35,783 nucleotides of DNA, from the UHGV virus genome UHGV-0117379; one strand, 5' to 3'. How positions within the stretch are numbered: position 1 is the stretch's first letter; every line of letters begins with the position of its first letter. Source of the DNA: a virus. The notes under the pieces were generated by a model, which made no database searches, was not told where the DNA came from, and saw nothing but the letters and a program-made list of their open reading frames with translations. The translations under genes and the position numbers were made by a program. Below, piece after piece: positions 1-35,783 of the stretch.

Positions 1-49
1 ACAGTAGCAAGTATGTGTACATTTGTACATAAACCGGAAGAGGAAAATC

Positions 50-613
50 ATGGCCCGTAGACCAAACGATCCGCAGCGCCGCGAGCGCATCCTGCAGGCG
101 ACGCTGGATACCATCGCGGCGCATGGCGTCCATGCGGTAACGCACCGTAAAATCGCCACCTGCGCGAATGTGCCGCTGGGGTCACTGACCTACTATTTTA
201 GCGGCATTGAGGCGTTAATTGAGGAGGCGTTCAGCCTGTTTACTGCCGAGATGTCGGCGCACTACCAGCAAGGCTTCGTCGGGGTAACGAATCAGGAGCA
301 AGCCTGTGATGCCATTGCTGAGCTGATTTTCAGCGCCCAGGTGACCACGGCGCGTAATATGAAGCTGATGTACCAGCTGTATGCTTTTTGCAGCAGTCAG
401 CCGGCGCTGAAGGCGGTGATGCAAAACTGGATGCGGCGCAGCCAGCAGACGCTGGAGCAGTGGTTCGCCCCCGATACCGCCCGCGGTCTCGACGCCTTTA
501 TTGAAGGGATGACCTTGCACTTTGTCACCGACCGCGCGCCGCTGTCGAAGGCGGCAATCCGCATGATGGTCGGGCAGCTGGCGGGGGAGAGGGCGCAGGA
601 AGAGGGGCGCTGA
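50..613 (+). CDS. rcdA: TetR-family transcriptional regulator, RcdA/YbjK-like (host flank)
   Basis: ORF track 23..613 begins at a TTG; first ATG at 50 follows a GA-rich RBS. N-terminus [26 protein letters not shown] with a TetR-type HTH; resemblance to E. coli RcdA is from memory, not a search. GC-rich compared with the phage cargo. Confidence 0.7.
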
Positions 614-680
614 AGCGGCGTTTCACCCGGAATGGCTAAACGCAGGCAACAAAAAACCCATTTATGTAAACGGGATAATG

Positions 681-714
681 AAAACAATAAGTTAGATTAA
701 AAACAATAAGTTAG
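681..714. repeat. Two direct copies of AAAACAATAAGTTAG (681-695 and 700-714), 19-bp period, in the AT-rich region next to the integrase 3' end
   Basis: Read directly from the sequence; 15/15 identical. Could be integrase arm-type or IHF-associated sites, or host intergenic sequence. Confidence 0.45.
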
Positions 715-735
715 GTTGGTGGTCAGTGGTGGTTA

Positions 736-1788
736 TTACGGGGTAATGCCAACCGCTGCCGCCACTTTGTCGCCACTTGGCAGCGTTGCCAGAGGATTGA
801 AACGGAGCGCCGTTTCCAGATGATCCGGTGCCAGATGTGCGTAACGCATAGTCATTTTTATATCGTGGTGTCCGAGAATTTTTTGTAAGGCCAGAATGTT
901 TCCACCCGACATCATGAAGTGCGCCGCAAACGTATGGCGCAGAACGTGTGTGAGTTGACCGCGAGGGAGCACGATAGACGTTTTTTCCATCACGGATAAA
1001 AATTGAAAATAGCAGTCTGTGAAGAAATTGAACCCATCAAGCGCCATGATCTCTTCGTAAAGCTCTTTACTGATAGGGATGCTTCTGTTTTTCTTCCCCT
1101 TCGTTCTGACAAAGGTAATTCGGTATTTGGTCACCTGTGAGCGGGTAAGATTTACGGCTTCACGCCAGCGTGCGCCTGTGCTTAAGCATATCTTAACTAC
1201 CAGTGCCAGAATTGGGTCCTGACGTTTGCAATCAGCCAGCAATTCAACAATCTGCTCATGGGTAAGCCATGCCATCTCTTTTTCTGCGATGGTGAATTTT
1301 CGCATGTTCTCCAGTGGGTTCGGATACGACCATTCGCCCAGACGGGATAGTTCGCTAAAAACACTACTTAGATAGCTTTGCTCCAGGTTAATGGTGACCG
1401 GGCTTGCTCCTTTCTTCCATTTCTCGCTGAAGTAGATCTCGCCTGTCAGGCGTTTATCTCGATAGTGGGCAAACATTTTAGAGGTGAGATCGGTTGCAAG
1501 AGGATTGCCTAGAGCGTCAACCATCAGCAGCAATTTGTCATAGACATGCTGTCCAGCAGTCAGAGATTTACCATGTAGTTTGAACCATAGCTCAACCACG
1601 TCTTTCAGGGTTCGACGATCCACTGATTCGCCCAGCCAGGGCTTTGATTCGGTTTCTTCCATCGTGTGACGCTCAAAAGCCAGAGCTTCGCCTTTGGTGG
1701 CGAATTGTTTACGCACACGACGCCCACTTCGTCCGGCGGGGTAACATTCGCAAAGCCATTTCCCTGTGGTGAGTTTTCGTACTGCCAT
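736..1788 (-). CDS. int: Tyrosine integrase (P2 Int family)
   Basis: ORF track 736..1944; N-terminus MAVRKLTTGKW aligns with the P2 Int N-terminus, so start set at ATG 1788 (GGAGGG RBS upstream on the minus strand). C-terminal HxxR...Y catalytic region (LRHTFAAHFMMSGGNILALQKILGHHDIKMTMRYAH). Confidence 0.9.
   Translation of the reverse strand: MAVRKLTTGKWLCECYPAGRSGRRVRKQFATKGEALAFERHTMEETESKPWLGESVDRRTLKDVVELWFKLHGKSLTAGQHVYDKLLLMVDALGNPLATDLTSKMFAHYRDKRLTGEIYFSEKWKKGASPVTINLEQSYLSSVFSELSRLGEWSYPNPLENMRKFTIAEKEMAWLTHEQIVELLADCKRQDPILALVVKICLSTGARWREAVNLTRSQVTKYRITFVRTKGKKNRSIPISKELYEEIMALDGFNFFTDCYFQFLSVMEKTSIVLPRGQLTHVLRHTFAAHFMMSGGNILALQKILGHHDIKMTMRYAHLAPDHLETALRFNPLATLPSGDKVAAAVGITP
756..775. 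other. Candidate attL core (CTGCCGCCACTTTGTCGCCA)
   Basis: 19/20 match to 35736-35755; overlaps the last codons of the integrase gene. Confidence 0.45.
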
Positions 1789-1976
1789 AAAAAATGCCCT
1801 CCAGTAGAGAGCATTTTTACTGTATGTATAACCAGTGTCAATGTATGAAATCCTACGACCATACATCTCACTGAAGCCATAATGAAGTTGGCTATTCTTT
1901 TTGCTATGTGAGCATGTAACTTTTGCGGTTAACCTGCGGCTCATTTTTATTTTAGACGCAGATATAAAAACAAAAG

Positions 1977-2168
1977 TTATCGTGAGTTTTTAGTACAGAT
2001 TTTTTTGGATTTACTAATAGTTCCATCATTGCAAACGAATTTGCCATCTGAGGTACAGTGAGAAACACCTCCCTTTTTCCCTGAGCAGGGATAATTTCTA
2101 GCATAGGTAGTTAGTGGGTTTAATAACAAAGAACATGACAAAACCACAAAAAATACCTTACCAAGCAT
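1977..2168 (-). CDS. Small secreted cysteine-rich protein (63 aa), unknown function
   Basis: ATG at 2168 with GGGAGGA RBS; N-terminal signal-peptide-like hydrophobic stretch [23 protein letters not shown]; mature part has 6 Cys; AT-rich; sits between cI and int on the same strand. Confidence 0.6.
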
Positions 2169-2183
2169 AGTTTCCTCCCGGTA

Positions 2184-2840
2184 CTATTTAACATACTTGA
2201 CTGTTAAACTTATAATTTTACCAATTATTTCAATGTCTTCTATCTTGCATTCGAAGGCTCTGTTTCCACCCTCGACGAAGATTCTTCCACCGGGTAAACG
2301 AGTAATGTCACGGATCGTTATTTCGCCATCAATACTTATTACCCATTTACCATCACGTATATCATCAAATTCTTTATCACAAATAAATTCAGAATTGTTA
2401 TCTGTGATGACAAAAGGTTTTTTAAACGTAGAGGGTAGAAATCCCTTATCAAAAATATAAAAACCGTCTTTCTGCAATGCTCCATCAGACAATAAATATT
2501 TTTCTACTTCTATAGTATTTGTATTTGCTGATGCTTGCTTTGAACCATGCCCTGTTGTTAGCCAATTAAGCGAGGTGCCCGTTTCAAGGGCGCACTGGAT
2601 TACCCAATCTGCTGGAAAAATATCACGCATATAGCGCGTTGCCATGGTGCTCTTAGAAACACCTAAATGATCACAGAGAGCCTGACGAGTACCGAACCCA
2701 TATGCTTCAACTAAACGTTCTATGGCTTTCTTACCGCCGCTATTGAAATCCACAAGTCCTCCAAAGAAATCCAAAATTCGTTGACAGATTCCAAAAGCGA
2801 TCTTAAAGTTGAACCAGAAGTGTTCTTTTGGAGCCTTCAC
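2184..2840 (-). CDS. cI: Phage CI-type repressor (186 CI-like, HTH N-terminal domain)
   Basis: HTH-like segment LGVSKSTMATRYMRD; position and orientation match the P2/186 immunity repressor, divergent from apl. The ORF starts at GTG 2840; true start uncertain. Confidence 0.7.
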   Translation of the reverse strand: MKAPKEHFWFNFKIAFGICQRILDFFGGLVDFNSGGKKAIERLVEAYGFGTRQALCDHLGVSKSTMATRYMRDIFPADWVIQCALETGTSLNWLTTGHGSKQASANTNTIEVEKYLLSDGALQKDGFYIFDKGFLPSTFKKPFVITDNNSEFICDKEFDDIRDGKWVISIDGEITIRDITRLPGGRIFVEGGNRAFECKIEDIEIIGKIISLTVKYVK

Positions 2841-2898
2841 TACTAATCACGACAAACAACGGCTCGCCACAAGCCATATCTAGAAGGAATGTTGCCTT

Positions 2899-3102
2899 AT
2901 GACACCTAACATTTCAATTACTCTGAATACACCACATGTCACAATCGAACGTTATAGCGAACTGACTGGCCTTTCTATTGATACGATTAACGACATGTTG
3001 GCTGATGGCCGACTACCTCGTCATCGTCTTCGTAAAGACAAAAAACGTGAAAAGGTAATGATTAACCTGGCTGCTCTGACTGTTGATGCTTTGTCTGCTT
3101 AA
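2899..3102 (+). CDS. apl: Apl/Cox-type excisionase / regulator
   Basis: 67-aa ORF with ATG 2899 and AAGGA RBS, first gene of the rightward early operon opposite cI. Confidence 0.7.
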
Positions 3103-3166
3103 TAGACGTCTATTTTCGCAATAAGACGCTGAGTTCGATTTTGCGATAAGTTCGGAGTTGAAAACC

Positions 3167-3676
3167 ATGTTTGATTACCAAGTTTCCAAACATCCACATT
3201 TTGATGAAGCCTGTCGTGCATTCGCACTGCGCCACAATCTGGTGCAACTGGCAGAACGTGCGGGCATGAATGTGCAGATTCTGCGGAACAAGCTGAACCC
3301 AGCTCAACCTCATTTATTAACCGCACCAGAAATCTGGCTGCTTACCGATCTGACTGAAGATTCAACGTTGGTAGATGGTTTTCTGGCACAGATTCATTGT
3401 CTGCCATGTGTACCGATTAATGAGGTAGCAAAAGAGAAACTGCCACATTACGTCATGAGTGCAACCGCAGAGATCGGGCGTGTTGCTGCAGGTGCGGTAT
3501 CTGGCGATGTAAAAACCAGTGCAGGTCGTCGTGATGCTATCAGCAGCATTAACTCTGTAACACGACTGATGGCGCTGGCGGCTGTTTCATTGCAGGCCCG
3601 TTTACAGGCTAATCCTGCGATGGCGAGTGCAGTTGATACCGTGACTGGCCTCGGTGCTTCATTCGGTTTGCTGTGA
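3167..3676 (+). CDS. cII: Phage CII-type regulator (186 CII-like)
   Basis: Track ORF starts at TTG 3158; ATG 3167 (GGAG RBS) gives 169 aa beginning [20 protein letters not shown], which I remember as closely matching 186 CII. Confidence 0.8.
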
Positions 3677-3683
3677 GGTGCTT

Positions 3684-3980
3684 ATGCTGACGAAAGAACC
3701 ATCATTTGCATCGCTGCTGGTAAAACAAAGCCCGGCAATGCACTACGGTCACGGCTGGATCATGGGTGAGGATGGTAAACGCTGGCATCCGTGCCGTTCA
3801 CAAGATGAATTGCTGTCTGAATTGACCACGGGGAAACGGAGAAAGTCAAAATGTATGCAGCGGAAAGTGAAGTGGTTTATCAGTTTCGTTACAGAGGGGA
3901 GAGTTATTCAGTACCTGAAGATGATTTGCTCTGTTGTTATCCGTCGTTGTCGGGCGATGGCAGTTACTTTTTCACGCTAA
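3684..3980 (+). CDS. Hypothetical early protein
   Basis: ATG 3684 follows GAGGTG RBS directly after the cII stop. The second half of this frame is Cys/Arg-rich and low in complexity and overlaps ORF 3851..4075, so the 3' extent is uncertain. Confidence 0.4.
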   Translation: MLTKEPSFASLLVKQSPAMHYGHGWIMGEDGKRWHPCRSQDELLSELTTGKRRKSKCMQRKVKWFISFVTEGRVIQYLKMICSVVIRRCRAMAVTFSR

Positions 3981-4075
3981 AGGATGGGACGTTTTTACGG
4001 GGAGAGCAGGTTAAAGAGACGATACGAAAAAATGTATCTCCTCTTGAACGTTACCGTAAGAGCAAAGAACGATAG
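3851..4075 (+). CDS. Hypothetical early protein (74 aa)
   Basis: ATG 3851; protein-like composition (MYAAESEVVYQFRYRGESYSVPEDD...); overlaps the previous ORF by about 130 nt in another frame. Confidence 0.5.
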   Translation: MYAAESEVVYQFRYRGESYSVPEDDLLCCYPSLSGDGSYFFTLKDGTFLRGEQVKETIRKNVSPLERYRKSKER

Positions 4076-4097
4076 TTGCGTTTTGGGGATATGAATT

Positions 4098-4439
4098 ATG
4101 GCAATTAATGGCGCTGCGGCGACTGTTCCATTAAGCCCCGGTGAACGCCTGAATGGACTTAATCACATTGCGGAGTTAAGGGCGAAAGTTTTTGGCCTGA
4201 ATATTGAGTCAGAGCTTGAGCGGTTTATTAAAGATATGCGTGATCCACGGGATATCAATAGCGAACAAAATAAACGGGCACTGGCTGCCATATTCTTTAT
4301 GGCAAAAATTCCAGCTGAACGTCATAGCATCAGCATTAATGAGCTGACCACTGACGAAAAGCGGGAGTTGATTAAAGCAATGAATCATTTTCGTGCAGTG
4401 GTGAGCTTATTTCCCAGACGGCTAACCATGCCGAATTAA
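4098..4439 (+). CDS. Hypothetical phage early protein (113 aa)
   Basis: ATG 4098 with GGGGA RBS; sits within the early operon. Confidence 0.65.
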   Translation: MAINGAAATVPLSPGERLNGLNHIAELRAKVFGLNIESELERFIKDMRDPRDINSEQNKRALAAIFFMAKIPAERHSISINELTTDEKRELIKAMNHFRAVVSLFPRRLTMPN

Positions 4440-4506
4440 CCAGCTAATGAAATTAATGGCGTAAACCCGCCGGGCATCCCTTTATCTAAATTCAGGAGAA
4501 TTGATT

Positions 4507-4740
4507 ATGCGTAATATTGAAACCCTCACGACTAAAACCGGACCGGATGACGCAGGGCTTAATATTTTACTGACAGAGGCTCGTCTGGAAGAACGCCGGG
4601 CAAGGGCTGAAGCAATGGCTGCCCGCCTTGATAGTCTTGCGTGTCATATCACATCCCGCCAGCTAAACCACGTCGAAGCGGCAGAACTGCTGCGTGTGAC
4701 CGCTGAAGCAATCCAGAACGAAGCGCAGGAGATCCACTAA
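4507..4740 (+). CDS. Hypothetical phage early protein (77 aa)
   Basis: Track ORF starts at TTG 4501; ATG 4507 follows CAGGAGA RBS; stop overlaps the next start (TAATG). Confidence 0.6.
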   Translation: MRNIETLTTKTGPDDAGLNILLTEARLEERRARAEAMAARLDSLACHITSRQLNHVEAAELLRVTAEAIQNEAQEIH

Positions 4741-4967
4741 TGGCTGATGCAATGGATCTCGTACAGCAGCGCGTTGAAGAAGAACGCCAGCGCCATATCC
4801 GTGCTGCCCGTGCCAAAACACCGGGCGTGTCTCGCGTGCTTTGCATTGAATGTGAAGCGCCAATTCCGCCAGCACGCCGCCGCGCCATTCCAGGAGTGCA
4901 GCTTTGCATTACCTGTCAGGAAATCGCAGAGCTGAAAGGCAAACATTACAACGGAGGTGCTGTATGA
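4740..4967 (+). CDS. TraR/DksA-family C4 zinc-finger protein
   Basis: CIECEAPIP...CITCQ four-cysteine motif; short protein in the P2-like early operon. Confidence 0.7.
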
Positions 4968-5266
4968 CAGGGGCTGTGCGTATCCATCAATTAAAAATTG
5001 CACCTAAGTATTTCAACGCTGTGGTTGCAGGTCAAAAGACGGCTGAACTTCGTAAAGACGATCGTGGCTATAAAGTTGGTGATGTTCTTTCTCTTTGCGA
5101 ATGGAAGCATGGCGTATTTACGGGTAGGGAATGGGCCGCGGTTATCTCTCATGTGCTTCCGGTTAATGACGTCATGGCAGTTTCAGAACAATGGGTGATG
5201 CTATCAATTCGCTCATTAACCCCATTAGAAGCTTTAGGATATGTTATTGCAGGAGGTGCTGTATGA
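4964..5266 (+). CDS. DUF3850/ASCH-like small protein
   Basis: ATG 4964 overlaps the previous stop (ATGA) with GGAGGTG RBS; the family assignment is from memory of the sequence pattern. Confidence 0.55.
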
Positions 5267-6120
5267 GCACCATCCTGAAATGGGCGGGTAATAAAACCAC
5301 CATTATGTCCGAACTGAAAAAATACCTTCCTGCTGGCACGCGACTGGTTGAACCTTTCGCGGGTTCTTGTGCTGTGATGATGGAGACGGATTACCCCAGC
5401 TATCTGGTTGCGGATATTAATCCTGATTTAATCAACCTCTATAAAAAGGTTGCTGCTGATTGTGAGGCGTTTATATCTCGTGCCAGAGCTTTATTTGAGG
5501 AAGCAAACAGAGAGGTGGCTTATTACAACATAAGGCAGGAGTTTAATTACTCCACTGAAATTACTGATTTCATGAAAGCGGTATATTTTCTGTATCTCAA
5601 TCGTCATGGTTACCGTGGGCTATGTCGCTATAACAAGAGCGGGTATTTCAACATTCCCTACGGTAATTATAAAAATCCGTATTTCCCTGAAAAAGAAATT
5701 CGCGCATTTGCAGAGAAAGCCCAGCGGGCAACGTTTATCTGCGCCAGCTTTGATGAAACGCTGGCGATGTTGAAGGCGGGGGATGTGGTGTATTGCGATC
5801 CGCCTTATGACGGTACGTTTTCCGGCTATCACACTGATGGCTTCACTGAAGATGACCAGTATCACCTGGCATCCGTTCTTGAACATCGATCATCTGAAGG
5901 TCATCCGGTCATTGTTTCTAACAGTGACACATCCCTGATCCGTTCGCTGTATCGCAATTTTACTCACCACTACATCAAGGCAAAACGCAGCATCGGCGTG
6001 GCAGCTGGTGAGAGTAAATCTGCAACAGAAATCATCGCTGTTTCCGGGCCGCGCTGCTGGGTAGGATTTGATCCTTCGCGTGGCGTGGATTGTTCCGTCG
6101 TGTACGGAGTGCGTGCATGA
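5263..6120 (+). CDS. dam: DNA adenine methyltransferase (Dam family, N6-adenine)
   Basis: N-terminal LKWAGNK...PFAGS AdoMet motif and catalytic DPPY motif ([10 protein letters not shown]); ATG 5263 overlaps the previous stop; AGGAGGTG RBS. Confidence 0.85.
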
Positions 6121-8531
6121 GCCATGCTGATATGAACAACTGCAGCGGCTTTAACGAGGTCGCCGCAGCATTCTCATGGAACAGCCCGAAAAAGGCCATT
6201 AACCCTTATCTGGACCCGGCGGAAGTTGCGCCGGTTTCTGCGCTTTCAAACCTGATCACTCTGTACGCTGCCGATAACGAGCAGGAACAACTGCGCCGCG
6301 AGGCACTGAGTGATCAGGTCTGGGAGCGTTATTTCTTTAATGAATCCCGTGATCCTGTCCAACGCGAAATGGAGCAGGATAAGCTAATTAGCCGGGCAAA
6401 GCTGGCGCATGAGCAGCAGCGTTTTAATCCAGACATGGCCATTCTGGCGGACGTCAACGCCCAGCCTTCCCATATCAGCAAGCCGCTGATGCAACGTATT
6501 AAATACTTCAGCAGCCTGGGCAGGCCAAAGGCTTATTCCCGCTATTTGCGTGAGACGATTAAGCCATGCCTGGAACGACTGGAGCATGTACGCGACAGTC
6601 AGCTATCCACTTCTTTTCGCTTTATGGCAAGCCATGAAGGGCTGGACGGCCTGCTGATCCTGCCTGAAATGAGTCAGGATCAGGTGAAACGCCTGTCCAC
6701 CTTGGTAGCTGCGCATATGAGCATGTGCCTTGATACAGCTTGTGGCGATTTGTATGCCACCGATGATGTTACGCCAGAAGAAATCCGCAAGACATGGGAA
6801 AAGGTGGCAGCGGAAACCCTGCGTCTGGATGTTATCCCGCCTGCGTTTGAGCAACTCCGTCGGAAAAGAAACCGCCGTAAACCCGTGCCTTATGAACTCA
6901 TTCCTGGTTCGCTGGCGCGTATGTTATGCGCCGACTGGTGGTATCGGAAATTATGGAAGATGCGTTGCGAATGGCGGGAAGAGCAGTTGCGTGCTGTTTG
7001 CCTGGTCAGCAAAAAAGCATCTCCCTATGTCAGCTATGAAGCCGTGATGCATAAACGTGAGCAGCGCCGTAAGTCGCTGGAGTTTTTCCGTTCTCATGAA
7101 CTGGTGAACGAAGACGGCGACACGCTGGATATGGAAGACGTGGTAAACGCCAGCAGCAGCAACCCTGCGCATCGCCGCAATGAGATGATGGCCTGTGTTA
7201 AAGGTCTGGAGCTTATCGCGGAAATGCGCGGTGACTGCGCCGTTTTCTACACCATCACCTGTCCGTCACGTTTCCATTCCACGCTAAATAACGGCAGGCC
7301 CAACCCGACCTGGACAAATGCGACGGTAAGACAAAGCAGTGATTATCTGGTCGGTATGTTTGCTGCATTTCGTAAGGCGATGCACAAAGCCGGATTACGC
7401 TGGTATGGCGTGCGGGTGGCTGAGCCGCATCATGACGGTACAGTTCACTGGCACCTGTTGTGTTTTATGCGCAAAAAAGATCGCCGCGCCATTACTGCTT
7501 TGTTGCGTAAGTTTGCCATTCGTGAAGACCGCGAGGAGCTGGGTAATAACACGGAACCACGCTTTAAGTCTGAGCTGATAAACCCGCGCAAAGGTACGCC
7601 AACAAGCTACATCGCGAAATACATCAGTAAGAACATTGACGGGCGTGGTCTGGCTGGCGAGATCAGCAAGGAAACGGGTAAATCCCTGCGTGATAACGCC
7701 GAATACGTTAATGCCTGGGCGTCTCTGCATCGTGTTCAGCAATTCCGCTTCTTTGGCATTCCGGGGCGTCAGGCTTACCGTGAACTGCGATTGCTGGCTG
7801 GTCAGGCGGCAAGGCAACAGGGGGACAAAAAAGCAGGTGCGCCGGTACTGGATAACCCGCGCCTTGATGCCATCCTGGCTGCCGCTGATGCTGGCTGTTT
7901 TGCCACCTACATCATGAAGCAGGGCGGCGTACTGGTTCCCCGCAAATATCACCTCATCAGAACCGCTTATGAAATCAACGAAGAGCCGACCGCCTATGGC
8001 GATCACGGTATTCGTATTTATGGCATCTGGTCACCCATTGCAGAGGGCAAGATCTGCACTCATGCGGTGAAGTGGAAAATGGTTCGTAAGGCCGTTGACA
8101 TTCAGGAGGCGGCAGCCGACCAGGGCGCTTGCGCCCCTTGGACTCGTGGCAATAACTGTCCCCTTGCTGAAAATTTGAACCAACAAGGGAAAGACAAATC
8201 AGCTGATGGGGATACCAGAACGGAGATCACCCGCATGGATGACAAGGAGTTGCACGATTACCTGCACAGTATGAGCAAAAAAGAGCGCCGGGAACTGGCA
8301 GCAAGGTTACGCCTGGTGAAACCGAAATGGCGTAAAGACTACAAACAGCGAATTACAGAGCATCAGCGTCAGCAGCTCGTCTATGAACTGAAGTCCAGAG
8401 GATTTGATGGCAGCGAGAAAGAGGTCGATCTGCTCCTTCGCGGTGGCAGTATTCCGTCAGGAGCAGGCCTGCGTATCTTCTATCGGAACCAGCGTTTGCA
8501 GGAAGATGATAAGTGGCGGAACCTGTATTAA
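6117..8531 (+). CDS. A: Replication initiation endonuclease (P2 gpA-like, rolling-circle HUH type)
   Basis: ATG 6117 overlaps the dam stop; HUH-like motif HWHLLCF and paired-tyrosine motif [10 protein letters not shown]; about 800 aa, at the P2 gpA position. Confidence 0.85.
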
Positions 8532-8623
8532 TTACGCGGGTTAACAATTCGTGCTCTTAATAATACCAGGCATATCAGGCTGATGAACGTAAAAAAACGT
8601 TTTACATCAGTAAGATTATTATA

Positions 8624-8643
8624 TACTGTAAATATAAACAGTG
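8624..8643 (+). promoter_or_regulatory. LexA (SOS) box TACTGTAAATATAAACAGTG overlapping a putative promoter
   Basis: CTGT-N8-ACAG with AT-rich spacer at 8626-8641; about 45 bp upstream of the ATG at 8685; candidate -35 TTTTAC (8600-8605) and -10 TATACT (8622-8627). Confidence 0.6.
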
Positions 8644-8684
8644 GCTATACATACAGTGTTGCGTGTGGTGTCATAGGAGGAAAG

Positions 8685-8873
8685 ATGCAGGACTATTTTT
8701 TGGAGTCTTTGAAGCTCCAGCGCATTGATTTTTTTCTTAAGCTTGTAGCGGCTAGTGAGTGTAGTGATGAAGAGAAGGGGCTGGCTTTGCAATGGGTTTC
8801 TGAACTGACAGATGAACTCATGGCAAAAATCAGAACCCACGAATACAACCGCTCAATGGATGTCATCAGCTGA
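8685..8873 (+). CDS. Hypothetical small protein (62 aa), first gene of the LexA-box unit
   Basis: ATG 8685 with AGGAGG RBS (track ORF starts upstream at 8583). Confidence 0.5.
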   Translation: MQDYFLESLKLQRIDFFLKLVAASECSDEEKGLALQWVSELTDELMAKIRTHEYNRSMDVIS

Positions 8874-8883
8874 GGTGACTTTT

Positions 8884-9117
8884 ATGCGCATTGAAATAAT
8901 GATCGATAAAGAGCAGAAGATTAGCCAGTCTACCCTGGACGCCCTTGAATCCGAGCTTTACCGCAATCTGCGCCCCCTGTATCCCAAGACGGCGATCCGC
9001 ATTCGCAAAGGCAGTGCCAACGGTATCGAGTTGACCGGCTTAAAACTTGATGAGGATAAGCAGCGGGTAATGGAAATTATGCAGCAGGTCTGGGAAGACG
9101 ACAGCTGGCTGCATTAG
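8884..9117 (+). CDS. DinI-family protein (Tum-like SOS module)
   Basis: ATG 8884 with GAGGTGA RBS; MRIEIMID...KQRVMEIMQQVWEDDSW resembles E. coli DinI (MRIEVTIAK...KQRISEILQETWE), recalled from memory. Confidence 0.75.
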   Translation: MRIEIMIDKEQKISQSTLDALESELYRNLRPLYPKTAIRIRKGSANGIELTGLKLDEDKQRVMEIMQQVWEDDSWLH

Positions 9118-9403
9118 CGAACGTTGCGGACGATAAAACTGGCTTTTACCGTCCGCAAGGTTGAACAACGAGCCGTGCGAGGCGTTAGAAATTGCCTTTG
9201 TTAGTGCCTGCTTCTCATAAGAGGCACTATATATGCTAAATGCAGTGGTTTAAGGCAGAAACATCTTGCGCGATTAGGGGCAATGAACTTAAGTTAAGTA
9301 ACGCAACCAACAGTTAAAACGGTTGTCTTAGTTATAAGGAACTTGCTGTTGTGGTTGCTGGTGACGAAGTGTACACTTCCGCGCCGTATAAGAAGGAGGG
9401 GTT

Positions 9404-9622
9404 ATGTCAAGTATCGCCGCATTGAAGCTGGGTAATCCAGTTGAACGTTTGGCACGGGTTCTGAAAGAGAACCAGGACAAGCTCAATCTGAGTAAAGATG
9501 GTTTTGTGTCCGTAGATTTGTCCAACGAAGAAGCTATGAAAGCCATCCGAGATCAGATGGATAAGCTTGAAGGCATCAAAACGAGCACTGTTAAAGCAAA
9601 ATATTATTACAGAACCCGATAA
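9404..9622 (+). CDS. Hypothetical small soluble protein (72 aa)
   Basis: ATG 9404 with AAGGAGGGG RBS; stop overlaps the next start (TAATG). Confidence 0.6.
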   Translation: MSSIAALKLGNPVERLARVLKENQDKLNLSKDGFVSVDLSNEEAMKAIRDQMDKLEGIKTSTVKAKYYYRTR

Positions 9623-10464
9623 TGGCAACATTACTTTTAGCAGTGATTTTGGTTAGTGGTTTTATATATGTAAACCTATCACTTTCAACACGTTATAGAT
9701 ATAAGCGTTCCAATGGCTGGGACGCTTATTTTTTTGTGGCTGCATGGGGAATTGTCTTTTTCCTCGCTGGCGGCTTCCTTACCTTCGCTCTTAACATCAG
9801 CGGTGGGTTTCGCTGGTTTTCTAATGCGCTGAATCTGACTCCAGACAGCTTTAACGGGATGTTATCCACCACAACCGATAAACCGCAGCGCATCAATGAA
9901 ATTAAGCAAATCGCGTGGGTTGTGATTTCAATAGTTCTCGCGGCGCTGTTCGGTTGGCTAAACAAACGCCGTACTTCAAAAGGGGATCGCCGTTGGGATG
10001 CACTGGCAAAGGCAGTGGGAAACAATGCTTTTGAATCGCTGCTCATGGAAGCATCAGCTCGCCAGTTTCCTATCATTGCTACACTTTCATCACGCAAAAT
10101 CTATGTAGGGCTGGTGACTTGCCCTGCGTTGGAAAATGGATTGTCGGAACACCTTGAAATTCTCCCCTTGCTGAGCGGATATCGTGATAAAGACGACCTA
10201 ACGATAAATATCACGACAAACTATCATCAGCACTATCTTGATAGCGGTGTTATCAATGGGATGTCGCGCCTGAATATCCAGGATTTCCGTGTGCTTCTCC
10301 CTAAAGATGAAGTTGAAACCATCTCGTTTTTTGATACTGAAACGTATAACAAATTTAAAGAAAACGAAGCGCGTGACCGGAAAGACTGCCGCAAGTTGGG
10401 TGGTAAAAAGCCATCCGCACGCAGGAGAAAGACTGCTGGCGACGCAGAGCAGGGTAGTGCATGA
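9622..10464 (+). CDS. Membrane protein with three predicted N-terminal TM helices, unknown function
   Basis: Hydrophobic segments LLLAVILVSGFIYV, AYFFVAAWGIVFFLAGGFLTFAL and IAWVVISIVLAALFGWL, then a roughly 170-aa soluble domain; AT-rich. Confidence 0.65.
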   Translation: MATLLLAVILVSGFIYVNLSLSTRYRYKRSNGWDAYFFVAAWGIVFFLAGGFLTFALNISGGFRWFSNALNLTPDSFNGMLSTTTDKPQRINEIKQIAWVVISIVLAALFGWLNKRRTSKGDRRWDALAKAVGNNAFESLLMEASARQFPIIATLSSRKIYVGLVTCPALENGLSEHLEILPLLSGYRDKDDLTINITTNYHQHYLDSGVINGMSRLNIQDFRVLLPKDEVETISFFDTETYNKFKENEARDRKDCRKLGGKKPSARRRKTAGDAEQGSA

Positions 10465-10512
10465 CTATGCTGCATGAATTTGCATGATCGTTTGAGGATC
10501 GTTTTAGCTCCG

Positions 10513-10537
10513 GCCCGCCAGTTCAGGCGGGCTTTTT
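10513..10537 (+). terminator. Rho-independent terminator (GCCCGC-loop-GCGGGC followed by TTTTT)
   Basis: Read directly: stem 10513-10518/10527-10532, T-run 10533-10537, about 50 nt after the membrane-protein stop. Confidence 0.6.
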
Positions 10538-10581
10538 CATATCTCATGCAGGTGCATGAAAACCACTACACAAAGCGGGCA

Positions 10582-10600
10582 GGCGTGGCGGGGATACGAG
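10582..10600. other. Putative cos cohesive-end sequence GGCGTGGCGGGGATACGAG
   Basis: First 13 nt identical to the P2/186 cohesive-end consensus GGCG(A/T)GGCGGGGAAAGCA as I remember it (15/19 to 186). Preceded by five copies of TGCATGA. Confidence 0.4.
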
Positions 10601-10665
10601 CGCGCGCTCATTACTTTTATAATTCTAGGGTTATAATACAGGGCTATCTTTCTAGGAGAAAACAC

Positions 10666-12318
10666 ATGTCCTTAGAGTTTATCAAAGAACAGTTGTCAGA
10701 TTTTATCTCATCTACAGAACCAGAAGTAATGGCTATACAGGGTGAATGGGGAATTGGTAAAACCTATACTTGGAATACGTTCCTAAAAGATAATAAAGAT
10801 AAGGTTGCATTTAATAGATATAGTTATGTCTCTCTTTTTGGTATAAATTCACTAGATTCTTTAAAGTATTCTATTTTTGAGAATGCAATTACAAAGGAAT
10901 ATATTGGAAATAAACCTGATTTGGAGACAGCAACAACAAACGCAAGTGGACTTTTTGAATCGTTTTCTCGAAAAGCCGCAGGTTTGTTAAAAGAAGCTCC
11001 TGTTGTAAAAAACTTCTCTACGACACTTGAAGCAATGTCATTTCTGACCGTTTCTAAAATGATTGTAGTAATAGATGACTTAGAAAGGCGTGGCAAAAAC
11101 TTAGATGTTAAAGATGTTTTAGGGCTAGTATCTCTATTAAAGGAGCAGAAGGATTGTAAGGTGGTTCTATTGCTTAACAATGGCACAGCTAGTATGGAGG
11201 ATTATTCTACTTATAAAGAAAAGGTCATTGATAGAGATATCACTTACAATCCAACACCAGAAGAATGCGCAGATATAGCCTATAAAGGTGATTTTCATGT
11301 TTATAACTTGTTAAGTAAATATTCCATTTCTTTAGGTATCAAGAATATTCGAATCTTAAAAAAGATAGAACGTTTTTTCGTGTCCTTAACACCAAATATT
11401 ATAGGTGATGTTGAGACAATTTCAAATGAAGTTGCGCATTCATTAACTCTGTATTGTTGGAGCCATTACGGATTTTCTCCAGAGGGAGATGTGCCATCAC
11501 TAGAATATATTAGGGGAGTGAGGAATATATATACTTATAATGACAAGGAAGAAGGCCATGAGAAAGTCTGGCTTAATACCTTGCTTAAATATGGATATAG
11601 AAAAACGAATGATCTTGATGAGGTTCTTATTGATATGGTTAGATATGGCTATCTTGATAAGAGCAGTTTCCAAAGACAAATAAGCCTAAGGAATGAGGAG
11701 ATTACGCGTGATAATAAACGAGGTTCCTTATCTGAGGCATGGCAGTTCTTTCATAATTCATTTGATGACAATCAAAATCAGGTTGTTGACAAGCTATATC
11801 AAGCGGTGGTTGATGGGATGAAGTATGTGACTCCAAGTGATTTAGATAATGTTGTCGGACTATATAGGGATTTCGGAGAGAATGCTAAGGCGAGTGAATT
11901 GATTGAACAGTTTATTAATTATGGTAACGATGCTCTAAAGGAATATGTTCAATCTATTTATGTGAATGTTCATCCCGTAAGAGATGCTGAGTTGTTGTCA
12001 AAAATTCAAGCCTATTCTAATATTATAAATATTGATGGTTCAATATATGATGTTCTTAAGAAATTATCAGGTCAGAATGGTTGGTCTGATAGACATGAGG
12101 AAATATTGGATGCTGCTTCAGTAGATGACTACTATCAATTATTTAAAAATGTCATTCTTGATGGTGGTGATTCAATAATAGCTACGGCGCTTAAATTCGG
12201 AAATTATAGTAATGGTTCTGATAGAATGAATCGTATAGGGAAAAAGGCAAGGGATGCCTTGATAAGAATTGGAGATGAATCGGCGATTAATAAAATACGT
12301 GTAAGGCGATTTTTGTGA
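10666..12318 (+). CDS. KAP-family P-loop NTPase (candidate defence cargo)
   Basis: ATG 10666 with AGGAG RBS (track ORF starts at 10474). Walker A GEWGIGKT and KAP-type Walker B VVIDDLERR; AT-rich; own TATAAT boxes (10618-10623, 10632-10637) and a downstream terminator. Confidence 0.75.
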   Translation: MSLEFIKEQLSDFISSTEPEVMAIQGEWGIGKTYTWNTFLKDNKDKVAFNRYSYVSLFGINSLDSLKYSIFENAITKEYIGNKPDLETATTNASGLFESFSRKAAGLLKEAPVVKNFSTTLEAMSFLTVSKMIVVIDDLERRGKNLDVKDVLGLVSLLKEQKDCKVVLLLNNGTASMEDYSTYKEKVIDRDITYNPTPEECADIAYKGDFHVYNLLSKYSISLGIKNIRILKKIERFFVSLTPNIIGDVETISNEVAHSLTLYCWSHYGFSPEGDVPSLEYIRGVRNIYTYNDKEEGHEKVWLNTLLKYGYRKTNDLDEVLIDMVRYGYLDKSSFQRQISLRNEEITRDNKRGSLSEAWQFFHNSFDDNQNQVVDKLYQAVVDGMKYVTPSDLDNVVGLYRDFGENAKASELIEQFINYGNDALKEYVQSIYVNVHPVRDAELLSKIQAYSNIINIDGSIYDVLKKLSGQNGWSDRHEEILDAASVDDYYQLFKNVILDGGDSIIATALKFGNYSNGSDRMNRIGKKARDALIRIGDESAINKIRVRRFL

Positions 12319-12325
12319 TTTTTAT

Positions 12326-12347
12326 AGGGGTGATTAACCCCTTTTTA
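12326..12347 (+). terminator. Stem-loop (GGGG-TGATTAA-CCCC) plus T-run between the convergent NTPase and portal genes
   Basis: Read directly from the sequence; short stem, so moderate confidence. Confidence 0.5.
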
Positions 12348-12348
12348 T

Positions 12349-13377
12349 CTAATTTAATGAGTAATCATTAAATGCTATGATTTTTTCATTTAGCCAAGTA
12401 TTAATTTCTATAAGCCTTTTTTGTAACGGAATTAATTCATTTCGGACAAAGACTTTACTAGCCTTTTCCACATCCCCAAACCCCCCAACATTATTCGGCA
12501 TTATCCCCATCATTTGCGGCGGCACGCGGTGTGCCGCCATCATGTCGTCCCGGCTCACGTTCTTAATATTCAAAAACTCATCCTTCGCTGCGACCTCTGA
12601 CAACGGGATAATCTGAAGCCCGTCCTTTTTGCCGTTAGGCGAGTACATAAACAGGTTGCGGAAGTTGCCCGGACCTTTGGCGCTTTTCATCGCATTGCGG
12701 AGGTTGTTCACATCTTCCTGGTTCTGCGCGGCATCGGTCATGTACATGATGAAGCCTGCATGACTGCCGTTAATGTAATACTTCCGGCGGAACAGCGTGG
12801 CGGACTCGTTGAGCAGGGCTGACGGAATGGCAGAAAGATAACCTGGCAGGCCGTAGATCTCCTGGTTGATGTCCGGTTCCATCAGATGAAAAATGCTGCC
12901 TTTCGTGAACTGATACTGCTGGGTTGTAATACCATATTGCACAAACCAGTAGGTATCCAGGTCTAATCCGCGTCGGGTGTATTTTGCCAGCGCAGGTTCA
13001 AGGGCGATAACTTCACCGAAGCGGTTCGTGCGTTTCTCCAGGTAGGCGTTACCAAATACCAGATAGTCCTGCACAAAACGTGAAAAAGCCTGCTGGCTGA
13101 GCAGCGGGTGAGGGATATAGGTGCTGGTCAGAATATTGCACTTTACTGCAATCGGTGAGCTGTGATGCACGGCGGCGCGGAAGGCTCGCGCCAGTCCGTC
13201 AAAACTCACTGGCGGCTCATACCAGCGATCTGTCTGTACGCATTCCACATAGTCCAGTCGTTCGCGGCGATCCAGTACTGGAATGGGATCGCCGAAGCTG
13301 AATGCTTCGGCTGAAGTCTGGCTTTTATGCTGGGTCTGGTTCTGCGACGCAGCGCGGTTCTTCTTACTCTTTCCCAT
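12349..13377 (-). CDS. Q: Portal protein (P2 gpQ-like)
   Basis: 342 aa from ATG 13377 (track ORF begins at a TTG one codon earlier); size and position match P2 Q; start overlaps the P stop. Confidence 0.85.
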   Translation of the reverse strand: MGKSKKNRAASQNQTQHKSQTSAEAFSFGDPIPVLDRRERLDYVECVQTDRWYEPPVSFDGLARAFRAAVHHSSPIAVKCNILTSTYIPHPLLSQQAFSRFVQDYLVFGNAYLEKRTNRFGEVIALEPALAKYTRRGLDLDTYWFVQYGITTQQYQFTKGSIFHLMEPDINQEIYGLPGYLSAIPSALLNESATLFRRKYYINGSHAGFIMYMTDAAQNQEDVNNLRNAMKSAKGPGNFRNLFMYSPNGKKDGLQIIPLSEVAAKDEFLNIKNVSRDDMMAAHRVPPQMMGIMPNNVGGFGDVEKASKVFVRNELIPLQKRLIEINTWLNEKIIAFNDYSLN

Positions 13378-15143
13378 CAAAAAATCTCCACAATATTACT
13401 GGTATTGGCGGACTCGCCCTGCAGTGGTTCGTTAAACAGTGCGTGCATTGTTGCCCACGCCAGATCGGCGTGGCTGGTTTCTTCGCTGCGGCTGGCTTCA
13501 TACGTCGGGCGGTTGCCACTGGCGGTGGTGGCGCGACGGATTGCCATGAATGACTGCGCAATGTCGGTGTGCCCGGCGTCAAACTCCAGACGGCGGTGGC
13601 TGATAATGTCGTAGGCCTTGAGTACCAGAGCGTTTTTAACGTTGGGGTTGTAGACAAACTCCCGGACGGCAGGAAAAAACGCTTTCACGTTCTCGTAAAC
13701 CCCGTGACCGACGCCGGTTGAGTCGATACCGATGTATGTCACGTTGTACTGTTCAGTCAGTTTTTTGATGGCGTCAGCCTGGGCGCGGAAGTCCATCCCG
13801 CGCCACTGGTGACGCTCAAGAATGCGGAACTTACCGCCCGGCACGGCTGGCGGTGCCACCACCACGCACCCGGCGCTGTCGCCGTTTTGCGTACCTTTTG
13901 CCGGGTCATAACCGATCCACACTTCGCGCCAGCCAAACGGGCGCAGGGCCAGTGCATGAAAGTCGGTCCAGACTTCCCAGCTGTCCACCATGCACGCCTG
14001 CAGCTCGCTGAGCGGAAACACGGACGCGAGATCGTCCACAAACTCGCACATCAGCAGGTTCTGGTATTCGTCCGGGCTGTACTCCATGCGCAACTGGTCG
14101 AGATCGAACAGGTTACATCCGCCGCGCACAGCATCTTCCACGGTGACTATCTGGCGGTATTGCCCGTCTGCGCACAGCAGGCCGGGGGCCAGATTGCTGT
14201 GGGACAGGTCGATGTCCACCTTATCGGCTTTGTTGCGCCCACGGTTGAACAGCGCACCGGACCAGAACGGATAAGCACTGTGTGTCAGGCTGGATGGTGT
14301 GGAAAAATAGGTTTGTCGCCATTTTTTGTGAATAGCCATACCGGAAGCCACTTTGCGCAGCTCCTGGAATTTCGGTATCCAGAAATATTCATCCAGATAC
14401 AGGTTGCCGTGGTAACTCTGGGCCGTGCGGGCATTGGTGCCGAGGAAGTAAAGCGTAGCCCCGTTAGGAAGCACCATCGGATCGCCTTTCAGCTCCACTT
14501 CCACTTCTTTGGCGAAGTCGATGATGTACTGTTTAAAGACGTGGGCCTGTGCCTTACTGGCGGAAAGGAAAATCTGGTTACGTCCGGTAAGCAGGGCGTC
14601 AATCAGGGCTTCACGGGCAAAGTAAAAGGTCGCGCCGATCTGGCGTGACTTCAGCAGGTTGCGGATGCGGTTGGTTTTTCCGGCTTCCCACCAGTGGCGC
14701 TGGTAGTTGAACATGGAGGAATGGAAGATTTCTTCCAGCTTCGCAATCTGTTCATCGGTGAAAACGTTCTTTTCCGGCTGACGACGCGGGCCTTTGTTGC
14801 GGTTGGCGACGTTAGGGTTTAAGTCGGCTTCGTTGCCGCCATTGTTAAACTTGCCGATCCGCGCGTGGCGCTCCGACTGGCGCGCCAGCAGGTCAATCTC
14901 TTTGAAATCTTTCCCTTCTTTGTGCTCCTTCATGATGAGCTGGCAGTAGCGTGCGGCGGTGGTGAGCTGCATCTGATCCAGCGGCCCATAGTCACCCCAC
15001 TTGTCGCGTTTCTTCCAGCTGTGAACGGTTGCAACTTTCTCGCCCAGCATTTCAGCAATGCGGGCTACGCGATATCCCTGAAAGTACAGCAGCATGGCCT
15101 GCCGACGGGGATCGAGATCTGCGGATGTCAGTGTGGTGTTCAT
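13377..15143 (-). CDS. P: Terminase large (ATPase) subunit (P2 gpP-like)
   Basis: 588 aa, ATG 15143; immediately upstream of Q on the same strand and divergent from the O operon, as in P2. Confidence 0.85.
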   Translation of the reverse strand: MNTTLTSADLDPRRQAMLLYFQGYRVARIAEMLGEKVATVHSWKKRDKWGDYGPLDQMQLTTAARYCQLIMKEHKEGKDFKEIDLLARQSERHARIGKFNNGGNEADLNPNVANRNKGPRRQPEKNVFTDEQIAKLEEIFHSSMFNYQRHWWEAGKTNRIRNLLKSRQIGATFYFAREALIDALLTGRNQIFLSASKAQAHVFKQYIIDFAKEVEVELKGDPMVLPNGATLYFLGTNARTAQSYHGNLYLDEYFWIPKFQELRKVASGMAIHKKWRQTYFSTPSSLTHSAYPFWSGALFNRGRNKADKVDIDLSHSNLAPGLLCADGQYRQIVTVEDAVRGGCNLFDLDQLRMEYSPDEYQNLLMCEFVDDLASVFPLSELQACMVDSWEVWTDFHALALRPFGWREVWIGYDPAKGTQNGDSAGCVVVAPPAVPGGKFRILERHQWRGMDFRAQADAIKKLTEQYNVTYIGIDSTGVGHGVYENVKAFFPAVREFVYNPNVKNALVLKAYDIISHRRLEFDAGHTDIAQSFMAIRRATTASGNRPTYEASRSEETSHADLAWATMHALFNEPLQGESANTSNIVEIF

Positions 15144-15189
15144 GGCACAAACCTACAGCCTTGAATGAAGGCTTTCCCCGCCTGCGGTT

Positions 15190-15207
15190 TGTGTGGTTGT
15201 CGGTACA
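15190..15207. promoter_or_regulatory. Ogr-type late-promoter dyad TGT-N12-ACA in the P/O divergent region
   Basis: TGTgtggttgtcggtACA read directly; centre about 87 bp upstream of the O start codon. Confidence 0.5.
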
Positions 15208-15285
15208 AATACCGCGCATTGTTTCACTGCCCTCATCACCGCAACCATAAGGCTCCAGTAAGTTTTTTCTAACGGAGCACGGCTC

Positions 15286-16119
15286 ATGACAGTGAAAGCA
15301 AAGCGTTTTCGCATCGGGGTGGAAGGTGCCACCACCGACGGACGCGAAATCCAGCGTGAATGGCTGGAACAGATGGCAGCCAGCTACAACCCGGCAGTGT
15401 ATACCGCGCTGATTAACCTTGAGCACATCAAGTCTTATCTGCCGGACAGCACCTTTAACCGCTACGGCAAGGTAACGGCGCTGTTTGCTGAAGAAATCAC
15501 GGAAGGTCCGCTGGCAGGCAAGATGGCGCTGTATGCCGACGTTGAGCCAACGGAGTCCCTGGTGGAGCTGGTGAAAAAAGGCCAGAAATTATTCACTTCT
15601 ATGGAAGTCAGCCCGAAGTTCGCTGATACGGGCAAAGCCTACCTGGTTGGCCTGGCTGCCACTGATGATCCAGCCAGTCTGGGTACGGAAATGCTGACAT
15701 TCAGCGCCAGTGCAGCCCATAACCCGCTGGCAAACCGCAAGCAGAATCCCGCCAATCTCTTTACCGCCGCAGAGGAAACGGTGATCGAACTGGAAGAAAT
15801 CCAGGAGGACAAGCCGTCCCTGTTTGCCCGCGTCACGGCGCTGTTCACCAAAAAAGAGCAGTCCGACGATGCCCGGTTCTCTGATGTGCATAAGGCCGTG
15901 GAGCTGGTCGCCACTGAGCAGCAAAACCTGAGCGCACGCACCGAAAAATCCCTGTCTGAGCAGGAAGAACGCCTGTCTGAGCTGGAGACAGCCCTGCAGG
16001 CACAACAGGCCGCCTTTAACGAACTGGTGGACAAGCTGAGCCATGAGGACTGCCGCCAGGACTACCGCCAGCGTGCAACAGGCGGCAACGCCCCCGCTGA
16101 CACTCTGACCAATTGCTGA
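15286..16119 (+). CDS. O: Capsid scaffolding protein (P2 gpO-like)
   Basis: 277 aa, ATG 15286 with GGAG RBS; position and size match P2 O. Confidence 0.8.
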   Translation: MTVKAKRFRIGVEGATTDGREIQREWLEQMAASYNPAVYTALINLEHIKSYLPDSTFNRYGKVTALFAEEITEGPLAGKMALYADVEPTESLVELVKKGQKLFTSMEVSPKFADTGKAYLVGLAATDDPASLGTEMLTFSASAAHNPLANRKQNPANLFTAAEETVIELEEIQEDKPSLFARVTALFTKKEQSDDARFSDVHKAVELVATEQQNLSARTEKSLSEQEERLSELETALQAQQAAFNELVDKLSHEDCRQDYRQRATGGNAPADTLTNC

Positions 16120-16135
16120 TGGAGCATAAAACCCG

Positions 16136-17191
16136 ATGAAGAAGAATACCCGCTTTGCTTTTAACGCTTACCTGCAGCAGCTGGCGCGTCTGAACGGTGT
16201 GGCAGTTGAAGAACTGTCCAGCAAGTTCACCGTGGAGCCGTCTGTACAGCAGACGCTGGAAGACCAGATCCAGCAGTCCGCCGCTTTCCTGACGCTGATT
16301 AACGTCACGCCAGTGACTGAGCAGTCCGGTCAGCTGCTGGGGCTGGGTGTTGGCAGCACCATTGCCGGAACCACTGACACCACCGCGAAAGAGCGTGAAC
16401 CTGTCGATCCGACGCTGATGGTCGATGTGGAATACAAATGCGAACAGACCAACTTTGACACGGTGCTGACCTACGCGAAGCTGGACCTGTGGGCGAAGTT
16501 TCAGGATTTCCAGGTGCGTATCCGTAACGCCATCGTGAAACGTCAGGCACTGGACCGCATCATGATCGGCTTTAACGGCGTGAAGCGTGCGAAAACCTCC
16601 AACCGTAGCGAAAACCCGCTGCTGCAGGATGTGAACAAAGGCTGGCTGCAGAAAATCCGTGAGGATGCACCGGATCACGTCATGGGCAGCACCACCACGG
16701 GCGGTGAAACCACACCGGGTGCGGTGAAAGTCGGGAAAGGTGGCGAATATGCCAACCTGGACGCCGTGGTGATGGATGCGGTCAATGAGCTTATCGACGT
16801 GGTCTACCAGGACGATGACGATCTGGTGGTGATTTGCGGTCGTGAGCTGCTGTCTGACAAGTATTTCCCGCTGGTCAACAAAGACCAGGAAAACAGTGAA
16901 AAACTGGCTGCCGATATGATCATCAGTCAGAAACGCATGGGTGGCCTGCAGGCCGTGCGTGCGCCGTTCTTCCCGCCGAATGCGCTGCTGATCACCCGTC
17001 TGGATAACCTGTCCATTTACTGGCAGGAGGACACCCGCCGCCGTTCGGTTATCGACAACCCGAAACGTGACCGGATTGAAAACTTTGAATCAGTTAACGA
17101 AGCCTATGTGGTTGAGGACTACCGCTGCGCAGCACTGGTGGAAAACATCCAGATTGGTGACTTCAGCGCCGCCGCAGAAGCCGGAGCATAA
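16136..17191 (+). CDS. N: Major capsid protein (P2 gpN-like)
   Basis: 351 aa; position and size match P2 N. Confidence 0.85.
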   Translation: MKKNTRFAFNAYLQQLARLNGVAVEELSSKFTVEPSVQQTLEDQIQQSAAFLTLINVTPVTEQSGQLLGLGVGSTIAGTTDTTAKEREPVDPTLMVDVEYKCEQTNFDTVLTYAKLDLWAKFQDFQVRIRNAIVKRQALDRIMIGFNGVKRAKTSNRSENPLLQDVNKGWLQKIREDAPDHVMGSTTTGGETTPGAVKVGKGGEYANLDAVVMDAVNELIDVVYQDDDDLVVICGRELLSDKYFPLVNKDQENSEKLAADMIISQKRMGGLQAVRAPFFPPNALLITRLDNLSIYWQEDTRRRSVIDNPKRDRIENFESVNEAYVVEDYRCAALVENIQIGDFSAAAEAGA

Positions 17192-17194
17192 ACC

Positions 17195-17845
17195 ATGAGC
17201 CTGAGTCCCGCACGGCAGCATCGCCTGCGCGTTCAGGCTGAACAGGCCGCCCGCGAGGGCGGCAGTGTTCGCCACGCGTCGGGCTATGACCTGATGCTGC
17301 TGCAACTGGCGGAAGACCGCCGCCGTCTCAAGGGCGTTCAGTCCACGGTGAAAAAAGCGGAAATTAAGGTGGAGCTGCTGCCGAAGTACGCCGCCTGGGC
17401 AGAGGGTGTCCTGACTGCCGGAGGCGCACAGCAGGATGACGTGCTGATGTACGTGATGCTGTGGCGCATTGATGCCGGAGATTATGCCGGGGCGCTGGAG
17501 ATCGGGCGTCATGCCCTGCGTCATGGCTGGGTGATGCCGCTGGGTAACCGCAATGTGCAGACCGTGCTGGCAGAGGAAATGGCAGACGCGGCGCAGAGCG
17601 CAATGCTTGCCGCCACCGGCTTTGATGCCGATCTGTTGTTGCAGACGCTGGAGCTGACAGACGGTCTGGATATGCCGGACCAGTCACGAGCGCGTCTGCA
17701 TAAAGCGATTGGCGCTGTCCTGAGTGAAAGCAATCCGGCTTCTGCCCTTAACCATCTCAACCATGCGTTACAGCTCGATCCCCGCTGTGGCGTGAAAAAA
17801 GACAAACAGCAGCTGGAGCGCAGACTGCGCAATGACAGCCGCTGA
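17195..17845 (+). CDS. M: Terminase small / endonuclease subunit (P2 gpM-like)
   Basis: 216 aa following N, as in P2. Confidence 0.8.
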   Translation: MSLSPARQHRLRVQAEQAAREGGSVRHASGYDLMLLQLAEDRRRLKGVQSTVKKAEIKVELLPKYAAWAEGVLTAGGAQQDDVLMYVMLWRIDAGDYAGALEIGRHALRHGWVMPLGNRNVQTVLAEEMADAAQSAMLAATGFDADLLLQTLELTDGLDMPDQSRARLHKAIGAVLSESNPASALNHLNHALQLDPRCGVKKDKQQLERRLRNDSR

Positions 17846-17940
17846 CAGAACGTGCCCCCGCGCACGGGCGGCACGGGGTGGCGAAAGGCATAGCCACATC
17901 AAAATCCCGTCCACCGCCCTCTATTTCAGGAGAAAGCAGC

Positions 17941-18405
17941 ATGAAGTTTGTTGCGCCAGAACAGGCACCGGAACAGGCGGAAATCATCAGAAATACGCCG
18001 TTCTGGCCTGATGTGGACCTGTCGGAGTTTCGCAGCGTGATGCGCACTGACGGCACGGTGACGCAGCCGCGTTTAAAGCAGGTTGCCCTGTCGGCAATTT
18101 CGGAGGTCAACGCAGAGCTGTATGAGTTTCGCAGACGTCAGCAGATGCTGGGATATGTGTCGCTGGCTGAGGTTCCGGCGGAACAGCTGGACGGCAAAAG
18201 TGAGCGCATTCAGCACTATTTCAACGCGGTTTACTGCTGGGCACGCGCCATGCTCAACGAACGATACCAGGACTATGACGCCACGGCATCCGGTGTGAAG
18301 CGAGGCGAGGAACTGGCGGAATCCAGCGGTGATTTGTGGCGTGACGCCCGCTGGGCCATCAGCCGGGTGCAGGATGCGCCGCACTGCACAGTGGAGCTTA
18401 TCTGA
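17941..18405 (+). CDS. L: Head completion/stabilisation protein (P2 gpL-like)
   Basis: ATG 17941 with AGGAG RBS (track ORF starts at 17878); 154 aa. Confidence 0.8.
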   Translation: MKFVAPEQAPEQAEIIRNTPFWPDVDLSEFRSVMRTDGTVTQPRLKQVALSAISEVNAELYEFRRRQQMLGYVSLAEVPAEQLDGKSERIQHYFNAVYCWARAMLNERYQDYDATASGVKRGEELAESSGDLWRDARWAISRVQDAPHCTVELI

Positions 18406-18608
18406 TGAAAGTGCGTGCGCATCAGTATGACACGGTGGACGCGCTTTGCTGGCGTCATTACGGGCGCACGCAGGGTGTCACGGAGCAGGTACTGAAGACA
18501 AATCCGGGGCTTGCCGAATACGGCCCCTTTTTACCTCACGGGCTGCAGGTGGAGCTGCCGGACATTCCGACAACCACCACCGTGCAGACCGTCCAGCTAT
18601 GGGACTGA
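18405..18608 (+). CDS. X: Tail protein X (P2 gpX-like)
   Basis: 67 aa, start overlaps the L stop; at the P2 X position. Confidence 0.75.
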   Translation: MKVRAHQYDTVDALCWRHYGRTQGVTEQVLKTNPGLAEYGPFLPHGLQVELPDIPTTTTVQTVQLWD

Positions 18609-18611
18609 ATT

Positions 18612-18827
18612 ATGACGCTTGAGCGAATCAGCGCCTTTATCACGTATTGCATCGCCGTCGTGCTGGCCTGGCTGGGCGATTTGTCCATCAAGGATGCCTC
18701 AACGCTGGGCGGCCTGATGATCGGTGTGCTGATGCTGGCTATCAACTGGTACTACAAACACAAAGCCTACCAGCTTCTGCGCGACGGACAGATCTCGCGG
18801 GAGGATTATGAATCCATCAATCGTTAA
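18612..18827 (+). CDS. Putative holin (two hydrophobic segments)
   Basis: 71 aa with hydrophobic stretches ISAFITYCIAVVLAWLG and LGGLMIGVLMLAI; directly upstream of the lysozyme. Confidence 0.6.
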   Translation: MTLERISAFITYCIAVVLAWLGDLSIKDASTLGGLMIGVLMLAINWYYKHKAYQLLRDGQISREDYESINR

Positions 18828-19323
18828 ACGCTGCCTTGTCGGGGCCGTGCTGGCTATTGCTGCCACGCTGCCGGGTTTTCAGCAGCTTCACACCTCCGTG
18901 GAGGGGCTGAAACTGATTGCCGATTACGAAGGCTGTCGTCTGCAGCCGTATCAGTGCAGCGCGGGTGTATGGACCGATGGCATTGGTAATACGTCGGGCG
19001 TCATTCCCGGCAAAACCATTACGGAACGACAGGCAGCAGAAGGACTGATTTCCAACGTTATACGTGTGGAGCAGGCGCTGGAAAGGTGTGTGAAGCAACA
19101 GCCGCCGCAGAAGGTGTATGACGCGGTGGTGTCGTTTGCCTTCAACGTGGGAACGGGCAATGCCTGCAGTTCCACGCTGGTGAAATTGCTCAACCAGCGG
19201 CGCTGGGCGGATGCGTGCCGACAGTTGCCGCGCTGGGTTTATGTGAAAGGTGTGTTTAATCAGGGGCTGGATAACCGCCGTGTGCGGGAGATGGCCTGGT
19301 GCCTTAAAGGCGCTGGACTATGA
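18808..19323 (+). CDS. Endolysin (lysozyme family) with hydrophobic N-terminal signal-anchor segment
   Basis: 171 aa at the P2 K position; N-terminal CLVGAVLAIAATLPGF suggests a SAR-type endolysin; lysozyme family assigned by position and general similarity. Confidence 0.8.
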   Translation: MNPSIVKRCLVGAVLAIAATLPGFQQLHTSVEGLKLIADYEGCRLQPYQCSAGVWTDGIGNTSGVIPGKTITERQAAEGLISNVIRVEQALERCVKQQPPQKVYDAVVSFAFNVGTGNACSSTLVKLLNQRRWADACRQLPRWVYVKGVFNQGLDNRRVREMAWCLKGAGL

Positions 19324-19748
19324 CGCGTGCGCTGGCAGTAGTGGTGGCACTGGCACTCGTTGCGCTGGGCTGGCAGTCGTGGCGGCTTAACAGCGCCAGC
19401 CACACCATCGAAACGCAGCGCGCGGCGCTGAAAAGTAAAGCGCAGGAACTGACGAAGAAAAACAGCCAGCTGATCGGTCTATCCATTCTGGCTGAAACCA
19501 ACAACCGGGAGCAGGCGCGGCTCTACGCCGAAGCAGAACAGACCAGTACACTGCTGAGACAACGACAACGCCGGATCGAGGAACTGAAACGTGAGAACGA
19601 GGATTTACGCCGCTGGGCTGATACTCCTTTGCCTGCTGACATTATCCGGCTGCGGGAACGTCCGGCACTTACCGGAGGTGCAGCTTACCGTCAGTGGTTG
19701 TCCGCGAGTGACGCCGTGTCGGCTGGAGCAGGCTGCGCCGCGCACTAA
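19320..19748 (+). CDS. lysB: Inner-membrane spanin (P2 LysB / Rz-like)
   Basis: N-terminal TM segment ALAVVVALALVALGW followed by a charged coiled-coil-like region. Confidence 0.7.
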   Translation: MTRALAVVVALALVALGWQSWRLNSASHTIETQRAALKSKAQELTKKNSQLIGLSILAETNNREQARLYAEAEQTSTLLRQRQRRIEELKRENEDLRRWADTPLPADIIRLRERPALTGGAAYRQWLSASDAVSAGAGCAAH

Positions 19749-19881
19749 CGGTGATCTGAACGCATTGCTGGATGAAACGGAGGCCGCCTGGGCGGTCTGT
19801 GCAGACAAAGTGGACATGATTATTGCGTGTCAGGAGCGAAACAGTGAACAAACCACAGTCCCTGCGCCACGCCATCAATAA
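19591..19881 (+). CDS. lysC: Outer-membrane lipoprotein spanin (P2 LysC / Rz1-like), embedded in lysB in another frame
   Basis: GTG start with GAGGA RBS; lipobox LTLSGC; overlaps the lysB 3' end. Confidence 0.6.
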   Translation: MRTRIYAAGLILLCLLTLSGCGNVRHLPEVQLTVSGCPRVTPCRLEQAAPRTNGDLNALLDETEAAWAVCADKVDMIIACQERNSEQTTVPAPRHQ

Positions 19882-20275
19882 AGCAGTGCCTTATGTCCGC
19901 AATAACCCGGACAAACTGCATCTGTTTGTGGATAACGGTTCGCTGGTTGCCACGGGGGCCAGCTCCATGTCATGGGAGTACCGCTATACCCTGAACGTGG
20001 TGATAGAGGATTTCAGCGGCGACCAAAATTTGCTGATGGCCCCGGTTTTACTGTGGCTGCGGGATAACCAGCCCGATGCCATCAATAACCCGGCGTTACG
20101 GGAAAAGCTATTCACCTTTGAGGTGGATATTCTGCGCAACGATGTCTGTGATATCAGCCTTAACCTGCAACTGACGGAACGTGTGCTGGTCAGCACTAAC
20201 GGCAGTGTGTCGAGCGTTGAAGCTATAGCGGAACCTGATGAACCTGAAGAAATGTGGACGGTGAAACGTGGCTGA
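19844..20275 (+). CDS. R: Tail completion protein R (P2 gpR-like)
   Basis: Track ORF starts at TTG 19823; GTG 19844 follows CAGGAGC RBS and aligns with the P2 R N-terminus as I recall it. Confidence 0.75.
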   Translation: MNKPQSLRHAINKAVPYVRNNPDKLHLFVDNGSLVATGASSMSWEYRYTLNVVIEDFSGDQNLLMAPVLLWLRDNQPDAINNPALREKLFTFEVDILRNDVCDISLNLQLTERVLVSTNGSVSSVEAIAEPDEPEEMWTVKRG

Positions 20276-20732
20276 ATTGCAGAAAGTGGACGACTGGCTG
20301 AGTGCCTTGCTGGCGAATCTGGAACCAGCCGCCAGAAGCCGCATGATGCGCCAGCTGGCGCAGGAACTGCGCCGGACACAGCAGCAGAATATCAGGATGC
20401 AACGCAATCCTGATGGCAGCAGCTATGAACCGAGGCGAGTAACAGCACGCAGTAAAAAAGGCCGCATCAAACGGCAGATGTTTACAAAACTTCGCACCAC
20501 AAAATACCTGAAAACCGCCGCCAGCGCGGATTCTGCCAGCGTACAGTTTGAAGGTAAGGTGCAGCGCATCGCCCGCGTTCACCTTTACGGCCTGCGTGAT
20601 CGCGTCAGTCGAAAAGGACCGGAGGTCCGTTATGCAGAGCGTCGTTTGTTAGGCATTGCTGAAAAAGAACAAAGTTTTATATTTTACACATTAATCAGTT
20701 GGTTACAGGAAAAGGGAGGGTTGCATAAGTGA
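20268..20732 (+). CDS. S: Tail completion / virion morphogenesis protein S (P2 gpS-like); C-terminus possibly chimeric
   Basis: GTG start overlapping the R stop; the last 25 or so codons are AT-rich like the adjacent moron. Confidence 0.75.
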   Translation: MAELQKVDDWLSALLANLEPAARSRMMRQLAQELRRTQQQNIRMQRNPDGSSYEPRRVTARSKKGRIKRQMFTKLRTTKYLKTAASADSASVQFEGKVQRIARVHLYGLRDRVSRKGPEVRYAERRLLGIAEKEQSFIFYTLISWLQEKGGLHK

Positions 20733-20782
20733 GTTTATTTTACTTCAATGAAAATATAAAATCTGCTATATATAAAAACATT

Positions 20783-20791
20783 TGTTATAAT
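20783..20791 (+). promoter_or_regulatory. Extended -10 element TGTTATAAT for the moron NTPase gene
   Basis: TG-N-TATAAT read directly, about 30 bp upstream of ATG 20820; weak -35. Confidence 0.45.
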
Positions 20792-20819
20792 GATATGATT
20801 TTCTTAAGGATAGGATGTT

Positions 20820-22331
20820 ATGCGCCCCAAAATTGGTGATTTTGAATTTGGTGAGGTTTATGGAGAGAATGAGGTATTATTTCTCGATAATTACTCGAAA
20901 TATTTTTATGATATAAATAATTCATTAAGTAAACTTGATAGAAAAAATAAAATGCTCGTAATTGGCAGGAAGGGGACGGGTAAGACATTGCTTGTTAATG
21001 TCTACTGTAACGCCAAGCGAAAAAATAATTATATTGCAGTTGTGGAATCATTAAAAGATTTTGTTTTTCATGAACTTACTCACTTTCAGGGGCAGGATGT
21101 GTCTTCCACAAAATATGTACCAATTTTCAAGTGGATGATATTGGTCAATCTTGCTAAGAATATTGTAAGTAATAAAAAAGGATTTAGTGAGGATAAAATA
21201 GTTCATTTGGAAAGTTTTTTACGTTCTTTTGGCCATGTCGCGGGCGAGTTAAGGCCTGAGCAAACAGTTGAAATAACTAGGGAGTACCAAGCGTCGGGTG
21301 AGGTTGGTATCGGATTTAGATTCCCAGTATTACGTGGTGAAGCCAAAGCAAAAGATGGTGAGGTCGAGAAAACAAAAGAAACAAAAAAGAATTATTTGGA
21401 ATGTATGGAATCTTTGCAGTGTTTTATTGTTGACATGCTAAAAGAGAGTAATAAAAAAATATATGTATTTTATGATGAGTTAGATGATAAGTTTGATGCA
21501 ACAGTTGAATATAAAAATGCAATGATAAGTTTTTTAAATGCTGTTGTGTCAATTAATAAAACTCTAATGCAAAATAAAATAGATGCTAAAATTGGTGCAG
21601 TTATTCGTCATGATATAATAAATACTTTTTCATCGCCGAATATTAATAAAATCATTGAAGATAACTCTGTTACACTTGATTGGTGTTCTGCTGGAGAACG
21701 AGCAAGTGATTCTGAGATTTTTGATATGATTGCTTTTAAGATCAAAAACTCCACTGATTATTATAATGATTTAAATGGTTCTAATTTGTTCGGGAAAATT
21801 TTCACTGAGAGAGTTGCAGGTGAGCATAGCTCTATTTATATTTTACATAGAACTCTAGGTCGCCCAAGAGATGCCGTTAGGATGCTAACTTATATTCAAG
21901 ATGAATATGGAGAAAATACTGAAAGATTTGAAAGTTCCATGTTTACAAAGATTTCTAAAAAATACTCATCTTATCTTTTACGTGAAATTAGATCTGAGCT
22001 TGCGGGACATTTAAGTGATTCAGAAATAGATGACAGTTTTTCTCTTTTACGTTCAGTAAAAAAAAGAGGTTTCACTCCACATTTAATCAAGGAAAAATTT
22101 GAAGAATTGAAGTTAGGAGATGGTACATTAACGCTTAATAAAATACTGAGTTGTTTATTTAAAGTCGGTGCTATCGGGAATGTACTCAGGAGATCTAAAA
22201 CAGATGGCGGAGATGTTTATTTGTGGTCATTTAATGATGAAGATTTAGAAATGGACCCAACGTTGAATTTTGAAATACACTGTGGTTTGTGGGATGCACT
22301 AGGAATTATCAAGCCTAAACTTAGGCAATAA
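20820..22331 (+). CDS. P-loop NTPase (503 aa), candidate single-gene defence moron
   Basis: Walker A GRKGTGKT and Walker B IYVFYDELDD; AT-rich; own promoter and a perfect terminator; inserted between S and V. Confidence 0.8.
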   Translation: MRPKIGDFEFGEVYGENEVLFLDNYSKYFYDINNSLSKLDRKNKMLVIGRKGTGKTLLVNVYCNAKRKNNYIAVVESLKDFVFHELTHFQGQDVSSTKYVPIFKWMILVNLAKNIVSNKKGFSEDKIVHLESFLRSFGHVAGELRPEQTVEITREYQASGEVGIGFRFPVLRGEAKAKDGEVEKTKETKKNYLECMESLQCFIVDMLKESNKKIYVFYDELDDKFDATVEYKNAMISFLNAVVSINKTLMQNKIDAKIGAVIRHDIINTFSSPNINKIIEDNSVTLDWCSAGERASDSEIFDMIAFKIKNSTDYYNDLNGSNLFGKIFTERVAGEHSSIYILHRTLGRPRDAVRMLTYIQDEYGENTERFESSMFTKISKKYSSYLLREIRSELAGHLSDSEIDDSFSLLRSVKKRGFTPHLIKEKFEELKLGDGTLTLNKILSCLFKVGAIGNVLRRSKTDGGDVYLWSFNDEDLEMDPTLNFEIHCGLWDALGIIKPKLRQ

Positions 22332-22332
22332 T

Positions 22333-22359
22333 AAAAACGCCCTTTAATAGGGCGTTTTT
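22333..22359 (+). terminator. Rho-independent terminator, perfect 11-bp stem AAAAACGCCCT/AGGGCGTTTTT
   Basis: Read directly; 5-nt loop TTAAT; begins 2 nt after the moron stop codon. Confidence 0.75.
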
Positions 22360-22393
22360 ATTTAAAGTTGTCATTCTTTCTTTAAATTATCAT

Positions 22394-22411
22394 TGTGCCA
22401 AATCTCTTACA
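22394..22411. promoter_or_regulatory. Ogr-type late-promoter dyad TGT-N12-ACA upstream of V
   Basis: TGTgccaaatctcttACA read directly; its centre is about 55 bp from the V ATG, which is tight for a -55 element. Confidence 0.4.
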
Positions 22412-22457
22412 ATTCTAAATAGATGAATTAGTCTTTGTTCTGTTTGATAATTTGGAA

Positions 22458-23036
22458 ATGAATACACAACTGACAGAAATCATGCGCCTTATCACCAACC
22501 TGATCCGCACTGGTGTAGTCACCGAAGTGGACAGGGAAAACTGGCTTTGCCGGGTGAAAACAGGCGACTTAGAAACCAACTGGATCAGCTGGCTGACCCT
22601 GCGTGCCGGGAATGCCCGGACATGGTGGCGACCATCGGAAGGTGAGCAGGTGGTGCTGCTGAGTCTGGGCGGCAATCTGGAGACCGCCTTTGCGCTGCCC
22701 GCTGTCTATTCGAATCAGTTCGCACCACCGTCGACGTCGGCGGACGCCTGCGTGACAGAACATCCTGACGGTGGCTGGTTTGAATACGAACCCGCCACCG
22801 GGCGCTGGTATGTCAGGGGCATCAAATCCATGGTTATTGAGGCTGCCGACAATATCACCCTGAAAACCAGTGAGTTTGTGCTGGAGGCTGACCGCACGCG
22901 TATTAATAGTGAAGTAGTGATCAATGGCGGCGTTACCCAGGGCGGCGGTGCGATGAGTTCTAACGGAATTGTGGTTGATGCACATCAGCATACTGGCGTC
23001 CTGAAAGGCGGCGACACAACCGGAGGCCCGGTATGA
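22458..23036 (+). CDS. V: Baseplate assembly protein V (spike; P2 gpV-like)
   Basis: ATG 22458 (track ORF starts at TTG 22452); size and position match P2 V. Confidence 0.8.
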   Translation: MNTQLTEIMRLITNLIRTGVVTEVDRENWLCRVKTGDLETNWISWLTLRAGNARTWWRPSEGEQVVLLSLGGNLETAFALPAVYSNQFAPPSTSADACVTEHPDGGWFEYEPATGRWYVRGIKSMVIEAADNITLKTSEFVLEADRTRINSEVVINGGVTQGGGAMSSNGIVVDAHQHTGVLKGGDTTGGPV

Positions 23037-23392
23037 CGCTTTATAGCGGGATGAACAATACCAGCGGCAAAGCTATTACTGATATTGACCATCTGCGCCA
23101 GTCGGTGCGGGACATTCTGCTGACACCGCAGGGTAGCCGCATTGCCCGCCGGGAATATGGTTCCCTGCTGTCGGCACTGATAGACCAGCCACAAAATCCG
23201 GCGTTACGCCTGCAGGTCATGTCGGCAGTGTATGTGGCGCTGAGTCGCTGGGAGCCACGGCTGACGCTGGATTCCATCACCATCAACAGCAACTTTGACG
23301 GTTCTATGGTGGTGGAGCTGACCGGGCGGCGGAATAACGGTGTGCCTGTGTCCCTTTCCGTATCAACAGGAGCAGAGAATGGCAGTGATTGA
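23033..23392 (+). CDS. W: Baseplate protein W (P2 gpW-like)
   Basis: 119 aa, start overlaps the V stop. Confidence 0.8.
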   Translation: MTLYSGMNNTSGKAITDIDHLRQSVRDILLTPQGSRIARREYGSLLSALIDQPQNPALRLQVMSAVYVALSRWEPRLTLDSITINSNFDGSMVVELTGRRNNGVPVSLSVSTGAENGSD

Positions 23393-24287
23393 CCTTTCGC
23401 AGTTGCCTGCGCCGCAGATTGTGGATGTGCCGGACTTTGAGACGCTGCTTACCGAACGCAAGGCAGAATTTGTGGCGCTTCATCCGAAAGATGAGCAGGA
23501 AGCAGTGATCCGCACGCTGGAACTGGAATCTGAACCCGTCACCAAATTGTTGCAGGAGAATGCTTACCGTGAGTTGCTTCTGCGCCAGCGCATTAACGAA
23601 GCCGCGCAGGCTGTGATGGTGGCTTACGCGATGGGCGGCGATCTTGACCAGCTCGCTGCCAACTACAACGTGAAACGCCTGACGGTGACGCCTGCTGATA
23701 ATGACGCTGTGCCGCCCGTTGCGGCTGTGATGGAAAGCGATGAAGCGTTACGCCTGCGTGTGCCCGCAGCCTTTGAAGGGCTTTCAGTTGCGGGGCCAAC
23801 TGCAGCTTATGAATTTCATGCACGAAGCGCCGACGGTCGGGTGGCGGATGCCAGTGCAACCAGCCCGGCACCTGCAGAGGTGGTGCTGACTGTTCTTAGC
23901 CGCGAAGGCGATGGAACTGCAGAAAAAGACCTGCTGGACGTGGTGGAAAAAGCTCTGAACAGTGAGAACGTCCGCCCGGTGGCTGACCGTCTGACGGTTC
24001 GCAGCGCAGAAATCATCCCGTACCGCGTGGAAGCCACCATTTTTCTCTATCCGGGACCGGAAGCAGAGCCGGTAATGGCAGCGGCAAAAGCCAGTCTGCA
24101 GAAGTATATCGCCAGTCAGACGCGTCTTGGCCGGGATATTCGCCGTAGCGCCATCTTTGCCGCCCTGCATGTTGAGGGTGTGCAGCGTGTGGAGCTGGCT
24201 TCGCCGCTGGCGGATGTGGTCCTGAACAAAACACAGGCGGCATCATGTACGCAGTGGAGCGTAACCAACGGAGGAACGGATGAATAG
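23379..24287 (+). CDS. J: Baseplate protein J (P2 gpJ-like)
   Basis: ATG 23379 (MAVIDLSQLPAPQIV...), resembling the P2 J N-terminus as I recall it; track ORF starts earlier at 23340. Confidence 0.8.
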   Translation: MAVIDLSQLPAPQIVDVPDFETLLTERKAEFVALHPKDEQEAVIRTLELESEPVTKLLQENAYRELLLRQRINEAAQAVMVAYAMGGDLDQLAANYNVKRLTVTPADNDAVPPVAAVMESDEALRLRVPAAFEGLSVAGPTAAYEFHARSADGRVADASATSPAPAEVVLTVLSREGDGTAEKDLLDVVEKALNSENVRPVADRLTVRSAEIIPYRVEATIFLYPGPEAEPVMAAAKASLQKYIASQTRLGRDIRRSAIFAALHVEGVQRVELASPLADVVLNKTQAASCTQWSVTNGGTDE

Positions 24288-24885
24288 TCTGCTGCCACCG
24301 GGTTCAACACCACTGGAGCGCCGACTGGCGCAAACCTGCAGCGGGATTTCTGATCTGCAGGTGCCGCTGCGTGACTTGTGGAATCCGGCAACCTGTCCGG
24401 TCAGTTTCCTGCCTTATCTCGCCTGGGCGTTCTCTGTGGATCGCTGGGACGAGGGCTGGACAGAAAGCGTCAAGCGCCAGGTGGTGAAGGATGCTTTTTA
24501 TATTCATCAGCATAAAGGGACCACCAGTGCCGTGCGGCGGGTGGTGGAGCCGTTCGGCTTTCTGATCCGCATTATTGAGTGGTGGCAGACCGGAGAGGCA
24601 CCGGGCACGTTTCGCCTGGATATCGGCGTGCAGGACCAGGGCATCACTGAAGATACCTATCTGGAACTTGAGCGACTGATAAGCGATGCCAAACCATGTA
24701 GCCGTCACATGATCGGCATGTCCATCAATCTGCAGACCAGCGGCCCGCATTGGGTGGGAGCCGCCAGCTATCTTGGCGAAGAAATCACGATCTATCCGTA
24801 TATCAACGAAACAATTATTTCCGGCGGCACCGCGCATGAAGGCGGGGCGGTCCATGTTATTGACACAATGAGAGTGAATCCATGA
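24280..24885 (+). CDS. I: Baseplate protein I (P2 gpI-like)
   Basis: 201 aa between J and H. Confidence 0.75.
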   Translation: MNSLLPPGSTPLERRLAQTCSGISDLQVPLRDLWNPATCPVSFLPYLAWAFSVDRWDEGWTESVKRQVVKDAFYIHQHKGTTSAVRRVVEPFGFLIRIIEWWQTGEAPGTFRLDIGVQDQGITEDTYLELERLISDAKPCSRHMIGMSINLQTSGPHWVGAASYLGEEITIYPYINETIISGGTAHEGGAVHVIDTMRVNP

Positions 24886-26435
24886 GCACAAAATTTTATA
24901 CCCTGCTGACGGATATTGGCGCGGCGAAACTTGCCAGCGCCGCCGCGCTCGGTGTGCCTTTAAAAATTACCCATATGGCGGTCGGCGATGGCGGCGGAAC
25001 ATTACCAACGCCGGACGCAAAGCAGACAGCACTGGTAAATGAGAAACGCCGGGCTGCGCTGAATATGCTCTATATCGACCCGCAGAACAGCAGCCAGATT
25101 ATTGCTGAACAGGTGATCCCTGAAAACGAGGGCGGTTGGTGGATACGTGAAGTGGGCCTGTTTGATGAGTCCGGGGCATTGATTGCCGTGGGCAACTGCC
25201 CGGAAAGCTATAAGCCGCAACTGGCTGAAGGCAGCGGGCGTACCCAGACCGTGCGTATGGTGTTGATTACCAGCAGCACGGACAATATCACCCTGAAAAT
25301 CGACCCTGCCGTAGTGCTGGCAACCCGCAAGTATGTGGATGATAAGGTACTGGAGCTGAAGGTGTACGCGGATGATCAGATGGCAAAACATCTTGCCGCA
25401 CCGGACCCGCATTCACAGTATGCACAGAAAGAAAGTCCTACGTTTACCGGGACACCCAAAGCGCCAACGCCAGCGGCGGGGAATAACACCACGCAGGTTG
25501 CGACCACCGCGTTTGTTCAGGAGGCACTGACGGCTCTTATTAATGGTGCGCCAGCCACGCTGGACACGCTGAAAGAAATAGCCGTAGCCATTAACAATGA
25601 TCCGAAATTCAGTACCACCATTAACAATGCGCTGGCACTGAAAGCGCCGCTGTCGAGTCCGGCACTCACCGGAACGCCAACAGCCCCCACGGCGGCGCAG
25701 TCGGTCAACAATACACAGATTGCCACCACGGCTTTTGTGAAATCGGCGATTGCGGCAATGGTGGGTTCTGCACCTGCGGCACTGGATACACTGAACGAAC
25801 TGGCGGCGGCGCTGGGGAATGACCCGAACTTTGCCACGACAATGCTTAATGCACTGGCAGGTAAACAACCGCTGGACAATACGCTGACTAATTTGAGTGG
25901 AAAGGATGTTGCTGGTCTTCTCGCATACCTTGGTTTGGGAGAAGGCTCTGCATTACCTGTTGGTGTCCCTGTTCCGTGGCCTTTAGCAACTCCGCCAACA
26001 GGCTGGTTGAAATGCAACGGTGCGCCATTTATCGCCTCCCAATATCCGAAGCTTGCTCTCGCTTACCCCGGTCTTTTGCTGCCAGACCTGCGCGGTGAAT
26101 TTATTCGTGGATGGGATGATGGGCGAGGGGTTGATCCAGGGCGTTCGATAGGGTCTAGCCAGGGATGGTCTCCAGGATCGCACGTCCACGGCTTGGAAAT
26201 TTGGACATCGGCTAGCGGCAGCATCCCAACTAGTACAACTGTACCATCGCAGAACGGTAGGGAGTTAGGGCCAGCAGCGACAGCAGGCGACGGCGGCGTT
26301 ATCCGATCACTTGGCGGCAGCGGCGGGACAAACAACAACTCTGCTACTTCTGTGACTACGCAGAGCCCCACCTTTGGAAACCAAGAAGGTTACCCGCGCA
26401 ACGTCGCATTTAACTATATCGTGAGGGCAGCCTGA
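24882..26435 (+). CDS. H: Tail fibre protein H; C-terminal segment lies inside the invertible region
   Basis: 517 aa at the P2 H position; crossover site at 25918-25943 lies within the coding sequence. Confidence 0.8.
   Translation: MSTKFYTLLTDIGAAKLASAAALGVPLKITHMAVGDGGGTLPTPDAKQTALVNEKRRAALNMLYIDPQNSSQIIAEQVIPENEGGWWIREVGLFDESGALIAVGNCPESYKPQLAEGSGRTQTVRMVLITSSTDNITLKIDPAVVLATRKYVDDKVLELKVYADDQMAKHLAAPDPHSQYAQKESPTFTGTPKAPTPAAGNNTTQVATTAFVQEALTALINGAPATLDTLKEIAVAINNDPKFSTTINNALALKAPLSSPALTGTPTAPTAAQSVNNTQIATTAFVKSAIAAMVGSAPAALDTLNELAAALGNDPNFATTMLNALAGKQPLDNTLTNLSGKDVAGLLAYLGLGEGSALPVGVPVPWPLATPPTGWLKCNGAPFIASQYPKLALAYPGLLLPDLRGEFIRGWDDGRGVDPGRSIGSSQGWSPGSHVHGLEIWTSASGSIPTSTTVPSQNGRELGPAATAGDGGVIRSLGGSGGTNNNSATSVTTQSPTFGNQEGYPRNVAFNYIVRAA
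25918..25943. repeat. Invertase crossover site (hix/gix-like, left), inside H
   Basis: TTCTCGCATACCTTGGTTTGGGAGAA; its 3' 14 nt are the exact reverse complement of part of the right site; central dinucleotide TT. Confidence 0.6.
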
Positions 26436-27037
26436 TGAATAAAGCCGTATTAAATAGCGAACTCATTACTACAAAGGCAGGAAACATTACCGTTTATAAT
26501 TTTGATGCTGAGACGAAGGAATATCTTTCCACATCAACCGAATACCTTGCTGTGGGTGTCGGTATTCCGGCGTATTCATGCTTAGATGCACCAGGTACAC
26601 ATAAAGCCGGTTATGCAATCTGCCGCTCTGCAGATTTTAACTCATGGGAATATGTGCCAGACCATCGCGGTGAAATCATCTATAGCACCGAAACAGGAGA
26701 ATCGAAAGAAATCACATCTCTGGGTGATTACCCTGAAAATACAACCACTATCGCCCCGTTAACGCCATATGATAAATGGGATGGTGAGAAATGGGTGACG
26801 GATACTGAGGCACAGCATAGCGCCGCAGTAGAAGCGGCAGAAGCACAGCGCCAGTCACTGATTGATGCAGCAATGTCTTCCATCAGTCTGATTCAACTGA
26901 AATTACAGGCCGGACGGAAGCTGACGCAGGCAGAAACAACCCGACTTAACGCTGTGCTGGATTATATTGACGCGGTGACGGCAACAGATACCAGCACCGC
27001 GCCTGATGTCATCTGGCCTGAACTGCCGGAGGCGTAG
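26435..27037 (+). CDS. G: Tail fibre assembly protein (P2 gpG-like)
   Basis: 200 aa immediately after H; start overlaps the H stop. Confidence 0.75.
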   Translation: MNKAVLNSELITTKAGNITVYNFDAETKEYLSTSTEYLAVGVGIPAYSCLDAPGTHKAGYAICRSADFNSWEYVPDHRGEIIYSTETGESKEITSLGDYPENTTTIAPLTPYDKWDGEKWVTDTEAQHSAAVEAAEAQRQSLIDAAMSSISLIQLKLQAGRKLTQAETTRLNAVLDYIDAVTATDTSTAPDVIWPELPEA

Positions 27038-27449
27038 GCCATTCAATATCTGGCGCACCGGAAGTATCGACCAGTTCCAGTGCGTCCAGATAATCCAGCC
27101 ACAAATTATATTGCACCAGTTCCTCACCTTTCAGGCGACCAATCGCCGCTTTACCAGGCCATTGCTTACTGTTTATGTATTCGTTGACCTGATTAATCAA
27201 TTGCTGCTTTTTCAGTTCGGCTGCGGCAATTTGTTCCTCATGAGTTGGCGGTGGAATATCAATCCATGCAGGCATTCCGTCGATGACACCTCTGTATTTT
27301 CCTTCTGGTGCTTCCTTCATAAATTCGGCAGCAACAGTGTCGTCAATTTCGATTCCATCATCGGGCCATTCGCCGGATTCCTGATAAGCGATTTTAAGCT
27401 CCACAGGGAAAAACGCATTTTTATCGGCACTGAAAATATATTTCTGCAT
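27009..27449 (-). CDS. Alternative tail fibre assembly protein (inverted orientation)
   Basis: 146 aa, convergent with and overlapping G by 29 nt; C-terminus VDTSGAPDIEWP parallels the G C-terminus TDTSTAPDVIWP. Confidence 0.7.
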   Translation of the reverse strand: MQKYIFSADKNAFFPVELKIAYQESGEWPDDGIEIDDTVAAEFMKEAPEGKYRGVIDGMPAWIDIPPPTHEEQIAAAELKKQQLINQVNEYINSKQWPGKAAIGRLKGEELVQYNLWLDYLDALELVDTSGAPDIEWPTPPAVQAR

Positions 27450-27451
27450 TT

Positions 27452-27811
27452 CTACCGTCCTATCGAAATATAACTGAATCTGTATTGCTGTGAGATATCA
27501 CTGGTTGCCACACGCCACGCTGAATTACTGATATGTTCAAAATTTACAGACAAAACCTGCGGGGCAGGAATCGACGGGTCTGACTGAACGGCATCAGACA
27601 TAACACTGACTGAAACCATCGGCTGATTAGGGAATGGTATAGGGAAGTGTCCACTGATAAAGCGGGTCGTGTTTCCTGAAAAAGTGCCAAACTGAACAAT
27701 ATATCCACCTGGTAGCCTGAACCATCCCGAACCAGAAGCGAATGCTCCCATATCCGGTATCTGATTATCTCCTGTGCCCACATCCCTTTTCGCCGCTTCT
27801 CCCAAACCAAC
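27452..27811 (-). CDS. Alternative tail-fibre C-terminal cassette (promoterless; fuses to H after inversion)
   Basis: Minus-strand frame shares GLGE with H at the crossover and is in the same codon phase relative to the central TT/AA dinucleotide; track ORF 27452..27850 adds a spurious N-terminus. Confidence 0.6.
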   Translation of the reverse strand, partial: VGLGEAAKRDVGTGDNQIPDMGAFASGSGWFRLPGGYIVQFGTFSGNTTRFISGHFPIPFPNQPMVSVSVMSDAVQSDPSIPAPQVLSVNFEHISNSAWRVATSDISQQYRFSYISIGR

Positions 27812-27822
27812 GTTTAAGAAAA
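27797..27822. repeat. Invertase crossover site (hix/gix-like, right), next to the invertase gene
   Basis: TTCTCCCAAACCAACGTTTAAGAAAA resembles the Hin/Gin 26-bp site as I remember it (TTCTTGAAAACCAAGGTTTTTGATAA); central AA. Confidence 0.6.
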
Positions 27823-27877
27823 TGCAGAGGTAACAGCTAACTGGCATCATCTCCGGTTTTTATTCAGGGGGATGATC

Positions 27878-28444
27878 ATGCTTATTGGCTATGTACGCGT
27901 GTCAACAAATGACCAGAACACCGATTTGCAACGTAATGCACTGAACTGCGCGGGATGTGAGCGGATTTTTGAGGACAAAATCAGTGGCACTAAGTCCGAC
28001 AGACCGGGGCTGAAAAAACTACTCAGGACACTATCGGCAGGAGACACGCTGGTTGTCTGGAAGCTGGACAGGTTGGGGCGCAGTATGCGGCATCTTGTTA
28101 CGCTGATAGAAGAGTTGCGCCAGCGTGGTGTGAATTTCAGAAGCCTGACTGACAGTATTGATACCAGTACCCCAATGGGCCGTTTCTTTTTTCATGTCAT
28201 GGGTGCCCTAGCTGAAATGGAACGCGAACTGATAGTTGAACGTACCAGGGCGGGGCTGGCTGCAGCTCGTGATAAAGGCAGAGTAGGTGGACGCCGTCCT
28301 AAGTTGACCACCGAACAGTGGGCACAGATTGGACGCTTACTCGAGGCCGGAGAATCAAGACAGCGTATTGCACTGATTTTTGATGTGGGTGTTTCCACAA
28401 TTTATAGAAAATTTCCGGCAAATAAGAGTAATGAATCCCCCTGA
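27878..28444 (+). CDS. Serine recombinase DNA invertase (Hin/Gin/Cin/Pin family)
   Basis: MLIGYVRVSTNDQNTDLQRNAL... is near-identical in pattern to the Gin/Hin N-terminus including the catalytic Ser region; ATG 27878 preferred over 27872 on RBS spacing. Confidence 0.9.
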   Translation: MLIGYVRVSTNDQNTDLQRNALNCAGCERIFEDKISGTKSDRPGLKKLLRTLSAGDTLVVWKLDRLGRSMRHLVTLIEELRQRGVNFRSLTDSIDTSTPMGRFFFHVMGALAEMERELIVERTRAGLAAARDKGRVGGRRPKLTTEQWAQIGRLLEAGESRQRIALIFDVGVSTIYRKFPANKSNESP

Positions 28445-28492
28445 ATCAGCATTATGTTGATTATCCCTGCAAGCAGACAAATACCGTTATTT

Positions 28493-28510
28493 TGTGTGAA
28501 TAACGACACA
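28493..28510. promoter_or_regulatory. Ogr-type late-promoter dyad TGT-N12-ACA upstream of FI
   Basis: TGTgtgaataacgacACA read directly; centre about 85 bp upstream of the FI ATG. Confidence 0.5.
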
Positions 28511-28586
28511 ACTGCGCTTAGCTGTTTGTCAGGCACAATCACTTCAACATAGGGCGAAGCCTAATCCAATCAGGAGGTTCGCCACT

Positions 28587-29759
28587 ATGGCTCAGGATTA
28601 CCACCACGGGGTGCGCGTTGTTGAAGTCAACGAAGGCACCCGATCTATTACCACGGTGAGCACCGCCATCGTGGGTATGGTCTGCACGGGCGATGATGCC
28701 GATGCAAAAATGTTTCCTCTTAATAAACCCGTGCTGATCACTGATGTGCTGACTGCCAGCGGTAAAGCGGGTGAGTCCGGTACTCTGGCCCGTTCGCTGG
28801 ATGCCATCGCTGACCAGGCAAAACCCGTGACCATTGTTGTGCGTGTGCCGCAGGGTGAAACGGAAGACGAAACCACGACCAATATCATCGGCGCAGTGAC
28901 TGCTGAAGGTAAAAAAACAGGTATGAAAGCCCTGTTATCTGCCCAGTCACAGCTCGGCGTTAAACCGCGCATTCTCGGCGTGCCAGGCCACGACACCAAG
29001 GCGGTAGCTACTGAGTTGCTGAGCGTGGCGCAAAGCCTGCGTGGATTTGCTTACCTGTCAGCGTATGGCTGCAAGACAGTGCAGGAGGCGATCACTTACC
29101 GCGAAAACTTCAGCCAGCGCGAAGGGATGCTGATCTGGCCTGACTTTACTGGCTGGGACACGGTGCTGAATGCCGAAGCAACGGCATATGCCACCGCCCG
29201 TGCGCTTGGTCTGCGCGCCAAAATTGACGAGCAGACCGGATGGCACAAAAGCCTGTCCAATGTGGGCGTGAACGGTGTCACCGGAATTTCTGCAGATGTG
29301 TTCTGGGATCTGCAGGACCCGGCAACCGATGCAGGTCTGCTGAACCAGAACGACGTCACCACGCTTGTGCGTAAAGACGGTTTCCGCTTCTGGGGGTCCC
29401 GCTGCCTGAGTGATGACCCGCTCTTTGCCTTCGAAAACTACACCCGCACGGCGCAGGTGCTGACGGACACGATGGCAGAAGCACACATGTGGGCGGTGGA
29501 TAAACCGCTTAACCCGTCGCTGGCCCGCGACATTATCGAAGGTATCCGCGCCAAAATGCGCAGACTGGTCAGTCAGGGCTATCTCATTGGTGGTGATTGC
29601 TGGCTGGATGAGTCGGTGAACGACAAAGACACGCTGAAAGCCGGAAAACTCACCATCGACTACGACTACACGCCAGTGCCGCCACTTGAAAACCTGATGC
29701 TGCGTCAGCGCATCACCGATCAGTACCTGGTGAATTTCGCCAGCCAGGTCAGCGCGTAA
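28587..29759 (+). CDS. FI: Tail sheath protein (P2 gpFI-like)
   Basis: 390 aa, CAGGAGG RBS; position and size match P2 FI. Confidence 0.85.
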
Positions 29760-29768
29760 GGGGACAAC

Positions 29769-30284
29769 ATGGCTTTACCACGCAAATTAAAACACCTGAA
29801 CCTGTTTAACGACGGGAACAACTGGCAGGGGATCGTTGAGTCGCTGACGCTGCCGAAATTTACCCGCAAATATGAGAAGTATCGCGGCGGCGGAATGCCG
29901 GGTGCGGTGGATGTGGATCTGGGGCTTGATGACAGTGCGCTGGACACAGAATTTTCCATTGGTGGTACTGAATTGCTGCTGTTTAAACAGATGGGTAAAG
30001 CCACGGTGGATGGCATCCAGCTGCGCTTTACCGGCTCTATTCAGCGTGACGATACCGGGGAAGTGCAGGCCGTGGAGCTTGTCGTGCGTGGACGTCACAA
30101 AGAAGTGGATTCCGGCGAGTGGAAGACGGGCGAAAGCAACACCACCAAAGTGACCAGTACCAACAGCTACGCGAAGCTGACCATCAATGGTGAGGTGCTC
30201 TATGAAGTGGACCTTATCAACATGGTGGAAATTGTGGACGGTGTGGACCTGATGGAAGCGCACCGCAACGCCCTCGGCCTCTGA
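29769..30284 (+). CDS. FII: Tail tube protein (P2 gpFII-like)
   Basis: 171 aa directly after the sheath gene. Confidence 0.85.
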   Translation: MALPRKLKHLNLFNDGNNWQGIVESLTLPKFTRKYEKYRGGGMPGAVDVDLGLDDSALDTEFSIGGTELLLFKQMGKATVDGIQLRFTGSIQRDDTGEVQAVELVVRGRHKEVDSGEWKTGESNTTKVTSTNSYAKLTINGEVLYEVDLINMVEIVDGVDLMEAHRNALGL

Positions 30285-30338
30285 TATATCTGAACGGCGC
30301 GGGATACCGCGCCAGAACCCAATTGACAGGACAGCAAA

Positions 30339-30641
30339 ATGAGCGATAAGCAGACTGAAAAGACCATTCAACTGGATACCCCCATCAAGCGCGGTAAAAC
30401 AGAAATCACCGAAATTGTGCTGCGTAAACCGCAGTCCGGTGCGCTGCGCGGTACACGCCTGCAGGCCATTATGGATATGGATGTAAACGCGATGATGACC
30501 GTGATCCCCCGCATCTCCAGTCCGGCACTGACTGCACAGGAAATTGCAGAGATGGACCCGGCAGATCTCACTGCCATGTCGGTTGAGGTTGTCACTTTTT
30601 TGTTGAAGAAGTCGGTGCTTGCCGGTTTACCGACAGCCTGA
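30339..30641 (+). CDS. E: Tail assembly chaperone E (P2 gpE-like)
   Basis: 100 aa; slippery TTTTTTG near the 3' end. Confidence 0.75.
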   Translation: MSDKQTEKTIQLDTPIKRGKTEITEIVLRKPQSGALRGTRLQAIMDMDVNAMMTVIPRISSPALTAQEIAEMDPADLTAMSVEVVTFLLKKSVLAGLPTA

Positions 30642-30775
30642 CGGTTGACGATCTGGTGGCAGATATCGCCACCATTTTTCACTGGCCGCCATCCGTTACT
30701 GACGTTATGCCGCTGACCGAAGTGCTGGAATGGCGGTATAAAGCGATTCAGAGAAGCGGGGCCAACGATGAGTGA
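30339..30775 (+). CDS. E+E' product of a -1 programmed frameshift at TTTTTTG (30596-30602)
   Basis: The -1 frame is open from the slip site to TGA at 30773-30775, overlapping the T start (ATG 30768), as in P2 E/E'. Confidence 0.55.
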
Positions 30776-33700
30776 TAACAACCTGCGTCTGCAGGTCATT
30801 CTTAATGCGGTTGACAAGCTCACCCGCCCATTTCGATCTGCGCAGGCCAGTTCAAGAGAACTGGCTGCTGCTGTCAAAAAATCCCGCGATGCAATAAAGC
30901 AGCTTGATCAGGCCGGGAGCAGTCTGGACAGCTTCCGAAAGCTGCAGGCAGAAAATCAGAAATTAGGCGACAGGCTGAACTATGCCCGCCAGCGTGCAAA
31001 TTTGCTCAGTCAGGAACTGGGAGCGATGGGGCCGCCTTCGCAACGTCAGGTTGTTGCTCTGGGCCGTCAACGGCTGGCTGTTCAGCGCCTGGAAGAACGC
31101 CAGAAAAAGCTGCAGCAGCAGACGGCGCTTGTGCGTGCTGAACTGTACCGGGCGGGAATTTCTGCGAAAGACGATGCGGGAGCAACTGCCCGTTTAGCCC
31201 GTGAAACATCACGTTATAACCAGGAACTTTCGAAACAGGAGGCGCGGCTGAAGCGACTGGGGGAAGCTCAGCGCAGGATGAATGCAGCGCGTGCCAGTTA
31301 TGCCCGTTCGCTGGAGGTGCGTGATCGTATTGCAGGTGCCGGAGCCACCACCACGGCTGCAGGGCTGGCAATGGGTGCGCCAGTGATGGCGGCAGTAAAA
31401 AGCTATACCAGCATGGAAGATGCCATGAAAGGTGTGGCAAAGCAGGTCAATGGTCTGCGTGACGATAATGGCAACCGCACTGCACGTTTTTATGAAATGC
31501 AGGATGCCATCAAGGCTGCCAGCGAACAGTTGCCGATGGAAAACGGTGCGGTGGACTTCGCTGCACTGGTTGAAGGTGGTGCGCGCATGAACGTCGCAAA
31601 CCCTGACGACAGCTGGGAAGATCAGAAACGTGACCTGCTGGCCTTCGCCAGTACGGCAGCAAAGGCGGCAACAGCCTTTGAGCTGCCAGCGGATGAACTG
31701 TCAGAAAGTCTGGGGAAAATCGCCCAGCTCTACAAAATCCCCACCCGCAATATTGAACAGCTCGGTGATGCGCTGAACTATCTGGATGATAACGCCATGT
31801 CGAAAGGGGCAGACATCATTGATGTGATGCAACGTCTGGGCGGTGTGGCTGACCGTCTGGATTATCGTAAAGCGGCGGCGCTGGGTTCCACCTTCCTGAC
31901 ACTGGGCGCTGCGCCAGAGGTTGCAGCCAGTGCAGCAAACGCGATGGTGCGTGAATTGTCCATTGCCACCATGCAAAGCAAGAGTTTCTTTGAAGGGATG
32001 AATCTGCTGAAACTCAATCCTGAAGTGATTGAAAAGCAGATGACGAAGGATGCGATGGGAACCATCCAGCGCGTGCTGGAGAAGGTAAACGCGCTGCCGC
32101 AGGACAAGCGCCTGTCTGCCATGACTATGTTGTTTGGTAAAGAGTTTGGCGATGACGCGGCGAAACTGGCAAACAACCTGCCGGAACTGCAGCGTCAGTT
32201 AAAACTGACAGCGGGCAATGATGCGCTCGGCTCCATGCAGAAAGAATCCGACATTAACAAGGATTCACTTTCTGCGCAGTGGTTGCTGGTCAAAACCGGA
32301 GCGCAGAACACCTTCAGCAGCCTGGGCGAAACGCTGCGCCAGCCGCTGATGGATATTCTGTACACGGTGAAAAGCGTCACGGGGGCGTTGCGTCGCTGGG
32401 TGGAAGCTAACCCGGAACTGACAGGCACACTGATGAAAGCATCGGCTGTTGTGGCTGCGGTTACCGTCGGCCTCGGCACCTTAGCGGTGGCGCTGGCTGC
32501 AGTGCTGGGGCCGCTGGCAGTGATCCGTCTGGGATTCTCTGTGTTGGGTATCAAAACGTTATCTTCCGTTACGGCAGCAGTAACTCGAACCAGCAGCGCG
32601 TTGTCCTGGCTGGCTGGCGCACCACTGGCACTGCTGCGACGCGGGCTTGCTTCATCGGGCAACGCCGCAGGTTTACTTACTGCGCCGTTGTCGTCTTTGC
32701 GCCGCACGGCATCACTGACGGGAAATGTCCTGAAAACTGTAGCAGGTGCGCCGGTTGCACTTTTGCGGTCTGGATTATCCGGTTTACGTGCTGTTGCTGT
32801 GATGTTTATGAATCCTCTGGCGGTACTGCGCGGTGGACTGGCCGCCGCAGGCACGGTGCTGCGAGTACTGGCATCTGGTCCACTGGCGATGCTGCGCGTT
32901 GCCCTGTATGCCATATCTGGTCTGTTAGGTGCTCTGCTCAGTCCGATAGGTCTTGTGGTTACTGCACTGGCGGGCGTGGCGCTGGTTGTCTGGAAATACT
33001 GGCAACCCATCACCGCATTTCTCGGTGGCGTGGTGGAAGGATTCAAAGCGGCGGCAGGTCCCATCAGTGCAGCGTTCGAACCGCTTAAGCCCGTGTTCCA
33101 GTGGATTGGCGACAAAGTGCAGGCGCTGTGGGGCTGGTTTACTGATCTGCTGACGCCCGTTAAGTCGACCTCTGCCGAACTGCAGAGCGCAGCGGCAATG
33201 GGGCGGCGATTCGGGGAGGCACTGGCGGAAGGGCTGAATATGGTCATGCATCCGCTGGACTCCCTGAAATCCGGCGTTTCCTGGTTGCTGGAGAAGCTCG
33301 GCATTGTCAGTAAAGAGGCCGCAAAGGCAAAACTGCCGGAAAGCGTGACGCGTCAGCAACCTGCGACGGTGAATGCAGACGGTAAAGTGATGATGCCATC
33401 GGGTGGTTTTCCATCATGGGGATATGGCTTTGCGGGGATGTATGACAGCGGCGGGTATATCCCGCGCGGGCAGTTTGGCATCGTCGGTGAAAACGGGCCG
33501 GAAATTGTTAACGGCCCGGCAAATGTGACCAGCCGGAGAAATACAGCTGCACTGGCTGCCGTTGTTGCCGGAATGATGGGCGTTGCTGCCGCGCCAGCAG
33601 AGCTTCCACCGTTGCACCCTTTGGCACTTCCCGCGAAAGGTGGAGAAGCAATTGTGAGTCGCGCAGCCACTGTGCCGCTCGTTCAACGGATTGAGGCACC

Positions 33701-33845
33701 GACGCAGATCATCATTCAGACGCAGCCAGGACAAAGTGCGCAGGATATTGCGCGGGAGGTGGAACGCCAGCTTGATGAACGTGAACGCAGGCTGAAGGCA
33801 AAAGCCAGGAGTAACTACAGCGATCAGGGGGGATACGACGCATGA
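30768..33845 (+). CDS. T: Tail tape measure protein (P2 gpT-like)
   Basis: 1025 aa, coiled-coil-rich N-terminus and Ala/Leu/Gly-rich repeats. Confidence 0.85.
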   Translation: MSDNNLRLQVILNAVDKLTRPFRSAQASSRELAAAVKKSRDAIKQLDQAGSSLDSFRKLQAENQKLGDRLNYARQRANLLSQELGAMGPPSQRQVVALGRQRLAVQRLEERQKKLQQQTALVRAELYRAGISAKDDAGATARLARETSRYNQELSKQEARLKRLGEAQRRMNAARASYARSLEVRDRIAGAGATTTAAGLAMGAPVMAAVKSYTSMEDAMKGVAKQVNGLRDDNGNRTARFYEMQDAIKAASEQLPMENGAVDFAALVEGGARMNVANPDDSWEDQKRDLLAFASTAAKAATAFELPADELSESLGKIAQLYKIPTRNIEQLGDALNYLDDNAMSKGADIIDVMQRLGGVADRLDYRKAAALGSTFLTLGAAPEVAASAANAMVRELSIATMQSKSFFEGMNLLKLNPEVIEKQMTKDAMGTIQRVLEKVNALPQDKRLSAMTMLFGKEFGDDAAKLANNLPELQRQLKLTAGNDALGSMQKESDINKDSLSAQWLLVKTGAQNTFSSLGETLRQPLMDILYTVKSVTGALRRWVEANPELTGTLMKASAVVAAVTVGLGTLAVALAAVLGPLAVIRLGFSVLGIKTLSSVTAAVTRTSSALSWLAGAPLALLRRGLASSGNAAGLLTAPLSSLRRTASLTGNVLKTVAGAPVALLRSGLSGLRAVAVMFMNPLAVLRGGLAAAGTVLRVLASGPLAMLRVALYAISGLLGALLSPIGLVVTALAGVALVVWKYWQPITAFLGGVVEGFKAAAGPISAAFEPLKPVFQWIGDKVQALWGWFTDLLTPVKSTSAELQSAAAMGRRFGEALAEGLNMVMHPLDSLKSGVSWLLEKLGIVSKEAAKAKLPESVTRQQPATVNADGKVMMPSGGFPSWGYGFAGMYDSGGYIPRGQFGIVGENGPEIVNGPANVTSRRNTAALAAVVAGMMGVAAAPAELPPLHPLALPAKGGEAIVSRAATVPLVQRIEAPTQIIIQTQPGQSAQDIAREVERQLDERERRLKAKARSNYSDQGGYDA

Positions 33846-34327
33846 TGATGGTGCTGGGATTGTACGTGTTTATGCTGCGCACCGTTCCGTATCAGGAACT
33901 GCAGTATCAACGCAGCTGGCGACATGCGGCAAACAGTCGGGTAAACCGACGTCCGTCCACGCAGTTTCTGGGACCGGAAAACGACATGCTGACGCTTTCC
34001 GGTGTTCTTATGCCGGAAATAACAGGCGGCAGGCTGTCGTTGCTGGCACTGGAGCAGATGGCAGAACAGGGGAAAGCATGGCCCCTGATTGAAGGCAGCG
34101 GCACGATTTACGGCATGTATGTGATTGAGGGACTGAATCAGACTAAAACGGAGTTTTTCCGCGATGGTATGCCGCGCCGGATTGAGTTCACCCTGTCGCT
34201 CAAACGGGTGGATGAATCCCTGTCCGATATGTTCGGTGATCTCAGTGCGCAGCTGAATAATTTGCAGGATACGACAACGTCTGCCTTAAGCGATATCAGT
34301 AAAACGGTGGGAGGGCTGCTGTCGTGA
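33842..34327 (+). CDS. U: Tail protein U (P2 gpU-like)
   Basis: 161 aa, start overlaps the T stop. Confidence 0.8.
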   Translation: MMMVLGLYVFMLRTVPYQELQYQRSWRHAANSRVNRRPSTQFLGPENDMLTLSGVLMPEITGGRLSLLALEQMAEQGKAWPLIEGSGTIYGMYVIEGLNQTKTEFFRDGMPRRIEFTLSLKRVDESLSDMFGDLSAQLNNLQDTTTSALSDISKTVGGLLS

Positions 34328-35424
34328 ATTTCAGCTCTGAACTGCTTAACAAAGGCAACAAAACTCCGGCATTCAGCATCAGTATTGAGGGTAAGGATAT
34401 CACCACTGTGCTGGATAATCGCCTGATGAGTCTGACGCTGACGGACAATCGGGGCTTTGAAGCGGACCAGCTTGATCTGGAGCTGGACGACGCCGACGGA
34501 AAAATCGTGCTGCCGCGCCGTGGTGCGGTCATTACGCTGGCGTTGGGCTGGAAGGGGCAGTCGCTTTTCCCGAAAGGAGCATTCACGGTGGACGAGATTG
34601 AACACACTGGCGCACCGGACCGCCTGACTATCCGGGCGCGAAGTGCTGATTTTCGTGAAACCCTGAATACCCGCCGTGAAAAATCGTGGCACAAGACCAC
34701 CGTTGGGGAAGTGGTGAAGGAAATAGCTGCGCGGCACAAACTGAAGATGGCATTGGGTGAAGACCTGTCGGATAAACCTGTGGAGCATATAGACCAGACC
34801 AATGAGAGTGACGGCAGTTTTCTGATGCGGCTGGCGCGCCAGTACGGTGCTATTGCGTCGGTGAAAAATGGCAATCTGTTATTCATCCGGCAGGGACAGG
34901 GTAAAAGCGCCAGCGGTAAACCACTACCGGTTATCACTATCACACGTAAGGACGGCGACAGTCACCGCTTTACCCTGGCAGATCGCGGAGCCTACACGGG
35001 CGTAATTGCCAGCTGGTTGCATACCCGCGAACCCGCGAAGAAAGAAAGCACCACGGTGAAGCGTAAGCGCAGGACTAAGAAGCAGAAGAAAGAGCCGGAA
35101 GCGAAGCAGTGCGATTACCTGGTGGGTACAGATGAAAACGTGCTGGTACTTAATCACACCTATGCCAACCGGAGCAACGCCGAACGGGCGGCGAAAATGC
35201 AGTGGGAACGCCTGCAACGTGGCGTTGCGTCATTCTCGCTACAACTGGCAGAAGGTCGGGCGGATCTCTACACGGAAATGCCAGTGAAAGTCAGAGGCTT
35301 TAAACAGCCGATAGATGATGCGGAATGGACTATTACCACCCTGACGCATACTGTCAATCCGGATAACGGTTTTACGACCAGTCTGGAGCTTGAAGTGAAG
35401 ATTAATGATTTCGAAATGGAATGA
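34324..35424 (+). CDS. D: Tail protein D (P2 gpD-like)
   Basis: 366 aa, GTG start overlapping the U stop; last gene of the tail operon. Confidence 0.8.
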   Translation: MNFSSELLNKGNKTPAFSISIEGKDITTVLDNRLMSLTLTDNRGFEADQLDLELDDADGKIVLPRRGAVITLALGWKGQSLFPKGAFTVDEIEHTGAPDRLTIRARSADFRETLNTRREKSWHKTTVGEVVKEIAARHKLKMALGEDLSDKPVEHIDQTNESDGSFLMRLARQYGAIASVKNGNLLFIRQGQGKSASGKPLPVITITRKDGDSHRFTLADRGAYTGVIASWLHTREPAKKESTTVKRKRRTKKQKKEPEAKQCDYLVGTDENVLVLNHTYANRSNAERAAKMQWERLQRGVASFSLQLAEGRADLYTEMPVKVRGFKQPIDDAEWTITTLTHTVNPDNGFTTSLELEVKINDFEME

Positions 35425-35514
35425 TTCTTCGTAATAGAGAACTTTTAAGTTTTCAAAATGGAATAATGCGGTATCATTATTGTGAATTTAGCAAAAATGG
35501 GGAGAACTCGAAAA

Positions 35515-35733
35515 ATGATGATTTGCCCACTGTGTGGAAGTGCCGCCCATACTCGCAGCAGTTTTCAGGTATCTTCATTGACCAAAGAGCGTTACAACCA
35601 GTGCCAGAACATTAACTGCAGCCATACTTTTGTTACCCATGAAACTTTTGTTCGTTCGATTGCAACGCCAAAAGAGTCAAATCCGGTTCAGCCGCATCCA
35701 ATGAAATCAGGACAGGTGGCGCTCTCTCTTTGA
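35515..35733 (+). CDS. ogr: Ogr/Delta-family zinc-finger late-gene activator
   Basis: MMICPLCGSAAH...CQNINC matches the P2 Ogr CxxC...CxxC pattern; ATG 35515 follows GGGGAGA RBS (track ORF starts at GTG 35482). Confidence 0.8.
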   Translation: MMICPLCGSAAHTRSSFQVSSLTKERYNQCQNINCSHTFVTHETFVRSIATPKESNPVQPHPMKSGQVALSL

Positions 35734-35735
35734 CT

Positions 35736-35755
35736 CTGCCGCCAATTTGTCGCCA
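35736..35755. other. Candidate attR core (CTGCCGCCAATTTGTCGCCA)
   Basis: 19/20 match to 756-775; starts 2 nt after the ogr stop; only 28 nt of flank remain in the window. Confidence 0.45.
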
Positions 35756-35783
35756 TCGTTAAAAAACAGTGCTTCTAACATCA

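Follow-up and report, generated by a model that had tools for sequence, protein, structure and literature searches.

Cargo between genes S and V of a P2-like prophage probably travels with the 3' end of S and a late promoter of its own

The DNA analysed here, a stretch of 35,783 nucleotides from UHGV virus genome UHGV-0117379 (the window), is a P2-like prophage. Between its tail genes S and V lies an AT-rich segment, 20645-22457, which most probably is a 1.8-kb module swapped between related P2-like phages by homologous recombination. The module would start 88 nt before the stop codon of S, not after S, and would comprise, in this order, the S tail, a spacer with a possible promoter, a gene for a Sll1717-family ATPase, a terminator and its own copy of P_V. 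It would occupy the gap between two late operons, where the P_O operon ends with S and the P_V operon starts with V. One crossover would take place in the conserved body of S, often ending at about codon 126, the other at the very start of V. The unit that moves would be the cargo together with the last 28 codons of the essential tail gene S and a late promoter. The elements are:

19823-20275, plus strand: gene R, tail completion protein (Pfam PF06891 P2_Phage_GpR, E = 2.1e-46)
20268-20732, plus strand: gene S, 154 codons, GTG start
20268-20644, plus strand: S body, codons 1-126, 377 nt, resident backbone type
20645-20732, plus strand: S tail, codons 127-154 (LLGIAEKEQSFIFYTLISWLQEKGGLHK) and stop codon, 88 nt, probably cassette-borne
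20733-20819, plus strand: spacer from S to the cargo gene; contains a putative extended -10 element, TGTTATAAT, at 20783-20791
20820-22331, plus strand: cargo gene, 503-aa P-loop ATPase of the Sll1717 family (NCBIfam NF047389)
22330-22362, plus strand: rho-independent terminator hairpin followed by a T run, at the 3' end of the cargo gene
22394-22411, plus strand: TGT-N12-ACA dyad (TGTGCCAAATCTCTTACA), predicted Ogr-type late-activator site of P_V
22458-23036, plus strand: gene V, baseplate spike (PF04717, PF18946)

The S gene, the start of which is overlapped by the 3' end of R, is not uniform in composition. The GC content is 0.568 in the body and 0.330 in the tail (Fisher p = 7.9e-5), and in this respect the tail is indistinguishable from the remainder of the AT-rich block, 20733-22457 (GC 0.315, p = 0.81). 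For the window as a whole the value is 0.508; the profile falls from ~0.57 to ~0.32 near 20645 and rises again at ~22460. Outside the block only 3.9% of 88-nt segments are equally AT-rich, and these are located in other accessory or regulatory regions. The original prediction had S ending in the peptide listed above, as it does, and had claimed that about 25 AT-rich codons at this end match the downstream cargo. The match in composition stands; the length does not, as the AT-rich part opens at codon 127, the first L of an LLG motif, and runs for 28 codons.

The comparison with sister prophages lacking the insert, which had been suggested as a check, locates the break precisely. As cargo-free sisters E. 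coli CFT073 and Klebsiella phage Kp4878-2 were used. Over 600 nt upstream of S the window is 95-96% identical to both, and over the S body 94%. A change-point analysis puts the break at S nt 377, i.e., 20644/20645 of the window (likelihood-ratio statistic 110.7). Here DNA identity falls in a one-base step from 0.94 to 0.36. S is thus a mosaic, as had been claimed, and its break is the left edge of the cargo block.

At the right edge a phage element is found inside the AT-rich cassette. The four late promoters of P2 share the consensus TGT-N12-ACA (PMC3931495); S closes the P_O operon and V opens the P_V operon (PMC3931495; annotation of the P2 record). In the window, the dyad TGTGCCAAATCTCTTACA starts 64 nt upstream of the V ATG. 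Of 25 related loci examined, 22 have a dyad at -63 to -66, whether or not they carry cargo and although the flanks are unrelated; by this conserved distance the window dyad is placed as in a P2-type late promoter P_V. Altogether the window contains seven such dyads, four of which are at the positions expected for P_P, P_O, P_V and P_F. Those besides P_V are:

15132-15149 and 15190-15207: two TGT-N12-ACA dyads between the divergent terminase and scaffold genes, fitting P_P and P_O
28493-28510: TGT-N12-ACA dyad upstream of the sheath gene, fitting P_F

In cargo-free relatives, the dyad is also 64 nt before the V ATG, yet just 4 nt past the S stop codon. This leaves almost no neutral DNA for an insertion. 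Within V, the first 360 nt are 93-96% identical to the cargo-free sisters; upstream of the ATG there is no identity. The initial 18 nt of V agree with the sister cassette L042 and not with the cargo-free sisters. Backbone-type DNA returns at the V ATG or within ~18 nt after it, and this is the probable right recombination joint.

L042, a Logan contig (SRR534364) with the 88% sister cassette, is informative with respect to the history of the tail. R, the S body and V of the window are 94-96% identical to cargo-free CFT073 and 74-82% identical to L042. Between window and L042 the cargo is 86% and the S tail 74% identical. The backbone of L042 is unusual: upstream of R (contig positions 1-1207) it has DprA-like and phosphoribosyltransferase-like genes and lacks the usual lysis genes. 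The exact tail of the window is found only beside this cargo, and tail and cargo occur together in records from E. coli, Klebsiella and Salmonella. In the Salmonella S protein P0055, the window's tail family is joined to a SopEPhi-like body. Five diverged lineages of ATPase cargo (100, 88, 73, 70 and 69% identity) are all situated between S and V, and all have AT-rich S tails. In these five lineages tail identity parallels cargo identity (Spearman 0.90, for 10 non-independent pairs). The identity of the S bodies correlates with cargo identity as well (0.85), therefore part of this pattern is plain co-descent.

Such co-divergence, with AT-rich tails in lineages down to 69% cargo identity, would also be expected if a resident S tail had turned AT-rich in place beside the cargo, for example through mutation bias in a rarely recombining flank, or because silencing by nucleoid proteins was favoured. 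Several cargo-linked tails, e.g., VNDDVETVIQDALLNWLQR, are near-canonical in protein and AT-richer in DNA, which agrees with such a drift. The window junction does not. Flanks with 94-96% identity to cargo-free sisters abut a tail with 36-42% identity in a single-base step, and the same tail is joined to different S bodies. Because the flanks have diverged by only ~5%, the divergence of the tail is too large for a build-up in place. Drift is an unlikely origin of the junction, though it may account for the composition which the module has acquired over long times. The AT-richness of the edges could come from an AT-rich ancestor or from long-term drift of a rarely recombining flank. Scanning viral contigs with a degenerate tail DNA pattern did not reveal a donor phage with a fully AT-rich S and the window's tail. 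The pattern, ATTGNTNAAAAAGAACAA, produced 120 mostly chance matches in AT-rich contigs, and a local tblastn retained one, which was the same cassette.

Close cargo-free relatives end in ...AERRLLGVNDDVEAMTRDIILQWLAG, the window S ends in ...AERRLLGIAEKEQSFIFYTLISWLQEKGGLHK. In both, the spacing from LLG to WL is 15 residues, while the codons differ: LLG is TTG TTA GGC in the window versus CTT CTG GGT, and WL is TGG TTA versus TGG CTG. The canonical counterpart of the window stretch IAEKEQ...HK is VNDDVEAMTRDMILQWLAG. Tails intermediate between the window type and the canonical type, IHDKEYYQIKDTLLEWLSE and IGKKEQYLIYDTLLFWLHG, exist among 120 close S homologues. The window protein belongs to the S family over its full length including the C-terminus. 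PF05069 (Phage_tail_S) scores 135.6 bits (cut-off 24.3, E = 1.5e-39) and aligns residues 3-146 with profile positions 2-147 of 148; TIGR01635 (tail_comp_S) scores 114.8 bits (cut-off 37.65, E = 3.2e-33) over residues 3-145.

The tail was further compared in fixed register (BLOSUM62) with eight cargo-free S tails, from Escherichia/Klebsiella, SopEPhi, P2, Atlantibacter, Franconibacter, Stutzerimonas, Pseudomonas and Pseudoduganella. The mean score was 11.6, versus -14.2 +/- 7.0 for shuffled tails (z = 3.7, p = 1e-4); without the WL anchor p was 0.0024. Of 1256 stop-free peptides from all six frames of the cassette, none scored as high. AlphaFold predicts a helix at residues 132-149 with a pLDDT of ~84 within an otherwise poor model (pLDDT 64.6, pTM 0.28). 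This model is unfit for a fold search, and only the confident C-terminal helix is used here; searching the solved structures with the S sequence gave no relevant match. Judged by sequence, the window tail is a diverged but homologous S tail, not foreign filler. As part of the explanation which we consider most probable, cassette codons 127-154 would encode another allelic form of the C-terminal helix of S. We infer that the tail alleles are functionally equivalent, i.e., that the window tail, though diverged, presumably does the work of the normal S ending. Had the prediction been wrong, S proteins of unrelated P2-like phages should share the C-terminus of the window; what they have in common is motif and register, not the sequence, and this test thus goes halfway against the prediction.

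These data bear directly on the literal reading of the prediction, in which foreign AT-rich DNA, inserted illegitimately, removed the true 3' end of S and fused the gene to unrelated sequence that stays open by chance for 28 codons. The sharp step of composition and identity inside S is compatible with it, so are the 6 residues by which the window S exceeds the usual 148, and a truly truncated S, ending at residue 127, does exist (L029, below). Against it, LLG, the spacing and WL are in register, the similarity to distant S tails has p ~1e-4 with 0 of 1256 cassette peptides as high, the Pfam and TIGRFAM alignments extend to residues 146 and 145, and all 16 cargo clusters of the survey described below keep the same tail frame. 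In addition, at the opposite edge a phage element, the P_V dyad, is in its proper place. An unrelated fusion is very unlikely and appears largely refuted, being already contradicted by Pfam coverage, the in-register test and the P_V dyad. With S-family homology and register preserved in the tail, exchange of a whole module fits better than an insertion that clipped S. Of the original claim that cargo insertion replaced the S 3' end, the chimeric nature of S, the junction and the composition and history common to S 3' end and cargo are supported, and an insertion of unrelated DNA is not; on the mechanism the claim was only partly right.

L029 (Enterobacter sp. Cy-643) is a contrast case which illustrates what a truly truncated S looks like. 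Its S homologue (record positions 3501-3884) stops at residue 127 (...VMYALDSC) and has no LLG...WL. Its downstream genes are unrelated, an ORF there (6074-6322) encodes an Ogr-like zinc finger, and V was not found. L029 may be a remnant or a satellite.

The terminal 6 or 7 residues of the window S, EKGGLHK, overrun the usual S end. A recent read-through of an ancestral stop codon was considered as their origin and rejected, since the tail of the 88% sister cassette is extended, too (WLHGKGRL). Klebsiella phage Kp4865-2 has TAA at 4442-4444 where the window has GAA at 20709-20711; its S, from a record labelled unverified, stops at ...WLQ and lacks EKGGLHK. A recent change to a stop codon in Kp4865-2 appears more likely than a read-through in the window. 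If Kp4865-2 is viable, the 7-residue extension is dispensable. A further peculiarity is in the S body. At residue 106 (window 20584) the window copy alone has L (CTT), a private H106L change; all other copies of the cassette-bearing S and at least 90% of 52 aligned homologues have H at this position, which adjoins the invariant H105. In the window S, H106L may be a sign of prophage decay.

The generality of the window arrangement was examined in 106 S-V loci of related phages, collected from species genomes, IMG/VR, E. coli genomes and phage records. Sixty-one are cargo-free, with S-V gaps of 65-68 nt and a tail GC of 0.50-0.63. Of these, 59 are close relatives and have a single tail type, VND[DE]VE..TRD..L.WLAG. 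The other 45 carry cargo, with gaps of 550-2229 nt and a gap GC of 0.31-0.39. All 45 have non-canonical tails, mostly with a GC of 0.20-0.48. A tail GC below 0.50 does not occur in any of the 61 cargo-free loci, and a value above 0.50 occurs in just one cargo-bearing locus. Within this survey, an AT-rich S tail is a simple marker for cargo downstream. The cargo sequences form 16 clusters. No tail allele is common to two of these, and the tail frame is kept in every one. For eight different cargoes, that of the window included, the left breakpoint is at S nt 374-377; others are at S nt 341, 387 and 399-409. Even inside one cargo cluster the replaced S stretch varies from 3 to ~12 codons (L018/L025 versus L081/L062). 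Among 52 S proteins picked to represent different tails, column entropy is 0.2-0.6 bits for residues 1-129 and 2.2 bits for residues 130-147.

The S C-terminal helix might be matched to the cargo module, for instance if defence proteins encoded at this site detect the S tail of superinfecting relatives and the resident has an escape allele, or if the AT-rich tail and P_V together are a regulatory frame needed for silencing and expression of the cargo. We regard this as highly improbable.

The breakpoint at S nt 374-377 shared by eight cargoes might, on the other hand, be taken as the signature of a self-mobile or site-specific cassette, transposon- or integron-like, which targets the neighborhood of S codon 126. 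A 13-nt imperfect inverted repeat, AAAAAGAACAAAG / CTTTGTTCTGTTT, at 20662-20674 and 22433-22445 would suit such an element. This repeat is absent from the sister cassette L042 and is judged to be a chance occurrence. Terminal inverted and direct repeats were searched in eight cassettes and none was consistently above chance: in the seven others terminal repeats are no better than in shuffled sequences, and there are no direct repeats. The cassette consists of one gene and has neither recombinase nor transposase; the breakpoints at S nt 341, 387 and 399-409 do not conform to a fixed target, and transposable elements are almost absent from such hotspots (PMC13586616). A self-mobile cassette is extremely unlikely, although it is conceivable that the breaks recurring at codon 126 mark a specific site and not the edge of a conserved block. 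Equally remote is a functional coupling in which each cargo needs, or tolerates, no S-tail allele but its own, e.g., a defence which senses the S tails of incoming relatives and spares the resident variant: that no tail allele is common to two of the 16 clusters and that the tail is the most variable part of S (2.2 versus 0.2-0.6 bits, in a set chosen for different tails) would be in line with it, yet physical linkage alone accounts for the association, the replaced stretch varies between 3 and ~12 codons within one cargo cluster, the unrelated P_V promoter edge shows equal cargo-linked divergence, and cargo-free phages show no tail diversity.

Swapping of a module by recombination between related phages accommodates both edges. 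The S tail and P_V are too diverged for crossovers to occur within them, so both would travel with the cargo. From the sequence patterns we infer homologous recombination as the simplest route of transfer. The S variant should then not be annotated as damage, and the boundaries of defence islands in P2-like prophages belong inside S. Engineering of the S-V site would have to preserve both the LLG...WL tail and the dyad 64 nt upstream of V.

The block carries the marks of a moron: its flanking genes are adjacent in 61 relatives, its GC content is deviant, and it has a terminator of its own; a promoter of its own may lie at 20783-20791. Morons and mosaic joints in lambdoid phages are reportedly a concept of Hendrix and Juhala. 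Lambdoid morons are extra genes between genes that are adjacent in relatives, with deviant base composition and their own terminator, and in lambdoid mosaics novel joints can fall inside coding sequences. Different from these, both edges here are located in functional phage elements which are kept in diverged form, and the unit of exchange would be larger than the moron gene.

The S-V site itself is well known. As the orf30 region, it is one of three classical moron regions of P2-like phages, beside tin/old (TO) and Z/fun (PMC6823313). It is the same site between tail-completion gene S and baseplate gene V and likewise holds AT-rich, non-essential cargo which differs between otherwise similar phages (PMC6823313). 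The P2 record annotates an O-operon terminator, Orf30, an activator site and pV; the cargo of the window is a 503-aa Sll1717-family ATPase, not Orf30. In the literature on the orf30 moron region we did not find a description of a block which reaches 88 nt into S and brings its own P_V. Rapid swapping of cargo has been reported for P2/P4 hotspots (PMC9122126, PMC13586616), including a tail-gene defence hotspot in P2 (PMC13586616). There, too, cargo turns over fast between near-identical backbones, and exchange via homologous recombination in flanking genes has been proposed (PMC9122126, PMC13586616). These studies deal mainly with gene content and with the GpA-GpQ hotspot next to cos; breakpoints inside S and co-transfer of S tail and P_V are not resolved in them. 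The proposed S-V cassette swap would be an ordinary footprint of cargo exchange between related P2-like phages, and the view of how these phages evolve is not changed by it. What is added to a known hotspot is a modest detail, i.e., that the variable unit appears to include the S tail and P_V and that breakpoints recur.

The cargo protein is a clear member of NF047389, with 271.8 bits (cut-off 75) over residues 10-494 and profile positions 1-454 of 454. An annotated copy of the cassette already exists in E. coli ATCC 8739, and the RefSeq name agrees with a Sll1717-family P-loop ATPase. Outside the S-V site, a homologue in Enterobacter adjoins DarT/DarG and a phospholipase-like gene, another in Providencia adjoins a prophage integrase. 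These genomic contexts make a defence role plausible, and the ATPase is a probable anti-phage defence gene. DS-41 is a validated anti-phage system (PMC13092281); the cargo does not belong to its family NF053860, which it matches with 26 bits (cut-off 370) in the N-terminal NTPase part only. PADLOC system models gave no significant match to the cargo, the best being PDC-M28C with 13.4 bits (E = 0.0065), and a literature search on the name Sll1717 found no paper.

The putative -10 element TGTTATAAT occurs once in the window. A consensus promoter scan flagged no site at 20783-20791, and conservation of the element and its spacer in the sister cassettes (88% and 83%) is only partial. A 36-codon ORF from GTG 20729, spotted by eye behind a Shine-Dalgarno-like AAGGGAGGG, was rejected since it is not conserved in L042. 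The terminator consists of a perfect 14-nt inverted repeat with a 5-nt loop; its fold energy is -20.7 kcal/mol (z = -6.7), and the hairpin is kept in L042. An Rfam scan of 20400-22600 yielded just sub-threshold matches on this hairpin.

The prophage has a second AT-rich cargo block at 9622-12318, between replication gene A and portal gene Q, where the classical TO hotspot lies. This block encodes a 280-aa protein without a family match and a 614-aa KAP-family P-loop NTPase which matches the PADLOC candidate PDC-S49 (E = 5.7e-28). A likely invertible tail-fibre segment spans 26435-28444 with the following genes:

26435-27037, plus strand: fibre assembly gene
27009-27449, minus strand: fibre assembly gene
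27452-27850, minus strand: alternative fibre C-terminus, oppositely oriented, beside the invertase
27872-28444: serine invertase (Resolvase and HTH_7)

Finally, downstream of the replication gene there is a DinI-like gene at 8812-9117 (PF06183, E = 2.7e-24).

Follow-up and report, generated by a model that had tools for sequence, protein, structure and literature searches.

The S-V junction and its cargo cassette

The window analysed here is a stretch of 35,783 nucleotides, the UHGV virus genome UHGV-0117379, from a P2-like prophage. Its genes S (20268..20732, + strand; tail completion or virion morphogenesis) and V (22458..23036, +; baseplate spike or assembly) were assigned from their ORFs and from RefSeq annotation, which for S was that of the near-identical prophage of strain ATCC 8739. 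The window is not the ATCC 8739 prophage itself, as the two differ in their A-Q cargo and on the left flank. S closes the late O operon, and V opens the V operon. Between them lies a 503-aa ORF (20820..22331, +), which encodes a Fun(Z)-like AAA+ ATPase of the Sll1717 family, either WP_001247533.1 or a near-identical protein. The ORF is present as described in the initial annotation and sits in an island of 32% GC between flanks of 56%. Its reported AT-richness is also borne out: the GC content is 0.31-0.34 over positions 20801-22400, as compared with 0.53-0.60 in the flanking late genes.

Boundary alignments with relatives in which the site is empty place the ORF in a variable cassette of about 1.75 kb (20649..22392, +), which replaces the S-V spacer of about 135 bp found in these relatives. 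The S-V span measures 1926 bp in empty prophages, as opposed to 3601 bp where the insert is present. On the left side, homology to the empty-site phage 500465-1 is lost at about position 20648, inside S, which means that about the last 28 codons of this gene are cassette-derived and AT-rich; in the 20401-20800 bin, the GC content is 0.44, down from 0.54. On the right side, homology to the empty site resumes at the pV promoter and the start of V (22393-22458). The initial annotation had found the right locus, but the variable segment extends beyond the coordinates that it gave for the element (20733-22360). At the start of the V operon, a late-promoter activator (Ogr-type) dyad, TTGT-N12-ACAA (22393..22412, +), marks the right edge of the slot. 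Exactly three such dyads exist in the window, at 15189, 22393 and 28492, each at the position of a P2 late promoter. P2 itself carries an annotated activator site upstream of V, and the pV dyad is conserved in both the empty-site and the Citrobacter copies of the locus.

In P2, the slot between the O-operon terminator and pV is taken by orf30, which, like the other S-V cargo, is AT-rich and nonessential. The gene had been correctly located to this slot, but orf30 is not the small gene it was said to be: it encodes 261 aa and runs antisense. It has no PADLOC match and no homology to the cargo ATPase. The S-V junction is occupied in 25 of the 56 sampled E. coli P2-like prophages (about 45%), with at least 12 types of cargo, and is empty in closely related phages. 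Verified examples of this cargo are Septu PtuA/PtuB, PDC-S49 and an ApeA-like gene; TIR, SIR2 and GmrSD genes are found there by annotation. The other P-loop cargos of the slot, PDC-S49 and PtuA, belong to families different from that of the ATPase described here. The S-V or orf30 gap is a real and often occupied defence slot, besides the A-Q and fun hotspots, and the same cargo families move between the P2 slots. The canonical fun slot of the UHGV-0117379 prophage holds an invertible tail-fibre segment. None of fun, orf30, gpS and gpV is mentioned by Rousset (2022).

The gene had been credited with an extended -10 promoter of its own. A candidate element, TGtTATAAT (TGTTATAAT), is indeed found at 20783..20791 (+), and as a consensus match it is plausible, but the case for it as a promoter is weak. 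The accompanying -35 (CTGCTA) matches in 3 of 6 positions, which is why a generic scanner does not list the promoter, and an equally perfect TGNTATAAT occurs inside the ORF at 21611. The window contains two copies of the extended -10 motif against 0.86 expected; two or more are found in 21 out of 100 shuffled sequences, and the count is not significant. Nor is the motif conserved upstream of the Citrobacter and Providencia copies of the gene. A Shine-Dalgarno-like TAAGGATAGGA (20805..20815, +) can be read upstream of the ATG at 20820. The terminator is strong. The hairpin AAAAACGCCCT-TTAAT-AGGGCGTTTTT (22333..22359, +) has a perfect 11-bp stem and a 5-nt loop flanked by an A-run and a T-run, its RNA MFE is -24.1 kcal/mol (z = -7.6), and none of 200 shuffled sequences folds as well. 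The generic scanner missed this terminator since its T-run belongs to the stem. Judging from the sequence, the hairpin ends transcription of the cargo gene along with any read-through from the O operon; in P2, the terminator of the O operon is found at the corresponding position behind S.

The cargo gene has the orientation of the late operons, and the O-operon terminator is now located downstream of it, so that late in P2 growth read-through would also transcribe it. Such timing, the fact that the gene is prophage-borne, and the discussion of P2 and P4 hotspots as inter-element arenas (PMC9122126; preprint 10.64898/2026.02.27.708500) would suit a role in competition between mobile elements, be it temperate-phage exclusion, interference with P4-like satellites, or guarding of the prophage's own lytic cycle. 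We consider such a role improbable: the tested relatives Fun(Z) and DS-41 (see below) act on virulent phages, and P2-like phages are not the only source of homologs, which are also found in hosts and elements that have no connection to P4.

Motifs, predicted fold and family of the cargo ATPase

The two nucleotide-binding motifs recognized in the initial annotation are intact, and their key residues are invariant in 38 homologs. The Walker A motif, or P-loop, GRKGTGKT (residues 49-56; 20964..20987, +) contains the invariant residues G49, K51, G52, G54 and K55. The Walker B motif IYVFYDELDD (residues 214-223; 21459..21488, +) is of the hhhhDxhD type with invariant D219 and D222, and its residues 214-219 form strand beta3 of the AlphaFold2 (AF2) model. 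A third motif, RPRD (residues 348-351; 21861..21872, +), is found at the start of a lid helix, and its P349, R350 and D351 are likewise invariant in the 38 homologs. Its resemblance to the 'GDAR' sensor-2 motif of Orc1/Cdc6 makes R350 a candidate sensor-2 arginine. Walker A is conserved in the alignment with Fun(Z), the CAP homolog of a Lactococcus phage and DS-41; with these three and a cyanobacterial member added, G49, G52, G54, K55, D219, D222, P349 and R350 are still invariant. Thus, the catalytic motifs of the family (Walker A GxxGxGK[TS], Walker B hhhhDxhD and lid [RS]PR[DE]) are all intact.

The AF2 model (pLDDT 82, pTM 0.82) consists of a 40-residue N-terminal segment, the ATPase, the lid, a helical linker and a winged helix. 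The predicted fold is that of an Orc1/Cdc6-like AAA+ ATPase, with a nucleotide-binding domain, lid and winged helix. A disordered charged insert with pLDDT below 50 (residues 140-190; 21237..21389, +) separates beta2 and beta3 of the ATPase core and is the fastest-diverging segment of the protein (identity of 0.23 versus 0.45 overall in mid-distance homologs). The profile of divergence along the protein shows no hypervariable sensor domain, as faster change is confined to this insert. The C-terminal winged-helix-like domain (about residues 416-503; 22065..22328, +) has the secondary structure H-H-H-E-E-E and contains an FEIHxGLW motif, in which H487, G489 and L490 are nearly invariant in the 38 homologs. 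It has no net positive charge (12 K+R versus 13 D+E), which weakens a simple DNA-binding model, and DNA binding by a winged helix was down-weighted as the main mechanism for this reason.

The chain matches Orc1/Cdc6 and the archaeal Sso1545 over its whole length, and DnaA, RFC, TnsC and MuB are also among its closest structural neighbors; a BFVD fold search gave only generic AAA+ and clamp-loader matches. The cargo ATPase has the AAA+ core, lid and C-terminal winged helix in common with the Orc1/Cdc6-type initiators. It differs from Orc1/Cdc6, Sso1545/PAB2304, TnsC, MuB and DnaA in that its gene has no replication or transposition context, that its winged helix is not basic, and that DNA binding and oligomerization are putative properties. 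At the level of sequence, the Pfam search returned sub-threshold P-loop matches only, among them the Orc-type models ORC-CDC6-like (15.2 versus a threshold of 27) and AAA_16 (16.7 versus 32.6). The matches to STAND NTPase models were also below threshold (nSTAND3, 15.1 versus 27.2; nSTAND6, 14.3 versus 27.7; NB-ARC, 13.0 versus 23.5) and confined to the P-loop region. A PDB sequence search with the family profile gave matches at the P-loop level only, with E-values of 0.003 or weaker. The predicted fold contains no nuclease, protease or other effector domain. Unlike the immune AAA+/STAND proteins (Avs/AVAST and NLRs), the cargo protein has no N-terminal effector and no C-terminal repeat sensor (TPR, LRR or WD40), and unlike RADAR RdrA and BREX BrxC, which act in multi-gene systems, it has no partner genes.

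A fold closest to those of replication initiators, loaders and transposition ATPases, and a location among tail genes, could indicate a housekeeping ATPase needed by this P2 lineage for replication initiation, helicase loading, packaging or morphogenesis. We give this explanation almost no credence. The gene is missing from nearly all close relatives, in which the S-V junctions are intact, its base composition is foreign, and unrelated defence genes occupy the same slot. P2 Fun(Z) is annotated as nonessential, and homologs are found outside phages.

The initial annotation could not place the protein in a named defence family and proposed HMM and defence-system searches, and the former yielded a clear result. 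The NCBIfam model NF047389 ("P-loop ATPase, Sll1717 family") matches with 271.8 bits against a cutoff of 75, with residues 10-494 aligned to positions 1-454 of the 454-position profile, and phrog_13260 matches with 242.6 bits (residues 4-498, profile positions 3-493 of 497). P2 Fun(Z) falls in both groups, with 209 and 706 bits, respectively. Hhalign of the 38-sequence family profile with Fun(Z) gave a probability of 99.9% and an E-value of 1.5e-31 over 478 columns, from end to end, and BLASTP of the two proteins gave an E-value of 4e-14 over residues 33-395. The identity to Fun(Z) is 21-23%. By these comparisons, the cargo protein is a full-length, divergent member of the Fun(Z)/Sll1717 family.

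P2 Fun(Z) (NP_046777.1, 528 aa) is the product of a T5-exclusion and lysogenic-conversion gene, which is annotated 'cloned gene blocks growth of T5; lysogenic conversion' and with 'sensitivity to FUdR' as a further phenotype. As a lysogenic-conversion factor, it needs no second gene to block T5, T-even and other phages. Besides family, PHROG and full-length collinearity, the two proteins have the Walker A, hhhhDxhD Walker B and RPRD motifs in common. In both cases, a lone, AT-rich, nonessential cargo gene with its own terminator is found between late operons of a P2-type prophage. However, fun occupies the slot between G and FI and is antisense to its neighbors, whereas the cargo gene occupies the S-V or orf30 slot and has the same orientation as the late genes, and the position of H487 is taken by F in Fun(Z). 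A literature search on the Sll1717 family and Fun(Z) found no relevant papers, and one on fun, tin and Abi combined found none from 2022 on.

The second characterized relative, DS-41 ('AAA2', WP_033812887.1, 502 aa), is a single-gene defence from the DefensePredictor study, validated in 2026 (PMC13092281). Alone, it protects against T4, Bas1, Candy, Bas63 and other phages by 1.4-5.3 log (PMC13092281 Tables S6-S8). It resembles the cargo protein in size and single-gene layout, and its Walker A GQRGAGKS, Walker B VLIDKLDE and SPRE motifs are analogous to those of the cargo protein. Its first 399 aa, the part that was used, pass the NF047389 cutoff with 92 bits. The cargo protein matches the DS-41 equivalog model NF053860 weakly and over residues 12-258 only (26 bits, E = 4.1e-6), below the equivalog threshold of 370 bits; the 399-aa fragment of DS-41 itself scores 326 bits on this model. 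BLASTP of the cargo protein against DS-41 gave no significant similarity, and the hhalign probability of its family against DS-41 was only 20%. Hence, to judge by sequence similarity, the cargo protein and DS-41 form separate, distant branches.

The defence-system search was blank with PADLOC v2, the best matches of which (PDC-M28C, PbeC and mad8, E-values of 0.0065-0.05) are not meaningful, and positive with NF047389, which also takes in DS-41. The PADLOC result is explained by the fact that Fun(Z) and DS-41 are both missing from PADLOC. The cargo protein does not fit among the defence ATPases of ABC type or of multi-gene systems (Septu PtuA, PARIS AriA, Gabija GajA, BREX BrxC and MADS): there is no significant PADLOC match, and the gene is solitary, with S and pV on either side.

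Distribution and solitary layout

The cargo gene is rare: it is present in 9 of 5,426 complete E. coli genomes, 1,052 of which contain this S-V region. Near-identical copies are found in E. coli and in one Klebsiella phage, and full-length homologs of 64-88% identity exist in several genera. Citrobacter and Kluyvera homologs occupy the same S-V slot. The Providencia homolog is integrase-proximal in a prophage, the Vibrio homolog is found at the edge of a corticovirus-like prophage, and the Shewanella homolog belongs to a lambda-like prophage. The Enterobacter homolog adjoins DarT/NADAR and the Bacillus homolog a Schlafen-like helicase, and some family members have ordinary chromosomal surroundings, such as a site flanked by carB and a TauE gene. 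The earlier claim of horizontally acquired cargo is thus supported by the empty-site relatives, by the low frequency in E. coli and by the homologs in unrelated prophages and islands.

The family as a whole has 6,514 relatives (clusters at 50% identity), and its architecture was judged on the best 150 of them. These are 342-552 aa in length and match from end to end, except for about six shorter partial sequences; among them, there are no effector-domain fusions and no longer relatives. The homologs in other places stand alone, in unrelated prophages and in defence islets; no partner gene is conserved, and the neighbors differ in each of the contexts examined.

The rarity of the gene, the lack of a known partner or effector, and the host cost suggested by the sensitization of cells to FUdR by Fun(Z) would all fit a passenger, selfish or in decay, that at present serves neither host nor phage, for example an addiction-like toxic ATPase or a relic. 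This is very unlikely, since the ORF is intact and retains all family-invariant residues, the cassette includes a strong dedicated terminator, and near-identical copies exist in E. coli and the Klebsiella phage. Purifying selection is indicated by the full-length homologs in several genera, with identities of 64-88%.

Function and implications

The most likely explanation, to which we assign a probability of roughly three in four, is that the cargo gene is a horizontally acquired, prophage-borne single-gene anti-phage gene of the Fun(Z)/Sll1717 family. The earlier remark that cargo of this kind is often anti-phage defence is in agreement with the homology to Fun(Z) and DS-41 and with the context of the slot. 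By analogy with these two proteins, the cargo ATPase probably blocks unrelated lytic phages alone. With an identity of about 21-23% to Fun(Z) and a weak similarity to DS-41, however, its function and phage range could have diverged.

A possible course of events is as follows. The protein would be produced in the lysogen from its own promoter and would stay a monomer with bound nucleotide until, early in infection, a cue from the phage converts it into an ATP-dependent assembled state. This assembled state would itself be the effector; with no effector domain in the protein, the killing or blocking step is a matter of conjecture. The assembly may engage DNA or a component of replication or packaging, as its structural neighbors Orc1/Cdc6, TnsC, MuB and BrxC do, or it may poison the infected cell (abortive infection). 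The FUdR sensitivity associated with Fun(Z) hints that the cue or the target might be tied to DNA replication or the thymidylate state.

A broader and more tentative proposal, which we regard as rather doubtful at present, is that Fun(Z), DS-41 and the cargo protein represent three deep branches of one very large class of immune ATPases that are Orc1/Cdc6-like and have no effector; the class would comprise more than 6,500 clusters at 50% identity. Each of them would stop phages alone by assembling, driven by ATP, on phage DNA or on a factor of replication or packaging, with no nuclease or toxin domain being switched on. The S-V clade would then differ in function from the other branches, having a trigger and a phage range of its own, and would occupy a third, little-documented P2 defence hotspot.

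By the sequence comparisons above, the locus adds a divergent member of the Fun(Z) family in a different P2 slot, the family itself being already known. For annotation, this means that the gene and its roughly 6,500 clusters of relatives, which carry no label beyond 'P-loop ATPase, Sll1717 family' or 'phrog_13260, unknown function', become candidates for defence genes of the Fun(Z) type; all of them, Fun(Z) and DS-41 included, escape PADLOC v2. The compact fold common to Fun(Z), DS-41 and this clade, with the invariant residues of its Walker A, Walker B and RPRD motifs and no effector domain, also gives a comparative handle, which comes from the family and not from the S-V locus in particular, on Fun(Z), a protein whose phenotype has been known for decades.

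Sequence features and family of the gene

The features described in the initial annotation are real; the functional reading of the promoter is plausible. The 503-aa ORF spans 20820-22331 on the + strand and carries both the Walker A motif GRKGTGKT (residues 49-56) and the Walker B motif IYVFYDELDD (residues 214-223). Its AT-richness was borne out: the GC content is 0.31-0.34 over 20801-22400 versus 0.53-0.60 in the flanking tail and baseplate genes. The perfect-stem terminator, AAAAACGCCCT-TTAAT-AGGGCGTTTTT, is found at 22333-22359, directly 3' of the stop codon. RNA folding gave a hairpin energy of -24.1 kcal/mol (z = -7.6), which none of 200 shuffled sequences matched. A generic scanner overlooked this terminator because its T-run forms part of the stem. 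The extended -10 motif TGTTATAAT, previously assigned as the gene's own promoter, is present at 20783-20791, but its support as a working promoter is weak. The candidate -35 matches the consensus at three of six positions, the ORF itself contains another perfect TGNTATAAT (two matches are no excess over chance), and the upstream regions of the Citrobacter and Providencia copies do not conserve the -10 motif.

The initial annotation could not place the protein in a named defence family from sequence alone. However, an HMM search places it, end to end, in both NCBIfam NF047389, 'P-loop ATPase, Sll1717 family' (272 bits; cutoff 75), and phrog_13260, which is labeled 'unknown function' (243 bits). 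The Pfam search returned P-loop matches below threshold only, and PADLOC v2, proposed earlier as a check, gave no match; it lacks models for both Fun(Z) and DS-41. When phage genomes were searched by tblastn, P2 fun(Z) was recovered at E 1e-7. Fun(Z) is the 528-aa product of a single gene annotated as 'cloned gene blocks growth of T5' and 'nonessential; lysogenic conversion; confers sensitivity to FUdR'. It scores 209 bits over its full length on NF047389 and 706 bits on phrog_13260, and its hhalign alignment to a profile built from homologs of our protein covers 478 columns with a probability of 99.9% (E 1.5e-31). Pairwise BLASTP of our protein against Fun(Z) gave E 4e-14 at 23% identity. Hence, the orf30 slot of this prophage contains a Fun(Z)-family protein. 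Neither the PHROG label nor the NF047389 name mentions Fun(Z).

The family has a second experimentally protective single-gene member. DS-41 ('AAA2', WP_033812887.1), a 502-aa protein from the DefensePredictor study, protects against T4, Bas1, Candy and Bas63 by 5.3, 5.0, 4.7 and 3.6 log10 units, respectively, and less against other phages (PMC13092281). On NF047389, the 399 N-terminal residues of DS-41 given in the supplement reach 92 bits, which is above the cutoff and puts DS-41 inside the same family model as our protein. Judged by sequence comparison, DS-41 is a distant branch: our protein matches NCBIfam 'DS41_1_antiphage' weakly (26 bits, E 4e-6) and fails this equivalog model, BLASTP between the two proteins found no significant match, and hhalign gave a probability of 20%. 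The DefensePredictor main text (PMC13092281) does not mention Fun.

The cassette and the S-V slot

The window is a P2-like prophage. Its cassette is 99.5-99.9% identical to copies in nine complete E. coli genomes, that of ATCC 8739 among them, and Klebsiella phage Kp4865-2 has the same cassette. RefSeq names the ATCC 8739 copy 'P-loop ATPase, Sll1717 family' and shows it flanked by the virion morphogenesis protein (S) on one side and baseplate protein V on the other. The window represents a different prophage from that of ATCC 8739, as the A-Q hotspot cargo and the left flank differ.

In close relatives, such as Escherichia phage 500465-1, the S-V junction is empty. In the alignment, homology to 500465-1 breaks off at ~20648, within S, and resumes at 22458 with the start codon of V. 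S therefore owes its final ~28 codons to the cassette, and the segment 20649-20732 gives this tail-completion protein a new C-terminus. S is 154 aa long in the window versus 148-150 aa in 500465-1, P2 and the Citrobacter and Kluyvera copies. The latter two (73% and 70% identity, respectively, both in the S-V slot, in Citrobacter that of a P2-like prophage) retain a normal S plus a ~140-nt spacer, so the recombination joint differs from that of the window and the same cargo was joined at different points.

Exactly three copies of the dyad TTGT-N12-ACAA are present in the 35.8-kb window, at 15189-15208, 22393-22412 and 28492-28511, and each copy coincides with an Ogr-activated late promoter position of P2 (pP/pO, pV and pF, respectively). 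It is a clean marker of operon boundaries and cargo slots in P2-like prophages. In P2 itself, the O-operon terminator follows S, and an activator site and transcription start precede V. Thus, the cassette lies in the space separating two late operons, and the O operon too now ends at the cassette's terminator. P2 does carry orf30 in this gap, as noted earlier, but orf30 is not especially small (261 aa) and lies on the opposite strand.

The S-V region was found in 1,052 of 5,426 complete E. coli genomes. We sampled 60 evenly spaced records, 56 of which had both flanks. The junction was empty in 31 (span 1,926 bp) and occupied in 25 by at least a dozen kinds of cargo, annotated as DUF6216, TIR, SIR2, GmrSD, FRG, DUF6602, P-loop proteins, hypothetical proteins and IS1. 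It is most improbable that the gene encodes a housekeeping ATPase of the phage. Three examples of cargo were checked by PADLOC, which identified a complete Septu system (PtuA 465 bits, PtuB 190 bits), PDC-S49 (450 bits; E. coli PigCaeca_2, L017:953-2785) and an ApeA-like protein (44.5 bits). The Septu genes, together with a small hypothetical gene, run opposite to the late genes (E. coli CNREC_004-43, L016:1110-2991). P2 orf30 and the other cargo examined (comparison loci L016-L018) are antisense, in contrast to the Fun(Z)-like gene, which has the orientation of the late operons. The S-V slot is a hotspot for defence genes. Those at A-Q (tin/old) and fun are on record (PMC9122126; PMC9519451), and a newer report places such loci 'within the late genes' and 'downstream of GpL' (preprint 10.64898/2026.02.27.708500), a description that the S-V slot fits.

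Homologs outside this slot occur in diverse settings. The Providencia homolog (74% identity) adjoins the integrase of another prophage, the Enterobacter homolog (82%) lies in an island with DarT/NADAR, the Vibrio homolog (50%) at the edge of a corticovirus-like prophage, and the Shewanella homolog (45%) in a lambda-like prophage. The Bacillus homolog (31%) adjoins a Schlafen-like helicase and a large helicase, and that of Lactococcus phage CAP (28%) directly follows the lysin gene. The gene is solitary in every context examined. The cassette is mobile, solitary and AT-rich, and it sits in a verified defence slot. That the gene serves in competition against other mobile elements is unlikely. 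In Vibrio parahaemolyticus (L006:1-17503 and L007, two comparison loci), the homolog has a DUF3653 gene as its neighbour and lies on the edge of a set of genes for a GPA-type replication protein and a double-jelly-roll capsid protein of the corticovirus type (P2_N/P2_C); in one of the genomes, a filamentous-phage-like block (Zot, secretin, coat) directly adjoins this set.

Other loci of the prophage

In P2, fun(Z) occupies the classical G-FI slot, whereas our gene is found in the S-V/orf30 slot. In the window, the region between G (tail-fibre assembly) and FI (sheath), at 26435-28587, is an invertible tail-fibre segment containing opposed tail-fibre and assembly ORFs and a serine invertase at 27872-28444 (Resolvase 179 bits, HTH_7 57 bits), and no defence gene was found there. 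The A-Q hotspot (9622-12318) holds a second AT-rich cargo (GC 0.31-0.37), in which a 280-aa ORF with no match in any library searched is followed by a 614-aa KAP-type P-loop protein (10474-12318; Pfam KAP_NTPase 29.5 bits; PADLOC candidate PDC-S49 96 bits). This site holds four unrelated hypothetical genes in the ATCC 8739 prophage. As PDC-S49 also occurs in the S-V slot, the same cargo family moves between P2 hotspots. The early region encodes a D12-class (Dam-like) N6-adenine DNA methyltransferase at 5191-6120 (Pfam MethyltransfD12, 257 bits), which could have an anti-restriction or epigenetic function.

The left flank (1-647), which encodes a TetR-family regulator (ORF 23-613) positioned like rcdA beside the ATCC 8739 prophage, has no megablast match among the 5,426 complete E. 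coli genomes. Hence, the prophage probably occupies the equivalent attachment site of a different enterobacterial species. Among phages, the best matches come from Klebsiella.

Fold and possible mode of action

The AF2 model is confident (pLDDT 82.3, pTM 0.82) except for residues 140-190, a predicted disordered charged insert. In the model, a 40-residue N-terminal segment is followed by an AAA+ core, in which a large insertion separates beta2 from beta3, a helical lid beginning with an invariant RPRD motif, a helical linker and a winged-helix-like C-terminal domain without net positive charge. The structural neighbours are Sso1545 (14.3), TnsC (12.9), BrxC (12.5), Cdc6/Orc1 (12.4), PAB2304 (12.1), MuB (10.9), Avs5 (10.0), RdrA (9.3) and plant NLRs (9.3-10.2). 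No nuclease, protease, TIR, SIR2 or membrane domain was found. The ATPase motifs are intact, and the modelled fold is that of an Orc1/Cdc6-like switch without an effector domain.

An exhaustive profile search related 6,514 cluster representatives to the protein, of which 1,493 reached E 1e-30 or better. The best 150 are all 342-552 aa long and match end to end, except for about six shorter partial sequences; the ~500-aa unit is therefore self-contained. Conservation is near-uniform along the chain, the disordered insert being the one part that diverges faster. A selfish or decaying passenger is quite improbable. We favour, with a probability of about 0.75, an anti-phage cargo gene of the Fun(Z) family.

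How such a gene would act can be proposed only tentatively. The protein would be made in the lysogen, and a phage cue would convert a resting nucleotide-bound state into an ATP-dependent assembled state. This assembly would itself be the effector and might engage DNA or a replication/packaging factor, as the structural neighbours do, or poison the infected cell. That Fun(Z) sensitizes cells to FUdR hints at a connection with replication or thymidylate stress.

The curated family and PHROG, the classical functional member Fun(Z) and the newly validated DS-41 are already known. What is new is a divergent family member, recognized by its sequence, in a different P2 slot and with a predicted function. 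A defence gene at this site of a P2-like prophage will not surprise specialists. However, the link between Fun(Z), DS-41 and the 'Sll1717' family is missing from the DefensePredictor main text and PADLOC v2, and under standard annotation a defence gene recognized for decades stays hidden, as do its thousands of relatives. The interest of the family lies in how an effector-less ATPase of ~500 aa stops phages.

Follow-up and report, generated by a model that had tools for sequence, protein, structure and literature searches.

Evidence for a two-state invertible C-terminal module in the tail-fibre gene of a P2-like prophage

The tail-fibre gene H of the prophage studied here is followed by a second, oppositely oriented set of tail-fibre sequences and by a gene for a serine DNA invertase, and this arrangement raises the question of whether the C-terminus of H is fixed or can be exchanged by inversion. 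We analysed the window, by which we mean the whole stretch of 35,783 nucleotides, and we conclude with high confidence that it is a complete P2/186/Fels-2-like prophage in which H carries a two-state invertible C-terminal module flipped by the invertase. The region contains the following features:

24882-25929, plus strand: constant N-terminal part of the tail-fibre gene H (about aa 1-349; Pfam Phage_tail_fib over aa 1-150, E=3.6e-65)
25918-25943: left crossover site, inside H, TTCTCGCATACC-TT-GGTTTGGGAGAA, with the dinucleotide TT at 25930-25931
25932-26435, plus strand: cassette 1, the H C-terminus in use now, with a Collar domain (Pfam Collar, aa 361-408) and a variable tip
26435-27037, plus strand: tail-fibre assembly gene 1, TfaE-like (Pfam Caudo_TAP, E=1.6e-32)
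27009-27449, minus strand: tail-fibre assembly gene 2, TfaP-like (Pfam Caudo_TAP, E=9.3e-34)
27452-27808, minus strand: cassette 2, the alternative H C-terminus, with a gp53-like C-terminal domain (Pfam Gp53-like_C, E=3.1e-9)
27797-27822: right crossover site, beside the invertase, TTCTCCCAAACC-AA-CGTTTAAGAAAA, with the dinucleotide AA at 27809-27810
27823-27877: spacer from the right site to the invertase start, with the motif TGGCATCAT and with GGGGGA, which is likely to serve the invertase as ribosome-binding site
27878-28444, plus strand: serine DNA invertase, 188 aa (Pfam Resolvase, E=6.9e-53; HTH_7, E=1.4e-15)
27899-27962, plus strand: putative recombinational enhancer in the 5' part of the invertase gene, placed by positional homology

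The two crossover sites are imperfect dyads of 26 bp that lie in inverted orientation, each with 12-bp half-sites around a 2-bp core, and the left one encodes ..LLAYLGLGE.. within H. In a repeat search the two sites form the top inverted repeat of the window (27 nt, 81% complementarity), and their perfect-dyad pattern had no chance match in 100 shuffles. We also scored the window with a weight matrix that was built solely from the Mu gix and Fels-2 sites and is thus independent of this window. Over the 35.8 kb the two 26-mers rank first and second, with 29.4 and 25.1 bits, and the third-best score is 10.6 bits; the maxima from 200 shuffles have a mean of 12.1 and a highest value of 25.2. The initial annotation had proposed such a pair, two inverted 26-bp hix/gix-like sites with TT in H and AA beside the invertase and about 1.9 kb between them, and repeat search and matrix agree on it. 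The sites are separated by 1853 bp, and the stretch bounded by the two crossover dinucleotides measures 1881 bp. The core dinucleotides TT and AA agree once one site is reverse-complemented, as is required for religation. The right site is degenerate in its outer half, where CGTTTAAGAAAA matches the half-site consensus at 8 of 12 positions, and this degeneracy is kept in relatives, e14 included; the repeat common to both sites amounts to just 15-18 bp. The matrix scan found no third gix/hix-type site in the 35.8-kb window, the sign that would have pointed to a shufflon-like system of multiple inversions such as those of p15B or one EPEC prophage.

As judged with Pfam and PHROGs, the region has the layout of an invertible tail-fibre module, with a constant N-terminus outside the segment and two convergent, in-frame C-termini inside it, each accompanied by a chaperone gene. 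On the plus strand, cassette 1 matches phrog_523 ('tail collar fiber', E=1.5e-60) and is 52% identical to StfE of e14, the start of assembly gene 1 overlaps the stop codon of H (TGATG), and the product of this gene is 89.5% identical to e14 TfaE. On the minus strand, cassette 2 is silent as a fibre in the orientation given and matches the C-terminal ends of phrog_2557 and phrog_1396, and the product of assembly gene 2 is 56% identical to e14 TfaP. The two assembly genes are convergent, with an overlap of 29 bp at their 3' ends. When 25930-27810 is flipped in silico, the junction reads ...AYLGLGE-AAKRD... and an open 468-aa H protein results; E. coli LR-33, a genome in the flipped state, has a matching H annotated with 468 aa. 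The constant N-terminal part is identical in this protein and in the 517-aa protein of the orientation given. Two of the publicly available loci, L002 and L043, carry cassette 2 joined to H in frame. The initial description of the segment, with an H C-terminus and assembly gene on the plus strand and alternatives to both on the minus strand, is in agreement with the Pfam domains, and its claim that the alternative C-terminus shares the codon phase and the GLGE junction is borne out by the in-frame 468-aa fibre. Cassette 2 belongs to an ORF at 27452-27850 on the minus strand whose ATG start lies outside the segment. The alternative cassette had initially been called promoterless; a scan of 25700-28700 for promoters and terminators gave sites no more numerous than in shuffles, which speaks neither for nor against that description.

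The invertase gene lies directly after the right site, and an alternative in-frame ATG at 27872 would make its product two residues longer. Judged by its sequence, the enzyme is a full-length and intact invertase of the Gin/Pin family. The catalytic serine is unmutated, Ser9 being present in the MLIGYVRVSTNDQ motif and aligned to that of Gin; the DRLGR motif is Gin's, and in the alignment to the Gin structures PDB 3UJ3 and 4M6F every aligned catalytic-core position agrees. The match to Gin reaches 313 bits (E=3e-93), whereas gamma-delta resolvase scores 119 bits. The enzyme had been called Hin/Gin-type; the invertase subclass stands, but the closest relatives are PinE of e14 (86% identity) and the Fels-2 invertase (85%), and not Hin or Gin (75% for Mu Gin).

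In Hin, residues K47, K/R48 and K/R51 of helix B, together with Q151, R154 and L155, contact Fis and the enhancer, and these contact residues are conserved solely in Fis/enhancer-dependent invertases (PMC3798978). In the alignment, Hin K47/R48/K51 line up with K46, K47 and R50 in RPGLKKLLR (counted from MLIGY, offset -1), and Hin Q151/R154/L155, which belong to helix 1 of the DNA-binding domain, with the Q, R and L in WAQIGRLL. A putative enhancer can be placed in the invertase gene by position. The hin enhancer has ATTTA and TAATG between two Fis sites, about 100 bp from hix (PMC3798978), and here two Fis-like cores (27899-27913 and 27948-27962) flank ATTTG (27924-27928) and TAATG (27934-27938). 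These cores, centred at positions +29 and +78 of the invertase gene, stand at equal gene positions in Mu gin and in the Fels-2 invertase gene, the G-N13-C motif that defines them being very loose. The +29 core came from a Fis-core scan (G-N13-C with an AT-rich centre) of the window, Mu and Fels-2, which found no pair about 48 bp apart; the +78 core came from reading the three printed sequences, and it has a GC-rich centre and emerges only when the AT-rich requirement is dropped. The spacer motif TGGCATCAT resembles TGGCATGAT, which is found upstream of Mu gin and of the Fels-2 invertase gene.

We propose that the 188-aa Pin/Gin-family invertase binds the two 26-bp sites as dimers and that it would be activated by host Fis bound to the putative enhancer within the 5' end of the invertase gene. 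Both sites would be cut at the central TT/AA, half of the tetramer would rotate by 180 degrees, and religation would leave 25930-27810 flipped. In the orientation given, the late operon would produce the 517-aa fibre, with the constant part and the Collar-domain tip, together with the TfaE-like chaperone; in the flipped orientation it would produce the 468-aa fibre, with the same constant part and the gp53-like tip, together with the TfaP-like chaperone. The virions released by a population of lysogens would be of two kinds that differ in their receptor-binding tips, and this would amount to bet-hedging on host range. The alternative tips probably let the phage attach to different hosts: the two tip domains, one Collar-type and the other gp53-like, are unrelated, and homology to known systems points to a host-range switch. 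We infer dependence on Fis and the enhancer, as well as the flipping rate and the receptors bound.

The same phage occurs in both orientations. IMG/VR loci were gathered by a 41-mer inside cassette 2 and then classified by orientation. Locus L014 is colinear with the window as given (99.86% identity), whereas L043 aligns to it in three blocks, with breaks at 25927-25944 and 27796-27810, that is, inside the sites; against the flipped window, L043 gives a single block of 9,997 bp with 99.63% identity. The initial annotation had named the presence of one orientation only as evidence against a switch, and what we observe is one phage, at 99.6-99.9% identity, in both orientations with the breakpoints in the sites. 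Exact copies of the 517-aa H protein, the state as given, are found on 197 public contigs, and exact copies of the flipped, 468-aa form on 97, which have the source name Klebsiella pneumoniae and of which the longest is 5.48 Mb. The segments of E. coli LT2-3 and LR-33 show 97.1% identity only with one copy flipped. Of 5,426 complete E. coli genomes, 118 have the right junction in the state of the window and 750 match the flipped junction at a coverage of at least 80%, the latter a count that includes more distant elements (83-97% identity, partial coverage) and is not phage-specific. The segment is interrupted by IS1 in the relative CFSAN051542, and IS1 has been reported in the segment of kp52145 (PMC7826664).

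An unlikely alternative is that the main pay-off goes to the lysogen and not to the virion, inversion setting which tip domain is made in the cell, either in a chimeric fibre or from a short ORF; the protein would mask a surface receptor and keep other phages from adsorbing, the role claimed for e14 StfE2 under PinQ/PinE. The sites and cassette types are homologous to those of the e14 P segment, and the analogous e14 chimera blocks T2 adsorption (PMC12529663). The 132-aa ORF at 27452-27850 on the minus strand begins at a conserved ATGATG outside the segment, in the spacer 27823-27877, and all the Pin-like relatives that we examined share its leader, MMPVS.YLCIFLNVGLGE. That this ORF, consisting of a hydrophobic leader (MMPVSCYLCIFLNVGLGE) and the tip facing the invertase, is expressed in the lysogen as a free receptor-masking domain seems to us slightly more doubtful again. 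The leader lacks a well-spaced Shine-Dalgarno sequence, GGAG abutting the ATG, and its non-synonymous variation (C/R/H, Y/N) suggests conservation at the DNA level, for example of an invertase promoter. The scan of 25700-28700 gave no promoter-like signal above chance. Moreover, the e14 claim comes from a single laboratory and a defective prophage, whereas the prophage here is complete and apparently functional with H in the late tail operon, so that the classic virion role suffices. If the short ORF were expressed in this way, its product would act in superinfection exclusion or anti-phage defence, the switch would toggle a host phenotype besides virion host range, and a function recently claimed for e14 StfE2 would be found in an intact P2-like phage.

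It is considerably less probable that the switch is a fossil, in which the repeats and cassettes remain after inversion has ceased and the orientations in the databases go back to old events or to recombination of the repeats with each other through RecA. Such a history would fit with both orientations of this element being known from assembled sequences and with the decay of some relatives, namely those with IS1 in the segment (CFSAN051542 and kp52145; PMC7826664). However, the invertase is full length and agrees with Gin throughout the aligned catalytic core, each of the two states is represented by contigs with 99.6-99.9% identity to the window, the breakpoints fall at the site cores, and the presence of exact copies of the 517-aa protein on 197 contigs and of the 468-aa protein on 97 implies frequent and recent flipping. 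A shared repeat of 15-18 bp is too short for efficient RecA recombination. That the orientation polymorphism is an assembly artefact is scarcely credible, because, although assemblers can be misled by inverted repeats, a repeat of about 15-18 bp is far shorter than reads, both states occur in many independent complete genomes as well as in IMG/VR contigs, and the reading frames are intact in both.

The reading that we prefer, a two-state module flipped by the invertase, has consequences for the annotation of such prophages. Annotation pipelines list the silent cassette as a 'gp53-like domain-containing protein' in its own right and give the fibre a label that depends on the state, so that one prophage looks like two phages in comparative work and in host-range prediction. 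The two tips would define the hosts that can be reached by induced virions of this Klebsiella / E. coli P2-like phage.

The system is an already known, textbook device in an ordinary member, as in Mu (G/Gin), P1 (C/Cin), e14 (P/Pin) and Fels-2. At the left site, the inner 16-mer (TTGGTTTGGGAGAAGG) is identical to the published crossover repeat of the P segment of e14 in E. coli K-12 (PMC12529663), a segment that inverts experimentally (PMC4272514, PMC12529663). The inner 16-mer of the right site matches at 15 of 16 positions, and over the full 26 bp the site beside pinE differs by 1 nt. Like this window, e14 has a convergent two-cassette layout with the invertase directly downstream, but its segment is 1797 bp long compared with 1881 bp here, and its tips differ (52% identity between cassette 1 and StfE, 56% for the TfaP-like protein). 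The fibre gene of e14, a defective lambdoid remnant, is truncated, whereas H is full length here and lies in an intact P2-like late operon.

Fels-2, a P2-like phage of Salmonella, has the same order of H, assembly gene, inverted assembly gene, inverted H C-terminus, invertase (Fin, STM2702) and FI sheath gene. Its sites are of the same type as those here, yet they have a TC/GA core and other inner half-sites; the cassettes of Fels-2 exceed those here in length and have unrelated tips, and the DNA outside the segment is only about 72-83% identical to the window. P2-like prophages of EPEC E2348/69 flip in clonal cultures (PMC4272514), and one of the EPEC prophages has three repeats and four states, whereas this window has two sites only.

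The same logic is seen in the G segment of Mu with Gin and the C segment of P1 with Cin, where a constant Sc is combined with alternative Sv/Sv' tips and U/U' chaperones, the invertase lies beside the right site, and the sites are likewise 26-bp dyads with a 2-bp core. Mu and P1 belong to other families than the P2-like phage here, however, the G segment of Mu is about 3 kb with a TC/GA core, and neither Mu nor P1 has tips homologous to the ones found here. Hin, which acts at hix in Salmonella flagellar phase variation, is of the same invertase subclass, and the residues through which it touches Fis and the enhancer are conserved here. The putative enhancer of the present invertase gene would lie about 120 bp from the nearest site. 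Hin, with its gene inside the segment, flips a promoter, whereas the invertase described here is encoded outside the segment and a coding C-terminus is exchanged.

The two crossover sites proposed in the initial annotation, one inside the tail-fibre gene H and one beside the invertase gene, lie in inverted orientation with central TT and AA at the coordinates it gave, and they form the region's strongest inverted repeat. By its ORF layout and family hits the window is a complete P2/186/Fels-2-like prophage, which also carries capsid, lysis and tail-completion genes.

Features of the prophage and of the invertible segment
736-1944, minus strand: integrase
6090-8531: replication protein A
12349-15143, minus strand: portal and terminase genes
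22452-26435: baseplate and fibre genes V, W, J, I and H
25918-25943: left site, TTCTCGCATACC-TT-GGTTTGGGAGAA
within the segment, plus strand: C-terminal 167 residues of H, with a Collar domain
26435-27037, plus strand: first Caudo_TAP assembly gene, its ATG overlapping the H stop codon
27009-27449, minus strand: second Caudo_TAP gene
27452-27808, minus strand: gp53-like C-terminal domain (118 residues), preceding the second Caudo_TAP gene
27797-27822: right site, TTCTCCCAAACC-AA-CGTTTAAGAAAA
27878-28444: invertase, 188 aa, with Resolvase and HTH_7 domains
from 28587: tail sheath gene FI, then tube, tape measure, U and D

The perfect-dyad pattern of the sites had no match in 100 shuffles. To avoid circularity, a half-site weight matrix was built from the Mu gix and Fels-2 sites only, taken from annotated G-segment boundaries and a dyad scan. 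Across the 35.8-kb window it gave its two highest scores, 29.4 and 25.1 bits, to these sites, with the next-best 26-mer at 10.6 bits and a mean per-shuffle maximum of 12.1 over 200 shuffles. The same scan of the 35.8-kb window found no third site, so the switch is a simple one with two states and not of the shufflon type.

Each tip matches PHROGs tail-fibre families at the C-terminal end. The alternative cassette had been described as in phase with H, and this holds when 25930-27810 is reverse-complemented in silico: the frame is kept, H becomes an open 468-aa protein and its junction reads ...AYLGLGE-AAKRDVG...

Sight of one orientation only was part of what the initial annotation said would refute it; four lines of evidence instead indicate that the segment flips, both orientations being seen. 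In a collection of 15 billion proteins, the exact predicted 468-aa H occurs on 97 contigs, named K. pneumoniae, and the 517-aa form on 197. We also scanned IMG/VR with a 41-mer from inside the silent cassette and classified the orientation of the returned loci. One of these, L043, is 99.63% identical to the flipped window over one unbroken block of 9,997 bp, whereas against the window as given it falls into three blocks with breaks at 25927-25944 and 27796-27810, which are the shared cores of both sites. L043 represents the same phage, because the block takes in the unusual insertion of an ATPase gene ahead of gene V; a second locus, L014, aligns colinearly to the unflipped window (99.86%). 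Between two E. coli chromosomes the segment is 97.1% identical only after one copy is flipped, and one of the two, LR-33, has an annotated 468-aa H. Junction probes found the window's right junction in 118 of 5,426 complete E. coli genomes and a flipped-junction match in 750 of the 5,426, a set that includes more distant elements. We infer some rate of flipping in this strain, and a change of host range through the two different tips.

Several related loci were also observed (NZ_CP063214.1, our H13 and H43; NZ_AP045766.1, H19; NZ_CP020835.1, H35; L040; L051). Two related P2-like prophages of E. coli ERP001 are in opposite switch states. Three assembly genes, or a duplicated silent cassette, are listed for some relatives, which may be multi-cassette versions. 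Others have IS1 inside the segment, as has K. pneumoniae kp52145 (PMC7826664).

Over its full length the invertase is 75% identical to Mu Gin, as aligned to two solved structures (3UJ3, 4M6F), and Ser9, the nucleophile, is present. Its identity is 85% with the Fels-2 invertase and 86% with e14 PinE. Hin residues K47, K/R48 and K/R51 in helix B, and Q151, R154 and L155 in helix 1 of the DNA-binding domain, are reported to be conserved only in Fis/enhancer-dependent invertases (McLean et al., PMC3798978); the window's invertase has K46, K47 and R50, numbered one below Hin, and Q..RL in WAQIGRLL. Within the first 85 bp of its gene, two G-N13-C cores (27899-27913 and 27948-27962), a loose motif, are symmetrically placed around ATTTG and TAATG, and Mu gin and the Fels-2 invertase gene have such cores at the same positions. 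The hin enhancer, which lies about 100 bp from hix, is described as having ATTTA and TAATG between its two Fis sites (PMC3798978). This layout fits a putative recombinational enhancer in the 5' part of the gene, loose as the motif is, and inversion would then depend on Fis.

A perfect 12-nt inverted repeat, ATTCAGGGGGAT / ATCCCCCTGAAT at 27862-27873 and 28435-28446, flanks the invertase ORF exactly, from the ribosome-binding region to just beyond the stop codon. The closest relatives have it too, Fels-2 and Mu do not, and it may mean nothing, because about 0.4 such pairs are expected by chance in 3.8 kb.

The silent cassette is part of a 132-aa minus-strand ORF (27452-27850), named by annotation pipelines 'gp53-like domain-containing protein', which starts with ATGATG outside the segment, in the spacer next to the invertase gene, and continues across the right site. 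The analogous e14 product is claimed in a 2025 paper to block T2 adsorption (PMC12529663), and the leader MMPVS.YLCIFLNVGLGE is kept in every Pin-like relative examined, e14 stfE included. That leader nevertheless varies non-synonymously and has no well-spaced ribosome-binding site, and a similar adsorption block by the ORF's product in this prophage is unlikely.

Between 22458 and 31000 the window shares 99.05% identity with the GenBank contig 'Klebsiella phage KP12 clone KP12_3' and 95-98% with E. coli prophages; Fels-2 is about 83-85% identical outside the variable region. The exact H and invertase proteins occur in public data under the source names Klebsiella pneumoniae and Enterobacteriaceae. 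The KP12_3 record (OM835953.1), a 99%-identical P2-like contig, stands under Vequintavirinae taxonomy; it is likely to derive from a prophage and to have been deposited along with a lytic phage unrelated to it. The annotation splits its H gene into two pieces (3007-4275 and 4317-4559, locus coordinates), which may reflect a frameshift or sequencing error. Just ahead of the integrase, a TetR-family regulator gene (23-613, plus strand) is probably host DNA, so that the window's start would be outside the prophage.

Tail-completion gene S is separated from baseplate gene V by the gene for a P-loop ATPase of 503 aa that belongs to the Sll1717 family (20820-22331, plus strand; NCBIfam NF047389, E=1.2e-80; phrog_13260), an insertion that the window and L043 have in common. 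Since the alignments of KP12_3, the E. coli relatives and Fels-2 begin only at 22458, it is an accessory-gene (moron) insertion and possibly a defence gene. It weakly matches an 'anti-phage protein' model, well under the model's cut-off, and PADLOC gave no match for it. Two further accessory genes lie 3' of replication gene A (9622-12318, plus strand), the first of 280 aa (phrog_3630, function unknown) and the second of 614 aa, which has a P-loop NTPase domain of the KAP family and hits the PADLOC candidate system PDC-S49 (E=5.7e-28). This is probably a cargo for defence, at a hotspot already known in P2.

The tail-fibre switch is a known device, correctly identified, and not a novelty, because it is matched by several described systems. 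Fels-2 has the same gene order and genomic place, and Mu G follows the same logic. At the same hotspot, a survey of P2-like phages describes a DNA invertase and the inversion of genes next to it (bioRxiv 10.1101/2024.10.15.618418), and flipping within clonal cultures was shown for e14 and EPEC P2-like prophages by sequencing and PCR (PMC4272514). The e14 P segment comes closest. Its repeats were published as TTGGTTTGGGAGAAGG and CCTTCTCCCAAACCAA (PMC12529663): the left is identical to the inner 16-mer of the window's site and the right agrees at 15/16 positions. The first assembly protein of the window has 89.5% identity to e14 TfaE.
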